64,000 nt of DNA from an uncultured bacterium (GTDB lineage: Bacteria > Fermentibacterota > Fermentibacteria > Fermentibacterales > JCC-6), in assembly GCA_964386635.1 (NCBI GenBank), contig CAYLRO010000004.1, positions 28,128 to 92,127 on the forward strand, written 5' to 3'. A model generated the notes under the pieces. The model was not told the origin of the DNA. It was given only the letters and a program-made list of their open reading frames with translations, and made no database searches. Every line of letters starts with the position of its first letter. The first letter of the stretch is position 1. Below are positions 1 to 64,000 of this stretch, one piece after another. The position numbers and the translations under genes were made by a program.

Positions 1-270
1 ACCGGTGTAGATTACACTCCATTCAGCAGATTCTTCTTCCTTCGTGCATCTGCCGGTGTGGGTTATCTGCTGCACGATTACTGCGTTCAGGGTGAGGAGT
101 GGGACACCATTCATACAGAGTCGGAAACAGAAGTTCTCTTTACTGCAGGAGCTGGCACCAGGTTCCCTGTAGACGGCATTCCTGTGTTGGATTCCATGCA
201 CTTTCTTGTTTCAGTGGAGAAACTTGGAGACTCCAGCCTTATATCAGGTGAGATCGGTATAGGTTTATAG
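1..270 (+). CDS. 3' end of a probable outer-membrane beta-barrel protein (partial, runs off window start)
   Basis: Frame 1 is open from base 1 (TGVDYTPFSRFFFLRASAGVGY...EIGIGL*). It has alternating amphipathic strands and a hydrophobic terminal strand. Confidence 0.55.
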   Translation, partial: TGVDYTPFSRFFFLRASAGVGYLLHDYCVQGEEWDTIHTESETEVLFTAGAGTRFPVDGIPVLDSMHFLVSVEKLGDSSLISGEIGIGL

Positions 271-273
271 GGA

Positions 274-1644
274 TCACCTGATAACAGTAACAGGTTTTGA
301 AAGAATTATGCCGTTACCGGAAGCGTGAACAATGTACAGCCCGGTTCGTTGCAGCTGAGAGGTATTCACAATGCACACATTGTCCTCAGCTTCAACAGTT
401 TGCAGAGTTCTTCCTGCAAGATCAAGGAGTCTTACGGTGTACCAGTCATACTGGACGGGTAATGCAACAGAGAACGAGCTGGATGCAGGATTAGGATAGA
501 CAAGCAGTTCCGGCTTGTCTGTCTGCTGCGGATAGAGGCTCATGAAGGTGTCGAAACCATGGTGATATCCCATGTCCACTGTGGATGAGTCCGGTATGCT
601 GTCTGTTCTGGTCCAGGTGAGTTCCAGCCCGTAATCAACGGGGATTCCACTTCCGGCATCAACGCAGGGACTGTTCAGAGGCTGACCTGCCGCGGTCTGG
701 CTCAGGTACATGTCTCCTGTCAGAAGCGGGTTCTGGGAGATGTTCCCTCCGGTACCGGTGGGATCGGGAAGGTTGCCGTAGTTTCCATCCGGATTCCCCC
801 AGACGCAGTTGAATGAGAATGATGGAGAACCTCCGTCCTGTATGTAGAAAGCCGGAGCCTCATTTCCAGTGGCAATGCAGTGGTGAATCTCCGGAGAGCT
901 GTTTACCCTGAAATAGACTGCGCTTCCTGTGTAAAGTGCGAAATTCTCGGTGAACGTGGAGAATGAGATAACCGGATCTGAGAATGCATAGCAGTAGATC
1001 CCGCCGCCGTCATCGTGAGCATAACCTCCCTTGAAGAGACAGTTGAAGATCACAGGGGAGGAGTGATAGCAGAAAATCCCTCCCCCGTCGTCCCGGGAGG
1101 TGTTGTCAAGAAATCTGCAATGCTCGATAACAGCGTCGGAGGAATAGAGATACACTGCTCCCCCTGCAGATTCACACTCGTTATTCTGGAATACACAGTA
1201 TCTCAGAGAAGGGGCGCCTTTCCAGGCATAGATTGCTCCGCCGTTGTCAGCTTTGCAGCCGTTGAAAATCGAGTACTCTATTACTGCAGAGGCGTGTCTG
1301 GTGTGAACCCCTCCGCCGAAGGGTTCCGGTGCTGCTGTTCCATTCATGAAGGTGAAACCGGAAATCACAGTACTTGAATCAACAGAGCCGTTTATCTGGC
1401 CGTCTATTATCACAATGCTCTCTGTAAGGTTCTCACCTGAAAGGGTTACAGTCCACGGAGCCGAAGGGTCTCCCAGAAGCACAACACCGTTGTGCCTGCC
1501 GGTGATCTGTACAGGGCTGGAATGTTCTCCCGGAAGCACAAGAACCGTGTCCCCGGCTGCTGCACTGTCCAGGGCATTCTGAATACTTTCTCCCTGTTCC
1601 ACTGGAATTATCAGTCCGGTAAGAAGAAGAATCAGGGCTGTCAC
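274..1644 (-). CDS. Secreted right-handed beta-helix (pectin-lyase-like / Pmp-type GGA(I/V)-FxxN repeats) protein with T9SS-type C-terminal domain
   Basis: Signal-like N-terminus; repeated FxxN..xxGG(A/G)(I/V)Y motifs; C-terminus VYPNP...LLDLAGR...VTVIR. Confidence 0.8.
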   Translation of the reverse strand: MTALILLLTGLIIPVEQGESIQNALDSAAAGDTVLVLPGEHSSPVQITGRHNGVVLLGDPSAPWTVTLSGENLTESIVIIDGQINGSVDSSTVISGFTFMNGTAAPEPFGGGVHTRHASAVIEYSIFNGCKADNGGAIYAWKGAPSLRYCVFQNNECESAGGAVYLYSSDAVIEHCRFLDNTSRDDGGGIFCYHSSPVIFNCLFKGGYAHDDGGGIYCYAFSDPVISFSTFTENFALYTGSAVYFRVNSSPEIHHCIATGNEAPAFYIQDGGSPSFSFNCVWGNPDGNYGNLPDPTGTGGNISQNPLLTGDMYLSQTAAGQPLNSPCVDAGSGIPVDYGLELTWTRTDSIPDSSTVDMGYHHGFDTFMSLYPQQTDKPELLVYPNPASSSFSVALPVQYDWYTVRLLDLAGRTLQTVEAEDNVCIVNTSQLQRTGLYIVHASGNGIILSKPVTVIR

Positions 1645-3050
1645 CTTATCACCACGAACCTTCCTGATGCTTCTCCCGTTTCCCAGACAGCTCTTACAAG
1701 AACCACCCCTCCCGGCAGTGAGGGAAGATGGACAGGAGCTTCATTTACAGCTGAAGCAGGAACCAGGGCGTATCCCAGTATCCTTCCTGCAAGGTCATGG
1801 AAAGTAACCTCCGCTGCCTGTCCCCCTGTACCCTGCATGTATACTGTTCCGCTTCCGGAATTTGGTGAGGGAGACACTGATATGAACTTTTGCTGCACCA
1901 GGTTACTTTCTTGAGTACCGGTCTGATCCAGGTTGAGGTGATGGAAACCCATGTCAGTTGTATCTGTATCAGGAATGCTGTCAGTTCTTGTGCTCAGCAG
2001 GCTGATGGAGCTTTCCCGGCACTGTTCATGACCGGCGTCAACCGCCGGGCTGTTCCACAGCTGTCCCGCTGCCACCTGGGAGAGATTCAGCTGAGAGTCT
2101 GCAAAGAGCGGATCTAGAGAAAGATTGCCCTGGGTTCCCGATGGGTCTTCCATACCGTGGTAATTGGCGAATTCATTGTTCCAGCAGCAGGTGTTCGTTA
2201 CCTCGGGCGCTGTGGTGCTGATAACGTTTATACCTCCCTTGCCCAGGTTGGAGGTAATGATTGAAGACCGAAGAGACAGCGAGTCGATGGTGTGAACCCG
2301 CATACCGCCGCCATCGTCTGAAGCTTCATTCCCGTTCATGGTGATGTATTCCATGTCCGCGGTTCCCTGGAGGATTGTCATACCGCCACCGTCGTCCCCG
2401 GAGTAGTTTCCGGTGAAAAGTGCGTTTGAAAGAAGAATTGATGACTGATAACTGTTCAGACCTCCTCCATCATCAGAAGAGCTGTTATTCTCGAATCTGA
2501 GCATGAATCCTGTGAGATCAGATGCGTAGAGATCCAGTCCTCCTCCTGTAACCTGTGACTGGTTCTCAGTGAATGTACAGTGGAACAGGGAAAGAGAACT
2601 GCCTTCTGCTCCAATTCCACCGCCTATCAGTGCTGAATTTTCTGTGATAAGACAGTTGCTCAGGGATGAAACACTCTCATTGCAGTAAACTCCTCCGCCG
2701 ATGAAACTCTCGCTGTTTGTGGCATTACCGCCTGTGATCACCAGGTTTTCCACATAAACCGGGTATGTGAACGGACCGGAGAAAACCAGAACGGATCTTT
2801 CAATATCCTCGCCATCCAGTACAGCTCTGTTAAGAGGGTCCGAGAGGATAGTTACTCCCCCTTGAGACTCGCTGCAGAATAACATGGGCTCTGGAATACT
2901 GCTGGTGTACAGACCAGGTGTGAGATAGAGAGTGTCTCCTGCTCCCAGAAGGGTAAGAGAGTCGTTAAGTGCGTCTCCCGGGACAACTGTTACCTTTATT
3001 CCAAGAGCAGTGCAGGAGAGAATCAGCAGAGAGATCAGCGATCTTGTCAT
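1641..3050 (-). CDS. Secreted right-handed beta-helix protein with T9SS-type CTD, paralogue of 274-1644
   Basis: Same GGG(I/L)/FxxN repeats; shared block GN(I/L)S.(N/D)PL...LSQ.AAGQ..NSP.VDAG...TRTDSIPD...DMG(Y/F)HH; CTD SPSPN...HDLAGR...FVVIR; 4-bp overlap with the neighbour. Confidence 0.8.
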   Translation of the reverse strand: MTRSLISLLILSCTALGIKVTVVPGDALNDSLTLLGAGDTLYLTPGLYTSSIPEPMLFCSESQGGVTILSDPLNRAVLDGEDIERSVLVFSGPFTYPVYVENLVITGGNATNSESFIGGGVYCNESVSSLSNCLITENSALIGGGIGAEGSSLSLFHCTFTENQSQVTGGGLDLYASDLTGFMLRFENNSSSDDGGGLNSYQSSILLSNALFTGNYSGDDGGGMTILQGTADMEYITMNGNEASDDGGGMRVHTIDSLSLRSSIITSNLGKGGINVISTTAPEVTNTCCWNNEFANYHGMEDPSGTQGNLSLDPLFADSQLNLSQVAAGQLWNSPAVDAGHEQCRESSISLLSTRTDSIPDTDTTDMGFHHLNLDQTGTQESNLVQQKFISVSPSPNSGSGTVYMQGTGGQAAEVTFHDLAGRILGYALVPASAVNEAPVHLPSLPGGVVLVRAVWETGEASGRFVVIR

Positions 3051-5188
3051 TCTGTTACCACGATCTTTACAGATTCCGAAAATCCCATGTTTCTGAGATT
3101 GATGAAGTAAAGCCCCGGGGGAAGATTTCCAGTCTGAAGTGTAAGGGAATATTCTCCAGTCTCAAGGTCAAGTACCTCAGGAGCCAGCACGGATCTTCCC
3201 GTCAGGTCAAACAGGGTGACTTCAGCCTGAACAGAAGTTATTGCAGTAAGAATAACAGATGCATTGCCGGATACAGGGAAGGGTCCCACAGGTCTGATGC
3301 TTACTGCACCTCGGGCTGTCCACTGGGTATTTCCTTCTCCAAAGATGAAAGGTGTTCCGCCGAATGGCCCGGCAATCCAGTGGAGGAAATGCTGGCATAT
3401 ATGCGGACGAAGCAGTGTAAAGCCGGTGCCTGATGTGTTTCCAGGCCAGGGCGGATCAGGGGAGTAGTTCAGGCTGTCCATGGTCTTTCCGGCAGGATCT
3501 GAAATCATGAGCTTTTCACCATTGTCCATAAGATTGAAATTCAATTCCTGATCCGGATGAAGACTATTCTGGAACACATCAGTGAACAGAATCGAATCGG
3601 AAGCAAAAACAGCACACTCTCCCGGCTGGAGAATCAGATTCCCAATGGTAGTAAGGTTCTGTGGATTGCCGTCTCGAATTGACCAGCCGGCAAGGCTGAT
3701 CTGACTCTCTCCGCTGTTGTAAAGTTCGAGCCAGTCTCCCGGATTGAACACAGTAGAACTCAGGTAGTTTATCTCCGAGATCACAACAGAGCCGGTTATA
3801 TCAAATGAAGATTCCGGGACTGGCGGAACAGGTCCGTTACCTGATCTTTGCTCAATCCCGTTTCTTGTGCAGTATACCTGCAACCATAGATCTTCGCCTG
3901 TGTACTGGCCTGGGATGACCAGGAAGGTGTCGGTTAAAAAAGTCTCATAAAGAATATCCCCGGGATCGGAGAATTCGCTGTCAGGGGAGACTGTCACCCT
4001 CCAGGTGCACTGACTGCCTGCATCCTGCCAGGAGATCAGAATGTCTGAGCCTGTTTCCATGGCAGGATATATCCTGAATGGAAGGGGCCACTGTGAAAAC
4101 TGTGTCTGAAGATTGTCATACCTGGCCTCGGGCCAGTTCTGAACTGCTTCTATGGCAGTCCAGAATGCATCCATAGTGTAATCTCTGAAAGGGTCTTTCT
4201 CCACCAGAGGGGCAATGAGAACTGCCAGAGAGTCTATGATGTCATTCTGAGCAAAATCTGCAAGAACAGGATACTGATAATGAATCTCTGAGATCAGCTC
4301 TTCTCTTATTTCAGGATTGCACCACATCCGCCAGATCAGGGTGTTCCTCCTGTGGTGGTTACTGCTTGAGTTCCTGAAATAGGGGAATTCAGGTCCGTAC
4401 TTTCCCCAGGTGCGGTCCATGTCCCAGGCAATGTACCTCCATCTGCCTTCAGCTCCGGTTTCATCAAGAAGAAGATGATAATTGTGGTAGTAAGTGCTGC
4501 CGTGGCCCAGAAGAACATTGGTGGCTATGCAGGAGACAAGATCCTGATAGTGAAACCTCTGCTGAAGCTGTTCTCTGAATATCTCATCCGGGCAGAGCTG
4601 AAGCCAGTAGATCAGCAGTACAAGGTCATCCCAGGGCTGCTGTTCCTCTGTCTTCTTGCTGTAGGGTTCAAGGTTGTCCGCTCTGTCAAGAGTGGTGTAT
4701 CTGTCGGAGCATTTGTAGATAACTCCCTGATCCGGCAGTTCGGTGTTCAGCAGAAAGTCGCTGTCCACATCCTCCACAGAGATGTAGGCACCCTGTGTTT
4801 CACCATTGAAAAGAACTTCTACAATATGAACCTCAGGGACCGTCTGCCCTGTTTCAGCATAGAAGAGATAGGAAAGAAGCTCCCTGAGCCTTGTTTTGTC
4901 AAGGAATTCCGCGTTCAGATTCAGCTCATCCGATCCGAACAGAGTAAATCCGGTGGCGGGCTCTATCTTTATGGATTTCTTCAGATATGACCGGCTTGTT
5001 GCTCCTCTGATCCTGAATTGACAGCTGATGGTGCTCCCGTTGCAGGAAAGTTCAGCAGGAAGGTAGATGTCCTCCCAGTAATTTTCACAGGCATACTCCC
5101 ACTGATCCGGATCGAATTCAAGGTGAAGAACCGGTATTGTATCCGGCCACACAGAGAGTATTGAAAGGAGGATCAGCAGTGAAGACAT
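3047..5188 (-). CDS. CotH-kinase-family protein with lamin-tail domain and T9SS-type CTD
   Basis: IRGATSR..KKSIKI, YISVEDVD, HNY, WDMD (CotH); VVISEINY...DWLELYN...LAGWSIRD (LTD); FDLTGR...LPPGLYFI...KIVVTE (CTD). Confidence 0.8.
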   Translation of the reverse strand: MSSLLILLSILSVWPDTIPVLHLEFDPDQWEYACENYWEDIYLPAELSCNGSTISCQFRIRGATSRSYLKKSIKIEPATGFTLFGSDELNLNAEFLDKTRLRELLSYLFYAETGQTVPEVHIVEVLFNGETQGAYISVEDVDSDFLLNTELPDQGVIYKCSDRYTTLDRADNLEPYSKKTEEQQPWDDLVLLIYWLQLCPDEIFREQLQQRFHYQDLVSCIATNVLLGHGSTYYHNYHLLLDETGAEGRWRYIAWDMDRTWGKYGPEFPYFRNSSSNHHRRNTLIWRMWCNPEIREELISEIHYQYPVLADFAQNDIIDSLAVLIAPLVEKDPFRDYTMDAFWTAIEAVQNWPEARYDNLQTQFSQWPLPFRIYPAMETGSDILISWQDAGSQCTWRVTVSPDSEFSDPGDILYETFLTDTFLVIPGQYTGEDLWLQVYCTRNGIEQRSGNGPVPPVPESSFDITGSVVISEINYLSSTVFNPGDWLELYNSGESQISLAGWSIRDGNPQNLTTIGNLILQPGECAVFASDSILFTDVFQNSLHPDQELNFNLMDNGEKLMISDPAGKTMDSLNYSPDPPWPGNTSGTGFTLLRPHICQHFLHWIAGPFGGTPFIFGEGNTQWTARGAVSIRPVGPFPVSGNASVILTAITSVQAEVTLFDLTGRSVLAPEVLDLETGEYSLTLQTGNLPPGLYFINLRNMGFSESVKIVVTE

Positions 5189-7107
5189 TACAGTGTATTC
5201 AGGATAACTTCCGCTACCTGTTCCGGCTGCAGACCTTGAATTGTGTACAGCTCTTCAGAGTCACCGCTCATTCCATATCCCCGAACACCGAATCGGGTCA
5301 GAGGAGGAGTGTTTCTTTTTTCTGAGAGTTTCAGAGCCAGTGAGGCCCCCAGGCCTGTTTCCACATCGTGGTCCTCGTAGGTAATGATACGGTTGAAGGA
5401 GCTGAGCTCCCGGGTCAGGTCTTCAGGTAATGCATTGGGGCAGCTTACACACATGACTGCTGTGGAAATCCCTCCAACGGAAAGTATCTGTTCAAGCTGG
5501 AGAGCTTTGGCGCACATTGGACCCATGGCAAGAGCTGCAATGTCTTTGCCCGATGTGAGTCTGTCAATCTGTCCAAAGGAAAAACTGTAGTTGCCTGAGA
5601 ATACAGGCAGTCCGTCTGGTCCAGTGATTACAGGAAGCTTCGACCTTCCCATAGCGATGAAGAAGTTGCCGGGAGTGGAAGCTGCATACTTAATAACCCG
5701 GTCTGTCTGATTCGGGTCTGCCGGTACAATTGTTCTGCAGTTGGGCAGAGCCCGCATCAGCCCTGCGTATTTGATGCAGTGATGTGTTTTCCCGTCAGGG
5801 CCCACATCCAGACCGCAGTGAGTGGCTACTACTTTGAGATTGGTATGATTTATGTCATTCAGCCGATGCTGATTGAATGTCTCATCTGCTGCGAAAACAC
5901 CGAAATCGCTCCAGAATACAAGTTTGCCTGCAAGAGATGCCCCGCCTGACATTGCTGCTGCGTGGTGTTCCATGATACCTGTCTGGAAGAAACTGTTCGG
6001 ATATCTGTCGGCGAATTCCGCAGTTTTCACGCTTCCGGCAAGATCGCAGTCGAATACCAGAGGAGGATTTTCCGGGTTTGCATCGGCTATGTCCAGAAGC
6101 GCTTTTCCCCATGCGCTTCTGTTGTCTCCGAAGTGATCAGCACTGTAATTTCTTGGCTTACCGGTGTTGCGGATTCCCGGGTCTGATGTTTTTTCTGTGA
6201 ACATCCTGCCATGTTTCTGCAGGTACTCTTTTCTCTCAGCTCGAAGCTCGTGAAGATCGTTGACTGCTCCCAGCTCTTTCAAAGCAGTTCCAAGTTCTTC
6301 TTCCGTGAGAGCTTTGCCGTGGAACCCGGCCCTGTTCTCCATGAAGGAAACACCTTTTCCCATAACTGTTTCAGCAAGAACAAGCCTGGGCTTTTTCTGA
6401 TCTTCCGGTTTCAGTGCTATGTACAGAGACTGCAGGTCGTGACCTTCTGCCCTTACTACTTCCCACCCGGAAGCGAGGAATTCAGCTTCCAGGTCAACAG
6501 GCATGATCTCTTCAGTGTCCCCGGAGATCTGAAGCCGGTTAAGGTCTACAATGTACGTGAGGTTGTGGAGATGGAATCTGGAAGCAAACCTTCTGGCCTC
6601 TGTAATCTGACCCTTCTGGTTTTCTCCGTCTCCGGAAACAACCCAGATGTGATTCTCGATACCCCTGTTCCTGTCTGCAAGCGCCATGCCCACAGCAGCA
6701 CTGAGACCCTGCCCCAGGTTGCCTGTTGTGAGTTCAATGCCTGGCAGATGTCTCTCGATGTGCCCCTCGAAATCGCTTCCTGCGAGCCTGAATCCTGTTA
6801 CTGCACATCGGATATCGAAGAAGCCCAGACCTCCCAGAACCGAGTAAACTCCCGGTGAGGTGTGACCGTGGCTGACAACAATTCTGTCTCTGCCTTCCAT
6901 GTCAGGGCGGGAAGGATCGATTTTTGCCTGGCTCCAGAGCATGGCGTAGATCTCAAGGCTGCTCATGGATCCGCCGGGGTGCCCGTTTCCTGCAAGAGTG
7001 GTCATCCGGAGAATGTTGGCACGGGCAGAGTGACAGAGCTTTTTCAGCAGTTCTTCGGCTTCTCCGGGCAATGCCGGAAGCTGGAATTCTGTTCTTTCTA
7101 TAATCAA
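5188..7107 (-). CDS. tkt: Transketolase (single-chain)
   Basis: GHPGGSMS, HGH, TGNLGQG, ThDP motif GDGE...N, GIMEH, HCGLDVGPDGKTHH, YEDH. Confidence 0.92.
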   Translation of the reverse strand: MIIERTEFQLPALPGEAEELLKKLCHSARANILRMTTLAGNGHPGGSMSSLEIYAMLWSQAKIDPSRPDMEGRDRIVVSHGHTSPGVYSVLGGLGFFDIRCAVTGFRLAGSDFEGHIERHLPGIELTTGNLGQGLSAAVGMALADRNRGIENHIWVVSGDGENQKGQITEARRFASRFHLHNLTYIVDLNRLQISGDTEEIMPVDLEAEFLASGWEVVRAEGHDLQSLYIALKPEDQKKPRLVLAETVMGKGVSFMENRAGFHGKALTEEELGTALKELGAVNDLHELRAERKEYLQKHGRMFTEKTSDPGIRNTGKPRNYSADHFGDNRSAWGKALLDIADANPENPPLVFDCDLAGSVKTAEFADRYPNSFFQTGIMEHHAAAMSGGASLAGKLVFWSDFGVFAADETFNQHRLNDINHTNLKVVATHCGLDVGPDGKTHHCIKYAGLMRALPNCRTIVPADPNQTDRVIKYAASTPGNFFIAMGRSKLPVITGPDGLPVFSGNYSFSFGQIDRLTSGKDIAALAMGPMCAKALQLEQILSVGGISTAVMCVSCPNALPEDLTRELSSFNRIITYEDHDVETGLGASLALKLSEKRNTPPLTRFGVRGYGMSGDSEELYTIQGLQPEQVAEVILNTL

Positions 7108-7110
7108 AGC

Positions 7111-8802
7111 TCAGTCTCCGCTCTTTAGTTTTGCCACTACCTTTTCCTGAACAGCGGCTGCAATTCGTCTGGTGTCCTGCAGAAGCGCTTCTGCTTTCTC
7201 AGCTGTCTGCTTTTTGTAGTTTTCATCTTCTATGTCCGGGAGGTTGATAAGAACGTTGTAGTAAGCTCCTGTGGCGCAGGCAAGAGCAGCGGCAGCGGCA
7301 ACACCTGCGTCTGAGAGGCTGCTCTGCATACCTCTTTCAACCAGAGCCAGGCTCATCTCCGCCACTTTGGGTGATCTGGCAAGAACGCTGAGGGGAACTT
7401 CCACCGCGTACCTGATGGCAGACTGAACATCTCCTTTTGCCCTTGCAGTTTCCATCCAGATGTTGAATGCCCTGGTGTCCTCGTCAATTGCGTTCACAAG
7501 GAATTCCTTGATGTTCTGGGCTTCAGGAGCAAGTTCAAGCATTTCCTGCCAGTCTGATCTGCAGTCCCTGTTCTTAACAGTAAGATTGGAAACCATGCTG
7601 GTAAGACCGGCACCTACAGCTCCCATGAGAGCCGCTGCACTGCCGCCTCCAGGAGCCGGGCTGTCAATGGACAGTTCATCGCAGAAGTCTCTGCAGGTCA
7701 TTCCGGAAAGATTCACGGATCTGTCGGCTATCATGTACTCGATTATCTTCTTTTCCGGGTTGAATTCCGCCACATCGCTTAGTCCCATTGATTTGATCGC
7801 TATGCTTACAAGTTCTCGCTCAGGAGCTCCTGTGGTTTTTGCCTGCTTGCCCAGAGCCATAAGAGCTCTGTTCTGCTTTTCAAGGAAATATTTTCCGGCA
7901 TCAACCATTGCACTGAGGGGAACAAGCCCTACAACCTCGCTGCCTGTAACTGAAAGCCCCAGTTTTTCAGCTTCCTCTTTTGTTACATCGAATCCCACAT
8001 GAAGCGGGGTAACCCCGATGTCCGTAAGGTTCATGGTAACCTGAGCGGTGTTGTACTCTTCAATAAACCAGCCGGTGGCCTTACAGTTCCGGAGCCTGCC
8101 TTCCTGCTTTATCTTTTTACCCTGTTCGTCCCGTGCGAATTTCCAGTCGGAGTTCCTCTGAGTTCTGCCGGTATCTCTGATGTTCAGGGCTATTTCCTTC
8201 GCCATGGAGGTGTCTGTAGTGTTAAGATTCACATTATAGGCAATGAGGAAGTTTCTGGCTCCAATGGTACAGACTCCTGTTTTTGCCACTGCGTCATCCC
8301 ACCGATTGGGACCGAAGTCCGGCTTCCATTCTGTTTTACCCAGTTTGTTCGGGAGAGCCTCGTATTCGCCTTCCCTGATGTTCGGAAGCTTTCTCCATTC
8401 AGGTTTGGAGGCAGCAAATTCATAAAGGTAAACAGGTATCTCAAGCTCTCTGCCCACCTTTTCTCCCAGTTTTCTTGCCAGCTCCGCGCACTCTTCCATG
8501 GTTATTCCGCTTACCGGAACGAATGGACACACATCTGTAGCGCCGTGTCTGGGATGTGCACCGTGCTGCACTCGCATGTCGATCAGCTCGCCGGCACTCT
8601 TGATAACCATGAATGCCGATTCAAGAACAGCATCAGGTTCCCCGGCGATTGTGATAACGGTTCTGTTTGTGGCGGCACCGGGGTCAACGTCAAGAACCTG
8701 AGCTCCGCTGACAGATGAAGCAGCCTTTACCACAGCATCAATTACTTCTGTATTCCTGCCTTCAGAAATGTTTGGTACACATTCAACTATGCGCTTTGCC
8801 AT
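7111..8802 (-). CDS. ftcD: Bifunctional glutamate formimidoyltransferase / formimidoyltetrahydrofolate cyclodeaminase
   Basis: ECVPNISEGR, HPRHGATDVCPFVP, GARNFLIAYN; cyclodeaminase SPAPGGGSAAA. Start moved to ATG 8802 (MAKRIVECVPN), which follows AGAGGA. Confidence 0.93.
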   Translation of the reverse strand: MAKRIVECVPNISEGRNTEVIDAVVKAASSVSGAQVLDVDPGAATNRTVITIAGEPDAVLESAFMVIKSAGELIDMRVQHGAHPRHGATDVCPFVPVSGITMEECAELARKLGEKVGRELEIPVYLYEFAASKPEWRKLPNIREGEYEALPNKLGKTEWKPDFGPNRWDDAVAKTGVCTIGARNFLIAYNVNLNTTDTSMAKEIALNIRDTGRTQRNSDWKFARDEQGKKIKQEGRLRNCKATGWFIEEYNTAQVTMNLTDIGVTPLHVGFDVTKEEAEKLGLSVTGSEVVGLVPLSAMVDAGKYFLEKQNRALMALGKQAKTTGAPERELVSIAIKSMGLSDVAEFNPEKKIIEYMIADRSVNLSGMTCRDFCDELSIDSPAPGGGSAAALMGAVGAGLTSMVSNLTVKNRDCRSDWQEMLELAPEAQNIKEFLVNAIDEDTRAFNIWMETARAKGDVQSAIRYAVEVPLSVLARSPKVAEMSLALVERGMQSSLSDAGVAAAAALACATGAYYNVLINLPDIEDENYKKQTAEKAEALLQDTRRIAAAVQEKVVAKLKSGD

Positions 8803-8889
8803 ACCAATCGTCCTCTTTTCTGAGAGAAGATTTCTTGTATAATGGTGAATCGGTGAACAGTGGTCTAACATAATAGGGTTGGAGGTCCA

Positions 8890-10029
8890 GTGTACCAGGG
8901 AATAGTCGAAGGATTCTACGGGAAGCCTTTCCCGGACAGACAGCGAAAGATTCTCCTTGAGGAGCTTTCACAGCTTGATTCGGCAGCATATTTCTACGCA
9001 CCGAAAGATGACCCCTGGCACAGGCTTCTCTGGAGAGAACGGTACCCTGAGAGCAGGTGGAATTCCATAGCAGCCTGCATGGGCGGCTCCACAGCATTTT
9101 TCTTCTCTATAAGTCCATGGATGTTTCAGGACCATGAGTGGAGAATGGCCAGAGAAAAGCTTCTTATCGCCCAGGATTCCGGAGCAGCCGGGCTTGGAAT
9201 ACTTTTTGATGATGTCCCTGAGGAATCCGGTGGGGAACTGGCTGAAAGGCAGCTGGAATTTGCCGGGAAAGCCCTGGCAGATACTGAGCTTCCGGTAATA
9301 CTTTGTCCATCAGTGTACTGCGGTGAGTTCAGGGAACGGTTTTCAGGGGGGAATGACTATCTGGAAACATGGAGAAACAATATCCCCGGGAAATGGACAT
9401 CTTTCTGGACAGGTCCACAGGTTGTTTCAGAACACCTGTCCGATCTGGAATCCGCTGAGAACCTGCTGGGCGGGAGACCTGCTGTATGGGATAATCTCCC
9501 TGCTACAGACTACTGTCTTCGCAGGATATATCTGCCTGGTCTTTCTGATAGAATTCCGCAGAACTTTTCCTGGTTCCTTAATCCGTCAGACATATTTCCT
9601 GCTGCACTTCATTGTGTAATGGAACTAAAAGCTGCAGCGGGACTGCCCAGAGAGTGGCCTCTTCTTCTGGGAGAACACAGTCGCGGATGGGAGCTGATGC
9701 AGGAGTTTCATTACACTCCATGGCGGGCAGGGGAAACAGGCGGTGAGATCATTGCACGGCTTGAGGATGCTCTTCAGGGGCATCGAGTGTCTGATGCAGT
9801 TGCGTGGCTGGAACCTGCAGTCAGGGACATGGAGAGTTTCATCCAGGGGCTTCCACTGATAGAAGGGGGCTGGGAATTGCTGCCAGTAGCCCGGGATCTG
9901 TACAGAACCCTTTCTATCCTGAAAAAAGCACTGCTCTCCAGTGACCCTGCGGAAACGCTGAGTTATCTTATGAATGTTCGACTGCCTTATGAGAACCCGC
10001 TGGCGGCACTTGCCGCAAGGAAGCACTGA
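8890..10029 (+). CDS. GH84 beta-N-acetylglucosaminidase (O-GlcNAcase-like), no signal peptide
   Basis: GIVEGFYG, YAPKDD, catalytic ILFDDV, CPSVY, WTGPQVV, VWDNLPATDY, FLNP; GTG start after GGAGG. Confidence 0.85.
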   Translation: MYQGIVEGFYGKPFPDRQRKILLEELSQLDSAAYFYAPKDDPWHRLLWRERYPESRWNSIAACMGGSTAFFFSISPWMFQDHEWRMAREKLLIAQDSGAAGLGILFDDVPEESGGELAERQLEFAGKALADTELPVILCPSVYCGEFRERFSGGNDYLETWRNNIPGKWTSFWTGPQVVSEHLSDLESAENLLGGRPAVWDNLPATDYCLRRIYLPGLSDRIPQNFSWFLNPSDIFPAALHCVMELKAAAGLPREWPLLLGEHSRGWELMQEFHYTPWRAGETGGEIIARLEDALQGHRVSDAVAWLEPAVRDMESFIQGLPLIEGGWELLPVARDLYRTLSILKKALLSSDPAETLSYLMNVRLPYENPLAALAARKH

Positions 10030-10039
10030 GGAGGATCAA

Positions 10040-11290
10040 TTGAGAGTTATTCTCGCCGGATACAACACCGATGTGGAGAACGGTTCCACTACCCCTGAGA
10101 CAATTTCAGCGGCTTACGCCCGGATAAGCCGTGATCCGGCCCCGGTGAATGAACTGAGAAAAAGGGCCTCCATTGAGATTGAAGACGCCAGGAAGTCCAA
10201 CAGAACCATCGTTTACAAGTACGGTCACGGCTCCATTGCAGAACATGCAGTGTTCAATTTTGATATTCTCGGCATTTCCCGGCTTGCTGTGGAAGCTTTG
10301 CAGAGTTTCAGGCTTACCAGCTTTACGGAAAAATCCCAGAGATACATTCGGATAGGTGAGGACTGGCACCTTCCATCAGAGATGGATCAATCCGTTCCTG
10401 TAGTGAAAGAGCTGTTTTCCTGTTACACCACTCTTCTTAAGGCACTTGCTGACAGAGGTGTGTCCAGAACAGGGGCGAAAGAAGATGCCAGATACATTCT
10501 TCCACTTGCAGTTACCTCTCAGATGGGCATGACAGTGAATGCCAGAGAACTTGAGCACATCATCAGAAGACTTTCAGCACATCCACTTCAGGAAGTCAGG
10601 GAACTCTCCCGGGCTTTGTACAATGCAGTAATGCCGGTGGCGCCATCTCTGATGCTCTTCACTGACTCCTCAGGGATGGACCGGATAGCCCATGAACAGC
10701 CGGCTGCTGAACCATCAGACACAGAGGTTTCTCTTCTGGAATGCGACTCAGACAGCAGAGTAGGGGACTGGCTCAGGCGATTATATGGAACCCGGGATTT
10801 TGACATGGTGTATGATGAGCTTGGAATTCATGATTCTCTCCCCAGATTCTGGGAGCTGTTCAGAGCTGATTTTTTGATAACTGTTTCTGCAACTGCCTAT
10901 GCCCAGCTGAAGAGACACAGAATGAGCACACAGCTGGTAACATCATATGATCCTTCTCTGGGAGTAACGGTTCCACCCAGTTTGCTGGAAGCCGGTCTGG
11001 GGGATCTGTTTTTGGAAGCAGTATCCAGGGCTGAAGCAGCAGCTGCTCATATGGGAAGAGTGGGAGAGTACCTGCTGACTAATGCTCACAGGAGGCAGGT
11101 CAGGATCTGTATGAATGGCAGGGAACTGAACCATTTCAGCAGACTCCGGGAGGATGAACACGCTCAGTGGGATATCAGGGCGATTGCAGCGGAAATGGTT
11201 CAGCAGGTGAGAAAGAGAGCCCCGCTGACTACAAGATTGACCTGCGGAAAATCCGACTGGGAGAGAGTTACCGGAAAACCTGTTGAATGA
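10040..11290 (+). CDS. thyX: FAD-dependent thymidylate synthase, tandem two-domain form
   Basis: GHGSIAEHAVF, SFTEKSQRY, EDARYILP, NARELEH in domain 1; QLKRHR, NGRELNHF..LR...HAQWDIR in domain 2. TTG start at 10040 after GAGGAGG. Confidence 0.88.
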   Translation: MRVILAGYNTDVENGSTTPETISAAYARISRDPAPVNELRKRASIEIEDARKSNRTIVYKYGHGSIAEHAVFNFDILGISRLAVEALQSFRLTSFTEKSQRYIRIGEDWHLPSEMDQSVPVVKELFSCYTTLLKALADRGVSRTGAKEDARYILPLAVTSQMGMTVNARELEHIIRRLSAHPLQEVRELSRALYNAVMPVAPSLMLFTDSSGMDRIAHEQPAAEPSDTEVSLLECDSDSRVGDWLRRLYGTRDFDMVYDELGIHDSLPRFWELFRADFLITVSATAYAQLKRHRMSTQLVTSYDPSLGVTVPPSLLEAGLGDLFLEAVSRAEAAAAHMGRVGEYLLTNAHRRQVRICMNGRELNHFSRLREDEHAQWDIRAIAAEMVQQVRKRAPLTTRLTCGKSDWERVTGKPVE

Positions 11291-14096
11291 ATCTGGGTTT
11301 ACCGGGCTTTGTGACATCGAATAACGGTGTCAATCTCAGAATTGCTTCTTCCTCATTGGCAACATCGTCCTGACCGTAGCGCCAGGTGAAACTTCCAATG
11401 TAATTCCCTGGAACCAGTCCGGTTGTAGAGCCTGAAAGCGATGCAGGTTCCCAGGTTTTTCCACCGTTAATGCTGTAGTCAACAGCAAGTGTCAATGAGC
11501 GGTTTTCGTCGTCTGCAACTTCAAAAGATATCTCTGCGATTCTTCTCAGAGTACTTATCTCAGAGACAGAAGTACTAACAACCTCCGGGAGATTGGAATT
11601 CGAGAGAGTTATCGGCCCTATTTCCTGGGAGTACGCTGAATCCCTGTCAGCAGCAAGCAGCCTGATATCTATCTCTACTCTGGGAGTTTCAGGCAGGTCA
11701 ACTGAACTGTTCCACCTGAGAGTTGTGCTGTATCTGGATGCATCAATTATGGAAGAGTTCATGAGACCTGCGGCAGAATGCCATGTGTCATTTCTCTCGT
11801 GAAGTCTGTACTGCAGATCCAGGTGAATTTCGTCCCATTCGGAATCGACAACGGTGAAATCCACTGGGACCAATCCTCTGAAAAGATCGTATCTTTCTGG
11901 AGAACTGATACTGCAGTAAGGCGGTTTGTTGTTGTCAAGATGGAAGCCGGTGGATGGAACGGATACGCCGGTACCGCCCAGGGGAGGAAGAGCCCGGAGT
12001 TCTACAGTATCTCCATCAAAGCTTGGAAGATCCTCTGATGAGTTCCAGGTGATGTTGTAATCGTAATTTCCAGCCCTGACAAGTTCACAGTTTGAAACAG
12101 TTGCTTCATGCCATCTGGTACCCTGATCGATACTGTACTGGTATATGAAATTCATTGGATCCTGATCAGGATTGGTAAGCCTGACTCCGAATTCAACATC
12201 TCCTGCTGTTTCTACAGAGGGTACGATTATCTGAGGGGTGGGCAGACTCGAGGAAGAAACTGCAAGCCCGTCAAATCTGAACCAGGGTCCCGGGTCTGCA
12301 TCTGAAGCGCGTATCCTGAAATTGACATTCTCAGGCGGGGTTTCTCCCAGATCCTCGCTGGTATTCCATATAACAGGTTCACCATAGAACCATGACTCTA
12401 TCTCAACACTGCTTCCTGAAAGATGCATGAGATTCCATGTATTGCCGCCGTCAGTTGAATACTGAGCCTGAAGATGAACAATATCGCCTTCTTTGTCCTG
12501 AAGAGCATACCCCAGCCGGTACGTGTCATCATCGAGTTTTACAGGTGATTCAAGCCTGATAACAGGCGGGTCATTGTTGTCTATGTGAAGAAGGTCTGAG
12601 GTTCCGCTTTCGCCCAGACCCAGGACTGAGACAGGTGTGATTCTCAAAATGCAGTTCCTGATATCCATGTCTGGAAGATCAAGATGAGTATTCCAGGTAA
12701 CGCTGCTTCCTGTGTCTGTGTAGTTTTCAGTTTCATGCCATGTATATCCGGTATCAGTTGAGTAACTTACTGAAATCCCTGAATAGTCCGAGCATGATAT
12801 GGAATACTGGATTGAAACCGGTCCGCTGAACTCTCCTGATACCTGCTCAACCGTAGCCACCGGCAGAGAGCCTGTACCGAAAGATCCGGTGTTGTATTGA
12901 TCCCCGAGTGCCTGAGGCCAGTTGCAGTGAATTGACTGTCCTGATGAAAGTTCTACTGCCCGGACCAGCCCGGACGGTGTTACTGAGATCAGTTCTATCT
13001 GTCCGTCTCCGTTCAGATCAGCGGCCACAGGGGCAAAGATGGTTCCAACAGGATATTCCACTGGGAATCCGTCCATTCTTCTCCCGTTGCGGTCCCAGGC
13101 GTACAGGGTTCCATTACTGGATGATGCCACCACAGCAGGTCCCTGTTCTGTAAGAGATATGATCGGCTGGTAGGGTCTTGAATCTGTTTTATTCGGCCAT
13201 CTCCAGGAACCTGCCAGAGTGCCGTCGCCATTCAACAGGTAAACAAGGCTGTCGACTGAGGCAATTGCTATCTGAGGGGTGCCCTGATCGGGATCAAGCA
13301 TCCCCATTGCCGGGGCGCCGGCAACAGGCCTTGCATCCATATGAAAAGGCCACCCATCCTGCTCTTCTCCAAGAAGATTCAACAGATGTATCTTTCCATC
13401 CTGCGAAGCAAAGATCAGATCTGCCTGGCCATCTCCGTTCACGTCGCCGGATACAGGTGTAGTTCCAGCAGGGAATGAAAGTTGAACAGGCCATCCCGGA
13501 AGAACAGATCCATCATGGTGCAGGACAGTGATCTTCCCGTTGTTTGTGGTGCACACAAGGCCGAATCCACGCCCTCCTCCAAGACTAACCTGGGTTGGCT
13601 GGCATTGAAGTCTTGAGTTCAGGTTTACAGGGAATCCGGGAAGTGTTCTTCCTCTTGAATCCAGCATTTGAACATTACCGTCGCCTGTACCGAATGAGAT
13701 CTCAGGCTCGCCGTCATCATTCAGGTCAGTTACGGTAATCCCGGTAACAACGTTGCAGCTGTTCTCCACAGGCCATCCCGGGGATTCAGTGCCGTTGAGA
13801 TCAATAAGGTGAACTCTTACGCTGTTGTCAGCAAAGGCTATGTATGTTTGCGAAGCCATTGTCACAGCTGCCGGGCGCAGTATTACACCAGCCTCACCGG
13901 CAACGGGAAACCCGGGAAGAGGAGTGCCTCCTCCGGTCCATGCACCGAGGCCTGTACTGCCCAGAGGTATCAGAAGGACTTGTCCCTGACCGCCGGAGTC
14001 AATTACATGGCTTTCTCCTCTGGGAGTGGAGTCCAGCTGAAACTGCCACTGACTCTGTGCCAGCACAACCAGCAGAAAAATGCTTCTTGTTATCAG
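11268..14096 (-). CDS. Large secreted protein: FG-GAP/VCBS beta-propeller plus five ~105-aa Ig-like repeats with Asp-box motifs
   Basis: Repeated (G/D)(W/F)P and DLN(G/D)DG..E(I/L) blades; five repeats containing YS(T/I)(D/N)xGxxW-type motifs and mostly WN(T/S)xxDL. The ORF track starts at 14066; an in-frame CTG at 14096, 6 nt after GGAGG, restores a signal peptide. Confidence 0.8.
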   Translation of the reverse strand: MITRSIFLLVVLAQSQWQFQLDSTPRGESHVIDSGGQGQVLLIPLGSTGLGAWTGGGTPLPGFPVAGEAGVILRPAAVTMASQTYIAFADNSVRVHLIDLNGTESPGWPVENSCNVVTGITVTDLNDDGEPEISFGTGDGNVQMLDSRGRTLPGFPVNLNSRLQCQPTQVSLGGGRGFGLVCTTNNGKITVLHHDGSVLPGWPVQLSFPAGTTPVSGDVNGDGQADLIFASQDGKIHLLNLLGEEQDGWPFHMDARPVAGAPAMGMLDPDQGTPQIAIASVDSLVYLLNGDGTLAGSWRWPNKTDSRPYQPIISLTEQGPAVVASSSNGTLYAWDRNGRRMDGFPVEYPVGTIFAPVAADLNGDGQIELISVTPSGLVRAVELSSGQSIHCNWPQALGDQYNTGSFGTGSLPVATVEQVSGEFSGPVSIQYSISCSDYSGISVSYSTDTGYTWHETENYTDTGSSVTWNTHLDLPDMDIRNCILRITPVSVLGLGESGTSDLLHIDNNDPPVIRLESPVKLDDDTYRLGYALQDKEGDIVHLQAQYSTDGGNTWNLMHLSGSSVEIESWFYGEPVIWNTSEDLGETPPENVNFRIRASDADPGPWFRFDGLAVSSSSLPTPQIIVPSVETAGDVEFGVRLTNPDQDPMNFIYQYSIDQGTRWHEATVSNCELVRAGNYDYNITWNSSEDLPSFDGDTVELRALPPLGGTGVSVPSTGFHLDNNKPPYCSISSPERYDLFRGLVPVDFTVVDSEWDEIHLDLQYRLHERNDTWHSAAGLMNSSIIDASRYSTTLRWNSSVDLPETPRVEIDIRLLAADRDSAYSQEIGPITLSNSNLPEVVSTSVSEISTLRRIAEISFEVADDENRSLTLAVDYSINGGKTWEPASLSGSTTGLVPGNYIGSFTWRYGQDDVANEEEAILRLTPLFDVTKPGKPRFIQQVFR

Positions 14097-14156
14097 GTGG
14101 AACCTCCGGCTTGATTAGCTGTATATAAAAAAAGCAATAAAAGTATTTGCACAATG

Positions 14157-14240
14157 AAAATACCGGCACAGTAGCATTGGGTCAACAGAAGATATATATA
14201 TAAAGCGAAGGTTGACCGGGGAAAGAGCCATTGAGATATT
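14157..14240. promoter_or_regulatory. Back-to-back divergent sigma70-type promoters
   Basis: Minus strand: TTGACC (14185-14180)-N17-TATTTT (14162-14157). Plus strand: TTGACC (14212-14217) with a weaker -10 (GATATT at N17 or TATTAA at N19). An AT-rich 24-nt spacer lies between the inverted GGTCAAC/GTTGACC. Confidence 0.45.
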
Positions 14241-14306
14241 AAGCCTTCAAGGATTGCCGTATAGCGGTAGAAGAGGTAACAGGTCGGAATGACCGGGAGG
14301 AGCCAA

Positions 14307-15287
14307 ATGAAACTGGTCAGTATATTTCTATTCATTTTTACCGTTGCGGTATATGCCGGCTCTCTTCCATATGCTTACGGCGGAGTAGTTAATTCACCAG
14401 ATGCATATGTTCTCGAGCACACTGAAATAGAAATTGGAATAGCAGCAAGTGCTTTCACATATGAAGATTCAACAGGTGCCTCTGAGAGTGACGTGAAGCT
14501 CACAGGGTACCTTAATTTCGGAATACTCAGTTACGGAGAAATAGGGGCTTCATATCTTGCCGATGGCGGTCTTGTCATGAATGCCAAAATAGCCATTCTC
14601 AAGGAAGGTATAGTTGTTCCTGCTTTTACACTGGGAGTACAGAACGGTTTCGGCAAGGAACACGTTGACTGTTTCTCGGGACCTGCCGGTGTACCGGACT
14701 CCACTGGAGAGATCAACTCCCTCTGGGACGAGGAAGGCATGTATAACTACAGCCATGCACAGAACTGGTCGGTTTTCGGTGTGGCTTCAAAGGATTTGCG
14801 CTACCTTATCGGCGCTCCCCTCACTCTGAACCTGGGTATCGGTATTGGCCGATATGTGGGTATTATAGGAGAAGGCGGTGCGCTGGGTATGGGAAGTGCA
14901 ATTGCCAATGGTCTGTTCGGTTCACTGGTCTGGGAACCCAGCGAGTCTGTGGCTCTGGCTATTGAAATGGATGGAAGAGACTTCAACCTGGGCCTGGACT
15001 ACGCAGTGAACAAGAATGTGGAACTGCATCTTGCCTGGGCAGAATTCGAGATGATGGCTTTTCCTCCGGAAGGTCAGAACAAGCAGGATATACAGCAGAA
15101 TGCAAAGGTAACTATTGCCCTGTCAACCCGATTCGGTCCTCTCTGGGGAGCCAGTCGTCTTGAACTTGAAAGAGAGCAGCAGAGGATCGAAAGAGCCCGT
15201 CAGAGGCTTGAAGAGCTTGAGGCACGGAGAAGGTCCGCCGAGTCCGAGCTGCAGAGACTTCGAGACCTTCTCGACGATCGCAGGTAA
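14307..15287 (+). CDS. Probable outer-membrane beta-barrel (YjbH-like) with C-terminal coiled coil; first gene of the motor operon
   Basis: Signal peptide MKLVSIFLFIFTVAVYA; GGVVNSPDAYVL start; amphipathic strands (LTLNLGIGIG, FNLGLDY); heptad tail LELEREQQRIERARQRLEELE...; ATG after GGGAGGAG. Confidence 0.6.
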   Translation: MKLVSIFLFIFTVAVYAGSLPYAYGGVVNSPDAYVLEHTEIEIGIAASAFTYEDSTGASESDVKLTGYLNFGILSYGEIGASYLADGGLVMNAKIAILKEGIVVPAFTLGVQNGFGKEHVDCFSGPAGVPDSTGEINSLWDEEGMYNYSHAQNWSVFGVASKDLRYLIGAPLTLNLGIGIGRYVGIIGEGGALGMGSAIANGLFGSLVWEPSESVALAIEMDGRDFNLGLDYAVNKNVELHLAWAEFEMMAFPPEGQNKQDIQQNAKVTIALSTRFGPLWGASRLELEREQQRIERARQRLEELEARRRSAESELQRLRDLLDDRR

Positions 15288-15292
15288 GTCTC

Positions 15293-18200
15293 ATGCTTTT
15301 TCCCTGCAGATACATGAAGATCTTTATCATTGTCTGTCTCTGGGCAGCTGTCCCTGCTCTTTCTCAGGATTCTCCTGAAAGTGAAGATCCAGGTGCCATA
15401 CTTGTCCGGGCTCAGGAGGAGCTTGTAGATCTTGAAGATCAGATCATGCGGGAAGAGGACCGGCTGGCAAGGATCGAAGCTCAGCTGACACAGCTTCGCA
15501 GGCAGCACTCCATTCTTTCAAGCGCACAGTCCGCTTTCGAACTTGGCGAGGAACTTTACAATTCAGGTTCCATCGTATGGGCCAGGGATGCCTTTCAATC
15601 CATTCTGGACAATTTTCCCGATTCCGAGTACTTTGAAGAAGCGGTATTCAGACTTGAATTGATTGCATTCGAGTTGCAGGATTACCAGGGTACTGTGGAT
15701 CATTACCGAACTCTCATGCAGGCATCTCCTGGATTTATCCATTCTGATATTGCGATAATAGTCGGTGGTCTTGCCATGTATAACATGGGGCAGTTTTCCG
15801 AAGCCAGAAACGAAATACGCAACGTCAATCCTTCAGGAGATCACGTTGCCCTGGCTGAGTACCTTACTGCAGTAACCTATGTGGCTGAGGAAGATTTTGA
15901 TTCTGCCATTTCCAACCTCCAGCGAGTGATAGACAATGCAAGGCGTAACGAGAGCGGTATTGCTGACAGAGCAAGAATAGCAATTGCCGAGATCTATGTT
16001 AACCAGGGAATGCTGGAACAGGCCATTGAGCAGTATGGCAAGGTGTCTCCTTTCAGTGCCTACTACGATGTATCAATGCTGGGTCTAACCTGGACCTATA
16101 TGCGCCAGGAGCGTTACCAGGACGCCTATAATCTCGCAGAACAGGTTCTGGTTGAACTGCCGGGAACAGATCTCTACAGCGAGTTTGAACTTGCCATGGC
16201 AAACTGTGCTCTGGGAGCTCAGGACATAGAAATCGCTATTACCATGTATCGTGAACTGATGGATGAATACCGCACAACAGATAACTTCTACGATATTTTC
16301 CTCTCAGGAGATGATGTATCCGAACAGTATGATTCAGAGCGTGAAAGACTCGACAGGATCAGGCTTGGTCTCACGGAACTCAAAGAGGAAGCTTACATGC
16401 AGGGCGACATGGAACTTGTTGCTATGATTGAAGACGAAGAAGCTATGCTGAGAGATCTTTTCGTTGATATATCACAGTTCGAAGCAACGCTTTCCATGCC
16501 TGTTGATATGGACGCAGAAACCATGCAGCAGGAGTTGAACAGGCTTATAGCCTCTTCAAGGGCCAGTGCTGAAGGTCTTGCCATTGAGATCGAAAGCACT
16601 AATGAAACGGCAGATATCTACGGTACTGAATCTGATCGACAGTCACTCATGGATCTGGAGCAGGAGGTTTCCAGGATACGGCTTGCTCTGCAGGATCTTG
16701 CCAGTAAAATGGATAGCGGAATGGCTGGTGACCACGACTGGATGCAGGAGACGCAGTACGGTATTGCCATTGCCACTTTCATGGAACGCGAACTGAAGAG
16801 AGACTCTCTCAACTACCTTGGCGCTTACTATACAGGCAGAATAGAAGAGAGCTACTCCCAGGGGGACAGCGTCCTTGCGTTATCACTTGTTGAGCAGAGA
16901 CAGTTTGAGACCGTTGCTCTTCAGGGACGCATTGATGATTCAGCCATAGAGTGTGCAAGTTACTTTGAGGAGTATCTGGCACGGTATCCTGAAAGTCGAT
17001 TCACTCCGGACATTCTGGTGAGACTTGCTCAACTGTATTACGAGATAGACAAGAACAATTATCTGGATAGAATTGCTGCTTCCGGAGGAGAATTCATTCC
17101 TGCGGATTATTCAAGGACTATCGAGCTTTATGAGAGGGTTCTCAACCAGTATCCGGGCAGCGAAGTTGAGGATATCGCTCTCTACTCACTGGGATATGCC
17201 CTTAATGAAATCGGTGATCCTGAAGCAGCTATATCCAGCTACCGCAGCCTTCTGAGAGATTTCCCGGATAGTCCTCTTGCTGCTGAGACCTATGTAAGGG
17301 CCGGAGACTTTTATTTTGACTCTTTCGAGTTTGACAGTGCCTTTGTATTCTACAATTCAGTGCTTGATTACCCGGGAACCACTTCCACAGTGTACCAGTT
17401 CGGTGTGTACAAGCTGGGCTGGACAGCGTATCTGCTTAATGAGTATGAGCATTCAATAGCACTGTTCGGCTACCTTATCAGAGACAGTTACAGACTGGAT
17501 GAGCTGGGCCTGAGACGCACCACAGATATGGTCAGCGAGGCAATTGAGTATCTGGCGCATGATTTCATGGAGCAGAAAACCGGTCCTCCAGTCCAGCTGG
17601 CCACTAATTTTCTGGATTTCTTTGAGGATCAGCAGGTTACTGTGGATGTCCTGACTCAGATGGGAGACTTCTATATACAGCAGGGTTTCTGGATGGAAGC
17701 GATAGAATCATATCAGGCTCTTCTTGAGAGAGATCCGTACAATCCTCAGGCACCGTTTATCCAGTCCAGGATTGCTTCCGCCTACGAGGGTGCCGGCGAT
17801 TTCAGCAGTGCTGCCAGAGCTCGCGAGAGTATTGTGGATAATTACGGAATGGAAAGCGAATGGGCAGCAATGTCAGAAGACTCAACTATTTTTGGAATGG
17901 TTGATTCCCTGAGGGCTTCCTCCCTTGAACACTCCATTGGTTATCATGCCCAGCAGATATCTGAAGCAGCTGGTGACCCGCAGATTACAACACCTCTATA
18001 CAGCGGCCTGATCGAAAAGGTGGAACTTTACCTGGGTGAGTATGGGGATTCAAGGCAGGCTTACGACTTCAGATTCCTTCTGGGAGACTCGTATTACAAT
18101 ACCGGTCAGTTTGCCAGTGCAGGTGATGTTTATCTCCAGGTTGTTTACGACAGCACATCTGCCCAGCAGAGAGAGAATGCTGTTGGCAATGCGTTCAGTT

Positions 18201-19723
18201 CTTTCTACGAAGCTTACTCGCAGCCTTCAGCTGACAGTCTTTCCCTCCGGGCGAAAATGCACGAAGTGGCGATCTACTACGCCGACAATTACCCTGCTGG
18301 AGAATTTGCTGCTCAATTCCTCTTTGCCGATGCAGGTACTCACTACAATGCCAATGACTATGCTGTTTCAAGGGAATCTTACAAACGGGTATACAATCAG
18401 TATCCAAATTCGGAATATACAGCCAGATCGGCGCGTTTTCTTGCAGCGGCATATGAAGCTGAACAGATGTACTCTGATGCTGAGCTCTGGTACGGCAGGG
18501 CTGCCGATGCAGCTGCTGTAACCGGCGAGGATCTTGGTGAAGACGTTGAACAGCTTGCTGCAGCTGTTGCATACAGAGACGCAGAAACTCTTGCCCAGTC
18601 CGAGGATGTAGAGTCACTGCTGGCAGCAGCAGCAAGATTTGAGGAGTCAGCCAGAGCACACCCTGGAACAGATGTTGCTCCAGTATCCCTGTTTGATGCA
18701 GGTGAGACCTACGGAAAGGCCGGTGACATAACCAGTGCCATCAGGGTCTTCAAGGAACTCGCCAATACTTATCCTGAATCACAGCTGGCACCTGAGGGAA
18801 TGCAGAGAGCAGCGTTCCTGGCCATGGAAGCTGAGCATTTCATCGCAGCAGGAGACACATATCTTGATGCATACAACAGATTCCCGAATGTGGAAGGTAT
18901 GTACGCATCTCTCTACAGTGCTGCAGTTGCATACGAAGAGGGCGGTGCTGAAGGTCTTGCCATGACAGTTTATCAGAGAATCATTCAGGAACAGGCTGCC
19001 TCTCCGCAGACAATGGTGATTGCTCTGGGCAAATACGGAGATTACCAGTACGACAGAAGAGACTTCTTCGGTGCAAGAGAAACCTATATGGATTGTGTTG
19101 ACTCTTACGATATGTACAGAGAGGGTCCTGCCAATCATGCAGCAAGGGCTGCATTCAGAGTGGGAGAGATATATCGTCAGGACTACGACATGATTACTGT
19201 GAATACTGAAACAGTTGAGCAGAAAGCTCAGATAAAAACTGAAGTCGAGAGCTGGTACGGAAAATCCATTACTTACAATGTGGATGTCTGGTTCATGGCA
19301 TCCTGTGTAAGGGCTGGAGAGCTTTACGAGAACTTTGCCAATGCGGTTGCATTCATGGATCCGCCTTCCGGAATGACAGATGAGGCCATTGATGAATTCT
19401 ACAACCAGCTTTATATACAGTTCTATGAGCCCCAGATGCAGAGGGCTATTGATATTTATGTCACCGCTCTTGAGAAGGCTGTTTCCGCTGATGTAACCAA
19501 CGAGTGGGTGGAAAAGGCTGCCGGGAATCTTGAGCTTCTTGCTCCAGGTACTGTTTCTTCTCTTGGTCTGCCTGGTTATGAAATTGAGCCGGAGATCCCC
19601 CAGGATACCGTTACACCAGAGACAGAAGGGGGAGTTGTTCCTCAGGAGGGTGTGGAAGAAGCGCAGGATGTGGAACAGGACGGATTTGTGAACCAGAATT
19701 CTGGAGAGGGAGCAGGTGAATGA
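15293..19723 (+). CDS. Very large secreted TPR protein, GltD/AgmU-like C-terminal two-thirds with a GltC-like TPR/coiled-coil N-terminal part
   Basis: Signal peptide (alternative ATG 15314); many TPR motifs with YP.S; PDILVRLAQLYYE; C-terminal WFMASCVRAGELYENFA..PPSGM..E...Y..L...P..RA...Y..ALE...NEW pattern that I recognise from GltD-type proteins. Confidence 0.7.
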   Translation: MLFPCRYMKIFIIVCLWAAVPALSQDSPESEDPGAILVRAQEELVDLEDQIMREEDRLARIEAQLTQLRRQHSILSSAQSAFELGEELYNSGSIVWARDAFQSILDNFPDSEYFEEAVFRLELIAFELQDYQGTVDHYRTLMQASPGFIHSDIAIIVGGLAMYNMGQFSEARNEIRNVNPSGDHVALAEYLTAVTYVAEEDFDSAISNLQRVIDNARRNESGIADRARIAIAEIYVNQGMLEQAIEQYGKVSPFSAYYDVSMLGLTWTYMRQERYQDAYNLAEQVLVELPGTDLYSEFELAMANCALGAQDIEIAITMYRELMDEYRTTDNFYDIFLSGDDVSEQYDSERERLDRIRLGLTELKEEAYMQGDMELVAMIEDEEAMLRDLFVDISQFEATLSMPVDMDAETMQQELNRLIASSRASAEGLAIEIESTNETADIYGTESDRQSLMDLEQEVSRIRLALQDLASKMDSGMAGDHDWMQETQYGIAIATFMERELKRDSLNYLGAYYTGRIEESYSQGDSVLALSLVEQRQFETVALQGRIDDSAIECASYFEEYLARYPESRFTPDILVRLAQLYYEIDKNNYLDRIAASGGEFIPADYSRTIELYERVLNQYPGSEVEDIALYSLGYALNEIGDPEAAISSYRSLLRDFPDSPLAAETYVRAGDFYFDSFEFDSAFVFYNSVLDYPGTTSTVYQFGVYKLGWTAYLLNEYEHSIALFGYLIRDSYRLDELGLRRTTDMVSEAIEYLAHDFMEQKTGPPVQLATNFLDFFEDQQVTVDVLTQMGDFYIQQGFWMEAIESYQALLERDPYNPQAPFIQSRIASAYEGAGDFSSAARARESIVDNYGMESEWAAMSEDSTIFGMVDSLRASSLEHSIGYHAQQISEAAGDPQITTPLYSGLIEKVELYLGEYGDSRQAYDFRFLLGDSYYNTGQFASAGDVYLQVVYDSTSAQQRENAVGNAFSSFYEAYSQPSADSLSLRAKMHEVAIYYADNYPAGEFAAQFLFADAGTHYNANDYAVSRESYKRVYNQYPNSEYTARSARFLAAAYEAEQMYSDAELWYGRAADAAAVTGEDLGEDVEQLAAAVAYRDAETLAQSEDVESLLAAAARFEESARAHPGTDVAPVSLFDAGETYGKAGDITSAIRVFKELANTYPESQLAPEGMQRAAFLAMEAEHFIAAGDTYLDAYNRFPNVEGMYASLYSAAVAYEEGGAEGLAMTVYQRIIQEQAASPQTMVIALGKYGDYQYDRRDFFGARETYMDCVDSYDMYREGPANHAARAAFRVGEIYRQDYDMITVNTETVEQKAQIKTEVESWYGKSITYNVDVWFMASCVRAGELYENFANAVAFMDPPSGMTDEAIDEFYNQLYIQFYEPQMQRAIDIYVTALEKAVSADVTNEWVEKAAGNLELLAPGTVSSLGLPGYEIEPEIPQDTVTPETEGGVVPQEGVEEAQDVEQDGFVNQNSGEGAGE

Positions 19724-20154
19724 AAAAGCTTTTCAGCATTTTTCTTATTCTGCTTGCATACGGTACCGTGTTCGCTCAGCAGGCAACCCTGGAGGGCGGC
19801 AGGCTGATTCTGGAGGAAATAACCATTCAGGGAGAGCTGAGGACTCCGCAGGCTCTTTTTCTCATGCTGAAGAGCACTCCAAATCTCAGCAATGTTCTCC
19901 TTGAAAGAAGCTTTCTGGAAGATGTGATTCGCCCAATCTATCCAGGTGCTTTTGGTTCCGAAACCAGTTTCACAATTGCAGCCCGGCAGTCAAATGCTCT
20001 GCCGGTCTACATTAGATATGGATCTGTCGCGATACTTGGCGGTCTCAGCGCATGGAAATTCTCCGAGGGGGACGAAAAAGTCGGAACGGTTTTTGCTGTA
20101 ATGGCAGGCCTGGATGTTTTAGGAAATTTACTGTATGACCTTGTAGGTCAATAA
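19720..20154 (+). CDS. Small secreted GltF/CglF-like protein with C-terminal hydrophobic segments
   Basis: Signal peptide; LEEITIQGELRTPQALF...L.NVLLERSFLEDV motif; ATGA overlap with the TPR gene. Confidence 0.55.
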   Translation: MKKLFSIFLILLAYGTVFAQQATLEGGRLILEEITIQGELRTPQALFLMLKSTPNLSNVLLERSFLEDVIRPIYPGAFGSETSFTIAARQSNALPVYIRYGSVAILGGLSAWKFSEGDEKVGTVFAVMAGLDVLGNLLYDLVGQ

Positions 20155-20185
20155 AAGTTCAGAGCTACTAGAGAGGAGCCCCTGA

Positions 20186-21070
20186 ATGCCTAGAAACTTG
20201 TTTCCACTGATTATGCTGTTTGTTCTCTGTCTTGTGCCTGCAGTTTCCTCTGCTCAGACTGAGGAGGTTGATTCCGCAACTCCTGATGCCCTCCTGGATG
20301 ATTCCACAGCTGTTGATTCCACAGCCGTTGATTCCACAGCTGTAGCAGAGGAAGTTACTCCTGAGGAAACTGCTGCTGACACAGAGGCTATGGATGAAGG
20401 TACTGAAGAAGCAGCAGAAGAAGAGATAGAAAGTGGATTTTTCAGCGATCTTGCCACATTCTTCCGTCAGGGCGGACCGGCAATGTGGGCGATTCTTCTC
20501 TTCTTCGGTGTTGGTATCATCATTACCATTGAGCGGTTGATTTTTCTCTTCGGCATTGCTCAGGCTCATCCTGAGAAGCTTATGGCGAAAATAGCCTCTC
20601 TCATCAGAAAAGGCAGTATTGAAGGTGCAATCGCTGCTGTCAGCGAGGAGAAGGCACCACTGGCCAGAATTATCGAGGCAGCCCTGAGGAACTACAAGGG
20701 CACTGAAAGAGATATACAGAACGCTGTGGATGAAATGGCTCTTGCAGAGCTTCCAAGGATCAACGCAAGAATCGGTTTCCTTGCCATGCTGGCAAATGTG
20801 TCTACAATGGTTGGTCTGCTGGGAACCATCTTTGGTCTTATTGCAGCATTCGCAGCTGTTGCTGCAGCGGATCCGGAACAGAAGAGTGTTCTACTTGCAA
20901 ATGGTATATCACAGGCAATGAATACCACTGCATTCGGTCTTATCGCTGCAATTCCACTCCTCATCATACATTCCGTGCTCACTTCGAAATCGGATTCACT
21001 TGTTGATGATGTGGATAGATACAGCGTTATGGTCATGAACATGCTCGCACAGGCCAGAAGGAACGGCTGA
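20186..21070 (+). CDS. MotA/TolQ/ExbB proton-channel family protein (AglR-like) with signal peptide and acidic N-terminal extension
   Basis: GGPAMW, ELPRINARIGFLAMLANVSTMVGLLGTIFGLIAAF, GISQAMNTTAFGLIAAIP. Confidence 0.9.
   Translation: MPRNLFPLIMLFVLCLVPAVSSAQTEEVDSATPDALLDDSTAVDSTAVDSTAVAEEVTPEETAADTEAMDEGTEEAAEEEIESGFFSDLATFFRQGGPAMWAILLFFGVGIIITIERLIFLFGIAQAHPEKLMAKIASLIRKGSIEGAIAAVSEEKAPLARIIEAALRNYKGTERDIQNAVDEMALAELPRINARIGFLAMLANVSTMVGLLGTIFGLIAAFAAVAAADPEQKSVLLANGISQAMNTTAFGLIAAIPLLIIHSVLTSKSDSLVDDVDRYSVMVMNMLAQARRNG
20300..20344 (+). repeat. In-frame 15-bp tandem repeat x3 (GATTCCACAGCYGTW = DSTAV)
   Basis: GATTCCACAGCTGTT GATTCCACAGCCGTT GATTCCACAGCTGTA read directly. Confidence 0.95.
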
Positions 21071-21630
21071 TGGCAAAAGCGGCATCGGGGCGGAGCAGAA
21101 CAGGTAAGCATCTTCCGGAAATAGATCTTCTTCCGGTGATGAATCTCTTCTGCTGCATAATCCCGTTCCTGCTGTTCAGCGCTACATTCCTCGAGGTTGT
21201 TGTTATCGAGATGGCTCAGACTGAAGGTATCAGCAGTTCCGGTGCCGGGGCCACCGCGAACCTGATGCGTTCTGAAGAAGACAGACTGCAGCCCAAGATA
21301 ATCATGACCGAACAGGAGCTGTTCATTGGCACAGTGAGCGGGACAGTGCATGTTTGCTACGCACAGGAAAGAACCATGGGAGACGAAACCCATATTACAT
21401 TCCCGTGGGATTCACTGTCTACAAAGATAACAGAGGTTTACGATCTTCTCGACGAGAGCTATCCGCAGATAGATTTCCATAAGATCACTATTCTTACAGT
21501 TGAGGAGATGAGATACGAGAACATCATTTCTGCAATTGATGTTGCAAGTGAGGCAGGCTTCGATCAGCCTGGTCTGCAGGTTGCACCCAGTGCTTCTGTG
21601 AACTCCGCAATGGGTGGAGGTGGCAGCTGA
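21070..21630 (+). CDS. ExbD/TolR family protein (AglQ/AglS-like) with Asn in place of the TM Asp
   Basis: Single TM IDLLPVMNLFCCIIPFLL; C-terminal YENIISAIDVASEAGF; TGATG overlap. Confidence 0.85.
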   Translation: MAKAASGRSRTGKHLPEIDLLPVMNLFCCIIPFLLFSATFLEVVVIEMAQTEGISSSGAGATANLMRSEEDRLQPKIIMTEQELFIGTVSGTVHVCYAQERTMGDETHITFPWDSLSTKITEVYDLLDESYPQIDFHKITILTVEEMRYENIISAIDVASEAGFDQPGLQVAPSASVNSAMGGGGS

Positions 21631-22172
21631 TGAGTGCTCCATCCAAAAGACGTGTACCTCTTCTTCTGGGTTTCGGTAAATCCGTAGCCATTGCACGGGG
21701 TGGAGATAAGAAAGTAACACTGAACCTTACCTCAATGATTGATATGTTCACCATACTTCTGGTATTTCTTCTTAAAAGCTATTCTGCTGACGGACAGATA
21801 GTTACAGTCAGCGACCAGCTTATTCTACCCAAGGCTCGCATGGAGCAGAGAGTAGAACTGAAACTGGAAATTCAGGTGAACAATTCTGTAATTGTTGTTG
21901 ACGGAGACCCTATTGTTTCTGTCACACCGGACCTTCTCTCTTCCGGCAATTCCATACCTGAGCTTGTGGTGAGGCTCAGAGACCATATGGAATATTCAAG
22001 GCTCACCAGAGGTACACTTACTGAAGACGACATGAAGATCAACATCCAGGGTGATGTAGGGATTCCGGCGATTCTTCTTCAGAGAGTGATGGCGAGTTGT
22101 TCAGAAGCCGGATACACCTCACAGAACCTGGCTGTTATCAAGAGTGAAACAGTGGAAGGTGGTGAGGTCTGA
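21630..22172 (+). CDS. ExbD/TolR family protein (AglQ/AglS-like) retaining the TM Asp
   Basis: LNLTSMIDMFTILLVFLLKSYS; INIQGDVGIP..LLQRVMASCSEAGY; TGATG overlap. Confidence 0.88.
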   Translation: MSAPSKRRVPLLLGFGKSVAIARGGDKKVTLNLTSMIDMFTILLVFLLKSYSADGQIVTVSDQLILPKARMEQRVELKLEIQVNNSVIVVDGDPIVSVTPDLLSSGNSIPELVVRLRDHMEYSRLTRGTLTEDDMKINIQGDVGIPAILLQRVMASCSEAGYTSQNLAVIKSETVEGGEV

Positions 22173-24025
22173 TGGGAGCTGAGGTAAGAAAAGTACTTGC
22201 TGTTGCAGCCATGCGTGACGGCAAGGTTGTAACCAAGCTTCTCCCTGGAGGCAAGGACATCACTCTGGGCTCCGGCTATAACAACACCATTGCTGTTGAG
22301 GGTCCGGGGATACCGGAGAGTCTGGTGTTCCTCAGGGGAGTTGAAGACGGAGAGTCCTGGGAGCTGAAGCTATCGGATTCCATGGATGCGCAGATAACCT
22401 CTGCCAACGGATCGAAACTGAAGTTCAGCGACCTTAAGGGGCTTGGTATTTTCAATACCGACTCTGATGGTCACTATGCTCTGAAGGTGAACTACGGCGA
22501 CCAGGGAATGGTGAATGCCGGACCTTACACAATTCACTTCGGATTCATAGACCCTCCCAAAGTGCAGGTTAAGAAACCGGAACCGAAGAAGAAAGCTGAA
22601 CCTGCCGGTAAAAAGGAAGAAGTTCCCTTTGTAGCCGACAAAAGGATGCTGAAACTTGTTATTGAGGAACCGGGCAACAGAAGAGAAATCTATCCCAACG
22701 CCGGCATCATGACAATCGGAAAAGCCGATTACAATACAGTATCAGTTGAAGATGAAACTCTGCCCAGGATACATACTCTTCTTGAACCGGAGCAGGGAAA
22801 CAAGTACATACTCAGACTGCTTCCTGAGATAAAAGGCGGAGTTGAGGTCAAAGGCAGCGTCATACCTTTTGCCACTCTTATTGAAAGACATCTCCTGAAG
22901 CAGGAGAAACCTGGAGAACCGTACATCTGGGTATTTGACAGAAATGTATCCGGTGTGTTCACGATCGGTAGTACAGAGGTGTTTTTCGGTTTTGCAGAAC
23001 CGCCTCCAGAACTGCTTAAACCGAAACCGAAGCCGAAACCCCTCATCCCTGTAGAGAAACCGAAACCAGCTTTCTACAACTGGAAAAGCTTTGCATGCAG
23101 ACCGCATGAAAAAGTTGCGTATCACATCAGCAAGAACGAGAACGACAGATTCAAGATCATACTGGGTATCGGACTTGCAGCCGCTCTTCTCATGGGAGCG
23201 GTAACAGACAGATTGATCACTGTAGTTAAGGAATCAAAATCCCAGATTCTGAGAAATGCTCCAAGTGCCAGAGTTGCTCAGCTTTCTGAAACCCCTCCGG
23301 TTGCAACTGGAATGGGTGAGGAGATCATAGGAGACATGCCTGTTGCCCAGATTGAGGGCACCGGTGTTGGTGGAGGAGAAGGACCTGCAGGTGGAGGTGC
23401 CGCTGAAGGTGCAGATGCCGCAGGAGATGTTCTCAGCAGTATTGGATTTGCCGCATACGGTACAGGTGCAGCCGGTGGCGGTGCAGGCTTTATCGGTGAT
23501 CTTCAAAGTGCAGCCTCATCTGGAACCGGACTGGCTTCAGGCCAGACAGGTGATGCTATCATTGCAGGGGCAGGCGGTGGCGGTTCCGGTGGTCTCTCCG
23601 GTCTTGCAGGTGGTGGAGGCGGCGTAGCCGCATCAGCTGAAACTGTGAGTTCCAGCGACATGCAGGCTGCTCACCAGGCTGCTCAGGTTTCATTCAGCGC
23701 AAGTGCTTCAGGTGAGGCAATTGACCTGGGTTACAGGAACATGAGCGATATAAGACGAAGGATCAATGTGATAAAGATGAGGGTGCAGACCGCTTATGAA
23801 AGTCTTCTCAGGTCCAACCCCGGTGCTTCAGGCACAATCACAATCAACTTTTCAATAACACCAGGCGGATCGGTGACAGGAGTATCCGTCAGTTGTCCCG
23901 GAGCACTCTCAAGTCTCCAGGGAACAGTAACATCTGCAGTTTCATCGCTGAACTTCGGCCCGGCACCGGAACAGACCGGCAACCTGCCTGTTACAGTTCC
24001 GTTCAGTCTGGTACCGCCTCAGTAG
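22172..24025 (+). CDS. GltG/PglI-like TonB analogue: two degenerate FHA-like cytoplasmic domains, TM, Gly-rich linker, AgmX/PglI C-terminal domain
   Basis: Duplicated domain (ITLGSGYNNT...FGFIDPP / MTIGKADYNT...FGFAEPP); Pro/Lys linkers; TM IILGIGLAAALLMGAV; C-terminal IKMRVQTAYESLLRSNPGASGTITINFSITPGGSV...FGP...VTVPFSL; TGATG overlap. Confidence 0.78.
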   Translation: MGAEVRKVLAVAAMRDGKVVTKLLPGGKDITLGSGYNNTIAVEGPGIPESLVFLRGVEDGESWELKLSDSMDAQITSANGSKLKFSDLKGLGIFNTDSDGHYALKVNYGDQGMVNAGPYTIHFGFIDPPKVQVKKPEPKKKAEPAGKKEEVPFVADKRMLKLVIEEPGNRREIYPNAGIMTIGKADYNTVSVEDETLPRIHTLLEPEQGNKYILRLLPEIKGGVEVKGSVIPFATLIERHLLKQEKPGEPYIWVFDRNVSGVFTIGSTEVFFGFAEPPPELLKPKPKPKPLIPVEKPKPAFYNWKSFACRPHEKVAYHISKNENDRFKIILGIGLAAALLMGAVTDRLITVVKESKSQILRNAPSARVAQLSETPPVATGMGEEIIGDMPVAQIEGTGVGGGEGPAGGGAAEGADAAGDVLSSIGFAAYGTGAAGGGAGFIGDLQSAASSGTGLASGQTGDAIIAGAGGGGSGGLSGLAGGGGGVAASAETVSSSDMQAAHQAAQVSFSASASGEAIDLGYRNMSDIRRRINVIKMRVQTAYESLLRSNPGASGTITINFSITPGGSVTGVSVSCPGALSSLQGTVTSAVSSLNFGPAPEQTGNLPVTVPFSLVPPQ

Positions 24026-24043
24026 GGTAAAGCAAAAGGATTG

Positions 24044-24072
24044 ACGGGCCGCAGCAGAGCTGCGGCCCGTTT
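24044..24072 (+). terminator. GC-rich hairpin, probable terminator of the motor operon
   Basis: ACGGGCCGCAGC-AGA-GCTGCGGCCCGT perfect 12-bp stem 18 nt after the stop; short U tract. Confidence 0.65.
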
Positions 24073-24090
24073 CGCAGGTGCAGAGACCTT

Positions 24091-24119
24091 TTGACCTGTA
24101 ATGGTACCGGGGTTATTGT
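24091..24119 (+). promoter_or_regulatory. sigma70-type promoter for the DUF6144-padR pair
   Basis: TTGACC-N17-TATTGT. Confidence 0.6.
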
Positions 24120-24198
24120 TTCCCACGAAGAAGTATCAGATTCTACTGAGTGTCACCATTCATTCAGCTGATTTCAGTTTTCATGAAAGGAGATCAGG

Positions 24199-24882
24199 GT
24201 GGACAGTAACTGGGAAGAAAAACTTTTCTGCAGCCTTGATAAGGTTGCAGGAGAGGAAATCCGTGAAACGGTACTCTCTGGCATGAAGCGATATGAAACT
24301 GCTGAAACTGGAGAGGAGGGTTCCTGGGTACGGGAGTTACTCACTAGAATGAAAAGGCACCTGACTTCTGAGCAAACCGTGGAAGTTTTTTACAACTGTG
24401 CATGCAGATACCCTGCAGCAAAGCTTCTTAAAGCAAAAGCAGCTTACCGGAAAAATGGATGTGTGGATGACGCTGTCAGTGAACTCAGATCGCAGCTTGA
24501 GAATACACTTCGAGACGGCATGCTCTTTGAACCGGAAATTGTGGACTGGCTTCTGGACCGGGGATGGGGCGTAGCGGGAAAAAGGGATGGCGGGAAAATT
24601 CTTGTTACAAAGATCCCTAAAAGCGGGAATCTGAGAAAATACATGAGCGCAAACGACCAGGAAAGGCAGAGAGAGCTGTACTGCCATTGTTCACAAGTCA
24701 GTGGAGCAGTTGCTGCCAGTGTTCCGATTCCGGTGGAGTACTGCCATTGCGGGGCGGGATTCTACCGATGGATATGGGAAACTATCCTGGAAAAACCTGT
24801 CAGTGTGGAAATCCTCGAAACAGTGTGTTCAGGCGGCAACAAATGCTCATTCGCAATTGTTCTGCCGGAGCCTGTTGAATGA
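24199..24882 (+). CDS. DUF6144-like Cys-rich protein (V4R-like fold)
   Basis: LYCHC...EYCHCGAGFY..IWETILEKPVSVEILETV..GGNKCSF. Confidence 0.65.
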   Translation: MDSNWEEKLFCSLDKVAGEEIRETVLSGMKRYETAETGEEGSWVRELLTRMKRHLTSEQTVEVFYNCACRYPAAKLLKAKAAYRKNGCVDDAVSELRSQLENTLRDGMLFEPEIVDWLLDRGWGVAGKRDGGKILVTKIPKSGNLRKYMSANDQERQRELYCHCSQVSGAVAASVPIPVEYCHCGAGFYRWIWETILEKPVSVEILETVCSGGNKCSFAIVLPEPVE

Positions 24883-25445
24883 CAGAGGTCAATCCGGTAC
24901 CTGAACTCAGGGTGTCAGCTCTTGCTCTTATGGCAATTATCAGTGAGAGACCCATGACCGGCTATGAGCTTAAAAAGCTGATTGATTCAAGTGAAATGAT
25001 TTTCTGGCGGGACTCTTTCGGAAGTATCTACCCGAATCTGAGTCATCTTACCAGACTAGGTCTTACCACCAAAACACCATCCCGGAAAGCCGGTCGTAAG
25101 CGGATCACTTATGAGCTTACACCCAGTGGGCGACAGCATGTTGAAGACTGGCTTAAACTTCCTGCAGAACAACGGCCGGTGAAGATCGAACTGCTTTTGA
25201 AGCTCCGTTTCGGATATCCACTGGGGAAAGATGCCCTTGAGAAGTTGCTGAAGGCACATCTTGATCATCATAAGGGACTGTTGCCTGAACTATTTGAAGG
25301 ACTGGAGCATATCGACGGACTTGAACCGTCTCTTCAACTGGAAACCAGAAGAATGACGCTGGATTTCTGGTACCGCTACACAAGAATGATGATCGAATGG
25401 AGCATGTCCTGCCTTGAGAGGCTGGATGGCCAGCCTCTCAGATAA
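24879..25445 (+). CDS. PadR family transcriptional regulator (long, with C-terminal helical domain)
   Basis: PMTGYELKK, FW..SFGSIYPNL, RITYELTPSGRQ..EDWL, ELLLKLRF. Confidence 0.9.
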   Translation: MTEVNPVPELRVSALALMAIISERPMTGYELKKLIDSSEMIFWRDSFGSIYPNLSHLTRLGLTTKTPSRKAGRKRITYELTPSGRQHVEDWLKLPAEQRPVKIELLLKLRFGYPLGKDALEKLLKAHLDHHKGLLPELFEGLEHIDGLEPSLQLETRRMTLDFWYRYTRMMIEWSMSCLERLDGQPLR

Positions 25446-25520
25446 TCAGGTAAATCCATCTATACAATTCTTTCACAGCCGTTGAAGTTCGTGATGAAAT
25501 CACGGCATTACTCATAATGA

Positions 25521-25549
25521 TTGACGAATGTATCATTTCGATATATAGT
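25521..25549 (+). promoter_or_regulatory. sigma70-type promoter
   Basis: TTGACG-N17-TATAGT upstream of the ATG at 25576. Confidence 0.7.
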
Positions 25550-25575
25550 ACGTGAGCCCTGATGAAAGGAGCGTT

Positions 25576-27534
25576 ATGAAAAAGTGCAGTGTTCTTTTCT
25601 GCGGACTTCTTCTTTTTGCTTCCCGGGCAACAGCAGAAGACCAGCATATCCTTCTTCTTGTCCCGCATCGCTATGGTGCTAATTACAATTTCAACATTGA
25701 TCATTTTCAGCAAATGGGATTCATAACAACCACTGCAGGGATCAACGGAACTGTAACTCCCTGTAACTCAGGTATTCCAGTACTGACTGCTGATACCCTG
25801 ATAAGCGGGATACAGGACATCGAAATGTTCCAAGCGGTGGCTGTAATGCCATCCAGGTGGGTGAATGTACCGGAGCCTTACAACGATCTGATAACAAGCC
25901 CTGAAGCTCTGTCCATCATATCTGAAGCCTGTTCCAGCTCAATTCCTGTTTGGGCAACCTGCGCCGGTCCACTGGTACTGGCAGCTGCAGATGTTCTGTC
26001 AGGGGTAACGATACAGGGCCGTGCCGGACCTGACAGCAGCTTCATGGATATCTATGAGGCTGCTGGAGCTAACTACATAGGATGGGGTCTGCTGCCTGTG
26101 ATTCACCAGAACATTATCACAACAAGCAGGGGTCAGTATTACCAGAGAGAGAATTGTCAGGCGGTAATCTCTGCCTCAGCTGCAGCCGGAACAGTATGCG
26201 TATCAGAAAACCGTACTGGAGACTATTCCCAGGGAGCTCGCGACATAACTTTGACTTCAGACAACTCCTTCATCCTTACCGGTTATGATTTCAGTAATTC
26301 AGGATGCAGGAGCGATCTGCTTCTTCAAAAAGCGGACTCACAGGGGAATACAATCTGGTCAGAATCCTTCGGATCAGCGGGATTCGAATATGGGAACTCA
26401 GTAATTGAGGCTTCAAATGGAGATTACATTGCCTGTGGTTACACAACATCAGCCGGCAATGAAGATTTCTACCTTCTAAGAACAGACACTGATGGCAACA
26501 CTGTCTTTGAAACAGCATTTGGCGGTGACAGTCTTGATATCGCCACGTCGGTTGCTGAAACATCCGACGGCAGAATTCTGATTTGCGGATACACAACGGA
26601 GAATACTGCAGGAGAAAGCGATGTTCTTGTGATAATGTCCGACGGTTCAGGCAGCCATCTCTGGGAGAAGCGATATGGCGGATCAGGGCCTGAAACCGCA
26701 GATCAGATACAGATCACATCAGGTGGAAATATTCTGATAACCGGTTCTACAGGATCATTCACAGATAACAGTGATGCATATTCAATATTGACAGATATTG
26801 ACGGCAACATTATCTGGGAGCAGTACTACGGAGCTCAGGGAGGCGATGGGGGTTATGATCGTGCTAATGCAGCTGTGGAGACCACAGGAGGTAACATAGC
26901 CATAGCAGGTGACTCGAATGATCCTGACAACTGCGGCATGTACTTCATACTTACAGACGGAAATGGTGAGAAAATCACTGAAACGTTCCATGGCAATATA
27001 TTCTACGATTATGCAAACGATATCATTGAGACACCGGATGGTGGATTTATCCTGGCTGGAGCAACAAAGGACAGGTACTCCTGTGACAATAATCTCTTTG
27101 TGGTGAAGCTGAATGAAAACGGGGAAGAGGTATGGACAGAGGAGTTCGGGGGGGAGTTCACAGATGAGTGGGGCACTGCGATAACTCCAACAGCAACAGG
27201 TAGTTACATGGTTACAGGCCAGAGAGAGACAGAAGACGGGGATTATGATGTCTACCTGGTGGAGATTGAGGATTCTTCCCAGGGGGTATCCCCGGTGGAA
27301 CAAAGCCTGTTGCATGTTTATCCCAACCCTGCAGCTGAAACCGTAAATCTTATTAATGTTTCCCCTGGAACATCCTACAGCATTTATGACACTGCCGGCC
27401 GTATGGTTTCCAACGGGACGATGAATGACGTGTCAACCGGGATCGATCTGAAAGATCTTTCAATGGGAGTCTACACACTTGCTGCTTTTGCAGAAGGAAA
27501 CCCCGCAACGGTAAGGTTCACTGTTCTCAGATGA
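25576..27534 (+). CDS. Secreted DJ-1/PfpI-domain + beta-propeller repeat protein with T9SS-type CTD
   Basis: Signal MKKCSVLFCGLLLFASRATA; ATCAGPLVLAAADVLSG and IITTSRG (DJ-1); repeated (W/F)xxxxGGxxx(D/E)...D.GN..W blades; VYPNP...IYDTAGR...GVY...FTVLR. Confidence 0.78.
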   Translation: MKKCSVLFCGLLLFASRATAEDQHILLLVPHRYGANYNFNIDHFQQMGFITTTAGINGTVTPCNSGIPVLTADTLISGIQDIEMFQAVAVMPSRWVNVPEPYNDLITSPEALSIISEACSSSIPVWATCAGPLVLAAADVLSGVTIQGRAGPDSSFMDIYEAAGANYIGWGLLPVIHQNIITTSRGQYYQRENCQAVISASAAAGTVCVSENRTGDYSQGARDITLTSDNSFILTGYDFSNSGCRSDLLLQKADSQGNTIWSESFGSAGFEYGNSVIEASNGDYIACGYTTSAGNEDFYLLRTDTDGNTVFETAFGGDSLDIATSVAETSDGRILICGYTTENTAGESDVLVIMSDGSGSHLWEKRYGGSGPETADQIQITSGGNILITGSTGSFTDNSDAYSILTDIDGNIIWEQYYGAQGGDGGYDRANAAVETTGGNIAIAGDSNDPDNCGMYFILTDGNGEKITETFHGNIFYDYANDIIETPDGGFILAGATKDRYSCDNNLFVVKLNENGEEVWTEEFGGEFTDEWGTAITPTATGSYMVTGQRETEDGDYDVYLVEIEDSSQGVSPVEQSLLHVYPNPAAETVNLINVSPGTSYSIYDTAGRMVSNGTMNDVSTGIDLKDLSMGVYTLAAFAEGNPATVRFTVLR

Positions 27535-27554
27535 GAAAGAAAGCTTGAGTGGAT

Positions 27555-27590
27555 GAGGGCCGCGGCAGTTGCCGCGGCCCTCTGTGTTTT
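27555..27590. terminator. Bidirectional intrinsic terminator
   Basis: GAGGGCCGCGGC-AGTT-GCCGCGGCCCTC then TGTGTTTT, between convergent genes. Confidence 0.75.
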
Positions 27591-27610
27591 CCGTTCTGTG
27601 AGATGTACTT

Positions 27611-29556
<1,946 letters not shown>

Positions 29557-29868
29557 GTTATGATCTCCTTTCAAGAGGAATATTTTTCAAGGCAAAATTC
29601 TTTCCATTTCTGTGTCATTATTCGACATGATTTGTACAAGCAAGGAATATGCCAGTAAAATACCGATGCTTCACTCCCTGTGTAACATCTTGAATTGCAA
29701 CCAGAAGAATCGAGAGTGCAGCATGTCTGTCCCGGCTGGTATGGAATCGTTGACAGCCAGTGGGTCAGTTTGACGCATAGAGAATGCCTTGTCCTTTACT
29801 CCTTTTATATATTCCGGTCTCACAGCAATTCCAGCCGTTGGCGGTTGTATAGATAAACGGAGGTTACC

Positions 29869-31365
29869 ATGAAGTCAGAAGTAATTACCGAAGCATCCGG
29901 AACATGCCTTGAACAGGTTGAACAGGTTTTTCAGGGCAGTCGGTTCAAACTTGGCACCGAAGCTGAACAGGCCCTCAGAGACGGCAGGAAGAAGATTGAT
30001 CTTCTTCTGAAGTCAGGCAAACCGATTTACGGAGTGAATACCGGTTTCGGCAGGCTTGCAAGCACCATTGTACCTGAGAGTGAACTTGCTCTTCTTCAGA
30101 AGAATCTGCTGCTGAGCCATGCATGTGCTGCTGGAGAGCCTTTCTCTCCAGAGACAGTCAGGGTGATGATCTTTCTCAGAGTTGCTTCCCTTGCCCGTGG
30201 CCGAAGCGGAATTCGTCTGGAAACCGTTGACGCCCTGGTGAAACTGGGAAACAGCGGATACACTCCTGTTGTTCCCTGCAAGGGTTCTCTGGGAGCTTCC
30301 GGAGATCTGGCCCCGCTTGCACACATGTGCCTTCCAATCCTTGGCGAGGGTCAGTGCACAGATCCGGATGGAAAAGTCGTATCAGGTGCTGAAGCTCTTG
30401 AAAGGGCCGGGATAGCCAGAGTAGAGCTTCAGGCAAAGGAGGGGCTTGCCCTGATAAACGGGACACAGGTGATGACAGCTGTTGCCGCAACAGCTTTAAT
30501 CAAGGCACAGAGGCTTATGAAGGCAGCAGATGCTGCAGCGGCAATTACCCTTGAGGCTCTTCTTGGAACCGATGCCGCTCTTGATCCTGAGCTGGTGGGG
30601 CTGAGACCACATCCAGGAGCAATTGTTTCCGCTGCCAGAATAAGAGAGCATCTTGAAGGGTCAGAGATAGTGCACAGCCATCCTTCCTGCGGAAAAGTTC
30701 AGGATGCCTATTCACTCAGGTGTACACCTCAGGTACACGGAGCTTCCCGGGATGCTCTGACCTACATCGGTCAGGTACTTGAGCGAGAGCTGAAATCGGT
30801 TACCGACAACCCCCTTCTTATGGAAGATGGAAGAGCCGTCAGCGGCGGAAACTTCCACGGTCAGCCGGTAGCTCTTGCGGCAGACCACCTGAAGATAGCT
30901 GCAGCGGAGCTTGCAAACATCTCCGAACGCAGAACAGAAAGGCTGCTCAATCCTGATTTAAGCGGACTTCCTGCTTTTCTGGCACCATCACCCGGACTGA
31001 ACTCCGGTCTGATGATTGCTCAGTATACAGCTGCCTCCATGGTCAGTGAGAACAAAGTGCTTGCCCACCCTGCAAGTGTTGACAGCATTTCAGTCAGTGG
31101 TGCTCAGGAAGATCATGTGAGTATGGGAACCACAGCAGCAAGACAGGCTCTTGAAATAGTCTGGAACAGCTGCAGTGTTCTTGCTGTTGAACTGGCCTCG
31201 GCGGTTCAGGCTCACAGATTTCTTTCCAGGGGCAGAATGGGCACCGGTACCAGAAGAACATTTGATGCAGTATCGGAGGTATTTCCTCCTCTTGATAAAG
31301 ACAGACAATTCGCTGATGAACTGAAGGCTGTTTCCAGACTGATAATGGAAGGCGCAATAGGCTGA
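29869..31365 (+). CDS. hutH: Histidine ammonia-lyase
   Basis: IYGVNTGFG, LLLSHA (the SH specificity pair of HAL), MIO tripeptide GASGD, QDAYSLRC, GGNFHGQP, QEDHVSMG. Confidence 0.95.
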   Translation: MKSEVITEASGTCLEQVEQVFQGSRFKLGTEAEQALRDGRKKIDLLLKSGKPIYGVNTGFGRLASTIVPESELALLQKNLLLSHACAAGEPFSPETVRVMIFLRVASLARGRSGIRLETVDALVKLGNSGYTPVVPCKGSLGASGDLAPLAHMCLPILGEGQCTDPDGKVVSGAEALERAGIARVELQAKEGLALINGTQVMTAVAATALIKAQRLMKAADAAAAITLEALLGTDAALDPELVGLRPHPGAIVSAARIREHLEGSEIVHSHPSCGKVQDAYSLRCTPQVHGASRDALTYIGQVLERELKSVTDNPLLMEDGRAVSGGNFHGQPVALAADHLKIAAAELANISERRTERLLNPDLSGLPAFLAPSPGLNSGLMIAQYTAASMVSENKVLAHPASVDSISVSGAQEDHVSMGTTAARQALEIVWNSCSVLAVELASAVQAHRFLSRGRMGTGTRRTFDAVSEVFPPLDKDRQFADELKAVSRLIMEGAIG

Positions 31366-31412
31366 ACGTCGTTACCATATCCGGGTGCTTCTGGAACTGC
31401 GGCTGAGAACAC

Positions 31413-31440
31413 ACCGGGAGATGTTTCCCGGTCTGTTTGT
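31413..31440. terminator. Hairpin between convergent hutH and the FmdB-like gene
   Basis: ACCGGGA-GATGTT-TCCCGGT followed by CTGTTTGT. Confidence 0.4.
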
Positions 31441-31506
31441 CTGTGGTATGAATGCGCATGTGTTCGGAGGAATGCTTCTGTCAGGTGTCAATGTGGCAGA
31501 ACAAGG

Positions 31507-31917
31507 TCAGTAAAGACCTGAAGCCCTGGCCGGGGAAGAGGTTCCTGTTCCAGGGGCCTTTTCTTCCAGTCCCATTTCTTCAAGTTCCTGCTCTATCTTC
31601 TCCGGATCTTCTCCGGCTTCCAGCCGGTTGAGTGCATGCTCCAGCTCAGGTCCCAGATCCTCACCCATTTCATCCGCCATCTTTCTTACCGCCCTGGCCA
31701 TGGACCTGGGATCGTTCTCATCCACATCAGCCAGGTCTGATGCCAGATCGTCATCTGATGTTTTTTTCGGCGATGCAGTGGAAAAACTGCTCATTACCCT
31801 GCTGAGTTCTTTTCTTCCGCAGTCCGGGCACTCCAGATCCGATTCCTGCCGCTTGCCTCTCATGAGAAACTGGTAGATGGTGTTGCAGCCTTTGCAGTAG
31901 TATTCATAAATAGGCAT
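31507..31917 (-). CDS. FmdB family zinc-ribbon protein
   Basis: MPIYEYYCKGC...CPDCG...RVMSSF; C-terminal DENDPRSMARAVRKM..E.GEDLGPE. Confidence 0.88.
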   Translation of the reverse strand: MPIYEYYCKGCNTIYQFLMRGKRQESDLECPDCGRKELSRVMSSFSTASPKKTSDDDLASDLADVDENDPRSMARAVRKMADEMGEDLGPELEHALNRLEAGEDPEKIEQELEEMGLEEKAPGTGTSSPARASGLY

Positions 31918-32781
31918 CTAAACCTCCACATGAACAAAACGGCGGAAGACACCGTTTCCTGATTCTACCCCGGTAGCTCTGGAGACAACCGGGCACTTCA
32001 CAACAAATGAATGATAAACTCTTGGGTCATTCAGTCCAAAGAGGCCTTCAAGATTTCCCTGGCCTTTCGCCAGTATCAGATCTGCTTTGTTGTAAATGGT
32101 CAAAGCATTGCCCTGAAGCATTTCCGGAATAACTGAAGGAAGATCGGTACCGCTTGATATCAGCTTTGCTTCGTGGTGAAGGCCTGCCTCTATGGCATCA
32201 CTGATAAGAGCGTCGTTCATGACAGGGTTCTCCCGTGTCATGTAGTATCTCCTTCCGGAAAAACCACTGAGTTCCAGAAAAAGCCTGTCAAGCACTGTTT
32301 CTCCAGCATTGTCTCCGAGTATCAGGAGAGTATCAGCTTTATCAAGCTTTTCCAGAAAATTCTTTCGTTCATCGGAGGCAAGGGGTTTGGTGAACAATTT
32401 TACAAGATCACTGATCTCAGGCAGGGGTTTTCCCTGCCCGACATCAAGAAGGTTGCACCAGGCTCCTGCAGAGAGAGCCTCTGCCGCCGGATTATCAGAA
32501 GCCAGGAACCTGTTTTTCAGATCCTGGTAAACTGACAGCATTTTACCTGTAAAAAGGCTCTTTTCATCAGCGAACAGATCTGTACCATTCAGTGAATCAG
32601 TTCTTAGCAGTGCCCATGCTTCAGCTCCCGCTAAAGGGGGTGGAATTTCCCTTGACAGGTTGTCATAGATAAGTTCCAGATACCTGGAAAGGTGTTCACT
32701 GCCCAGAGAACCTCTCCGTGTGTAGTCGGTAAATCCATTTCTGAAGCACTGGTAGCACTCTTCTCCCGGTTTAAGTCCCAA
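31918..32781 (-). CDS. ARMT1-like / DUF89 damage-control phosphatase
   Basis: N-terminal CxxC; LGDNAGETVLD; NDA; ILAKGQGNLEGL; VKCPVV. Confidence 0.88.
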   Translation of the reverse strand: MGLKPGEECYQCFRNGFTDYTRRGSLGSEHLSRYLELIYDNLSREIPPPLAGAEAWALLRTDSLNGTDLFADEKSLFTGKMLSVYQDLKNRFLASDNPAAEALSAGAWCNLLDVGQGKPLPEISDLVKLFTKPLASDERKNFLEKLDKADTLLILGDNAGETVLDRLFLELSGFSGRRYYMTRENPVMNDALISDAIEAGLHHEAKLISSGTDLPSVIPEMLQGNALTIYNKADLILAKGQGNLEGLFGLNDPRVYHSFVVKCPVVSRATGVESGNGVFRRFVHVEV

Positions 32782-33361
32782 GGCCGGATTCCTTCAGAAA
32801 AAGACGGTGGACCCTGGTGTCTTCTGTCAACTCCGGATGGAAGCTGCTGAGCCAGATATTTCTGTACCTGAGAAAGACAGGTCCCTCTTTTACTGAGGAA
32901 AGAATTTCAACCTCAGGGTCCAGAGGAGTGAGCAGAGGTGCTCTTATGAACACTCCCGGATATGGATCCTCCAGGCCCTCTATTGTGAGTTCTTCCTGGA
33001 AACTTGACACCTGTCTGCCGAAGCTGTTTCTTTCAGCATTCACAGGAGCAAGCCCGAGGCTCTGCTGATCTACTGCATGCTCTCTTTCAGTTATTCTGCT
33101 TGACAGGAGGATGGATCCGGCACAGGTACCCCAGACAGGCAGGCCTTCTGCTGCTTTTTCCCTGATAGGGTCCAGGAGGTTCCATCTTTGCAGAAGACGG
33201 ATCAGAGCAGTTGACTCACCGCCGGGAATCACAAGGGCGTTTATTGCTGAAAGGTCTACAGGCAACCTTATCTGCTTCGTGCGGCAGCCTGACTTCTGAA
33301 GCATGGTAACATGTTCTATTACCCCGCCCTGAAGGGCAAGCACTCCGATGACAGGTTTCAT
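32771..33361 (-). CDS. pdxT: PLP synthase glutaminase subunit
   Basis: IGVLALQG, IPGGEST, GTCAG, RNSFGRQ, FIRAP, SFHPEL. Confidence 0.97.
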   Translation of the reverse strand: MKPVIGVLALQGGVIEHVTMLQKSGCRTKQIRLPVDLSAINALVIPGGESTALIRLLQRWNLLDPIREKAAEGLPVWGTCAGSILLSSRITEREHAVDQQSLGLAPVNAERNSFGRQVSSFQEELTIEGLEDPYPGVFIRAPLLTPLDPEVEILSSVKEGPVFLRYRNIWLSSFHPELTEDTRVHRLFLKESGLGT

Positions 33362-34254
33362 TACCAGCCTCTGTCAGCCATTCTCTGGTCTTCAGGGATC
33401 GTGGAAATGTTGATGCCTACCATGGCTTCACCCAGGCCGGTACTGACTCTGGCAATAACTTCAGGCTTATCAAACTGGCTCACTGCTTCAACTATGGCCT
33501 TTGCCCTGAGAGCAGGGTTACCGCTTTTGAAGATGCCGCTGCCTACAAAGACACCGTCAACACCAAGCTGCATCATGAGAGCAGCATCTGCAGGTGTTGC
33601 AACACCGCCGGCAGCGAAGTTGACAACAGGCAGGCTGCCGTTCTCGTGGACATACTTTACAAGCTCATATGGAGCACCCATTATCTTGGCAACCGACATA
33701 AGTTCCTCGAATGGAGTCACCTGAAGCTTTCTGATCTCTCCAAGAACGGATCTCGCGTGGCGGACGGCTTCCACCACATTGCCGGTTCCCGCTTCACCTT
33801 TTGTGCGGATCATGGCAGCGCCTTCTGCGATTCTTCTCAGGGCTTCAGCCAGAACTGTTGCTCCGCAGACAAAGGGAACCTTGAAATCCCACTTGTTTAC
33901 ATGATGAGCTTCATCTGCAGGTGTAAGCACCTCCGACTCGTCAATGAAATCGATTTCCAGAGCCTGAAGAACCTGTGCTTCAACAAAATGACCGATTCTG
34001 CATTTAGCCATTACCGGTATTGTCACTGCTTCTTGAATCCCCCGAATCATGTCGGGATCAGACATTCTGGCCACTCCGCCCTGAGCCCGTATATCAGCAG
34101 GGACTCTTTCAAGGGCCATTACTGCAACAGCACCGGCTTCTTCGGCAATTGCTGCCTGCTCTGCATTAACAACATCCATTATGACTCCGCCCTTAAGCAT
34201 ACGGGCGTGGCCTGTTTTCACATTCCAGGTACCATCATCGCGAATAAAGCTCAT
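33361..34254 (-). CDS. pdxS: PLP synthase lyase subunit
   Basis: [50 protein letters not shown]; start moved to ATG 34254 after GAGG. Confidence 0.98.
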
Positions 34255-34258
34255 TGTT

Positions 34259-34669
34259 TTACCTCGTGGATTGAACGGAATTAAGGAATTCCTCGCCACT
34301 GGTCTCCCAGCGGGTGAAGGAAGCTGTAAGAAATTCTGCCAGGTCTTCCGCATCAGGTTCACGGAAAGCTTCCCGACAGCTGAATATGCAGTCTGCTGAT
34401 GCTTTCATGTACATTTGCCAGTAGAGGTCTACTTCTTCCGGCAGATTGTCTCTCCCGCAGTTCAGGGCTGAAGATAGTGCCGCCTCTGCCCGAAGAATTG
34501 CCATCTGTGCTGAAAGAAGCCCCCTGCCGGTGTCCGAACCCCTGAGGCATGTCCAGGCATCCATGAGGCCTGCTATCTCCCTGTCAAGGGAACAGAAGCT
34601 CTCAGTAGTAACCGGAGTGGCAACTGCTTTCATACAAATCACCAGAAGAAAAATCGTTTGCATTTTCAT
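34259..34669 (-). CDS. Hypothetical secreted helical protein, first gene of the pdxS operon
   Basis: Open frame ending 5 nt before pdxS; signal-like [17 protein letters not shown]; fills an otherwise empty gap. Confidence 0.6.
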
Positions 34670-34707
34670 CCGGTGAATATACAACAGCAGAGCTGTATCC
34701 CAAACCG

Positions 34708-34736
34708 TTTACACTTTGTCCCGGTATTAGTATTAT
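34708..34736 (+). promoter_or_regulatory. sigma70-type promoter
   Basis: TTTACA-N17-TATTAT. It overlaps the ORF-track ATG at 34735, which supports a later start. Confidence 0.55.
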
Positions 34737-34776
34737 GTACATTGCAAAACCAGACTTGAGCAATCCCGGAGGTTTC

Positions 34777-35154
34777 TTGAAAAAACAATTCCTTATTCTG
34801 TTCCTTCTGTCATCTCTGGCTCTATGCGGGATAGTGGAGGATTGCAATTTTCGTGGAATACCAGTGCATTCCGCTGTTCTTTCAGAAGGTATTCTCACTG
34901 TGGGGATGGATGGAAGCCTGGCAATGGGAGATTCCCTTCTTAAGCACTACGGTGGCGTTTTTTTCATTCTGGCTGACAGTATAGGGGCAGGATGGCCTGT
35001 AGTAGGGCTTCAGGTTGATATACCGGGAGCATCACTAATTCTCTTCCAGGAGGATGTATTCAACGCAGTGGAGAGAATGCAGCAGGGCCTTGATGAATCA
35101 GTTCTTGCAGGATGGATACTTGAGCACACCTGGGTTGATCGAAACGATCTATAG
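34777..35154 (+). CDS. Hypothetical secreted protein
   Basis: TTG after GGAGG gives the signal MKKQFLILFLLSSLALCG; no family recognised. Confidence 0.6.
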   Translation: MKKQFLILFLLSSLALCGIVEDCNFRGIPVHSAVLSEGILTVGMDGSLAMGDSLLKHYGGVFFILADSIGAGWPVVGLQVDIPGASLILFQEDVFNAVERMQQGLDESVLAGWILEHTWVDRNDL

Positions 35155-36588
35155 ACCACCCTTGCCGAAAAGAACAACCGGGATAGTTTTCATGATCAGT
35201 CTGAAGTCAAGAGATCCTGACGCATCCAGTATGTAGAGGAAATCAAGGAACTGAGCTTTGTCAAACGGCAGCCTGCTTCTTCCATAGACCTGCCAGATAC
35301 CTGTCAGGCCCGGCTTTACCAGGAATCGTCTTCTCTGCCAGCCGTGGTAATGTTCCAGTTCATATGGAATACATGGTCTGGGACCCACAATGGTCATCTC
35401 ACCACGGAGAACATTGATCAGCTGTGGGAGTTCATCAATTGATGTTTTCCTGATGATTCTTCCAACTGCGGTTATCCGTGCCGGCTGTTTCAGCTTGAAA
35501 GTGTCGTTGTCTTCTTCAGCACTCCGTCCCTGGGCATAGTCACTGAAATACTTCCGGTGAGCCTCTGCATTGCTCTCTCCAACCTTCATTGATCTGAATT
35601 TCAGGAACTGGAAGGTTTTCTGATTTTTTCCAACCCTTTCCTGTTTGAAGAGGACAGGTCCCTTGCTGGACAGCATTACAGCCAGTGCAACAACAAGAAG
35701 AAGCGGTGAGAGAACAACAATTCCCAGAACAGCCAGAAAAACATCAGTTATCCTGTCCAGCTTGATAAATGATTGTTTCCCCCCACTCATTATGAATGCA
35801 ATGGCACCGTAGTCATGCAGGCTGAACCATGGGTCAAAGTAGCCCAGGCTGAATAACTCCGGCCCGTATATCACTATGGGGATTCCGGAATCGTTGAGAA
35901 TCTTGCAGGTTGATGCGATACAGTCCATGGAGTGCCTGCTGTCGAACAGAACAACCGCCCCGCTGCAGGTTTCCTTTTCTACCCTTGACTTGACAGCTGA
36001 TGCTATCTCCGCGGCTGTTTCAGGAAGAACTTCAGGTGAAGGAAGGATTCTTTCTCCGGTTGAATACACTCTGGATTTTCTTAGAAGCTCTGTTACCCTC
36101 TGGTTCCTGTCAGGATTACCGACGACGAGCAGATTGGACCTGTTGATCCGTTTCCCGCTGTACAGGAGACTGAAGAGGCCGGGCAGAAGAAGCAGACGGG
36201 TGAGAAGAGAATAGAACAGAAATGCAAACATGTTAAGAACAATGACGAACCGGCTGTTTATGAAGATGTTTCTTGTTTCCTTGGAAAGGAACACAAGAAG
36301 TATGAAAGCACCGGTAACGATCAGCACCATCCTCATTGTTCTGTAAAGAAGCATGGGCCGGTTCAGTGTTGTCCTGAGAGAATAGAGGTTTTCAACCACT
36401 GAAGTCATGTAGTATCCCAGGAAGAAGAACAGCGCGGTGCCCAGATATTCGGAGACTGGAAATCCTTTGAGATCACCGAATCTGATTAATACCGCAGTAA
36501 GAAGTGCAGCAGTTACAATCACTGCATCAGCGATTACACCTGCTGCATAGTACTTATTGTTGAGAGACAGTGATCTTTTCGTGAACAA
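35149..36588 (-). CDS. Polyprenyl-phosphate glycosylphosphotransferase (WcaJ/WbaP-type sugar transferase)
   Basis: N-terminal TMs; GPVLFKQERVG, KFRSM, RITAVGRIIRKTSIDELPQLINVLRGEMTIVGPRP, KPGLTGIWQV. Confidence 0.92.
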   Translation of the reverse strand: MFTKRSLSLNNKYYAAGVIADAVIVTAALLTAVLIRFGDLKGFPVSEYLGTALFFFLGYYMTSVVENLYSLRTTLNRPMLLYRTMRMVLIVTGAFILLVFLSKETRNIFINSRFVIVLNMFAFLFYSLLTRLLLLPGLFSLLYSGKRINRSNLLVVGNPDRNQRVTELLRKSRVYSTGERILPSPEVLPETAAEIASAVKSRVEKETCSGAVVLFDSRHSMDCIASTCKILNDSGIPIVIYGPELFSLGYFDPWFSLHDYGAIAFIMSGGKQSFIKLDRITDVFLAVLGIVVLSPLLLVVALAVMLSSKGPVLFKQERVGKNQKTFQFLKFRSMKVGESNAEAHRKYFSDYAQGRSAEEDNDTFKLKQPARITAVGRIIRKTSIDELPQLINVLRGEMTIVGPRPCIPYELEHYHGWQRRRFLVKPGLTGIWQVYGRSRLPFDKAQFLDFLYILDASGSLDFRLIMKTIPVVLFGKGGL

Positions 36589-36589
36589 A

Positions 36590-37738
36590 TCAGTTCCTTT
36601 CGAAAAACTCTCTTATTGCTGAAGCAACTTCCATCTGCTGTTCCGCTTTGAGTTCAGGGAACATGGGCAGTGTAAGATTTTCATAAGCGTTTTTCTCACA
36701 AACAGGGAAGTCTCCCTTTTTGTATCCCAGGTATTCGTATGCCCTCTGTGTATGAAGAGGCTCCGGATAGTGAAGACCCGCTCCTATTTTTCTGTCAGCC
36801 AGGAACTGCCTGAGTTCATCACGACGAGGGGTGTGAAGGGCGTAAAGGTGGAACACGTGCCTTGTATCTTCAGCAGTAACAGGCAGAGTAAGAGGAAGAT
36901 CACCAAGAAGCTCGTTATACCTGGCAGCAGCTTCTATTCTCTGGCTGTTCCACTGATGGATGTACTTTGTCTTCACCCCGAGAACAGCTCCCTGGAAAGC
37001 ACTCATTCTGTAGTTATGGCCGATGTAGTCGTAGTAGTACTTTTCGCTTGAGCCATGATCCCTCAGGCTTAGCATTCTTGCTGCAATAGTATCATCATTT
37101 GTTGTGACTGCACCGCCTTCACCGTATGCTCCCATGTTCTTCCCGGGGTAGAAGCTGAAACTTGCAGCATTTCCGAAACTGCCTGTTCCTCTGCCGAATC
37201 TTGAGCCGTCATGGGATTGCGCGGCGTCTTCAAAGAGGAAAAGGCCGTATTTGTCAGCAATCTTCTGAAGTGCTTTGTAATCAGCAGCCTGTCCGTAAAG
37301 GTCAACTCCTACTATTCCTTTGATCTGTGTGCCTGTTTTCGGGTCCACAGGTTTGCCGGTTCCTGAGCATGACTTCAGGAATTCCTCTGTTTTCTCCGGA
37401 GAGAGGTTCCATGTGACAGGTTCAGCATCTACGAATACAGGGACATGACCTGCAAAGACAATACCCTCCGCGGTTGCTGTAAAGGTATTTGGAGGTACTA
37501 TAAGACCGCTTCCGGAAGGCAGATCTGCTGCCCATATCATTCCATGTACCGCAGCGGTACCGCTTGAGAGTGCAATGCAGTGTTTTGTGCCGCAGATAGC
37601 TGCAAATTTCTCTTCAAAGTTCTTTACTTTCGGGCCGAGAACATAGTAACAGGTTTCCATTACATCTTCGATCTCAGGTTTGACTTCATCCTTTATCTGC
37701 CTGTACTGTGCTTTCAGATCTAAAAACGGAACTGCCAT
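36590..37738 (-). CDS. DegT/DnrJ/EryC1/StrS family PLP sugar aminotransferase
   Basis: VPFLDLKAQY, SSGTAA, EDAAQSH, SFYPGKNMGAYGEGG, NYRMS, HVFHLY. Confidence 0.93.
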   Translation of the reverse strand: MAVPFLDLKAQYRQIKDEVKPEIEDVMETCYYVLGPKVKNFEEKFAAICGTKHCIALSSGTAAVHGMIWAADLPSGSGLIVPPNTFTATAEGIVFAGHVPVFVDAEPVTWNLSPEKTEEFLKSCSGTGKPVDPKTGTQIKGIVGVDLYGQAADYKALQKIADKYGLFLFEDAAQSHDGSRFGRGTGSFGNAASFSFYPGKNMGAYGEGGAVTTNDDTIAARMLSLRDHGSSEKYYYDYIGHNYRMSAFQGAVLGVKTKYIHQWNSQRIEAAARYNELLGDLPLTLPVTAEDTRHVFHLYALHTPRRDELRQFLADRKIGAGLHYPEPLHTQRAYEYLGYKKGDFPVCEKNAYENLTLPMFPELKAEQQMEVASAIREFFERN

Positions 37739-37750
37739 TTATGCTGCCTT

Positions 37751-38653
37751 TCAGTCCTTCAGAAGGATCCAGTTGCTGTATCCGCCAACTTTTCTGCCTA
37801 TGATCCTTTCAAAGGCGGAAAGAAGACGGATGGATATTCTCAGATGCTTGTGATCAGGGGGATTTTCACTGTCCCTGAAATCATCAGCATTCCAGTCTTT
37901 TTTCTCTATTCTTTCCCGCATTACCTCCGGATGTGTTCCGGAGAACAGAGGAATGTTTTCCAATGGACCGTAATCCCAGGGCCTTGATGGCTGGGGATGC
38001 CTTTTCTCTACCCATTCCCTGGGCCGGTGTAGTGAGTCCAGAGCAATGGTCTTTCTTCTCATGACAGACGGGTGTCTTACCCATCCGTAGTGATAGATCC
38101 ATGCCCCTGAATCAATTACCCTGAGCTTTGTGTCCGGTTTTTTCCGGAAGCTCTGTGCGCTTTTTATTGATCTGATACCGGATTTGTTTCTTATTACCCT
38201 TATCTCTCTGTCGTACCAGTTGTGCCCTCGGTGCACCCTGCTGTAATCTCCCCAGAAGTGGTTGTATCTGAAGAGAAGACCGTCTACATCGGTTCGGTCA
38301 CCGGCTTTTTCCAGCGCTTTCAATACAGCGGGATGATCATCCTGGTGAACCACTTCATCAGCCTGAAGGTAGAAACACCATTTTCCCGAACATGCATCCA
38401 GGGCAATATTGGTCTGGTCAGCGTTTGTGGCACCTCTGACAAATCTGTCTGGATTCCATTTCGTATGTATTATCTCGATTTTGGGGCTGCCGATGGATTC
38501 AATCACATCCTGCGTGTTGTCTGTACAGTCTCCCAGGTTTACCACAAACTGGTCTACCACAGGTAGAATGGATAGAATGGATTCCTTTATTGGATAATCC
38601 AGTTTTACTGCATCTCTAACAAATGTGAAGCCGGAAATTCCGGTGTTGTTCAT
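37751..38653 (-). CDS. Glycosyltransferase family 2
   Basis: ISGFTFVRDA, WCFYLQADEVV, YHYGWVR; start moved to ATG 38653 after AAGGAG. Confidence 0.85.
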   Translation of the reverse strand: MNNTGISGFTFVRDAVKLDYPIKESILSILPVVDQFVVNLGDCTDNTQDVIESIGSPKIEIIHTKWNPDRFVRGATNADQTNIALDACSGKWCFYLQADEVVHQDDHPAVLKALEKAGDRTDVDGLLFRYNHFWGDYSRVHRGHNWYDREIRVIRNKSGIRSIKSAQSFRKKPDTKLRVIDSGAWIYHYGWVRHPSVMRRKTIALDSLHRPREWVEKRHPQPSRPWDYGPLENIPLFSGTHPEVMRERIEKKDWNADDFRDSENPPDHKHLRISIRLLSAFERIIGRKVGGYSNWILLKD

Positions 38654-38705
38654 GGGGAACTCCTTGTATTCATTTATTCTAAAATACATTCAGCTGGAGG
38701 ATTTT

Positions 38706-39119
38706 TCAAATAGAGATAAGAACACCGCCTGCCACTGCAAGAAAAATTCCTATGAGATTTGATGTTGAAGGCTCTTCTCTGAGAACGAAAATTCCAAAAA
38801 TAACTGCAAAAACAGGGTACAGGGCTGTCAGAGCCGTTGATGTACTCACCGGGCCGCAGGACACTGCCTTCTGAAAAAAAATCAGTGCCAGCCCTCCGAG
38901 AATACCTGCAGCTCCCGCGAGAAGAAGTCCAGACAGATTTGCAGTTTTCAGGTTCTGGCCCATGGAACTGAACAGAATTGCAACTGTTACAAGTGAAAAG
39001 AGTGAATACACAAGTGCTGACTGCCAGTGACCTATTCTGGATGTGGAAAGTTTCACGAGAATTGCCCAGAGCCCCCAGAGTACTGTTGCTCCCAGACTGA
39101 ACATGATATGTTTCTGCAT
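38706..39119 (-). CDS. Single-domain EamA/DMT family transporter
   Basis: Five TMs, WGLWAILVK, GPVS...ALTALYPVFAV.FG...LRE; start ATG 39119 after GGAG. Confidence 0.85.
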   Translation of the reverse strand: MQKHIMFSLGATVLWGLWAILVKLSTSRIGHWQSALVYSLFSLVTVAILFSSMGQNLKTANLSGLLLAGAAGILGGLALIFFQKAVSCGPVSTSTALTALYPVFAVIFGIFVLREEPSTSNLIGIFLAVAGGVLISI

Positions 39120-39198
39120 GTATGCCACTCCAATCAGTACTTAAGATTAAGTAATATAGTTTCCCCGCGCAGAAACAGAATATGAAGAAGGACAAAAC

Positions 39199-40857
39199 AT
39201 GAGAACTCTGTTTACTTTGCTTCTGGTAAGCGTTTCCATTGCATCAGCTTCTGCGGGAGAGATGTCTCTCTGCGGTACAGAGCAGCTTATTCCCATAGGT
39301 CTGACTCCTGAGGAAATGTCAAGACTGCATGAGATCGGGACATATCAGGATGCCACAAGCCCTCCGCCGGCAGGAGTGAGAAATCCTGGCGAATTCGAGC
39401 CGGCAACAGGAGTTATGGTGCGCTGGCCTCTCGGCGTTCCCTATGATTTTCTGGTGGATGTTTCCAACAATACTGAACTCTGGGTGATAGTGTCTTCCGG
39501 CCAGCAGTCTTCTGCTCAGTCGGCTCTTACCTCTGCAGGTGTGAACATGTCAAACACCGATTTCATAGTTGCTGCCACAAATACTATCTGGGTAAGAGAC
39601 TATGGTCCATGGTTCATCATTCTGCCAGACGGTACACAGGGCATTTTTGATTACGATTACAACAGACCCAGAGAGGATGATGACCTGGTTCCCCAGGTAA
39701 TAGGAAACCAGTGGGGTATACCGGTTTATATTTCGGACCTTGTTCACACCGGTGGAAATTACATGTCCGGAGGGCTGGGTGAGGCAATGTCAACTGATCT
39801 TGTTTATGATGAGGACCCTAATTCAAATGCATGGGTTGATCAGCAGATGGAAGACTACCTGGGAGTCAGTAACTACAGCACCTTTGAAGATCCTCAGGGC
39901 AGCTACATAGATCATATTGACTGCTGGGCAAAGATGCTCAGTCCGGATCGGATAATGGTTCTTCAGGTTCCCCCTTCCCACGGTGATTATGCATCACTTG
40001 AAGCCACCGCTGATCTGATTGCCGCTTCACAGTCACCTTACGGGCATCCCTGGGAGGTTTACAGGGTATACTCAAGCGGGACAGAGGGGTATGTTAACGG
40101 TCTTCTTCATAACGACACCTACTATATGCCTGTCTGGAACACCGGTAATGATTCCCCGGCAGCCATTTCCTTCCAGGAGGCTCTGCCCGGGTATGATATT
40201 GTACCGATCTACTATTCCAGTTTTGAGAATACAGACGCACTGCACTGCAGAAGCAGGAATGTTATAGACAGATACATGCTCGAGGTAATTCATACTCCGG
40301 TAGCTGATACACAGTCACCATCATCTGTTTCGGTCACGGCATTCATCAGACCTAATCCTGCAAACACACTGACAAGTGCAAAACTTTTCTACAGAGTTAA
40401 CTCAGGGTCGTTTGCAGAGATTTCAATGAACCCCTCAGGCAGCAATAATTACACTTGTGATATCCCGGGAAACCCGGACGGATCAGCAGTGGATTACTAC
40501 ATCAGGGCCGAAGACTCTTCCGGCCGGATTTCTGCCCATCCTCAGTTTGCTCCGGAAACCTGGTTCAACAGTTATGACGTATCGTCAACTGGAACAGCCG
40601 GCGGGAACCCGGGAGGATACCTGCAGCCTGAGATGCTCTCTGCAAACCCCTTCAATTCAGCAATGGTGTTCTCAGGAGAACCGGGAACTGAATTTCAGGT
40701 GTTCAATTCTGCAGGACGGCTTGTGCATAACGGTACTGCAGATGACAGCGGAACAATGCAGTGGTGTCCTGAAGTTGGAACCCCTGACGGCGTTTACTAC
40801 ACCAGATTTACCACTGAGACTTCAGAGTGTTCAGTAAAAACGGTGCTTATCCGTTAG
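39199..40857 (+). CDS. Secreted agmatine/peptidylarginine deiminase (PPAD-like) with Ig-like domain and T9SS-type CTD
   Basis: PGEFEP, WVRDYGP, GGNYM, HIDCW, YVNG, ALHC (catalytic Cys); YYIRAED Ig domain; NPFN...VFNSAGR...GVYY..VLIR. Confidence 0.88.
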   Translation: MRTLFTLLLVSVSIASASAGEMSLCGTEQLIPIGLTPEEMSRLHEIGTYQDATSPPPAGVRNPGEFEPATGVMVRWPLGVPYDFLVDVSNNTELWVIVSSGQQSSAQSALTSAGVNMSNTDFIVAATNTIWVRDYGPWFIILPDGTQGIFDYDYNRPREDDDLVPQVIGNQWGIPVYISDLVHTGGNYMSGGLGEAMSTDLVYDEDPNSNAWVDQQMEDYLGVSNYSTFEDPQGSYIDHIDCWAKMLSPDRIMVLQVPPSHGDYASLEATADLIAASQSPYGHPWEVYRVYSSGTEGYVNGLLHNDTYYMPVWNTGNDSPAAISFQEALPGYDIVPIYYSSFENTDALHCRSRNVIDRYMLEVIHTPVADTQSPSSVSVTAFIRPNPANTLTSAKLFYRVNSGSFAEISMNPSGSNNYTCDIPGNPDGSAVDYYIRAEDSSGRISAHPQFAPETWFNSYDVSSTGTAGGNPGGYLQPEMLSANPFNSAMVFSGEPGTEFQVFNSAGRLVHNGTADDSGTMQWCPEVGTPDGVYYTRFTTETSECSVKTVLIR

Positions 40858-40858
40858 T

Positions 40859-41701
40859 TTAACCGAACCTGTAGTTTATCCAGCCTGCAGCCATTACCAG
40901 AAAGGCTCCGGCAAACACAGCAGCTGAGGGAGTGTTTCCGAATACGGTTATCTGCCACATCACGGAGAATACAACACTGAGATAACCGTAAATTGCTACT
41001 TTACCTCCCTCAGCATGTCTGTATGCTGCTGTCATCAGCACCTGCCCGAATACTCCTGCAATTCCTATTCCAAGAAGCGGGATAAGGGCACTCAGACCAG
41101 GAATTACCCCTTCTGCAATTGAGAACGGCAGAAACACAATCACAGTGAGGAAACTGAACCAGAACACCACCCTCAAAGGAGAATCGTACTTCCTCAGAGC
41201 CCTCAGGGTGGTGTATGCCCCGCCGGCAAACACCGCTGATGCCAGTGCGGGAACCACTGCTCCCGAAACGGAAACTGTGCCGGGACCTGCAACAAGTGCC
41301 ACACCGGTGAAGGCAACAGCAATAGCCGCCACCTGAACCGTTCTCAGCTTTTCTCCCAGAAACATCCATGAGAACAGGATAACGAAGAAGGGGCTCAGTT
41401 TGTTGATTGTTACCGTATTGGCCAGAGGAAGCCGTTCAAGTGCATAGAAGTACAGAACCATTCCTGCTGTTCCAAGAGCACTTCTAAGAAAGAGAAGCCA
41501 GGGTTTTTTTGAAACAAGGGATTCGCGCTTTTTCAGAAGAAGGATCAGAGTTATCACAGCTGCCACCAGTCCCCGCGCCACCAGCTTCTCACTTGTGGTT
41601 ACCCCGGAATCATCAGGAACCAGCTTGACCGCCAGAGGTACCAGCGAGAGAAAGAACGCAGCTGCTGTCATCAGGAGAGCTGCTCTGGTCTGATCTTTCA
41701 T
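40859..41701 (-). CDS. DMT/EamA family transporter
   Basis: Ten TMs, duplicated EamA pattern, LPLANTVTINKLSPFFV...LGEK. Confidence 0.88.
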   Translation of the reverse strand: MKDQTRAALLMTAAAFFLSLVPLAVKLVPDDSGVTTSEKLVARGLVAAVITLILLLKKRESLVSKKPWLLFLRSALGTAGMVLYFYALERLPLANTVTINKLSPFFVILFSWMFLGEKLRTVQVAAIAVAFTGVALVAGPGTVSVSGAVVPALASAVFAGGAYTTLRALRKYDSPLRVVFWFSFLTVIVFLPFSIAEGVIPGLSALIPLLGIGIAGVFGQVLMTAAYRHAEGGKVAIYGYLSVVFSVMWQITVFGNTPSAAVFAGAFLVMAAGWINYRFG

Positions 41702-41704
41702 GAG

Positions 41705-42778
41705 TCAGACCTGGACAAGGCGGTAGCTTCTGCTGCCGAGACCTATATCTTCCCCTGCAGCAAGCTGAAGTTCTCCGTTTCTGTCAGGTCTGATATGCCG
41801 GAATTTGTCCTCTCCGGCTGGAGCATTGTTTCCCAGGGGTTCAGCAGCAGTGACAAGATCAAGACTTGCCTGGTCCAGAGCGACAGGGTCGGAAGAAGCC
41901 AGAACACCTATGTCTTCAACCATGGGTGGTCCCTCATTTTTCATGCAGTCACAGTCCGGTGAAATGTTTGTAAGGAAGTTCAGATAAACCGGTATCTTAA
42001 CAGCCATGGCCGCTCCCAGAGCGTACTCTGTCATTCTTCTGATGAATGTATCCGCTTCCTGATCCCATTTGATACCTATAGCCTTTACAGGACATGCCTG
42101 CAGGCATTCACCGCAGCCTGTGCACTTGTCAGGAAGAATAGTAACAGCATGCTCCAATCTCCGGAAGGCATCAGAACCGCATGCAGCGATGCAGGCGCCA
42201 CAGAGGATACATCTGTCTTCTTTTACTGAAGGCATAACCGAAGAGTGCTGGTACAGCTTACCTGCTTTGGCGGCCCAGCCCATTCCCAGGTGCTTGATTG
42301 AACCTCCGAAGCCTGCAAGAAGGTGTCCCTTGAAATGACTGATCATTACAGCCTTTCCTGTTCTTGCCAGAGCCCCGGCAACCCTGGCGGTTCTGGTGGT
42401 GCAGCAGTCAGGAAGACCGACTCTGAATTCTTCAGTTCCAGTGAGACCATCGGCAACTATGAAGGGAGGGAAATCAGGCATTCCAAACCCGTGCTCCTGT
42501 ACCAGAGAAATGTAGTCAGGAGCACACATTCTTCTGCCTCCGTAGAGTACTGTTGTATCTGTGAGATAGGTTCTTCTGTCAGGAAGATCAAGTGCTTCCA
42601 GAACCATTTTCAGAAGCTTTGGTGAAACGTAGGAAGAGTTTCCCTCTTCTCCTGGATGCAGCTTAACAGCCACCTGTTCTGTGCTGGAAGAGCTGGAAAC
42701 AGGATTGTATGGACCCAGCAGTTCACTGAAACCCTCAGGGGTTAATCGGTTTGCGTGAAGAAATCTTACCTCACTCAT
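41705..42778 (-). CDS. DUF362 domain protein with 2x[4Fe-4S] insert
   Basis: KLHPGE, ISHFKGH..AGFGGSIKHLGMG, CILCGAC...C, CTGCGEC..ACP, CDC, ASSDPVALD. Confidence 0.88.
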   Translation of the reverse strand: MSEVRFLHANRLTPEGFSELLGPYNPVSSSSSTEQVAVKLHPGEEGNSSYVSPKLLKMVLEALDLPDRRTYLTDTTVLYGGRRMCAPDYISLVQEHGFGMPDFPPFIVADGLTGTEEFRVGLPDCCTTRTARVAGALARTGKAVMISHFKGHLLAGFGGSIKHLGMGWAAKAGKLYQHSSVMPSVKEDRCILCGACIAACGSDAFRRLEHAVTILPDKCTGCGECLQACPVKAIGIKWDQEADTFIRRMTEYALGAAMAVKIPVYLNFLTNISPDCDCMKNEGPPMVEDIGVLASSDPVALDQASLDLVTAAEPLGNNAPAGEDKFRHIRPDRNGELQLAAGEDIGLGSRSYRLVQV

Positions 42779-42826
42779 CAGTTACCTCCTTCATGATGCA
42801 TCAATATAAGCAGTACGGGAAGTTCC

Positions 42827-42855
42827 TTGCACAACGGAAGAATTTGGCATATTCT
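42827..42855 (+). promoter_or_regulatory. sigma70-type promoter of alr (probably leaderless)
   Basis: TTGCAC-N17-TATTCT-N6-ATG, no SD. Confidence 0.6.
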
Positions 42856-42861
42856 TCATGT

Positions 42862-43995
42862 ATGAGCAGTTTAGTATGGGTTGAAATTAACTCCGCACAC
42901 CCGGAACACAATCTGTCGGAGATCAACAGAGGGTTCACCGGCATTCACTGTGCTGTTGTGAAAAGCAATGCCTACGGTCACGGATTGAGGGAGATGCTTT
43001 CGCTTATCCCCTCAGCAGACTGGCTGGCGGTAAATTCACTTGATGAAGGTCTCGAGCTGAGAGAACTGGGCGAGAAAAGACCTGTGCTGCTCCTGGGCCA
43101 TGTACCTCTTGACCGATTGCATGAAGCAAGAGATGCTGACCTGCGTTTTGTTCTCTGCAACTTTGAAACCATCAGGTCTATCAGCAGGATTCAGCCATCA
43201 GAGAAGAAGTTTCTGCTTCACATGAAGGTTGAGACAGGAACATGGAGACAGGGTGTACTTCCGCAGGACGCTGTCAGGCTTGCCAGGGAGGTGGAGAATA
43301 CCCCTGGAGCGGTTCTTGACGGGATCTATACACACTTTGCCAACATTGAGGACACTCTTAACCATAAATATGCTGAAGAACAGCTGAGTGTTTTCAACGG
43401 GGTTCTTCAGGATCTCAGAAACTCGGGAATCTCTCCGCCTGTTGTTCATACAGCCTGCACAGCTGCAGCGATTCTCTTTTCAAAGACCCATTTCAGCATG
43501 TTGAGAACAGGGATCGGGCTTTACGGTTTATGGCCTTCCAGAGAAACAAGACTTTCTGCTGAGGCCTCAGGTATAACTGTACCGGACCTGAAGCCGGTGC
43601 TTTCGTGGAAAACCAGGATAGTGCAGCTCAAGAATGTCCCGGTGGATTCATTCATAGGCTACGGCTGCACTTATCGTGTAACAAGAGCAACCAGGATCGC
43701 TGTTCTCCCTGTGGGGTATGCAGACGGTTACAGAAGATCGGTTGGTAACAGCGGCCGGGTACTTATCGCCGGGAAAAGAGCACCTGTTCTCGGAAGAGTA
43801 TGCATGAATCTCTGTATGGTTGATGTAACTGATATCCCGGGCATAAAGCTGGAAGACGAGGTTACGCTTATAGGAAGAGACAGGGACGAGGAGATTTCTG
43901 CCGAGCTACTCGGTGACTGGATGAACACAATCAATTACGAAGTTGTAACAGGCATAAGCCCGCTGCTTCCCAGGCGGATACTGCAGAAGGGATGA
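42862..43995 (+). CDS. alr: Alanine racemase
   Basis: WVEIN, AVVKSNAYGHG (PLP Lys), HMKVETG..RQG, THFA, IGYG..Y, RVCMN, INYE; start moved to ATG 42862. Confidence 0.95.
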   Translation: MSSLVWVEINSAHPEHNLSEINRGFTGIHCAVVKSNAYGHGLREMLSLIPSADWLAVNSLDEGLELRELGEKRPVLLLGHVPLDRLHEARDADLRFVLCNFETIRSISRIQPSEKKFLLHMKVETGTWRQGVLPQDAVRLAREVENTPGAVLDGIYTHFANIEDTLNHKYAEEQLSVFNGVLQDLRNSGISPPVVHTACTAAAILFSKTHFSMLRTGIGLYGLWPSRETRLSAEASGITVPDLKPVLSWKTRIVQLKNVPVDSFIGYGCTYRVTRATRIAVLPVGYADGYRRSVGNSGRVLIAGKRAPVLGRVCMNLCMVDVTDIPGIKLEDEVTLIGRDRDEEISAELLGDWMNTINYEVVTGISPLLPRRILQKG

Positions 43996-43998
43996 TCA

Positions 43999-44766
43999 AT
44001 GTTCATTGAGGTTGTAGGTGCCAGCGGTTCCAAGAATGCCTCGGACAGGATAGTCTGCATGAGACTGGGAGAGAAGGTGCTCCTGGATGCAGGAAGTGCC
44101 TCTTTCATCCCAGCAGAGCAGCTGAACAATGTGGAGACTGTTCTTCTCACACATGCACATCTGGATCACATTCTGGATCTGGGATTTGTTCTGGATTCCA
44201 TGGTTGCATGCAGAGATAAACCACTTGTTGTAATGGGAAGCGAAGCCTGTCTCTCCATAGTGAAGACACACTATATGAACGGTCTCATCTGGCCGGATTT
44301 TTCCAGAATACAGGCCAGCGGCAGATCTCTTCTGGAATACAGGGTCATAAAGGACAATCAGTGGACTGAGCTTCACTCTGATCTGGAATGTATGGCTGTT
44401 CCTGTAAATCATCCTGCAGGCGCCAGGGGATTTCTATTCAGATCACAGGGAAAGACAGTTGTTTATTCAGGCGATACAGGACCTACGGAAACACTCTGGA
44501 AAAAAGCAAAACAGGCAGGGGACCTGTGTGCGGTGGTCATAGAGGTTTCTTTCCCGGAATCGAAAAAGAACATTGCCATGGCATCGGACCATCTGTGTCC
44601 CTCCCTTGCAGCTGACGAACTGAAAAAGCTGGGGTGTCCTGATCTTCCAGTTTATCTCTTCCATATGAAACCATGGTTCAGGGAAGAGATCGAATCAGAA
44701 TTCAGGGATCTGCCTGGTAATTGTCCATGCTTCCTGAAGCAGGGAGACCGAATAGTTTTTCACTGA
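43999..44766 (+). CDS. Class II 3',5'-cyclic-nucleotide phosphodiesterase (MBL fold)
   Basis: LLDAG, THAHLDH, YMNGLIWPDF, VNH, YSGDTGPTE, IEVSFP, HLCP, FHMKP. Confidence 0.85.
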   Translation: MFIEVVGASGSKNASDRIVCMRLGEKVLLDAGSASFIPAEQLNNVETVLLTHAHLDHILDLGFVLDSMVACRDKPLVVMGSEACLSIVKTHYMNGLIWPDFSRIQASGRSLLEYRVIKDNQWTELHSDLECMAVPVNHPAGARGFLFRSQGKTVVYSGDTGPTETLWKKAKQAGDLCAVVIEVSFPESKKNIAMASDHLCPSLAADELKKLGCPDLPVYLFHMKPWFREEIESEFRDLPGNCPCFLKQGDRIVFH

Positions 44767-44769
44767 CGG

Positions 44770-45519
44770 TCAGTCTTTCATGCTCAGGTACAGCGATGCC
44801 TGGAAGATGGATTTAAGAGTTGATACCAGCAGTGCAACTGTCAGTACCCAGGCCACTGCAACCACAAGCCCGGTTAGAGATTCACCCCTTGTCAGATACA
44901 GGATCAGGGCCGCTGGAATAGATGCCGCAACTCCCAGAAGACCAAAACTTACACTGCCCACCAGCTGATGTCCCCAGTTTCCCTTTACATCCGACCAGGC
45001 GCTTTTCAGCGCGGTGAAGGGGTCTATTCTGTCAATGACCATTCTGGGAGCAACGAAGAAAGAGGCCATGGTCCAGAGCGTACCCAGTGATCCGGTTACC
45101 AGATTCCTTCTGTTCCTGCCCTTGAGCATTCTCAGAATAACACCGACTGTTGCTTCCATGACAGCCCACATCGCGATGTATGATGTTACTGCAAAGGATG
45201 CCCTGAACCCGTCTGCTATTGTGGGATCACCGCCGGCCATGCGGATCTCAGCGCAGGCGATCACTGCACAGTTGAAGAATGTGACCAGGAAATAGTTAAG
45301 GAAATAGAAGAGGAAGGCAACGGCAATGAAGCCGGCCTGGTTAGAGTCATAGAGGTGTTCAATTGATTTCCCGGTGGAGGAGAGCGGGATGAAGAAACTG
45401 ATACTCACAACTATGCACAGAATGCCTGACAGTATGGGAAAAACCAGAAGTTCCTTGTCAGCCATAAGAACTGTCCAGCTTTTCTTTATTGCGTCAAATG
45501 TTCCACTGAAAATATTCAC
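44770..45519 (-). CDS. DUF6159-like membrane protein
   Basis: DKELLVFP, YFLVTFFNCA, W..A.FFVAP, A.K.A...VK.NWG; GTG at 45519 after GGAGG. Confidence 0.7.
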   Translation of the reverse strand: MNIFSGTFDAIKKSWTVLMADKELLVFPILSGILCIVVSISFFIPLSSTGKSIEHLYDSNQAGFIAVAFLFYFLNYFLVTFFNCAVIACAEIRMAGGDPTIADGFRASFAVTSYIAMWAVMEATVGVILRMLKGRNRRNLVTGSLGTLWTMASFFVAPRMVIDRIDPFTALKSAWSDVKGNWGHQLVGSVSFGLLGVAASIPAALILYLTRGESLTGLVVAVAWVLTVALLVSTLKSIFQASLYLSMKD

Positions 45520-45537
45520 CTTTACCCTCCTGAACCA

Positions 45538-45566
45538 TTGCAGAAACACTGTTTCTTTCTTATTCT
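45538..45566 (+). promoter_or_regulatory. sigma70-type promoter of the namZ-like gene (probably leaderless)
   Basis: TTGCAG-N17-TATTCT-N6-ATG, no SD. Confidence 0.6.
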
Positions 45567-45572
45567 TCGCCC

Positions 45573-46688
45573 ATGAAACAACATGCCGAATTTACACTTG
45601 CGAATCTTCCAGGCAGGAAGGTGTGTCTTCTGTCACACTGCGCTGCGGTTGATTCCGGATTTACAACAACCCTTAAGATACTGAATGACTGGTCCGTTCT
45701 CCACTCGGTACTTGGACCGCAGCATGGCTTCTACGGAGAGACCCAGGACAACATGATCGAGTGGGAAGGCTACCTGCACAGGCGATACGGCGTTCCTCTG
45801 TTCAGCCTGTACGGAAGAACAAGAGTTCCTTCAGACAAAATGCTTGCAGGTGCAGACTGCGTTGTTATAGATCTTGTCGATATTGGAAGCCGTTACTACA
45901 CATTTATCTACACAATGGCCCTTACTATGAGGAGATGCTCGGAACTGGAAATTCCAGTAGCAGTTATTGACAGACCGAATCCTCTGGGAAACAAATTAGT
46001 TGAGGGACCGATCCTGAATACAGACTTCACCTCATTCGTGGGTATGTATCCAATTCCAGTCCGCCATGGTCTTACCATCGGCGAGATGGCAATGCTCTTT
46101 GCTGATCTGGATGGTATCGGAAGACCCTGTGTTCTCACTATGAACGAAGACCCTCCCTGGGTGATGCCTTCACCGAACATGCCCACCGGTGACACGGCTC
46201 TGGTGTATCCCGGAATGTGTCTGTTTGAAGCTACGAACATGTCTGAGGGAAGGGGAACCACAAAACCCTTCGAGATATTCGGGGCTCCATGGATAGACCC
46301 GTGGGAGCTGTGCGGCAGTTTGAACGGGACAGAATTCCTGAATGGTGCGGTTCTTCAGCCTCATTTCTTCATTCCCACATTCAACAAGCACAAAGGGATC
46401 AAGTGCGGAGGTGCCATGATACACGTAACTGACAGGGACACTTTCAGACCGTTTCTTGCCGGGCTCGGTATACTTGCCCACTGTTTCACTCTTGATGCCA
46501 CCGGCTGGAATGATCCGCCGTACGAGTACGAGTACGAGAAGATGCCCATAGACATTCTGGCAGGCGGAAGCCATGTGCGGCATGCAGTGAATCACAACAG
46601 AACAGATGCTCTTATTGCTCTTTCCCGCACACCTGAAGCCCAGTGGAAACCCCTGGAAGATCTGTGGCAGAGATTCATCTTCGCATAA
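45573..46688 (+). CDS. namZ: Exo-beta-N-acetylmuramidase NamZ family (DUF1343), no signal peptide
   Basis: PQHGFYG, PLFSLYG, DLVDIGSRYYTF, DRPNPLG, RHGLTIGEMA, PSPNMP, YPGMCLFE, SEGRGTT.PFE. Confidence 0.88.
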   Translation: MKQHAEFTLANLPGRKVCLLSHCAAVDSGFTTTLKILNDWSVLHSVLGPQHGFYGETQDNMIEWEGYLHRRYGVPLFSLYGRTRVPSDKMLAGADCVVIDLVDIGSRYYTFIYTMALTMRRCSELEIPVAVIDRPNPLGNKLVEGPILNTDFTSFVGMYPIPVRHGLTIGEMAMLFADLDGIGRPCVLTMNEDPPWVMPSPNMPTGDTALVYPGMCLFEATNMSEGRGTTKPFEIFGAPWIDPWELCGSLNGTEFLNGAVLQPHFFIPTFNKHKGIKCGGAMIHVTDRDTFRPFLAGLGILAHCFTLDATGWNDPPYEYEYEKMPIDILAGGSHVRHAVNHNRTDALIALSRTPEAQWKPLEDLWQRFIFA

Positions 46689-46737
46689 AACTTGAGTGTA
46701 TATTCCTGCTGCATGAAAAAGAGAAGGGTATGAAGAC

Positions 46738-47526
46738 TTGAAGATAGCTTTTCTTAGTGACATACACGCCAATGTTCCGGCATTGGAAAAAGCCATGGAG
46801 CTTATCCGGCAGAGTGATGCTGAAGCGGTTGTCTGTCTGGGTGATCTGGTTCATTACGGTCCGCAGCCTGAAGAAACCATCCGCATTCTTATGCAAAGCG
46901 ATATCGACTGCATCCAGGGTAACTGCGACAGAGCTGTTGCAAGGGGTAGAGAGACAACAGGGGAGACTTACGACAATCCCCACTGGACAAATATTGCCGC
47001 AGACTTCTTTGAATGGACCGGTAACAGTATTTCTCCCGGAAGCAGAAAGTGGCTGAAAAATCTTCCTGAAGAGTCCCGTTTTGTGGTGGGCAAAACAGCG
47101 ATTCTGTGCGTGCACGGTCTTCCAGGCAGACAGAGCGGCCAGCTTCCTGAAAACGCAGCCATGGAGGTTTACGATGGAATACTCAGCAGAGCTGCGGCCA
47201 ATGTTGTTGTCTGCGGTCTGACCCACACACCAAGCGTGATAAGAAGACCCAGGGGTATCATTATAAATCCCGGTTCCGTGGGAGGAGGCACACTTCCATC
47301 AGGAGGAACCTTCATGATACTCACGGTACCGGAACAGGGCACTCCAGAGGTGGAAACTGTGGAATTTAAGTATTCAACGGATAAACTGGAAGAACCTTAC
47401 CGAAAAGCAGGGAGAGGTGACCTGTTTTTCAAATGTCTTAAACTCGGTCGTGATCAGCGCGGGAACTGGCATACCGACAAGCCTGAATGGAGACAGAAAT
47501 GGGCAGAACCCTCATTGAAAAAATAA
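46738..47526 (+). CDS. Calcineurin-like metallophosphoesterase
   Basis: SDIHAN, GDLVHYGP, GNCD, VHG, GLTH, NPGSVG. Confidence 0.85.
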   Translation: MKIAFLSDIHANVPALEKAMELIRQSDAEAVVCLGDLVHYGPQPEETIRILMQSDIDCIQGNCDRAVARGRETTGETYDNPHWTNIAADFFEWTGNSISPGSRKWLKNLPEESRFVVGKTAILCVHGLPGRQSGQLPENAAMEVYDGILSRAAANVVVCGLTHTPSVIRRPRGIIINPGSVGGGTLPSGGTFMILTVPEQGTPEVETVEFKYSTDKLEEPYRKAGRGDLFFKCLKLGRDQRGNWHTDKPEWRQKWAEPSLKK

Positions 47527-48749
47527 TCAGCGCCCACGGCGGCGGTGAATGCAAGGGCGGAGACGTTGCCTGGATGGGGATTGACAACCGTTCAGCCAGA
47601 GACTTTGCAGGTGCAAATGTTGTGGGTAATCTTGAGAAGTACGGCGGCGGAAAACCCATTGACGATCCTGAGAAGACTTTTTTCACATTTGACTGCAACG
47701 TTCCTGCAAACACAATCCCCTACGCAACCAATCAGCACAGGATCAGACTTTATGCCAGAGATCACGATCTGAAAGTGTTCGATGTGAATGCAGGCATAGG
47801 AAGTCATGTTGTAATTGAGGAAGGTCTTGCCGGTCCTGGAAAGACAACAGTGGGTACTGACAGCCATCTGAACATCATGGGTGCCACAGGCGGTTTCGGA
47901 CAGGGCATGGGCGATGTTGACATCGCTTTCGCCTTCAAAACAGGCAAGGTCTGGTTTCAGGTTCCCCACAGTGTGAAGGTTACCCTGAAGGGGATGCCTG
48001 CTCCCGGTACTGAAGCAAAGGATGTTGCCCTTGCAATGCTGCAGGAATTCGGCAGTCACACCCTTCTTGGAAAATCAGTTGAAGTTCAGGGTGACTGGCT
48101 TGATCAGGCAGGCCTTGCAGACCGTATAACTCTTTCAAGTCTTGGAACTGAAATGGGCGCAATCATCATTCTTCTCGCACCTAACAAAGTTGTTCTTGAC
48201 TACTTCAAAATGAAGGCTGAAGATGCCATCTATCCAGATAAAGATGCAGTTTACCAGAAGGAATACACACTTGATATCTCAGGGCTGAAACCTCTTCTTG
48301 CAGCTCCTCCCAATCCTCACAATGTCCATCCGGTGGACGAGTTCCATAATGTTGCTGTGGACGGTGTTTTCATTGGCAGCTGCACCAATGGAACTTATGA
48401 GGATCTTGCCTATGCGGCAAAGCTGCTAAAGGGCAGAAGAGTTGCCGACGGAGTAATGCTCAAGGTTGTTCCTGCTACCAGAAGCACCTGGGAGAGACTT
48501 CTTCATGAGGGACTTCTTTCGGACATGTTCGATGCCGGGGCCATTGTGAGCAATGCCGGGTGTGGCGGATGTGCCTCAGGCCAGATCGGCATGACAGGAA
48601 TAAAAGAGATCCAGGTCAGCACATCAAACAGAAACTTTGCCGGTAAACAGGGCAGAGGAGATACGTATCTCGCAGGAATCGGAACAGCAGTAGCAAGCGC
48701 TGTTAAAGGCAGAATTGCCTCAGTGCATGAACTGGAGGAGGTAATCTAG
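47499..48749 (+). CDS. Aconitase-family [4Fe-4S] dehydratase large subunit (LeuC/HacA-like)
   Basis: MGRTLIEKI, GIGSH, GTDSH, GFGQGMG, FIGSCTNG, AGCGGC, STSNRNFAGKQG. Confidence 0.88.
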   Translation: MGRTLIEKIISAHGGGECKGGDVAWMGIDNRSARDFAGANVVGNLEKYGGGKPIDDPEKTFFTFDCNVPANTIPYATNQHRIRLYARDHDLKVFDVNAGIGSHVVIEEGLAGPGKTTVGTDSHLNIMGATGGFGQGMGDVDIAFAFKTGKVWFQVPHSVKVTLKGMPAPGTEAKDVALAMLQEFGSHTLLGKSVEVQGDWLDQAGLADRITLSSLGTEMGAIIILLAPNKVVLDYFKMKAEDAIYPDKDAVYQKEYTLDISGLKPLLAAPPNPHNVHPVDEFHNVAVDGVFIGSCTNGTYEDLAYAAKLLKGRRVADGVMLKVVPATRSTWERLLHEGLLSDMFDAGAIVSNAGCGGCASGQIGMTGIKEIQVSTSNRNFAGKQGRGDTYLAGIGTAVASAVKGRIASVHELEEVI

Positions 48750-48750
48750 C

Positions 48751-49257
48751 ATGGCATCACTCAAGCTTGAAGGCAGGCTGTGGGTCCTCCAGAGGGATGG
48801 GGAACTTATCAGCGACATAGATACTGACATGATCTTCCACAACCAGTATCTGGCTATTACCGACATTGATAAAATGGGGCAGTATTCATTCGATAACCTT
48901 GAGGGTTTCAAGGATTTTGCTCAGCTGGCAGAACCCGGCGACATGATTCTCGCAGGAGACAACTTCGGCAGCGGAAGTTCAAGGCAGCAGGCAGTGGACT
49001 GCTTTATCAGTCTTGGAGTAACCGCAGTGATTGCCAGATCATACGGAGCCATCTACAAGCGCAATGCAATCAACAGCGCATTTCCTGTGATAACAATGAC
49101 TGAGGTGAATGCCGGTGACTTTGCTCACCTGGACACAGTTGTTCTTGATATGGAGAAGGGGATACTGGGATCATTCCCCACAGAACCTGTCAGCGGTGTT
49201 CAGAAAGACATCTACATTGCAGGCGGTCTCTTTCAGTACGCAGAAACCCTGAACTGA
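48751..49257 (+). CDS. Aconitase-family dehydratase small subunit (LeuD/HacB-like)
   Basis: DIDTDMI, AGDNFGSGSSRQQA, IARSYGAIYKRNAIN. Confidence 0.88.
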   Translation: MASLKLEGRLWVLQRDGELISDIDTDMIFHNQYLAITDIDKMGQYSFDNLEGFKDFAQLAEPGDMILAGDNFGSGSSRQQAVDCFISLGVTAVIARSYGAIYKRNAINSAFPVITMTEVNAGDFAHLDTVVLDMEKGILGSFPTEPVSGVQKDIYIAGGLFQYAETLN

Positions 49258-49269
49258 TAATACGAACCC

Positions 49270-49301
49270 TCCTGCCTGGAAGGTCTTTCCTCCAGGCAGG
49301 A
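49270..49301. terminator. Bidirectional hairpin terminator
   Basis: CCTGCCTGGA-N10-TCCAGGCAGG between convergent genes. Confidence 0.6.
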
Positions 49302-49317
49302 ACTCATCTTCACTGTT

Positions 49318-50598
49318 TTATCTGATGTATCCCAGATCCTGAAGCCGCTTCAATTCTATCTCATCGTCTTCATAGGATGTCGGTGTACAGATACATGGCC
49401 ACGCCCAGTATCTGAGAACCTCTTCAAAGAGCAGGCTGTCAAGGGGCAGCGGGGTTGTTTCACCGGGGTCTGAGACCAGATCGTAGGTTTCTGTTGAGTC
49501 CGGTTCAATGAACCAGAGAACCTTTGCTGAATTCTTTATGCAGCAGGCTGATACTGTATCTGCAAGCACCCCGCTTGAAGGCAGTATCCTGTTTTCAGGA
49601 ATTTCCCCAAGCAGGCTGATACCCTCAGCGTGATCCGGAGCGGGAACACTGAGATAATCCAGCAATGTAGGAAGTACGTCGAACTGGCCCACATAGGAGG
49701 ACACAACGGAACCAGCCTGGATTCCCGGACCTGAGATGATCAGTGGTACATGCAGTGATTGCTGGTAGAGATTGTGGGCGTGACCCCAGTCACCGTGTTC
49801 CATGAACTCTTCTCCATGATCAGCAACCAGAATAATAATTGTGTTCTCTGAGAGATTCTCACTGCGCAGATACGAGAAGAGTCTCTCCAGCTGGCTGTCT
49901 GTCCAGCGGAGTTCAGAGTCGTACAGATCTGTCATGTGACGGATTACGGTGGGATCGCTGCAGAGAGAGCGCGCAGGCCAGTCGGTCATGCCTGCAGTGC
50001 CCACGCCGTTGAAAAGGGTATCAAAGGGAGCCGGCGGATCATAGGGAAGATGAGCGTCAAACAGATGAACTGTTAGAAAGAAAGGCTTATCAGTAAGTGA
50101 ATTTCCCAGATAGCTCATTACAGTATCAACTGTTTCTTCTGCATAATCAATTAAGTCCGTTCCCATCCAGCATGTATCGTATCCTCTGTTCAGCCCGTAT
50201 TCACTGCCCAGATAACCTATGTTGAAAAACGTTGCAGTAGTGTAGCCTTCAGCCTGCAGGATGGTGGCAAGAGTAGGTATGTCAGGGTCCAGACCATGTG
50301 AGAAACCATTGTATCTGTTGCAGCCGTGGCTTTTCTCTGTAAGACCGGTGAGAATGGTTGTCATTCCTGGAAGGGTCCATGGCGCCTGCGCCTGACATCT
50401 GGCGAATCTGATGCCTGTTTCAGCAAGACTGTCTATTGCCGGTGATGTATTTCTATGATATCCGTAGCTTCCCAGGTGATCAGCATTAACTGTATCAATC
50501 AGCAGCAGAACAATATTGGGTCTGCAATCAGTTCTGCCGCCGCAACTGAGTGCAAGAAGGATCGTAACTGATATGAGAAAAACTCTGTATTCACTCAT
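49318..50598 (-). CDS. Sulfatase-like (alkaline-phosphatase superfamily) lipoprotein
   Basis: Lipobox LALSC; PNIVLLLIDTV.ADHL; APWTLPG; HLFDAHLPY; YDSEL..TD; ADHGE; H..NLY...LHVPLI. Confidence 0.85.
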   Translation of the reverse strand: MSEYRVFLISVTILLALSCGGRTDCRPNIVLLLIDTVNADHLGSYGYHRNTSPAIDSLAETGIRFARCQAQAPWTLPGMTTILTGLTEKSHGCNRYNGFSHGLDPDIPTLATILQAEGYTTATFFNIGYLGSEYGLNRGYDTCWMGTDLIDYAEETVDTVMSYLGNSLTDKPFFLTVHLFDAHLPYDPPAPFDTLFNGVGTAGMTDWPARSLCSDPTVIRHMTDLYDSELRWTDSQLERLFSYLRSENLSENTIIILVADHGEEFMEHGDWGHAHNLYQQSLHVPLIISGPGIQAGSVVSSYVGQFDVLPTLLDYLSVPAPDHAEGISLLGEIPENRILPSSGVLADTVSACCIKNSAKVLWFIEPDSTETYDLVSDPGETTPLPLDSLLFEEVLRYWAWPCICTPTSYEDDEIELKRLQDLGYIR

Positions 50599-50704
50599 TA
50601 AAGCTCCATGTTTGTGTGTGCCAATTCTAAATCAATGTTTCGATTTATTCAACCTGCGGGATTTTCAGTCTGTGTACATATTAGCTGTAACAGAAAGGTG
50701 AACG

Positions 50705-51511
50705 GTGATTGCAACATTATTTGCAGCGGTGTTTGTGATTACAGACGCATCCAGTGAGTGGCGTGTTTATGAGGAACCCACCGGGCAGGTCCTCACAGTT
50801 ACCGGCAGCGGTTGTGATCCTGTTTTCTCGGTTTCTGCGGTTCCGGGAGAAAGAATCAAAAGCCCTGTACTCCTGGGAGCAGAGCTCATCTATCTTTCTT
50901 CACTTGAAGGTTTGATCAGTGTTGATATGCGAACAGGGGATACTGCATTCTCAGGTTCACAAACAGGTGCTCCATGGGTTTCTTCAGAAGGTGATCTCTG
51001 GTACACCATGGGTGGTTATCTGTACAGAAACTGTGAAGCCACAGGAATTCAGGTCAATGCATTCCATGTCTGTGTGGAGAATGGAACAGCTGTTTTTACC
51101 GATAACGGCGACAACCTGCACCTGCTGGATCTTGATACGGAAGCAGATGAGATGTTCACCGGATACAGGTTTTACGCACCTGAGATAACCCCTTCAGGAG
51201 AAGTCTTTTCTCCCACTTTGTCAGGCGAGATCATATTTATTCCTCCAGGCGGGGAGATGATGGTGGTTGCCAATGGAGAACAGCCTTTCTGGAGCGGAGA
51301 ACATAAGGGGCTGTTCTACTGTGTCTCAATCGATGATGGCCATAATCTCACAGGGGCGGATATCTGGTTTGTCATTCCCGGCGAGGAGCCTGTTCAGGTA
51401 ACTTCCACACCGGATGTTTTTGAAACAAAACCTGTTTATCAGTACGGAACACTCTGGTACATGGATTCTGCAACATCCCTCCCTGGTTGTGTGAGATGTG
51501 ATGATCTTTAG
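50705..51511 (+). CDS. Hypothetical secreted protein, possibly TolB-like propeller
   Basis: Hydrophobic N-terminus; beta-rich; PVQVTSTPDVFE.KP motif; 14-bp overlap with the amidase gene. Confidence 0.55.
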   Translation: MIATLFAAVFVITDASSEWRVYEEPTGQVLTVTGSGCDPVFSVSAVPGERIKSPVLLGAELIYLSSLEGLISVDMRTGDTAFSGSQTGAPWVSSEGDLWYTMGGYLYRNCEATGIQVNAFHVCVENGTAVFTDNGDNLHLLDLDTEADEMFTGYRFYAPEITPSGEVFSPTLSGEIIFIPPGGEMMVVANGEQPFWSGEHKGLFYCVSIDDGHNLTGADIWFVIPGEEPVQVTSTPDVFETKPVYQYGTLWYMDSATSLPGCVRCDDL

Positions 51512-52757
51512 AGTTCTTTACATTGTTCTTACTGCTGGGGTGAGCATCTGCATTGACCCTGGACATGGAGGATCCAGTTCAGGAGCTGTGGGAGAATACA
51601 TTCTTGAAAAGGATGTTGTTCTTCAGGTGGGGCTGGAGATTCAGAACTGGCTCTGTCAGGTCCCTGGAATTACACGCGTTTCTCTTACCAGAGACGGTGA
51701 CTACGATGTGTCTCTCCAGGCAAGAACCGGTTATGCAAACGCCAACGGATTCGACAGGCTGATATCAGTTCATGAGAATGCATTTGACGGATCCGTTCAG
51801 GGAACTGAAACCTTTGCTGCATCTCTCTCTCCTGGTGATGAATCATTTCTTCTTGCAGCACTTGTGCAGGACCGGATACTGGATGCTTACGGATACAACG
51901 ACCGGGGGGTGAAGGACGGCAGTTACCTGCACATGATCAGAGAGAGCAGTATGCCGGCAATTCTTGGAGAGGGCAGCTTTCTGGATTACACTCTGAACTG
52001 GAATGAGTCCTGGCTTTACGCATTTAATGTTGATGATCACACTGGGGTTCAGGCGTGGGGTTATGCAGATGCCGTCTGCAGCCATTTCGGTTTTGATACA
52101 CCTGAGTACGGAAACGGCGTTGTTCTTATGGACAACCTGTTCCCGGGGTTCTCCGTGAACGACTCTCTTGAATGGAATGAACAGGTATCAGGCGCCCCAT
52201 GGATGGCTGACTGCATGACAGGTGTCTCATCCTCTTCACTGTGGGCGAACTGGGAATCCGTTGTTCCTTTTTACGGTGTGAGAACCGTGCAGATGTGGTG
52301 GACTTCAGGAAGCGACAGATCCATGTCTGTTATGTGCCGTATACATCATCAGGGCGGTATGGATGATGTTTTCATAGATCAGACTTCTGCCGGTGAGCAG
52401 TGGTATACACTGGGAACCTGGAGTTTCAGTGAACAGTGTGTTGTGGAACTGCTGGGTGAAGGGAGCAGCTCAGGTGTTGTGTGCGCAGATGCTGTAAGGC
52501 TTGTTTATCCTGCAGGAACTGATCCGGTTCCGGATGGAACCTTCCGGGTAACCGTTAATCCTGCTTCATCATTCACTCTGATACTCCCCGGGGAATCAGA
52601 AACAGATATTCGCATTTTTGATCTCTCAGGCAGAGTGGTGGATGTTCTCCATGGTTCAGGGTCTGTTGGATGGATACCTGAAGATGTTAATCCCGGTGTT
52701 TTCTTTGCTGTTGAAGAAGAGACCGGTCAGGTTGTAAAACTTATGGTTCTTAACTGA
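51498..52757 (+). CDS. Secreted N-acetylmuramoyl-L-alanine amidase (Amidase_3) + Golvesin/xanthan-lyase-C-like domain + T9SS-type CTD
   Basis: IDPGHGG, EKDVVL, LTRDGD..VSLQAR...AN, ISVHEN, MPAILGE; WW.SGSDR...IHHQGG...V.IDQ..AGEQW.TLG...CADAV; IFDLSGR..PGVFF..KLMVLN. Confidence 0.85.
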   Translation: MMIFRVLYIVLTAGVSICIDPGHGGSSSGAVGEYILEKDVVLQVGLEIQNWLCQVPGITRVSLTRDGDYDVSLQARTGYANANGFDRLISVHENAFDGSVQGTETFAASLSPGDESFLLAALVQDRILDAYGYNDRGVKDGSYLHMIRESSMPAILGEGSFLDYTLNWNESWLYAFNVDDHTGVQAWGYADAVCSHFGFDTPEYGNGVVLMDNLFPGFSVNDSLEWNEQVSGAPWMADCMTGVSSSSLWANWESVVPFYGVRTVQMWWTSGSDRSMSVMCRIHHQGGMDDVFIDQTSAGEQWYTLGTWSFSEQCVVELLGEGSSSGVVCADAVRLVYPAGTDPVPDGTFRVTVNPASSFTLILPGESETDIRIFDLSGRVVDVLHGSGSVGWIPEDVNPGVFFAVEEETGQVVKLMVLN

Positions 52758-53409
52758 GACTTCCTGACTGTTTCAGACTGAGTACATCGTTTTCGGTAAC
52801 TATGAAGTGGTCGAGAACCCGGAAATCCATTTCCTCGCCCAGTCTGGTCAGTTTCCGAGTGAGAGCTATGTCTTCTCTGCTGGGTTCCAGTCTTCCACCG
52901 GGATGGTTGTGAACAAGTATTACTCCTGACGCGCTGTGGGCAATGACCTTCTCCACAAGGTTTCTGGGATAGACCTGGGTTCTGTTTACAGTTCCGAACT
53001 CCAGATCGACCTCTGCCAGCAGTTCATTTGATGAGTTCAGCAGAAGGGCACAGAATCTTTCTCTCCGCTGTTTCCCCAGCCTCATTCTCAGGTACTCGGT
53101 TACCTGCTCAGGACCGGTTATGGTGATCTTTTTTGCAGGGGTTTCCGCCATAGCAGTTATCTGGCTGATCAGAGAGATGAGAACAGCTGTTGCCGGTCCG
53201 ATCCCTTTTACTGATTTCAGCGCATCAGGTGATTGTCTAAGTGTGTTGGAAAGAGAACCGAATTGCTTGAGCAGAGCCTCGGATTCTTCTCTCGTGTTTT
53301 TTTGGGGTATGGCATAGGTGAGAAGGAATTCAAGGGCTTCTCTTTCGGTGAAGCCCTTTATTCCCGCTCTGAGGAATCGTTCTCTTAAACGCTTCCTGTG
53401 TCCTTCCAC
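52750..53409 (-). CDS. radC: RadC family JAB-domain protein
   Basis: GHRKRLRERF, HhH VKGIGPA, E.F, GTVN...VYPR, HNHPGG..EPSRED, VLDHFIV. Confidence 0.93.
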   Translation of the reverse strand: MEGHRKRLRERFLRAGIKGFTEREALEFLLTYAIPQKNTREESEALLKQFGSLSNTLRQSPDALKSVKGIGPATAVLISLISQITAMAETPAKKITITGPEQVTEYLRMRLGKQRRERFCALLLNSSNELLAEVDLEFGTVNRTQVYPRNLVEKVIAHSASGVILVHNHPGGRLEPSREDIALTRKLTRLGEEMDFRVLDHFIVTENDVLSLKQSGSLS

Positions 53410-54461
53410 TACTTCTCCAGATAAACCGTTGTGGATGGGAATGCGAAGTCCATGCCCAGTTCCTGAACGATGTGCATGATCTTGATGTTTATCTCCTGCC
53501 TGGCCTGGAGGAATTCAGAGTAGTCGGCTGTTTTTATGAAAAACAACATTTCAATGTTAAGCGATGAGTCACCAAAAGTCGTGAAGTGAACATTGGAACC
53601 GGTATGAACAGCCATCTCATCTTCCACAAGCATTGCTCTCAGACCGGTAACAAGTGCGGCCATCTGCTCGGCGGTGGCGCTGTAAGTCACTCCCAGGGAA
53701 ATCTGGCATCTGCGCATGGGTCTTTTAGACAGGTTGTCTATTGTGGAATCAACGATTTCCTTGTTGGGTATGGTTACAAGGGTTTTTCCCAGGGTTCTTA
53801 TTCTTGTGGATCTCAGGCCTACCTCTTCCACTGTACCGCTTACACTGCCGACCTCTACAAAGTCCCCAACCATGAAAGGTTTATCCAGGAAGAGAGCAAC
53901 AGAGGCGAATATTCCTGCAATTGAATCCTGTGCCGCGAAGGCGAATGCCAGTCCTCCAATTCCCAGGCCTGTGATAATACCTGTTACCGGATATCCCTTA
54001 AGCTGCATGAAGAATACTATTCCAACAGCTGCAATAAGCACTTTTACAAGTTTTCTCAGAACAGGAATCAGTTGATCGTCCAGTCTGGATTCAGTTTCAC
54101 CTGCCAGATCTTTCATCTGTATGGCCACATCGTCAGTGACAACATAGAGAACACGAATAACGGTGATTGTGAGAAGCAGCTGTATGATGTTAAGGGCAAT
54201 GTGATTGACAGTTCCGTGAAGGTTCAGCACCAGAACCGAGAAATAAAAACCCGTAAATACCACCAGGAAGGCCAACGGGCTTGAGAGGCCGTGGAGAAGG
54301 ACAGTAAGAAAGTTTTCTATTTTGTCTTTTGGCTTTCTCAGAATGGAAGCTACAAGCTTTCTGAGTATCAGAGAAATGAAAATTCCTGCAAGGAATAGTC
54401 CGATTCTGCCAATGGGAATTGAGCCGGGTGTATACTCGATTATTGTCTGAAATAGATTCAT
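53409..54461 (-). CDS. Small-conductance mechanosensitive channel (MscS family)
   Basis: GLGIGGLAFAFAAQD, DKPFMVGD, GTVEEVGLRSTRIR, IPN, FGDSSLN, FAFPS; start moved to ATG 54461. Confidence 0.92.
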   Translation of the reverse strand: MNLFQTIIEYTPGSIPIGRIGLFLAGIFISLILRKLVASILRKPKDKIENFLTVLLHGLSSPLAFLVVFTGFYFSVLVLNLHGTVNHIALNIIQLLLTITVIRVLYVVTDDVAIQMKDLAGETESRLDDQLIPVLRKLVKVLIAAVGIVFFMQLKGYPVTGIITGLGIGGLAFAFAAQDSIAGIFASVALFLDKPFMVGDFVEVGSVSGTVEEVGLRSTRIRTLGKTLVTIPNKEIVDSTIDNLSKRPMRRCQISLGVTYSATAEQMAALVTGLRAMLVEDEMAVHTGSNVHFTTFGDSSLNIEMLFFIKTADYSEFLQARQEINIKIMHIVQELGMDFAFPSTTVYLEK

Positions 54462-54591
54462 GTGTTCCTTTCTGTTCGCTTTGTTTGCTACTGACGAAGT
54501 TTGTTCCATCTGCAGTGAACTGTCAATGGCTGGTTGACGATTGACTGTATGTTGGGCATTATCGCTTTCACCACATTAATCAGGAGGAAAA

Positions 54592-55335
54592 TTGAGCCCC
54601 AAGATGGAGAAGTACGGTAACTGGTTTCTGCAGCTGGCTTTGGCTCTGCTGGTATTTTTCGGATTCCTCCGTCCCTATGTGATTGAGGCATACCGTATAC
54701 CTACTCCCAGCATGTCACCTACTCTTCCAGTAGGAGATCACCTGCTTGTGCTGAAGTCCGAGAATGGTCAGCAGATACCTTTTTCAGACAGAATGCCACC
54801 TCTGATCCACAATTTCAGAGGAGACCACAGATGGCTGCTTATGCCGGCCACCGGTTCAGTTGAGCTTGGGGAGAGCATTGTTTTCAGATATCCGGCAAAC
54901 GAAGAAGTTACTTTCATAAAAAGAGTGGTTGCTCTGGAAGGCGATTCCATTCGGGTCAGCAACGATACATTGTATGTGAACGGATCTCCGTCTGAATGGG
55001 CTGTGGCCCATCAGGATGTTTTCAATTCCAGCATAATTGATGAAAAGTGGCCTGAATCTCTTCCCGGTCTCTATTCCTATGCAGAGGTAGCGGATCTTGC
55101 CTACGATGAGATTGCTTCTCATGTGGTACTTGATTCCCGGGGGAATCCCGTTTACATTGTACCTGAAGGACATGCCTTCATGATGGGTGATAACCGCGAT
55201 CATTCCAGCGACAGCAGGATATGGGGCCCTATGAACCTGCAGCTTGTGAAAGGTCAGGCCATGGTCACCTACTGGTCATGGCAGCCTGGTGAGGGTTTGC
55301 CCAAGGTGGGAAGGATAGCACGACTTGTTCGCTGA
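54592..55335 (+). CDS. lepB: Signal peptidase I
   Basis: IPTPSMSPTL (Ser), FIKRVV (Lys), VPEGHAFMMGDNRDHSSDSRIWG. Confidence 0.92.
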   Translation: MSPKMEKYGNWFLQLALALLVFFGFLRPYVIEAYRIPTPSMSPTLPVGDHLLVLKSENGQQIPFSDRMPPLIHNFRGDHRWLLMPATGSVELGESIVFRYPANEEVTFIKRVVALEGDSIRVSNDTLYVNGSPSEWAVAHQDVFNSSIIDEKWPESLPGLYSYAEVADLAYDEIASHVVLDSRGNPVYIVPEGHAFMMGDNRDHSSDSRIWGPMNLQLVKGQAMVTYWSWQPGEGLPKVGRIARLVR

Positions 55336-56260
55336 CACTTCGATTGCCCTGCCTTATTCCAGCAGGTTCTTTCATATGGTGCCTGTTCACTTTCTGGACC
55401 TGGATGCTCTCATGCGGGGAGGAACCGAGCTGCGGGATTTCAGAAAAGACTGTTACTGGTCCATCTCTGACGGATCTGATATTTTTACAAGACTTATCTT
55501 CAGACAGGGGAAACCCTATTACATTTCCGGCAGCGACTGCCTGGATTCCTCATCATTTCTCAGTATGGTGCGAAACGATAAAAGAGAGCTGCATCTTTCC
55601 CTTCATTTCCTTGAGGACAGGTCACTGGGTCCTGTGATCAAGTACCTGACGGAAGAACCTGTTTTAACCGAACTGGACAACTCAAGCGGAGAGCTTGTTC
55701 AGCTGCTGAAATCCCTTAAGAAATCCGGGGAATCAGGAATGATCAGTCTGCATGTAAGCGGAGGTTTGGCTCTGATACCCATATATGACGGCAAAATTTC
55801 AAAGGGATTCCTTCCAGGTTCCACTATCCAGGGCCGGGAACTGGTGAGTTTTCTTAAATCACCTGACGGCTCTGGAATGGCTGAATTCTTTGATGGTCCT
55901 GTTGCTGAACCCGCCGCTCTGGGTATCGGCGAGATCAATTTGATACTTGTTGCAGTGAATAAATGGCTGGAGAGCCTGGGACCTGTCTGGCCCCAGAGCA
56001 GGAGCCTGGTGCCTGGTTATGTAGAAAAGATAAGGTCTAAGTATCCATCACTGGAGCCTCTGATCTATGAAATCGAGGAAGGTCTTTCTCTCCAGAGTTT
56101 TATCGCAGAGAGTTCAGATTTCCCAAAAGCAATGGCAGCTCTGGTAAAATCTCTCTGCAAGAAGCATCCCTCTCCGGCAACTGCTCTTAAGCTGTTCAAG
56201 AGAATAAATGATGACAGAGCTGTTGCTCTGGAGTCAACAGGTCTGATGAAGCTTCTCTAG
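55325..56260 (+). CDS. Hypothetical protein, possibly tandem DUF4388/PATAN-like domains
   Basis: Two segments of the form L..LL..L....SG.I.L....G...I....G (e.g. LVQLLKSLKKSGESGMISLHVSGGLALIPIYDGKI); overlaps lepB. Confidence 0.5.
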   Translation: MFADTSIALPYSSRFFHMVPVHFLDLDALMRGGTELRDFRKDCYWSISDGSDIFTRLIFRQGKPYYISGSDCLDSSSFLSMVRNDKRELHLSLHFLEDRSLGPVIKYLTEEPVLTELDNSSGELVQLLKSLKKSGESGMISLHVSGGLALIPIYDGKISKGFLPGSTIQGRELVSFLKSPDGSGMAEFFDGPVAEPAALGIGEINLILVAVNKWLESLGPVWPQSRSLVPGYVEKIRSKYPSLEPLIYEIEEGLSLQSFIAESSDFPKAMAALVKSLCKKHPSPATALKLFKRINDDRAVALESTGLMKLL

Positions 56261-56265
56261 AACCC

Positions 56266-56934
56266 TTATCTTTCCCTGAACATCTTCATGTTCTTGTTGG
56301 ATCCTATTAACCAGAGAAGATCTCCGTCTTCAAGAATATCCTGAGGGTTTGGAATGCGATACTCGTATTTTCCTGCAGGGTTTTTCTTCCCGATAAAGGC
56401 GATGTTAATCCCGTGAACTCTTCTGATGTCCAGATCAATCACCTTTTTCCCCAGCATGGCTTTCTTGGGCTCTGTTACGATCAGTTCCATATCTGATCGC
56501 AGGCGCACATACTCCTCGACTCCTGAGTATGTTATTTCCCTTGCCTTGGTTATTCCCTGTTCGTGTTCAGGTCTGTAGATCAGGTCGGCTCCCACAGCCT
56601 TCAGAATTTTTTCTTCCCGGTCGCTGCTGGCTCTGCTGTATACAGTTACCCCTTTTTCCTTCAGGATTGCTGTAATGATCACATTGCTGCCGAAGTTCTC
56701 ACCAATTGCCACAACCACCTTGTCGAACTTGGTGACTCCGTGTCCAACAAGAAGAGCCTCATTTGTGCAGTCAAAGCAGATGGCATTGTTAACAAGATTC
56801 TTGATGTTGTCCACCAGCTCTTCCCTGGAGTCTATAGCCATGACCTCGGCACCCTGAAGCACAAGCTCCACGGCAAGGCTGCTGCCGAATGATCCCAGTC
56901 CTATAACCGCTATCTTTTTTGGAGAGTCCTGCAT
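56266..56934 (-). CDS. ktrA: K+ uptake regulatory subunit TrkA/KtrA (RCK)
   Basis: IAVIGLGSFG, VVVAIG, LKAVGAD, RCK-C domain. Confidence 0.88.
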   Translation of the reverse strand: MQDSPKKIAVIGLGSFGSSLAVELVLQGAEVMAIDSREELVDNIKNLVNNAICFDCTNEALLVGHGVTKFDKVVVAIGENFGSNVIITAILKEKGVTVYSRASSDREEKILKAVGADLIYRPEHEQGITKAREITYSGVEEYVRLRSDMELIVTEPKKAMLGKKVIDLDIRRVHGINIAFIGKKNPAGKYEYRIPNPQDILEDGDLLWLIGSNKNMKMFRER

Positions 56935-56948
56935 AGTGTTTTCCTGCC

Positions 56949-58688
56949 TTACCCTATGGTTATCCTGGCTTCAGGGTAGCTGTACCTTGATGTACGCACC
57001 CTTATTGTAGCAGCCGCAAGGGTTGCCGGGGCTGTTCGTCCAATGAACATGGTTATGATTATCACCCATCTTCCAGCGGTGGAAAGAATCTGTGTAACCC
57101 CTGTAGATAGTCCCACCGTACCGAAAGCGCTCATTGATTCGAAAATATAATCCATCTCATTGTAGTCTCCTGCGCAGTTTTCCGTGGATACCAGCAGGAT
57201 GCTGCTGACTCCGAAGGTCGCCATACCCACAAGGAGCACCGCACCGGCCCGCTGAAGGTCGAAATTCGGTATCCGCCTGTTCCATATCTCCGGATTTTTT
57301 CGCTTTTGAATCAGTGACCGGAGAGAAAGGAAGAGAAGGCCGATGGTTGTAGTTTTTACTCCTCCGCCTGTACCTCCAGGTGATGCTCCTATGAACATCA
57401 GTATTACGAAAAACCACTTAACCGGTGGAAGAAGGGCTGCAGTGGAAACAGTATTGAATCCTGCTGTTCTCGGGGAAACTCCTTCAAGGAAACTGTTTCC
57501 GATTTTTTCCCATACAGTCATCCCCTCCAGTGTATTGCTCCATTCGAAAACAAGAAAGAATACCCAGCCTGCAACTATCAGGATGGCTGTTATAAGAATA
57601 ACGAACCTGGCCTGAACAGGAAGGGATTTCTTCCTTCCTGTTTTCATTCTTGTAATCCAGTTCTGGCCAAGTACGGTGAGAAGCATGAAACCCAGGCCTC
57701 CCAGCACGATAAGCATTCCGATTATCAGACTTGTTGCAGGAGATGAGGAAAACCCTTCCAGGTTACTGCTGTTCAGACTGAAACCAGCATTGCAGAAGGC
57801 ACTTACACTGTGGAAGATCGCCTGCCAGACCGTTTCTCCTGTTGACCACCCCAGGTTTTCCATCCCTGCCCATGTGTTGTAAAGCAGGAGTGCTCCAATT
57901 GTTTCTATGGTCAGGGTCCATATCAGGATGGAAATAAGTATGTGTTTTATGTCGTTGGCAAACTCACTGTCCATTATTCTTGTGATGTTCATAGTGTTGG
58001 TTACACCCAGGTTCTGTCCCAGTGAAAGGGCGAAGAAGGCAGCAAAGGTCATGAGCCCCAGACCCCCTACCTGAACGAGAACAAGAATCACAAGCTGTCC
58101 GATGAATGTGAAATCATACTCTGTATCCCTGACAACAAGTCCGGTTACACATGTAGCGCTTGTTGCTGTAAAAACAGCATCAACAGGACTGATTCCGGAT
58201 GTGGTTGCTCTTGGAGACAAAAGGAGACCGGAGCCGATAAGGATCACCATGAGAAAACTGGCAGGAAGCAGAAGAGCAGGTGAGGATCTGCCGGTCAGGT
58301 TGATAAGGAAAGCGAAAATGGCTATGAGAGCCATGGCACCCAGATATCCGTTAACTGCCCAGGCCAGAGTCCATCTCTGAATTTCTCCCGAATTGTCTCC
58401 GTCAGCTATGGCTAAAACCACAGAAGCTGTGAAGAACAGGCTGAGTATCATCTGCCATGGTCTGCGTTTGATGTCACTTCTTGACCGTGTAATCAGGAAC
58501 ACCGATATGAGAACAGATGCTGCCATGACAAAAAGAGTTCCCTGAACAACGGTCAGAATCAGATGATTGGTAATCCCTGAAAAGTATCTGAGAATCACAA
58601 GAGTGAGGATAACAAAGGCACTGTGAATGCTCAGTGTCTTTTCAAAAAAGTCTTTCAAGGCTTTTCCTCTCTCTGTTATTTCAACCAT
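56949..58688 (-). CDS. ktrB: K+ uptake membrane subunit TrkH/KtrB
   Basis: Four pore motifs: SATCVTGL, SAFCNAGF, PRTAGF, SAFGTVGLS; GASPGGTGGGVKTTT. Confidence 0.92.
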   Translation of the reverse strand: MVEITERGKALKDFFEKTLSIHSAFVILTLVILRYFSGITNHLILTVVQGTLFVMAASVLISVFLITRSRSDIKRRPWQMILSLFFTASVVLAIADGDNSGEIQRWTLAWAVNGYLGAMALIAIFAFLINLTGRSSPALLLPASFLMVILIGSGLLLSPRATTSGISPVDAVFTATSATCVTGLVVRDTEYDFTFIGQLVILVLVQVGGLGLMTFAAFFALSLGQNLGVTNTMNITRIMDSEFANDIKHILISILIWTLTIETIGALLLYNTWAGMENLGWSTGETVWQAIFHSVSAFCNAGFSLNSSNLEGFSSSPATSLIIGMLIVLGGLGFMLLTVLGQNWITRMKTGRKKSLPVQARFVILITAILIVAGWVFFLVFEWSNTLEGMTVWEKIGNSFLEGVSPRTAGFNTVSTAALLPPVKWFFVILMFIGASPGGTGGGVKTTTIGLLFLSLRSLIQKRKNPEIWNRRIPNFDLQRAGAVLLVGMATFGVSSILLVSTENCAGDYNEMDYIFESMSAFGTVGLSTGVTQILSTAGRWVIIITMFIGRTAPATLAAATIRVRTSRYSYPEARITIG

Positions 58689-58746
58689 ATTTACAGTGTA
58701 CGGATTTTCTGCTACAGCTCAAATAATAACAAAAAGGAGACAGTGA

Positions 58747-60009
58747 ATGGACACCTCACTTTACCGTCGGTTTCTTCAGCTTAGACCACTGAATGTACAG
58801 AAGGCTCTTCCAGGCAGCAGGTGTGCTCTTGTAAGCGGGCGTGACATTGCTCTTGTGGCAGAGGAAAACCATGCAATTGTCATGGCCTGCAACATAAGAA
58901 ATCCCCTGAGTGCATTCGGTATTCTGAAAGCAGCAAAGAAAGCAGACAGCTTTGTTCTGCTGGAGCTGGCTAAATCAGAAGCAGGTTATACCGGTGTCAC
59001 ATATGAAAACCTTCCGGGACTCGCCATGCACTATTCAAGCATTCTTGGTGACGGGGTTGTTTACTCTCTGCATATGGACCACTTCGCCATAAAATCCCAT
59101 TCTGATCTTATGGAGGCAATCAGGATTGTCCCTGGAGCCATTTCGCAGGGATGGACCTCTGTTGCTGTGGATGCTTCCCACAACCATGACTGGGAAAATC
59201 TCATGTTCACCAGGGATCTTGCCATGCACATCCCGCCCTATATCGGTCTTGAAACAGAAGTTGGAGAGATAAAGGGTGCTGGTGTTCTAACCACTGTTGA
59301 AGAGGCGGAGTACTACATAGGAGGTTTGAATTCCTGGGGCATCTTCCCTGATTACCTTGCAATCAGCAATGGTTCAAAGCACGGTACTTACGACACCTCT
59401 GCAGGTGAAGATGAAGGAATTGATCTTGGAAGAACACGGGAGATCGCCAGTGCCATCTCAAAGTATGGAGTAAGCATAGCTCAGCACGGAATAAGCGGCA
59501 CACCTCTGGACAAGGTGGGCCATTTCAGGGAATACGGGATCAATAAGGGCAATGTAGGCACACTCTGGCAGAACATTCTTTTCGGTCTTGAGATGGACCC
59601 GGAAAGCGGGAATGCAGTGATGGACGGCGGAAGCTACGTGAAAAGACCGGACATGGGAATTCCTGAAGAGATGTGGAACAGAATGAATGAAGCCGCTGAT
59701 GAAAAAGGATGGCCCAGAAATTCCGGTAATTACAAAAAGCTGAATCTTCCGTTTCACAGTGAGATAATGGCTCTTCCCGCGGAGTACAGAGAGAGGATTA
59801 TTCAGGAAACTGAAAAGTGGGCCCTCCGGTTCTTTGAAGCTTTCGGGTCCACAGGTCTGGGATCTAAAGTTATCAGTTCAATTGCAGACCGGGGAGACTG
59901 GAACTCCTCACCGGATAGAAGGATAGTAGCCGAAAGGGGTCATGCCACAGCTGCCAGTGCCCCTGACTGCGGCGAAGTTCTCAAAGACGGAGGAGACTAC
60001 TCTGACTGA
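58747..60009 (+). CDS. fba: Class II fructose-bisphosphate aldolase
   Basis: LHMDH, VAVDASH, ETEVGEI, LAISNGSKHG.Y, AQHGISG, KGNVGT. Confidence 0.85.
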   Translation: MDTSLYRRFLQLRPLNVQKALPGSRCALVSGRDIALVAEENHAIVMACNIRNPLSAFGILKAAKKADSFVLLELAKSEAGYTGVTYENLPGLAMHYSSILGDGVVYSLHMDHFAIKSHSDLMEAIRIVPGAISQGWTSVAVDASHNHDWENLMFTRDLAMHIPPYIGLETEVGEIKGAGVLTTVEEAEYYIGGLNSWGIFPDYLAISNGSKHGTYDTSAGEDEGIDLGRTREIASAISKYGVSIAQHGISGTPLDKVGHFREYGINKGNVGTLWQNILFGLEMDPESGNAVMDGGSYVKRPDMGIPEEMWNRMNEAADEKGWPRNSGNYKKLNLPFHSEIMALPAEYRERIIQETEKWALRFFEAFGSTGLGSKVISSIADRGDWNSSPDRRIVAERGHATAASAPDCGEVLKDGGDYSD

Positions 60010-61273
60010 TATCCGTGAAGTGCTTTACGGTGTTCGGATAATAGATCCGATTTCAAGAACCGACCTTGTTTGTGATCTTACCATGGAGAACGGGCTGATA
60101 GTTTCCATCGTACCGTCCATGGGTGCTCCTTCAGGCCTCTGGCTTCTTCCGGGGCTTGTTGACATGCATGTACACCTCAGGGTGCCGGGAGGAGAGGATT
60201 CAGAAACTCTTGAGAGCGGTCTTCGTGCAGCAATTGCAGGAGGTGTAACACATGTGGGAATGATGCCCAACACCACACCTCCAGTCGATTCACCGGCTGC
60301 TGCACTGGAAATTGCCTCACAGGGGAACCGTTTGAATCTTGCTGAAATTCATCCTGTTCCATGTGTTACTGTTGGACGGGCAGGGCTTCAGTGTACTGAT
60401 CTTGAGGCATTTGCCGCCATGGGAATAAAGGCCTTTACAGATGACGGCAGCCCTGTCAGATCGGACAGGGTGCTTTCAGAAACATTCGCCAGGCTTTCTC
60501 CAGTGGGAGGTGTGGTGATCGAACATCCAGAAATAGAGGATCTTGCCTCCGGTGGAGCTGTTAATCTGGGGAGGGCCTCAGAGGTCACCGGAGCAAAGGG
60601 AATCCCGGAAGAGGCTGAGTATCTTGATGTGAAAAGATGTATAAATCTGCTTAGGAGATCAGGAACATCCAGCCGCCTCCACCTGACCCATCTTTCGTCT
60701 CCTGAAAGTGTGCGGCTGGTTCATCAGGCATCCGAGGAAGGTCTTCACGTTACATGCGATATCACTCCCCACCACATGTCTCTGGATGAGAACGATCTGA
60801 TTACCCTGGGTTCAATTGCCAAAATGAACCCTCCTCTCAGATCACCTGACAGCAGGAACTCTCTGGTGGCACTTGCTTCGAAAGGACAGGTGGATGTTGT
60901 CGCAAGCGACCATGCACCTCACAGAGCGGAATCAAAAAATCTTCCAGTACAGGATGCAGCCTTCGGCATTACAGGTCTGGAGACTCTCCTTCCCATCACT
61001 GTTGATGTTCTGGTAAACAGCGCCGGTATGGCTCCACTGGAAGTAGTCCGCATGTTATCATCCGCTCCGGCTGATGTACTGGGGTTGAAACTCTCTGGAA
61101 TCAAAGTGGGTGTGCCGCCTGAGATGGTCCTTTTCGACCCTGACAGAAAATGGACGTATGAAAGCACATTCTCCATGTCAGCCAATTCTCCCTATCTCGG
61201 CAGGGAAATCCGGGGAAGGGTTGTAAGAGTGTGGGCAGGAAAAGAATTGTACAGGGACGGTGAATTTGTTTAA
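60002..61273 (+). CDS. pyrC: Dihydroorotase (type I)
   Basis: PGLVDMHVHLRVPG, MMPNT, FTDDG, HLTHLSS, TPHH, KMNPPLR, ASDHAPH, GLET. Start inferred at CTG 60002 (alternative GTG 60020). Confidence 0.92.
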   Translation: MTDIREVLYGVRIIDPISRTDLVCDLTMENGLIVSIVPSMGAPSGLWLLPGLVDMHVHLRVPGGEDSETLESGLRAAIAGGVTHVGMMPNTTPPVDSPAAALEIASQGNRLNLAEIHPVPCVTVGRAGLQCTDLEAFAAMGIKAFTDDGSPVRSDRVLSETFARLSPVGGVVIEHPEIEDLASGGAVNLGRASEVTGAKGIPEEAEYLDVKRCINLLRRSGTSSRLHLTHLSSPESVRLVHQASEEGLHVTCDITPHHMSLDENDLITLGSIAKMNPPLRSPDSRNSLVALASKGQVDVVASDHAPHRAESKNLPVQDAAFGITGLETLLPITVDVLVNSAGMAPLEVVRMLSSAPADVLGLKLSGIKVGVPPEMVLFDPDRKWTYESTFSMSANSPYLGREIRGRVVRVWAGKELYRDGEFV

Positions 61274-62942
61274 ACCAATACTGATAGCGCTTATTCTCCT
61301 CTCAGTCGCCGGATGTGCCTACTACAACACTTTCTACAACGCGAGAGAAAGCTACCAGGAGGCTCTTGAGTACGCCAGGGAGAACCCTGATGATCCTGCG
61401 CACCACGAGAAAGACCTTCTGGATGCAGCTGTGGAAGGAGCTGGAAGAGTTCTGGTGAAGTATCCGGAAAGCAGGTGGATAGATGATGCTCAGCTTCTGC
61501 TGGGTGATGCCCTGCTTCTCAGAGGGAAAAGAACTCTTGTGGGGAGTGGAACAAGTGATTTCCAGCAGGCAATGATGTCCTATTCATCAGTTCTTGTAAT
61601 GACAGGCAGTGAGGAGCTTGCAGACAGAGCCAGGCTTGGACTGGGAAAAGCAGCAATGGAGCTTGAAAGATTTAATGATGCAGCTGCTGCACTGATGCAG
61701 GTCTCACCGGAAAACACAAGAAGGCATGTATTGAGCAGGCTGCTTCTCTGCCAGGCTTACATTAATTCCGGACAGCCATCAATGGCTGCTGCAGTGCACG
61801 ATACCCTTGTACCTGGCGGCGGTGACAGTCTGGAAGCAGAGTACTACATCACAGGGGGCTTGATCCTGACCAGTCTTGGAATGCCGGACAGCGGTGCTGT
61901 TGTCTGCCTCAGGGCTACAGAGATCGAGAGCAGGGGAAATGTTTACTATCGGGCGCTGGTCACAGCGGCTGAGTGCTACATTGATGCAGGAATGCCGGAG
62001 AAGGCATCAATGGAATTGAACCGTTTGCTTCAGGGCTACAGGTCCAACAGAGAAATGGCTGATATTTCACTTCTCAAGGGAAGAGCAGATGAGCTTGCCG
62101 GTGACACAACTGCTGCGCTGACTGCCTACCTTGACGCTGCTGAACTGGATTCCTACCGTGAAACCGGAGCAGAAGCACTGTACAGAAGAGCAATACTCCT
62201 TGAGCACTCCGGGAGATATGACGAAGCTGTTCAGACTCTTCTTGACTGCTCCTCCAGGTCGGGAGACTTCATGTGGCTGAGAATCGCAGGAAACCGGCAC
62301 AGAGACCTTGAGCTTTTCATAGCCTACTCTGACAGCGCCGGTTCAACTTCCGGAGACAGAGAGCTTCAATACAGGCTTCTGGCTGCTGAGAAGCGCATGG
62401 ATCTTTACGGAGCAGACAGTGAAACTCTTGCGGAGTTTCAGCAGCTTGCCAATTCAGATCATCCACTGTTCTCCTCAATGGCAGAGGTGGTTCTTTGTGA
62501 GAATGGCGGTATTCCCCAGGACTCAATTATTACAGTTCTTACAGGTATTGTTCAGAGCATTCCAGGCAGTGATCTTGCGGGAAAGATCGAGAATCAGCTG
62601 AATCTCGTTCCTCACCGGCTTGCAGATTCAAGACCTTCAGCGGTACTTGAAGAGGTATGGAATCTCCTAGAGCAGGAAATGTGGGATGATGCCTGGAATA
62701 CTGCAGACTCTCTCCTGGGTTCACCATTCAGCTATGAAGTGAGAGCTGAAGCGCTCTGGGCAGCCTACATGGCTTCTGAAGGTGCAAGAATGGATGGCGG
62801 CACAGTTGACAGCTACCTTGAGGAATTGACTGAAGAGTATCCTGACACTCCTCAGGGCATTCAGGCTGCATTAAGAAGAGCTCAGGGCCTTGAAGAAGAC
62901 GAAGAAGGCGAAGAAGGCGAAGAAGGCGGAGGAGATGAATAG
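61260..62942 (+). CDS. TPR-repeat lipoprotein (BamD-like N-terminus; possibly SprE/PorW-like)
   Basis: Lipobox VAGC followed by AYYNTFYNA; YPESRWIDDAQLLLG; multiple TPRs; acidic tail. Confidence 0.75.
   Translation: MNLFKPILIALILLSVAGCAYYNTFYNARESYQEALEYARENPDDPAHHEKDLLDAAVEGAGRVLVKYPESRWIDDAQLLLGDALLLRGKRTLVGSGTSDFQQAMMSYSSVLVMTGSEELADRARLGLGKAAMELERFNDAAAALMQVSPENTRRHVLSRLLLCQAYINSGQPSMAAAVHDTLVPGGGDSLEAEYYITGGLILTSLGMPDSGAVVCLRATEIESRGNVYYRALVTAAECYIDAGMPEKASMELNRLLQGYRSNREMADISLLKGRADELAGDTTAALTAYLDAAELDSYRETGAEALYRRAILLEHSGRYDEAVQTLLDCSSRSGDFMWLRIAGNRHRDLELFIAYSDSAGSTSGDRELQYRLLAAEKRMDLYGADSETLAEFQQLANSDHPLFSSMAEVVLCENGGIPQDSIITVLTGIVQSIPGSDLAGKIENQLNLVPHRLADSRPSAVLEEVWNLLEQEMWDDAWNTADSLLGSPFSYEVRAEALWAAYMASEGARMDGGTVDSYLEELTEEYPDTPQGIQAALRRAQGLEEDEEGEEGEEGGGDE
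62892..62927 (+). repeat. In-frame 9-bp tandem repeat (GAAGAAG(A/G)C x4 = EED/EEG)
   Basis: gaagaagac gaagaaggc gaagaaggc gaagaaggc read directly. Confidence 0.9.
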
Positions 62943-63716
62943 ATGGCGAAGGCTGTTGATGTTCTTTGCACAGTGATTGAGAATGAAGAGATTCTTCCAG
63001 GGGTGCACAGAACTGTGTTCAGGTCTTCCGAGATTGCTTCAGCAGCTGAACCGGGGATGTTCATCCAGATTGAAGTATCCGGGGATGTTTTCCCGGTAAC
63101 CCGGAGACCTTTTACGGTAAACCGCCTTGCAGGAAGCGATTTTGAAGTGATATTTGACGTGGTGGGCCGTGGAACTGAAATGCTTTCCGTTCTTGAACCA
63201 GGTGCTTCTGCAAGGGTACTGGGACCACTTGGCAACGGATGGCGGATCGAGAAAGGTTCTTCCTGGCTTCTTATTGGAGGCGGCCTGGGAGCTGCCGGAT
63301 TTGATTTCCTTCTTCATCGTGTTCGCTGCAGCGGTGTTCTCATAGGAGCATCATCAAAGGACAGGGTTCTCCCTTTGAAACCGGACTGCCGGTATGTCAT
63401 TGCAACTGAAGACGGGTCTGCCGGTACCACAGGTCTTGTAACGGATATTCTCCAGCAGGATCTTTTCTCCCAGGCGGATGTCATAGCTGTATGCGGACCT
63501 GTGGCAATGATGGAAGCTGTTTGGAATCTTGTTCCCGAAAGTGACAGGAGCAAAGTTCAGATATCCACTGAAAGCAGAATGGGTTGCGGATGGGGAGTTT
63601 GTGACGGATGTTCCATCCCGGTTGCAGGCGGTGGATACCGTAAATGCTGTACAGAAGGACCTGTTTTTCCAGGCACTGATATAGACTGGAAACGGTGGAA
63701 GGAGGCTGGATTGTGA
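62943..63716 (+). CDS. pyrK: Dihydroorotate dehydrogenase B electron-transfer subunit
   Basis: RRPFT, GPLGNG, GGGLG, CGP..MM, ESRMGCGWGVCDGC, CCTEGPVF. Confidence 0.93.
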   Translation: MAKAVDVLCTVIENEEILPGVHRTVFRSSEIASAAEPGMFIQIEVSGDVFPVTRRPFTVNRLAGSDFEVIFDVVGRGTEMLSVLEPGASARVLGPLGNGWRIEKGSSWLLIGGGLGAAGFDFLLHRVRCSGVLIGASSKDRVLPLKPDCRYVIATEDGSAGTTGLVTDILQQDLFSQADVIAVCGPVAMMEAVWNLVPESDRSKVQISTESRMGCGWGVCDGCSIPVAGGGYRKCCTEGPVFPGTDIDWKRWKEAGL

Positions 63717-64000
63717 ATGCTTCTTCTTTGAACCGTCATCTCTGGGGTCAGGAGTTCCAGTCGCCGATAATGCTTGCCTCGGGAACTGCAGGATTCGGAA
63801 AAGAACTGTCTGCCATGAGCAGCCTTTCCGGAGCAGGAGCCGTTGTATCAAAGGCTGTAACTTATGAACCCAGAGCCGGTAACCCCCCTCCCAGGATTCT
63901 GGAAACCCGTTACGGGCTGTTGAATTCAATTGGTCTGGCTAATCCTGGAGTGTTTCATGTTTTAAACGAGATACTTCCATCTGTTGCGGATCTGACCTGT
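63713..64000 (+). CDS. pyrD: Dihydroorotate dehydrogenase 1B catalytic subunit (5' part, runs off window; not in ORF track)
   Basis: GTG at 63713 overlapping the pyrK stop: ...SPIMLASGTAGFG...GAVVSKAVT..PRAGNPPPRILET..GLLNSIGLANPG. Confidence 0.93.
   Translation, partial: MNASSLNRHLWGQEFQSPIMLASGTAGFGKELSAMSSLSGAGAVVSKAVTYEPRAGNPPPRILETRYGLLNSIGLANPGVFHVLNEILPSVADLTC

Follow-up and report, generated by a model that had tools for sequence, protein, structure and literature searches.

A Putative Agl-Glt-Type Core Complex Encoded by a Conserved Operon of Candidatus Fermentibacteria

Operon Structure and Conservation

The window, i.e., the whole stretch of DNA of 64,000 nt (64 kb) that was analyzed, harbors a block of seven co-directional ORFs on the plus strand (14307–24025). 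Reading the junctions directly from the sequence revealed an ATGA overlap at 19720 and cTGATG overlaps at 21070, 21630, and 22172, as stated in the first-pass annotation of this DNA. The first gene can start at 14289 or at 14307; public gene calls take 14307, resulting in a protein of 326 aa. The operon is closed by a GC-rich hairpin (24044–24070, plus strand) with a stem of 12–13 bp and a loop of 3 nt, a feature that had also been noted before. The 75 nt hairpin region folds with −37.3 kcal/mol (z = −4.9), and none of 200 shuffled sequences folded equally well. Since the tail on the plus strand is merely UUUCGC, with a weak U-tract, this is not a textbook intrinsic terminator; the hairpin probably acts as a transcription terminator or as an RNA-stabilizing stem.

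The GC content of the operon equals that of its flanks, and the operon is located amid housekeeping genes (groES/groEL, pdxS/T). All seven genes were found in identical order, together with the divergent upstream gene, in four other Fermentibacteria contigs. The GltG-like protein (gene 7) of these contigs has just 49%–60% identity to the copy in the window, so the arrangement is conserved and not due to chance. The operon is conserved across Fermentibacteria. Pfam and NCBIfam searches over the operon returned TPR repeats, MotA_ExbB, two weak ExbD matches, the AgmX/PglI C-terminal domain, and a borderline TonB_C match. The lack of tolB, pal, and genes for TonB-dependent receptors, first noticed for the locus, extends to the full 64 kb window.

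The divergent upstream gene (11268–14066, minus strand) encodes a protein of 932 aa, which we tentatively associate with the operon since it adjoins the operon in all four other Fermentibacteria loci. Pfam assigns to it a beta-propeller of the FG-GAP type in the N-terminal part and Ig/BNR-like modules that are repeated. Comparison of the N-termini revealed a signal peptide in its homologues; in the window, the first canonical start codon comes only after a signal-peptide-like stretch. In six Myxococcota loci the cluster is directly followed by genes for proteins of 1500–2300 aa, whose propeller repeats are like those of the 932 aa protein (E 1e-30 to 7e-48, a similarity at the repeat level only).

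The Seven Gene Products

The product of gene 1 (14307–15287, plus strand) is secreted and comprises 326 aa, or 332 aa if translation starts at the upstream ATG at 14289. It is predicted to form an outer-membrane beta-barrel of about 12–14 strands with a periplasmic helix. In the AF2 model (pLDDT 70, pTM 0.64) the C-terminal helix comprising residues 282–325 is long, and its sequence is nearly invariant (ELEREQQRIERAR...). Every top Foldseek match in the PDB was an outer-membrane barrel (E 8e-7), and the best TM-scores were obtained for the 12-stranded barrels FapF and COG4313. No Pfam or NCBIfam model matched, and homologues were detected in Fermentibacteria only. Profile comparison to the outer-membrane protein, lipoprotein, and 180 aa families of the Myxococcota clusters described below revealed no similarity (hhalign probability about 1% or less).

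Gene 2 (15293–19723, plus strand) encodes a periplasmic TPR protein of 1476 aa, which is, judged by its homology, a GltC-GltD fusion. Its modules are a GltC-like part (residues ~70–340), a coiled-coil/helical linker, a GltD-like part (~520–1430), and an acidic tail. The best matches of residues 1–520 were GltC-like proteins of 640–790 aa from Myxococcota loci (E 1e-24), while residues 521–1476 matched best to Myxococcota GltD-like proteins of 1150–1180 aa (E 1e-71, collinear over about 900 residues). The NCBIfam model gliding_GltC in turn matched the Myxococcota partners (1e-14 to 1e-18). The protein also carries TPR and YbgF/CpoB-type repeats (TIGR02795, 1.9e-47). Similarity of the TPR protein to Glt TPR proteins, as proposed earlier, is therefore supported by these significant matches.

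The small secreted protein of 144 aa encoded by gene 3 (19720–20154, plus strand) is located at the GltF position. Residues 25–80 are homologous to secreted proteins of about 80 aa from Myxococcota clusters: phmmer gave E-values of 1e-5 to 1e-6 against about 40 small ORFs at the same position, and the alignment revealed the common motif I.L-E.I.I.G....P.A.F.L...SF. Some 65 additional residues at the C-terminus, which the Myxococcota proteins lack, contain two hydrophobic helices. The label GltF refers to the position and to the Myxococcota small proteins, not to the M. xanthus GltF sequence. Table S3 of Luciano et al. (2011) places the 91 aa protein MXAN_1920 at the small-protein position of the G4 cluster; it appears to be a GltF homologue if, as it seems, the homologue column of that table is reversed for this cluster.

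Gene 4 (20186–21070, plus strand; Pfam MotA_ExbB 3.5e-26) encodes a TolQ/AglR-like proton-channel subunit of 294 aa. A signal-peptide-like N-terminus and an acidic stretch of some 70 residues precede a core with three TM helices. The protein scored 145–160 bits against TolQ of Myxococcota Glt-type clusters (38%–43% identity), but 69 bits against ExbB of Parabacteroides and 40–43 bits against ExbB and TolQ of E. coli (20%–28% identity to the ExbB/TolQ references). In an NJ tree with few outgroups and no other ExbB/TolQ paralogues of FCB bacteria or Fermentibacteria, gene 4 and the TolQ proteins of the Myxococcota clusters formed one clade with 100% bootstrap support, apart from the references. 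This agrees with the earlier view that the subunit is distinct from ordinary ExbB/TolQ. Equivalents of the TolQ channel residues T145, T178, and P187 are kept, while the equivalent of E173 is lost in gene 4 and in the Myxococcota copies alike.

Genes 5 (21070–21630, plus strand, 186 aa; Pfam ExbD 7e-7) and 6 (21630–22172, plus strand, 180 aa; Pfam ExbD 1.8e-9) encode TolR/ExbD-like subunits "a" and "b". In gene 5 the protonatable Asp of the TM helix is replaced by Asn (LLPVMNLF), and gene 6 retains the canonical Asp (LTSMIDMF). The best matches of gene 5 were the first and those of gene 6 the second TolR genes of Myxococcota clusters. The Asn signature of subunit "a" was present in all four Fermentibacteria copies and in 17 of 22 Myxococcota copies; TolR and ExbD of E. 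coli have Asp. Subunit "b" has Asp in all four copies from Fermentibacteria. Among Myxococcota, the motif search found 15 copies, 14 of them with Asp, and eight further copies without a motif match also have Asp as judged by eye from their N-termini. The assumption of two different TolR proteins of Glt type was thus borne out by gene order and by the Asn/Asp signature.

Gene 7 (22172–24025, plus strand) encodes a GltG/PglI-like transducer of 617 aa. Two cytoplasmic FHA-like domains (residues 8–126 and 159–275) precede a TM helix (323–346), a periplasmic disordered Gly/Ala-rich linker (347–500), and an AgmX/PglI-type TonB-like C-terminal domain (524–614). According to the model, this layout matches that of M. 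xanthus GltG/PglI, with FHA domains at 1–114 and 190–329, a TM helix at 330–348, and the C-terminal domain at 544–640 (PMC11761067). Foldseek matches of the AF2 model were FHA domains nearly throughout (probability ~1, E 1e-3 to 1e-2), the best one being a tandem-FHA structure. The first-pass labels "FHA-like" for this protein and "OM barrel" for gene 1, both invisible to Pfam, are hence backed by structure prediction and Foldseek. The AgmX/PglI C-terminal model NF033768 was matched with 44.7 bits (cut-off 40). The match to gliding_GltG (9.8e-13) is confined to the C-terminal third of this equivalog model and, with 47.5 bits, stays far below the cut-off of 650. TonB_C (24.4 against 24.6 bits) and TIGR01352 (26.7 against 27.1 bits) were borderline. 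In an exhaustive HMMER search the closest relatives beyond Fermentibacteria were Myxococcota GltG-like proteins, and gliding_GltG matched all 81 scanned nearest relatives from outside the phylum. The suggested relationship of the TonB-like protein to GltG is directly supported by the NCBIfam matches.

Relationship to Agl-Glt and Other Core Complexes

We found 80 Myxococcota loci with the gene order of the operon (GltC-like, GltD-like, in some loci GltE-like, small secreted protein, TolQ, TolR, TolR, GltG-like); significant matches were obtained for five of the seven genes of the window. The G4-type and M2-type genes form one contiguous cluster in, e.g., Bradymonadia, Polyangia, and Anaeromyxobacter, and the G4 type has a very wide distribution in Myxococcota, with 587 confirmed hits in GTDB species genomes. 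Shared features are the homologous gene order, including TolR(Asn) followed by TolR(Asp), and the AgmX/PglI C-terminal domain. In contrast to the Myxococcota G4-type loci, GltC and GltD are combined in a single protein in the window, GltG contains two FHA-like domains as opposed to a single one, and TolQ has the signal peptide and the acidic extension. The GltE-like lipoprotein and the conserved downstream genes (180 aa, an outer-membrane protein of ~430 aa, a lipoprotein of ~200 aa) are missing, and an unrelated barrel with a coiled-coil tail is encoded upstream instead.

Gene sizes and order also fit M. xanthus G4 (MXAN_1919-1923) and M2 (MXAN_3003-3005) and the Fibrobacter succinogenes core (Fisuc_1892-1897) as given in Table S3 of Luciano et al. 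(2011). It is by NCBIfam profiles and by the sizes and order in this table, not by direct sequence comparison, that the window is linked to the named M. xanthus proteins. For GltG the NCBIfam link is direct from the window; for GltC (tested on loci L044 and L047) and GltE (tested on L044 only) it runs solely via Myxococcota bridge loci.

Like the window, the Agl-Glt gliding and Agl-Nfs spore-coat machines of M. xanthus (AglRQS; GltA-K; NfsA-H) have one TolQ-like and two TolR-like subunits, and the shared features also include the GltC/GltD-type TPR scaffold, the small GltF-position protein, an outer-membrane barrel component, and the domain order of GltG from the tandem FHA domains to the TonB-like C-terminus. 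However, the barrel has no detectable homology to GltA/B/H, the partners GltE, GltI, GltJ, GltK, CglB, AglZ, and MglA were not seen in the window, and the system forms one operon rather than being spread over three or more loci. Of the conserved core as first outlined, TolQ, both TolRs, the GltG-like and the GltC/GltD-like proteins were recovered; a GltE homologue is absent from the operon. The small protein is significantly similar to GltF-position proteins, but Luciano et al. (2011) do not count GltF among the members of the conserved core. Within the proposed kinship, the nearest relatives are non-motility paralogues of the G4/M2 type, not the gliding genes G1/G2/M1.

Luciano et al. (2011) list their "core complex" for F. 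succinogenes S85, Gamma- and Betaproteobacteria, and Geobacter. The F. succinogenes core likewise belongs to an FCB lineage, combines GltC-like, GltD-like, AglR-like, TolR-like, and TonB-like genes in one cluster, and lists no GltE. Separate genes encode its GltC (746 aa) and its GltD (1292 aa), and by table sizes, not sequences, its TonB-like protein of 308 aa is too short for tandem FHA domains. Because this homologous core of an FCB member was already published (PMC3169522), the Fermentibacteria case is less surprising than the first-pass annotation suggested; it extends a known family of proton-driven, envelope-spanning machines, which also gave rise to the gliding and spore-coat motors of Myxococcus, to a new phylum.

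Possible Function of the Operon

The reading as an Agl-Glt-core homologue in an FCB-type lineage is largely supported: TolQ did not group with the ordinary ExbB/TolQ references, the two TolRs matched their Myxococcota counterparts, and significant similarity to proteins of the Glt-type clusters was seen for the TPR protein, the small protein, and the TonB-like protein. By homology and synteny, five component types can be assigned (TolQ-like, TolR-like pair, GltG-like, GltC-GltD scaffold, GltF-position protein). We consider it likely that the operon encodes the Fermentibacteria version of the Agl-Glt-type trans-envelope core complex, a relative of TolQRA/ExbBD-TonB, closest to the Myxococcota G4/M2 type and working on the surface or outer membrane.

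TolQRA-Pal and ExbBD-TonB share with the window a MotA/TolQ/ExbB-family channel with conserved Thr and Pro residues, ExbD/TolR partners, a bitopic transducer with a TonB-like C-terminal domain, and CpoB/YbgF-type TPRs. The operon could serve envelope integrity or division, tethering or constricting the outer membrane like Tol-Pal/CpoB, which it might replace here, rather than surface transport or motility. The occurrence throughout Fermentibacteria amid housekeeping genes, the strong TIGR02795 score, the wide distribution of the G4 type in Myxococcota, and the normal movement of M. xanthus mutants in clusters G4, G5, and M2 (PMC3169522) are in line with such a role. We nevertheless regard it as unlikely, as neither TolB nor Pal is encoded in the window, the transducer combines cytoplasmic FHA-like domains with an AgmX/PglI-type domain instead of TolA domain III, and a separate complete Tol-Pal system coexists with Glt-type clusters in M. 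xanthus (PMC3169522). An ordinary TonB-ExbB-ExbD energizer with a second ExbD copy, a frequent arrangement in Bacteroidota and in some Alphaproteobacteria, powering TonB-dependent receptors encoded elsewhere, is extremely improbable, even though the Pfam names MotA_ExbB, ExbD, and TonB_C and the JGI labels "TonB family protein" and "ExbB" on homologues point in this direction and ExbB-ExbD-ExbD arrangements are known, e.g., from a Phaeobacter plasmid. The sequence and tree position of TolQ, the heteromeric TolR pair with one subunit lacking the essential Asp, the tandem FHA-like domains, the AgmX/PglI domain clearing its cut-off where TonB_C does not, the giant scaffold and GltF-position protein in the same operon, and the lack of a receptor gene in the window all argue against it.

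A true gliding engine, i.e., a minimal Agl-Glt machine with a surface adhesin such as the beta-propeller protein, is very improbable. In its favor, the tandem-FHA layout is that of the motility protein GltG, in contrast to the lone FHA-like domain of the G4-type relatives, and the conserved secreted neighbor has an integrin-alpha-like FG-GAP propeller. But this propeller resembles Myxococcota proteins at the repeat level only, the closest relatives of the operon are of the non-motility type, and homologues of GltA/B/H/K, GltI, GltJ, CglB, AglZ, and MglA were not seen in operon or window. Luciano et al. argue that motility requires more than the core and that most bacteria with the core are non-gliding, and a literature search retrieved no report of gliding for the phylum.

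As a core complex of the G4/M2 type, the operon may transmit a pmf-driven force to the outer membrane or the surface. With TolQR/ExbBD structures and the AlphaFold model published for Agl-Glt taken as analogues, a stator of the composition TolQ5:TolRa:TolRb would turn proton flow into motion of the GltG TM helix, and the long disordered linker would relay this motion across the periplasm to the C-terminal domain. This domain would dock onto the TPR scaffold, assisted by the small protein, with the C-terminal helix of the barrel tethering the scaffold beneath the outer membrane; in this proposal, stoichiometry and contacts follow the analogous systems. As the output, mechanical work would be done on a component of the outer membrane or the surface, by which an adhesin or polymer may be moved, exposed, or remodeled, and for such a cargo the neighboring beta-propeller protein is only a candidate.

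Operon layout and conservation in Fermentibacteria

The seven genes g1 to g7 are located on the plus strand between positions 14307 and 24025: g1 (14289/14307-15287, 332/326 aa), g2 (15293-19723, 1476 aa), g3 (19720-20154, 144 aa), g4 (20186-21070, 294 aa), g5 (21070-21630, 186 aa), g6 (21630-22172, 180 aa) and g7 (22172-24025, 617 aa). Public gene calls, like the first-pass annotation, place the start of g1 at 14307. The ORF calls and our reading of the junctions (ATGA at 19720; cTGATG at 21070, 21630 and 22172) agreed with the seven co-directional, overlapping genes described in that annotation. The hairpin that it placed at the end of the operon was found at 24044-24070, with a GC-rich stem of 12-13 bp and a stability far above that of shuffled sequence (z = -4.9); its U-tract is weak on the plus strand. 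The GC content of the operon equals that of its flanks. Pfam and NCBIfam searches of the operon revealed TPR repeats, MotA_ExbB and two weak ExbD matches, and NCBIfam gave no match for g1, g3, g5 and g6 at E <= 10.

The remaining scanned genes of the window were for the most part housekeeping genes, together with several genes for proteins with T9SS tails. Neither tolB, pal nor a TonB-dependent receptor was found among the genes scanned across the 64 kb, which extends to the whole window what had been noted for the locus. T9SS C-terminal sorting domains were seen on three window proteins (274-1644, 3047-5188 and 25552-27534), namely a beta-helix/PMP-repeat protein, a CotH kinase with a lamin-tail domain and a DJ-1/PfpI-domain protein. 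From these tails it follows that the organism possesses a type IX secretion system. A 438-aa protein encoded at 9974-11290 on the plus strand contains two Thy1 (ThyX) stretches and is roughly double the length of a usual ThyX; it resembles a tandem or fused flavin-dependent thymidylate synthase. As called, its gene begins 56 nt before the preceding NAGidase gene ends.

Close homologues of g7, g4 and g1 came exclusively from Candidatus Fermentibacteria among the 120 matches listed, with Sabulitectum, Aegiribacteria and Fermentibacter daniensis as named sources. Four other contigs carried the seven genes in unchanged order, together with the same divergent upstream gene (940 aa) and with groES/groEL downstream. 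Since the g7 homologues on these contigs are just 49-60% identical, we concluded that the operon is old and stable in the phylum.

The divergent upstream gene (11268-14066, minus strand) encodes a 932-aa protein with an FG-GAP propeller and Ig/BNR-like repeats, has homologues with signal peptides and lacks a T9SS C-terminal tail. It is a candidate only for a cargo of the machine. We also considered this protein as an eighth component with homologues in Myxococcota and downgraded it, as the likeness was confined to the propeller repeats and had shifting offsets. A giant gene with such propeller repeats was carried by 6 of the about 45 Myxococcota loci with enough downstream flank. At 13767-14126 on the minus strand, the first ATG/GTG/TTG of the 932-aa ORF comes only after a signal-peptide-like stretch (RRFHLITRSIFLLVVLAQS), and homologues at two other loci (L001, L003) have a clear signal peptide at the equivalent N-terminal place. 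The gene may have a non-canonical start codon (ATT/ATA), or export may have been lost.

The transducer g7 and related clusters in Myxococcota

In the AlphaFold2 model of g7, based on 22 homologues, two beta-sandwich domains (residues 8-126 and 159-275) are followed by a TM helix (323-346), some 155 disordered residues rich in Gly and Ala, and a compact alpha/beta domain (524-614). Comparison of the model with the PDB by Foldseek returned FHA domains almost exclusively, with a tandem-FHA structure on top (probability about 1, E 1e-3 to 1e-2). An E-value of the same order was reported for the second FHA domain of GltG by the authors of the Agl-Glt model (PMC11761067). The domain layout of g7 is identical in kind to that of M. 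xanthus GltG, which consists of FHA domains at 1-114 and 190-329, a TM helix at 330-348, a disordered linker and a TonB-like C-terminal domain at 544-640 (PMC11761067). With NF033768 (AgmX/PglI C-terminal domain), g7 scored 44.7 bits, above the curated cut-off of 40, while the scores for TonB_C (24.4, cut-off 24.6) and TIGR01352 (26.7, cut-off 27.1) were slightly too low. The match to the NCBIfam equivalog model gliding_GltG was partial and did not reach the cut-off of 650 bits; g7 is therefore a member of the family, not an orthologue of M. xanthus GltG. The model and the profile matches bear out the TonB-like protein with FHA-like domains read from the sequence earlier, and its proposed similarity to GltG and AgmX/PglI. 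Cytoplasmic FHA domains, one TM helix and an AgmX/PglI-type C-terminal domain make up the GltG/PglI-type transducer of the core complex ('Group B' genes of Luciano et al. 2011, PMC3169522), and all three are found in g7.

The first FHA-like domain of g7 (22172-22550) is without the canonical phosphothreonine-binding Arg and Ser/His motif (LGSGYNN...), and the second (22640-23000) retains a G-K...R-I-H-T pattern, which does not vary within the phylum. These domains may be phospho-independent interaction modules. The g7-type C-terminal domain recurs with 65-75% identity in two proteins (P0123, 758 aa; P0126, 645 aa) with quite different N-termini, one similar to a Ser/Thr protein kinase and one to a TIR domain (FISHSSGD...). 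This suggests a reusable AgmX/PglI-type periplasmic module, probably one used within Fermentibacteria. Some Fermentibacteria homologues already carry the NCBI pipeline label 'AgmX/PglI C-terminal domain-containing protein'.

An exhaustive HMMER search with g7 against 1.84 billion representative proteins gave 360 matches, including full-length proteins or fragments from Fermentibacteria and some proteins with the C-terminal domain only. The nearest relatives outside Fermentibacteria form a large family of 440-480 aa with a single FHA-like domain at the N-terminus, a TM helix around residue 150 and a C-terminal domain as in g7. All 81 larger matches that were scanned hit gliding_GltG (best 3e-61), and 80 of them the AgmX/PglI domain. 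We then scanned one genome per GTDB species for the LFQFVxPPP motif conserved in this family, using an alignment of 22 sequences. This confirmed 587 places, and the best 80 of them were all from Myxococcota where the phylum or a lower taxon was named (Myxococcaceae, Archangium, Anaeromyxobacter, Polyangia, Nannocystaceae, Bradymonadia); a few records were named only 'bacterium' or 'Proteobacteria'.

The window proteins were searched against every ORF of these 80 loci. The common gene order was a TPR protein of 750-800 aa, a TPR protein of 1150-1220 aa, a lipoprotein of 430-540 aa, a secreted protein of about 80 aa, in about 25 loci TolQ (about 215 aa) and two TolR proteins, and then the GltG-like protein. 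Two examples of the first TPR protein matched gliding_GltC (1e-14 to 1e-18), and the sole lipoprotein tested, from locus L044, was GltE-like (6e-34, top NCBIfam match). The M. xanthus cluster G4, a paralogue of the gliding clusters, comprises MXAN_1919 (447 aa), 1920 (91 aa), 1921 (490 aa, TPR), 1922 (1111 aa, TPR, a gltD homologue according to the text) and 1923 (809 aa), and cluster M2 comprises MXAN_3003-3005, one TolQ-like and two TolR-like proteins (Luciano et al. 2011, Table S3, PMC3169522). Because the Myxococcaceae loci match G4 and M2 in sizes and order, we regard the 80 loci as G4-type clusters. Predicted M2-type motor genes are still embedded in these clusters in many lineages other than Myxococcaceae.

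Downstream of the GltG-like gene, the Myxococcota loci (L005-L084) contain three conserved genes that are absent from the homologues in the 2011 table (e.g., L044, 12189-14090; L036, 11468-19619). They encode a protein of about 180 aa (47 loci, length-filtered), an OMP-like protein of about 430 aa (61 loci) and a lipoprotein of about 200 aa (50 loci, length-filtered). After the GltG-like gene, a 340-aa coiled-coil protein is inserted in 14 loci and a beta-propeller protein of 1500-2300 aa in 6. HMMs of the three conserved families and of the coiled-coil family had no match among the window ORFs.

Motor, scaffold and envelope proteins

The relationship of g4 was analyzed in a neighbour-joining tree of 35 TolQ sequences (214 trimmed columns, 100 bootstraps). 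In this distance-based tree, which had few outgroups and did not include M. xanthus AglR, the three Fermentibacteria and 23 Myxococcota cluster proteins formed one clade with 100% bootstrap support. Excluded from it were the nine references, among them TolQ and ExbB of E. coli, ExbB of Parabacteroides and Phaeobacter, and TtpC and ExbB2 of TonB2 systems. Within these limits, the single TolQ-like gene of the operon groups with AglR paralogues and not with TolQ/ExbB, in line with the Agl-Glt relationship supposed in the first-pass annotation. The Fermentibacteria proteins were sister to the Myxococcota set and not nested in it, which speaks against a recent acquisition from any of the myxobacteria sampled. 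The identity of g4 was 38-43% to the Myxococcota cluster proteins and 20-28% to the references, with scores of 145-160 bits (E down to 3e-47) versus 40-69 bits. The clade has the motif AMNTTAFGL, where TolQ/ExbB have EAL(I/L)ATAIGL. The channel residues equivalent to T145, T178 and P187 of TolQ are conserved in g4, and the equivalent of E173 is lost. The N-terminus of g4 (20186-20460) resembles a signal peptide. It is followed by a highly acidic extension of low complexity, some 70 residues long, in which Asp, Glu, Thr and Ala are abundant and a TAVDS motif recurs. This extension is absent from the Myxococcota copies of about 215 aa and is reminiscent of those in some long ExbB proteins.

The genes g5 and g6 adjoin g4 and match, respectively, the first and the second TolR of the Myxococcota clusters, so that their order is kept. 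The operon thus encodes, as proposed earlier, one TolQ/ExbB protein (g4, MotA_ExbB) and two different TolR/ExbD proteins, corresponding to the AglQ/AglS types of the core complex. Asn replaces the essential TM Asp in each of the four Fermentibacteria copies of TolR-a ('PVMNLF') and in 17 of the 22 Myxococcota copies ('PIMN[LM]V'). TolR-b retains the Asp ('SMIDMF', 'SLMDI'), as do E. coli TolR ('PLLDV') and ExbD ('PFIDV'). Judged by the sequences, this Asn/Asp signature is a shared derived feature that independently ties the Fermentibacteria and Myxococcota systems together. It implies that the TolR proteins form an asymmetric heterodimer with just one protonatable site, and since the Asp-less paralogue is common to both groups, the asymmetric stator plug is probably old.

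For the large TPR protein g2, the sequence was split at residue 520 and both halves were searched separately against the ORFs of the Myxococcota loci. The top 15 matches of residues 1-520 were all GltC-like proteins of 640-790 aa (best E 1e-24), and residues 521-1476 matched GltD-like proteins of 1150-1180 aa (best E 1e-71), collinear across about 900 residues. The name GltD follows from position and size compared with Table S3 (MXAN_1922, 1111 aa); NCBIfam scans of the window proteins and the Myxococcota bridge proteins returned no GltD model. A direct match of g2 to NCBIfam gliding_GltC or GltE was not obtained even at E <= 10. The expected similarity to TPR proteins of Glt clusters was thus found by way of the Myxococcota loci, with the large periplasmic GltD-type protein in residues 521-1476 and the GltC-type protein solely as N-terminal module. 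In Myxococcota, the genes for the GltC-like and GltD-like proteins are adjacent, often overlapping, in the order C then D, so that a fusion is the simple reading of g2. The fusion is independent evidence that GltC and GltD form one physical unit, as proposed by the 2025 Agl-Glt AlphaFold model (PMC11761067). The GltE-type TPR lipoprotein of the core complex was not detected: an HMM of 45 Myxococcota GltE-like proteins gave no match at E < 0.1 among window ORFs of at least 50 aa, and NCBIfam gliding_GltE had no match in the window proteins. In Fibrobacter succinogenes, the published core consists of Fisuc_1892 (746 aa, GltC-like), 1893 (1292 aa, GltD-like), 1894 (TolQ-like), 1896 (TolR-like) and 1897 (308 aa, TonB-like), and GltE is not listed (Table S3, PMC3169522).

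The small secreted protein g3 matched its Myxococcota counterparts with E 1e-5 to 1e-6, in agreement with the earlier assignment. The alignment spans the signal peptide plus a block of some 50 conserved residues, and g3 continues at its C-terminus with about 65 residues and two hydrophobic helices. The model of g1 (pLDDT 70, pTM 0.64) shows roughly a dozen long strands; the helix at its C-terminus (282-325) hardly varies across the phylum. All top Foldseek matches were outer-membrane barrels, with the best TM-scores to 12-stranded ones, which favors the outer-membrane barrel assigned before. Homologues outside Fermentibacteria were absent among the matches listed, and hhalign revealed no relation of g1 to the OMP430, lipo200, p180 and coiled-coil families of Myxococcota. 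The role of g1 as putative outer-membrane anchor is therefore deduced from position and fold.

Possible function and relation to known systems

The analysis established the set of parts, their homologies and the conservation of the operon. Regarding function, we tentatively consider it possible that this compact, phylum-wide single-operon machine is the main pmf-driven device by which Fermentibacteria move or expose a surface protein or polymer; the integrin-like beta-propeller protein encoded beside the operon is a possible cargo. An ordinary energiser of the ExbB-ExbD-TonB class, defined by a TonB C-terminal domain above threshold, canonical ExbD and a link to a TonB-dependent receptor, is unlikely. 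Both TonB domain scores of g7 stayed below their cut-offs, Asn takes the place of the TM Asp in one of the two ExbD-like proteins, and the window contains no such receptor. The separation of the TolQ clade from the ExbB/TolQ references, the FHA-like domains on g7 and the Glt-type scaffold g2 also speak against it.

A housekeeping role like that of Tol-Pal would fit the conservation throughout the phylum, and also the lack of a motility phenotype in M. xanthus mutants of the paralogue clusters G4, G5 and M2 (PMC3169522). We nevertheless regard this role as improbable. The Tol-Pal gene set (tolQ-tolR-tolA-tolB-pal(-cpoB)) is not present, with no TolB, Pal or TolA domain in the operon or the window, and g4 reached 72.9 bits with TIGR02796 tolQ (cut-off 221). 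Of the readings, true gliding has the least support: Luciano et al. (PMC3169522) argue that motility takes more than the core, and no motility-specific partners (GltA/B/H barrels, GltK, GltI, GltJ, CglB, AglZ or MglA) were noticed in the operon or the window, g1 being a predicted barrel without a recognised relation to them. Within these 64 kb of the genome, NCBIfam gave no GltJ match and no gliding model beyond the GltG and AgmX/PglI ones of g7.

For a device acting on a surface protein or polymer, a mechanism can be outlined from TolQR/ExbBD structures and the Agl-Glt model; a sequence search of the PDB returned TonB, TolQ and ExbB only and no Agl/Glt structure. A TolQ pentamer would surround the TolRa/TolRb heterodimer, with proton flow via the single Asp. 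The TM helix and the juxtamembrane FHA-like domain of the GltG-like protein would bind to the outer side of the pentamer, and the long flexible linker of g7 would cross the periplasm. Its C-terminal domain would dock on the GltD module, g3 may bridge to the GltC module, and the latter would lie beneath the outer membrane, held by the helix of the g1 barrel. If Fermentibacteria do use the operon as such a device, it would represent, in minimal natural form, the machine that gave rise to gliding and spore-coat assembly in myxobacteria, and the Asp/Asn heterodimeric TolR plug would be an ancestral feature of the whole family. The seven-gene unit would then be an experimentally tractable core for the role of Glt-type cores in non-gliding bacteria.

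The role of the Agl-Glt core outside myxobacterial gliding and sporulation has been a standing question since 2011, when the family and its occurrence in the FCB bacterium Fibrobacter were published (PMC3169522). Our literature search found no paper describing this system in Fermentibacteria and no follow-up on the M. xanthus clusters G4, G5 and M2. The finding reveals no new kind of machine. New are the phylum, the seven-gene single-operon form, the GltC-GltD fusion, the absence of GltE and the lineage-specific barrel, as well as the combination of a tandem-FHA transducer with G4-type relatives and the Asn/Asp TolR signature across phyla. All homologous components are united in one translationally coupled operon with fused scaffolds, conserved across an uncultured FCB phylum. 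The operon thereby defines the indispensable parts: TolQ, TolR(Asn), TolR(Asp), a GltG-like transducer, the GltC and GltD modules and the small protein.

A TolQ-containing cluster was also seen on the mobilizable plasmid pMBL96 of Vibrio alginolyticus (locus L087; NZ_CP013488.1: 35716-54315). Its TolQ (207 aa) was the best plasmid match to g4 (95 bits, 34.5% identity) and was sister to the Fermentibacteria and Myxococcota clade in the tree, with 64% bootstrap support. The gene order is an Ig-like giant protein, an outer-membrane barrel (442 aa), hypothetical proteins of 210, 726, 111 and 80 aa, TolQ, a 149-aa hypothetical protein, ExbD, hypothetical proteins of 318 and 149 aa, and a transglutaminase-like (LapG-type) cysteine peptidase. 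This cluster may be a gammaproteobacterial relative of the core complex that is linked with a giant adhesin.
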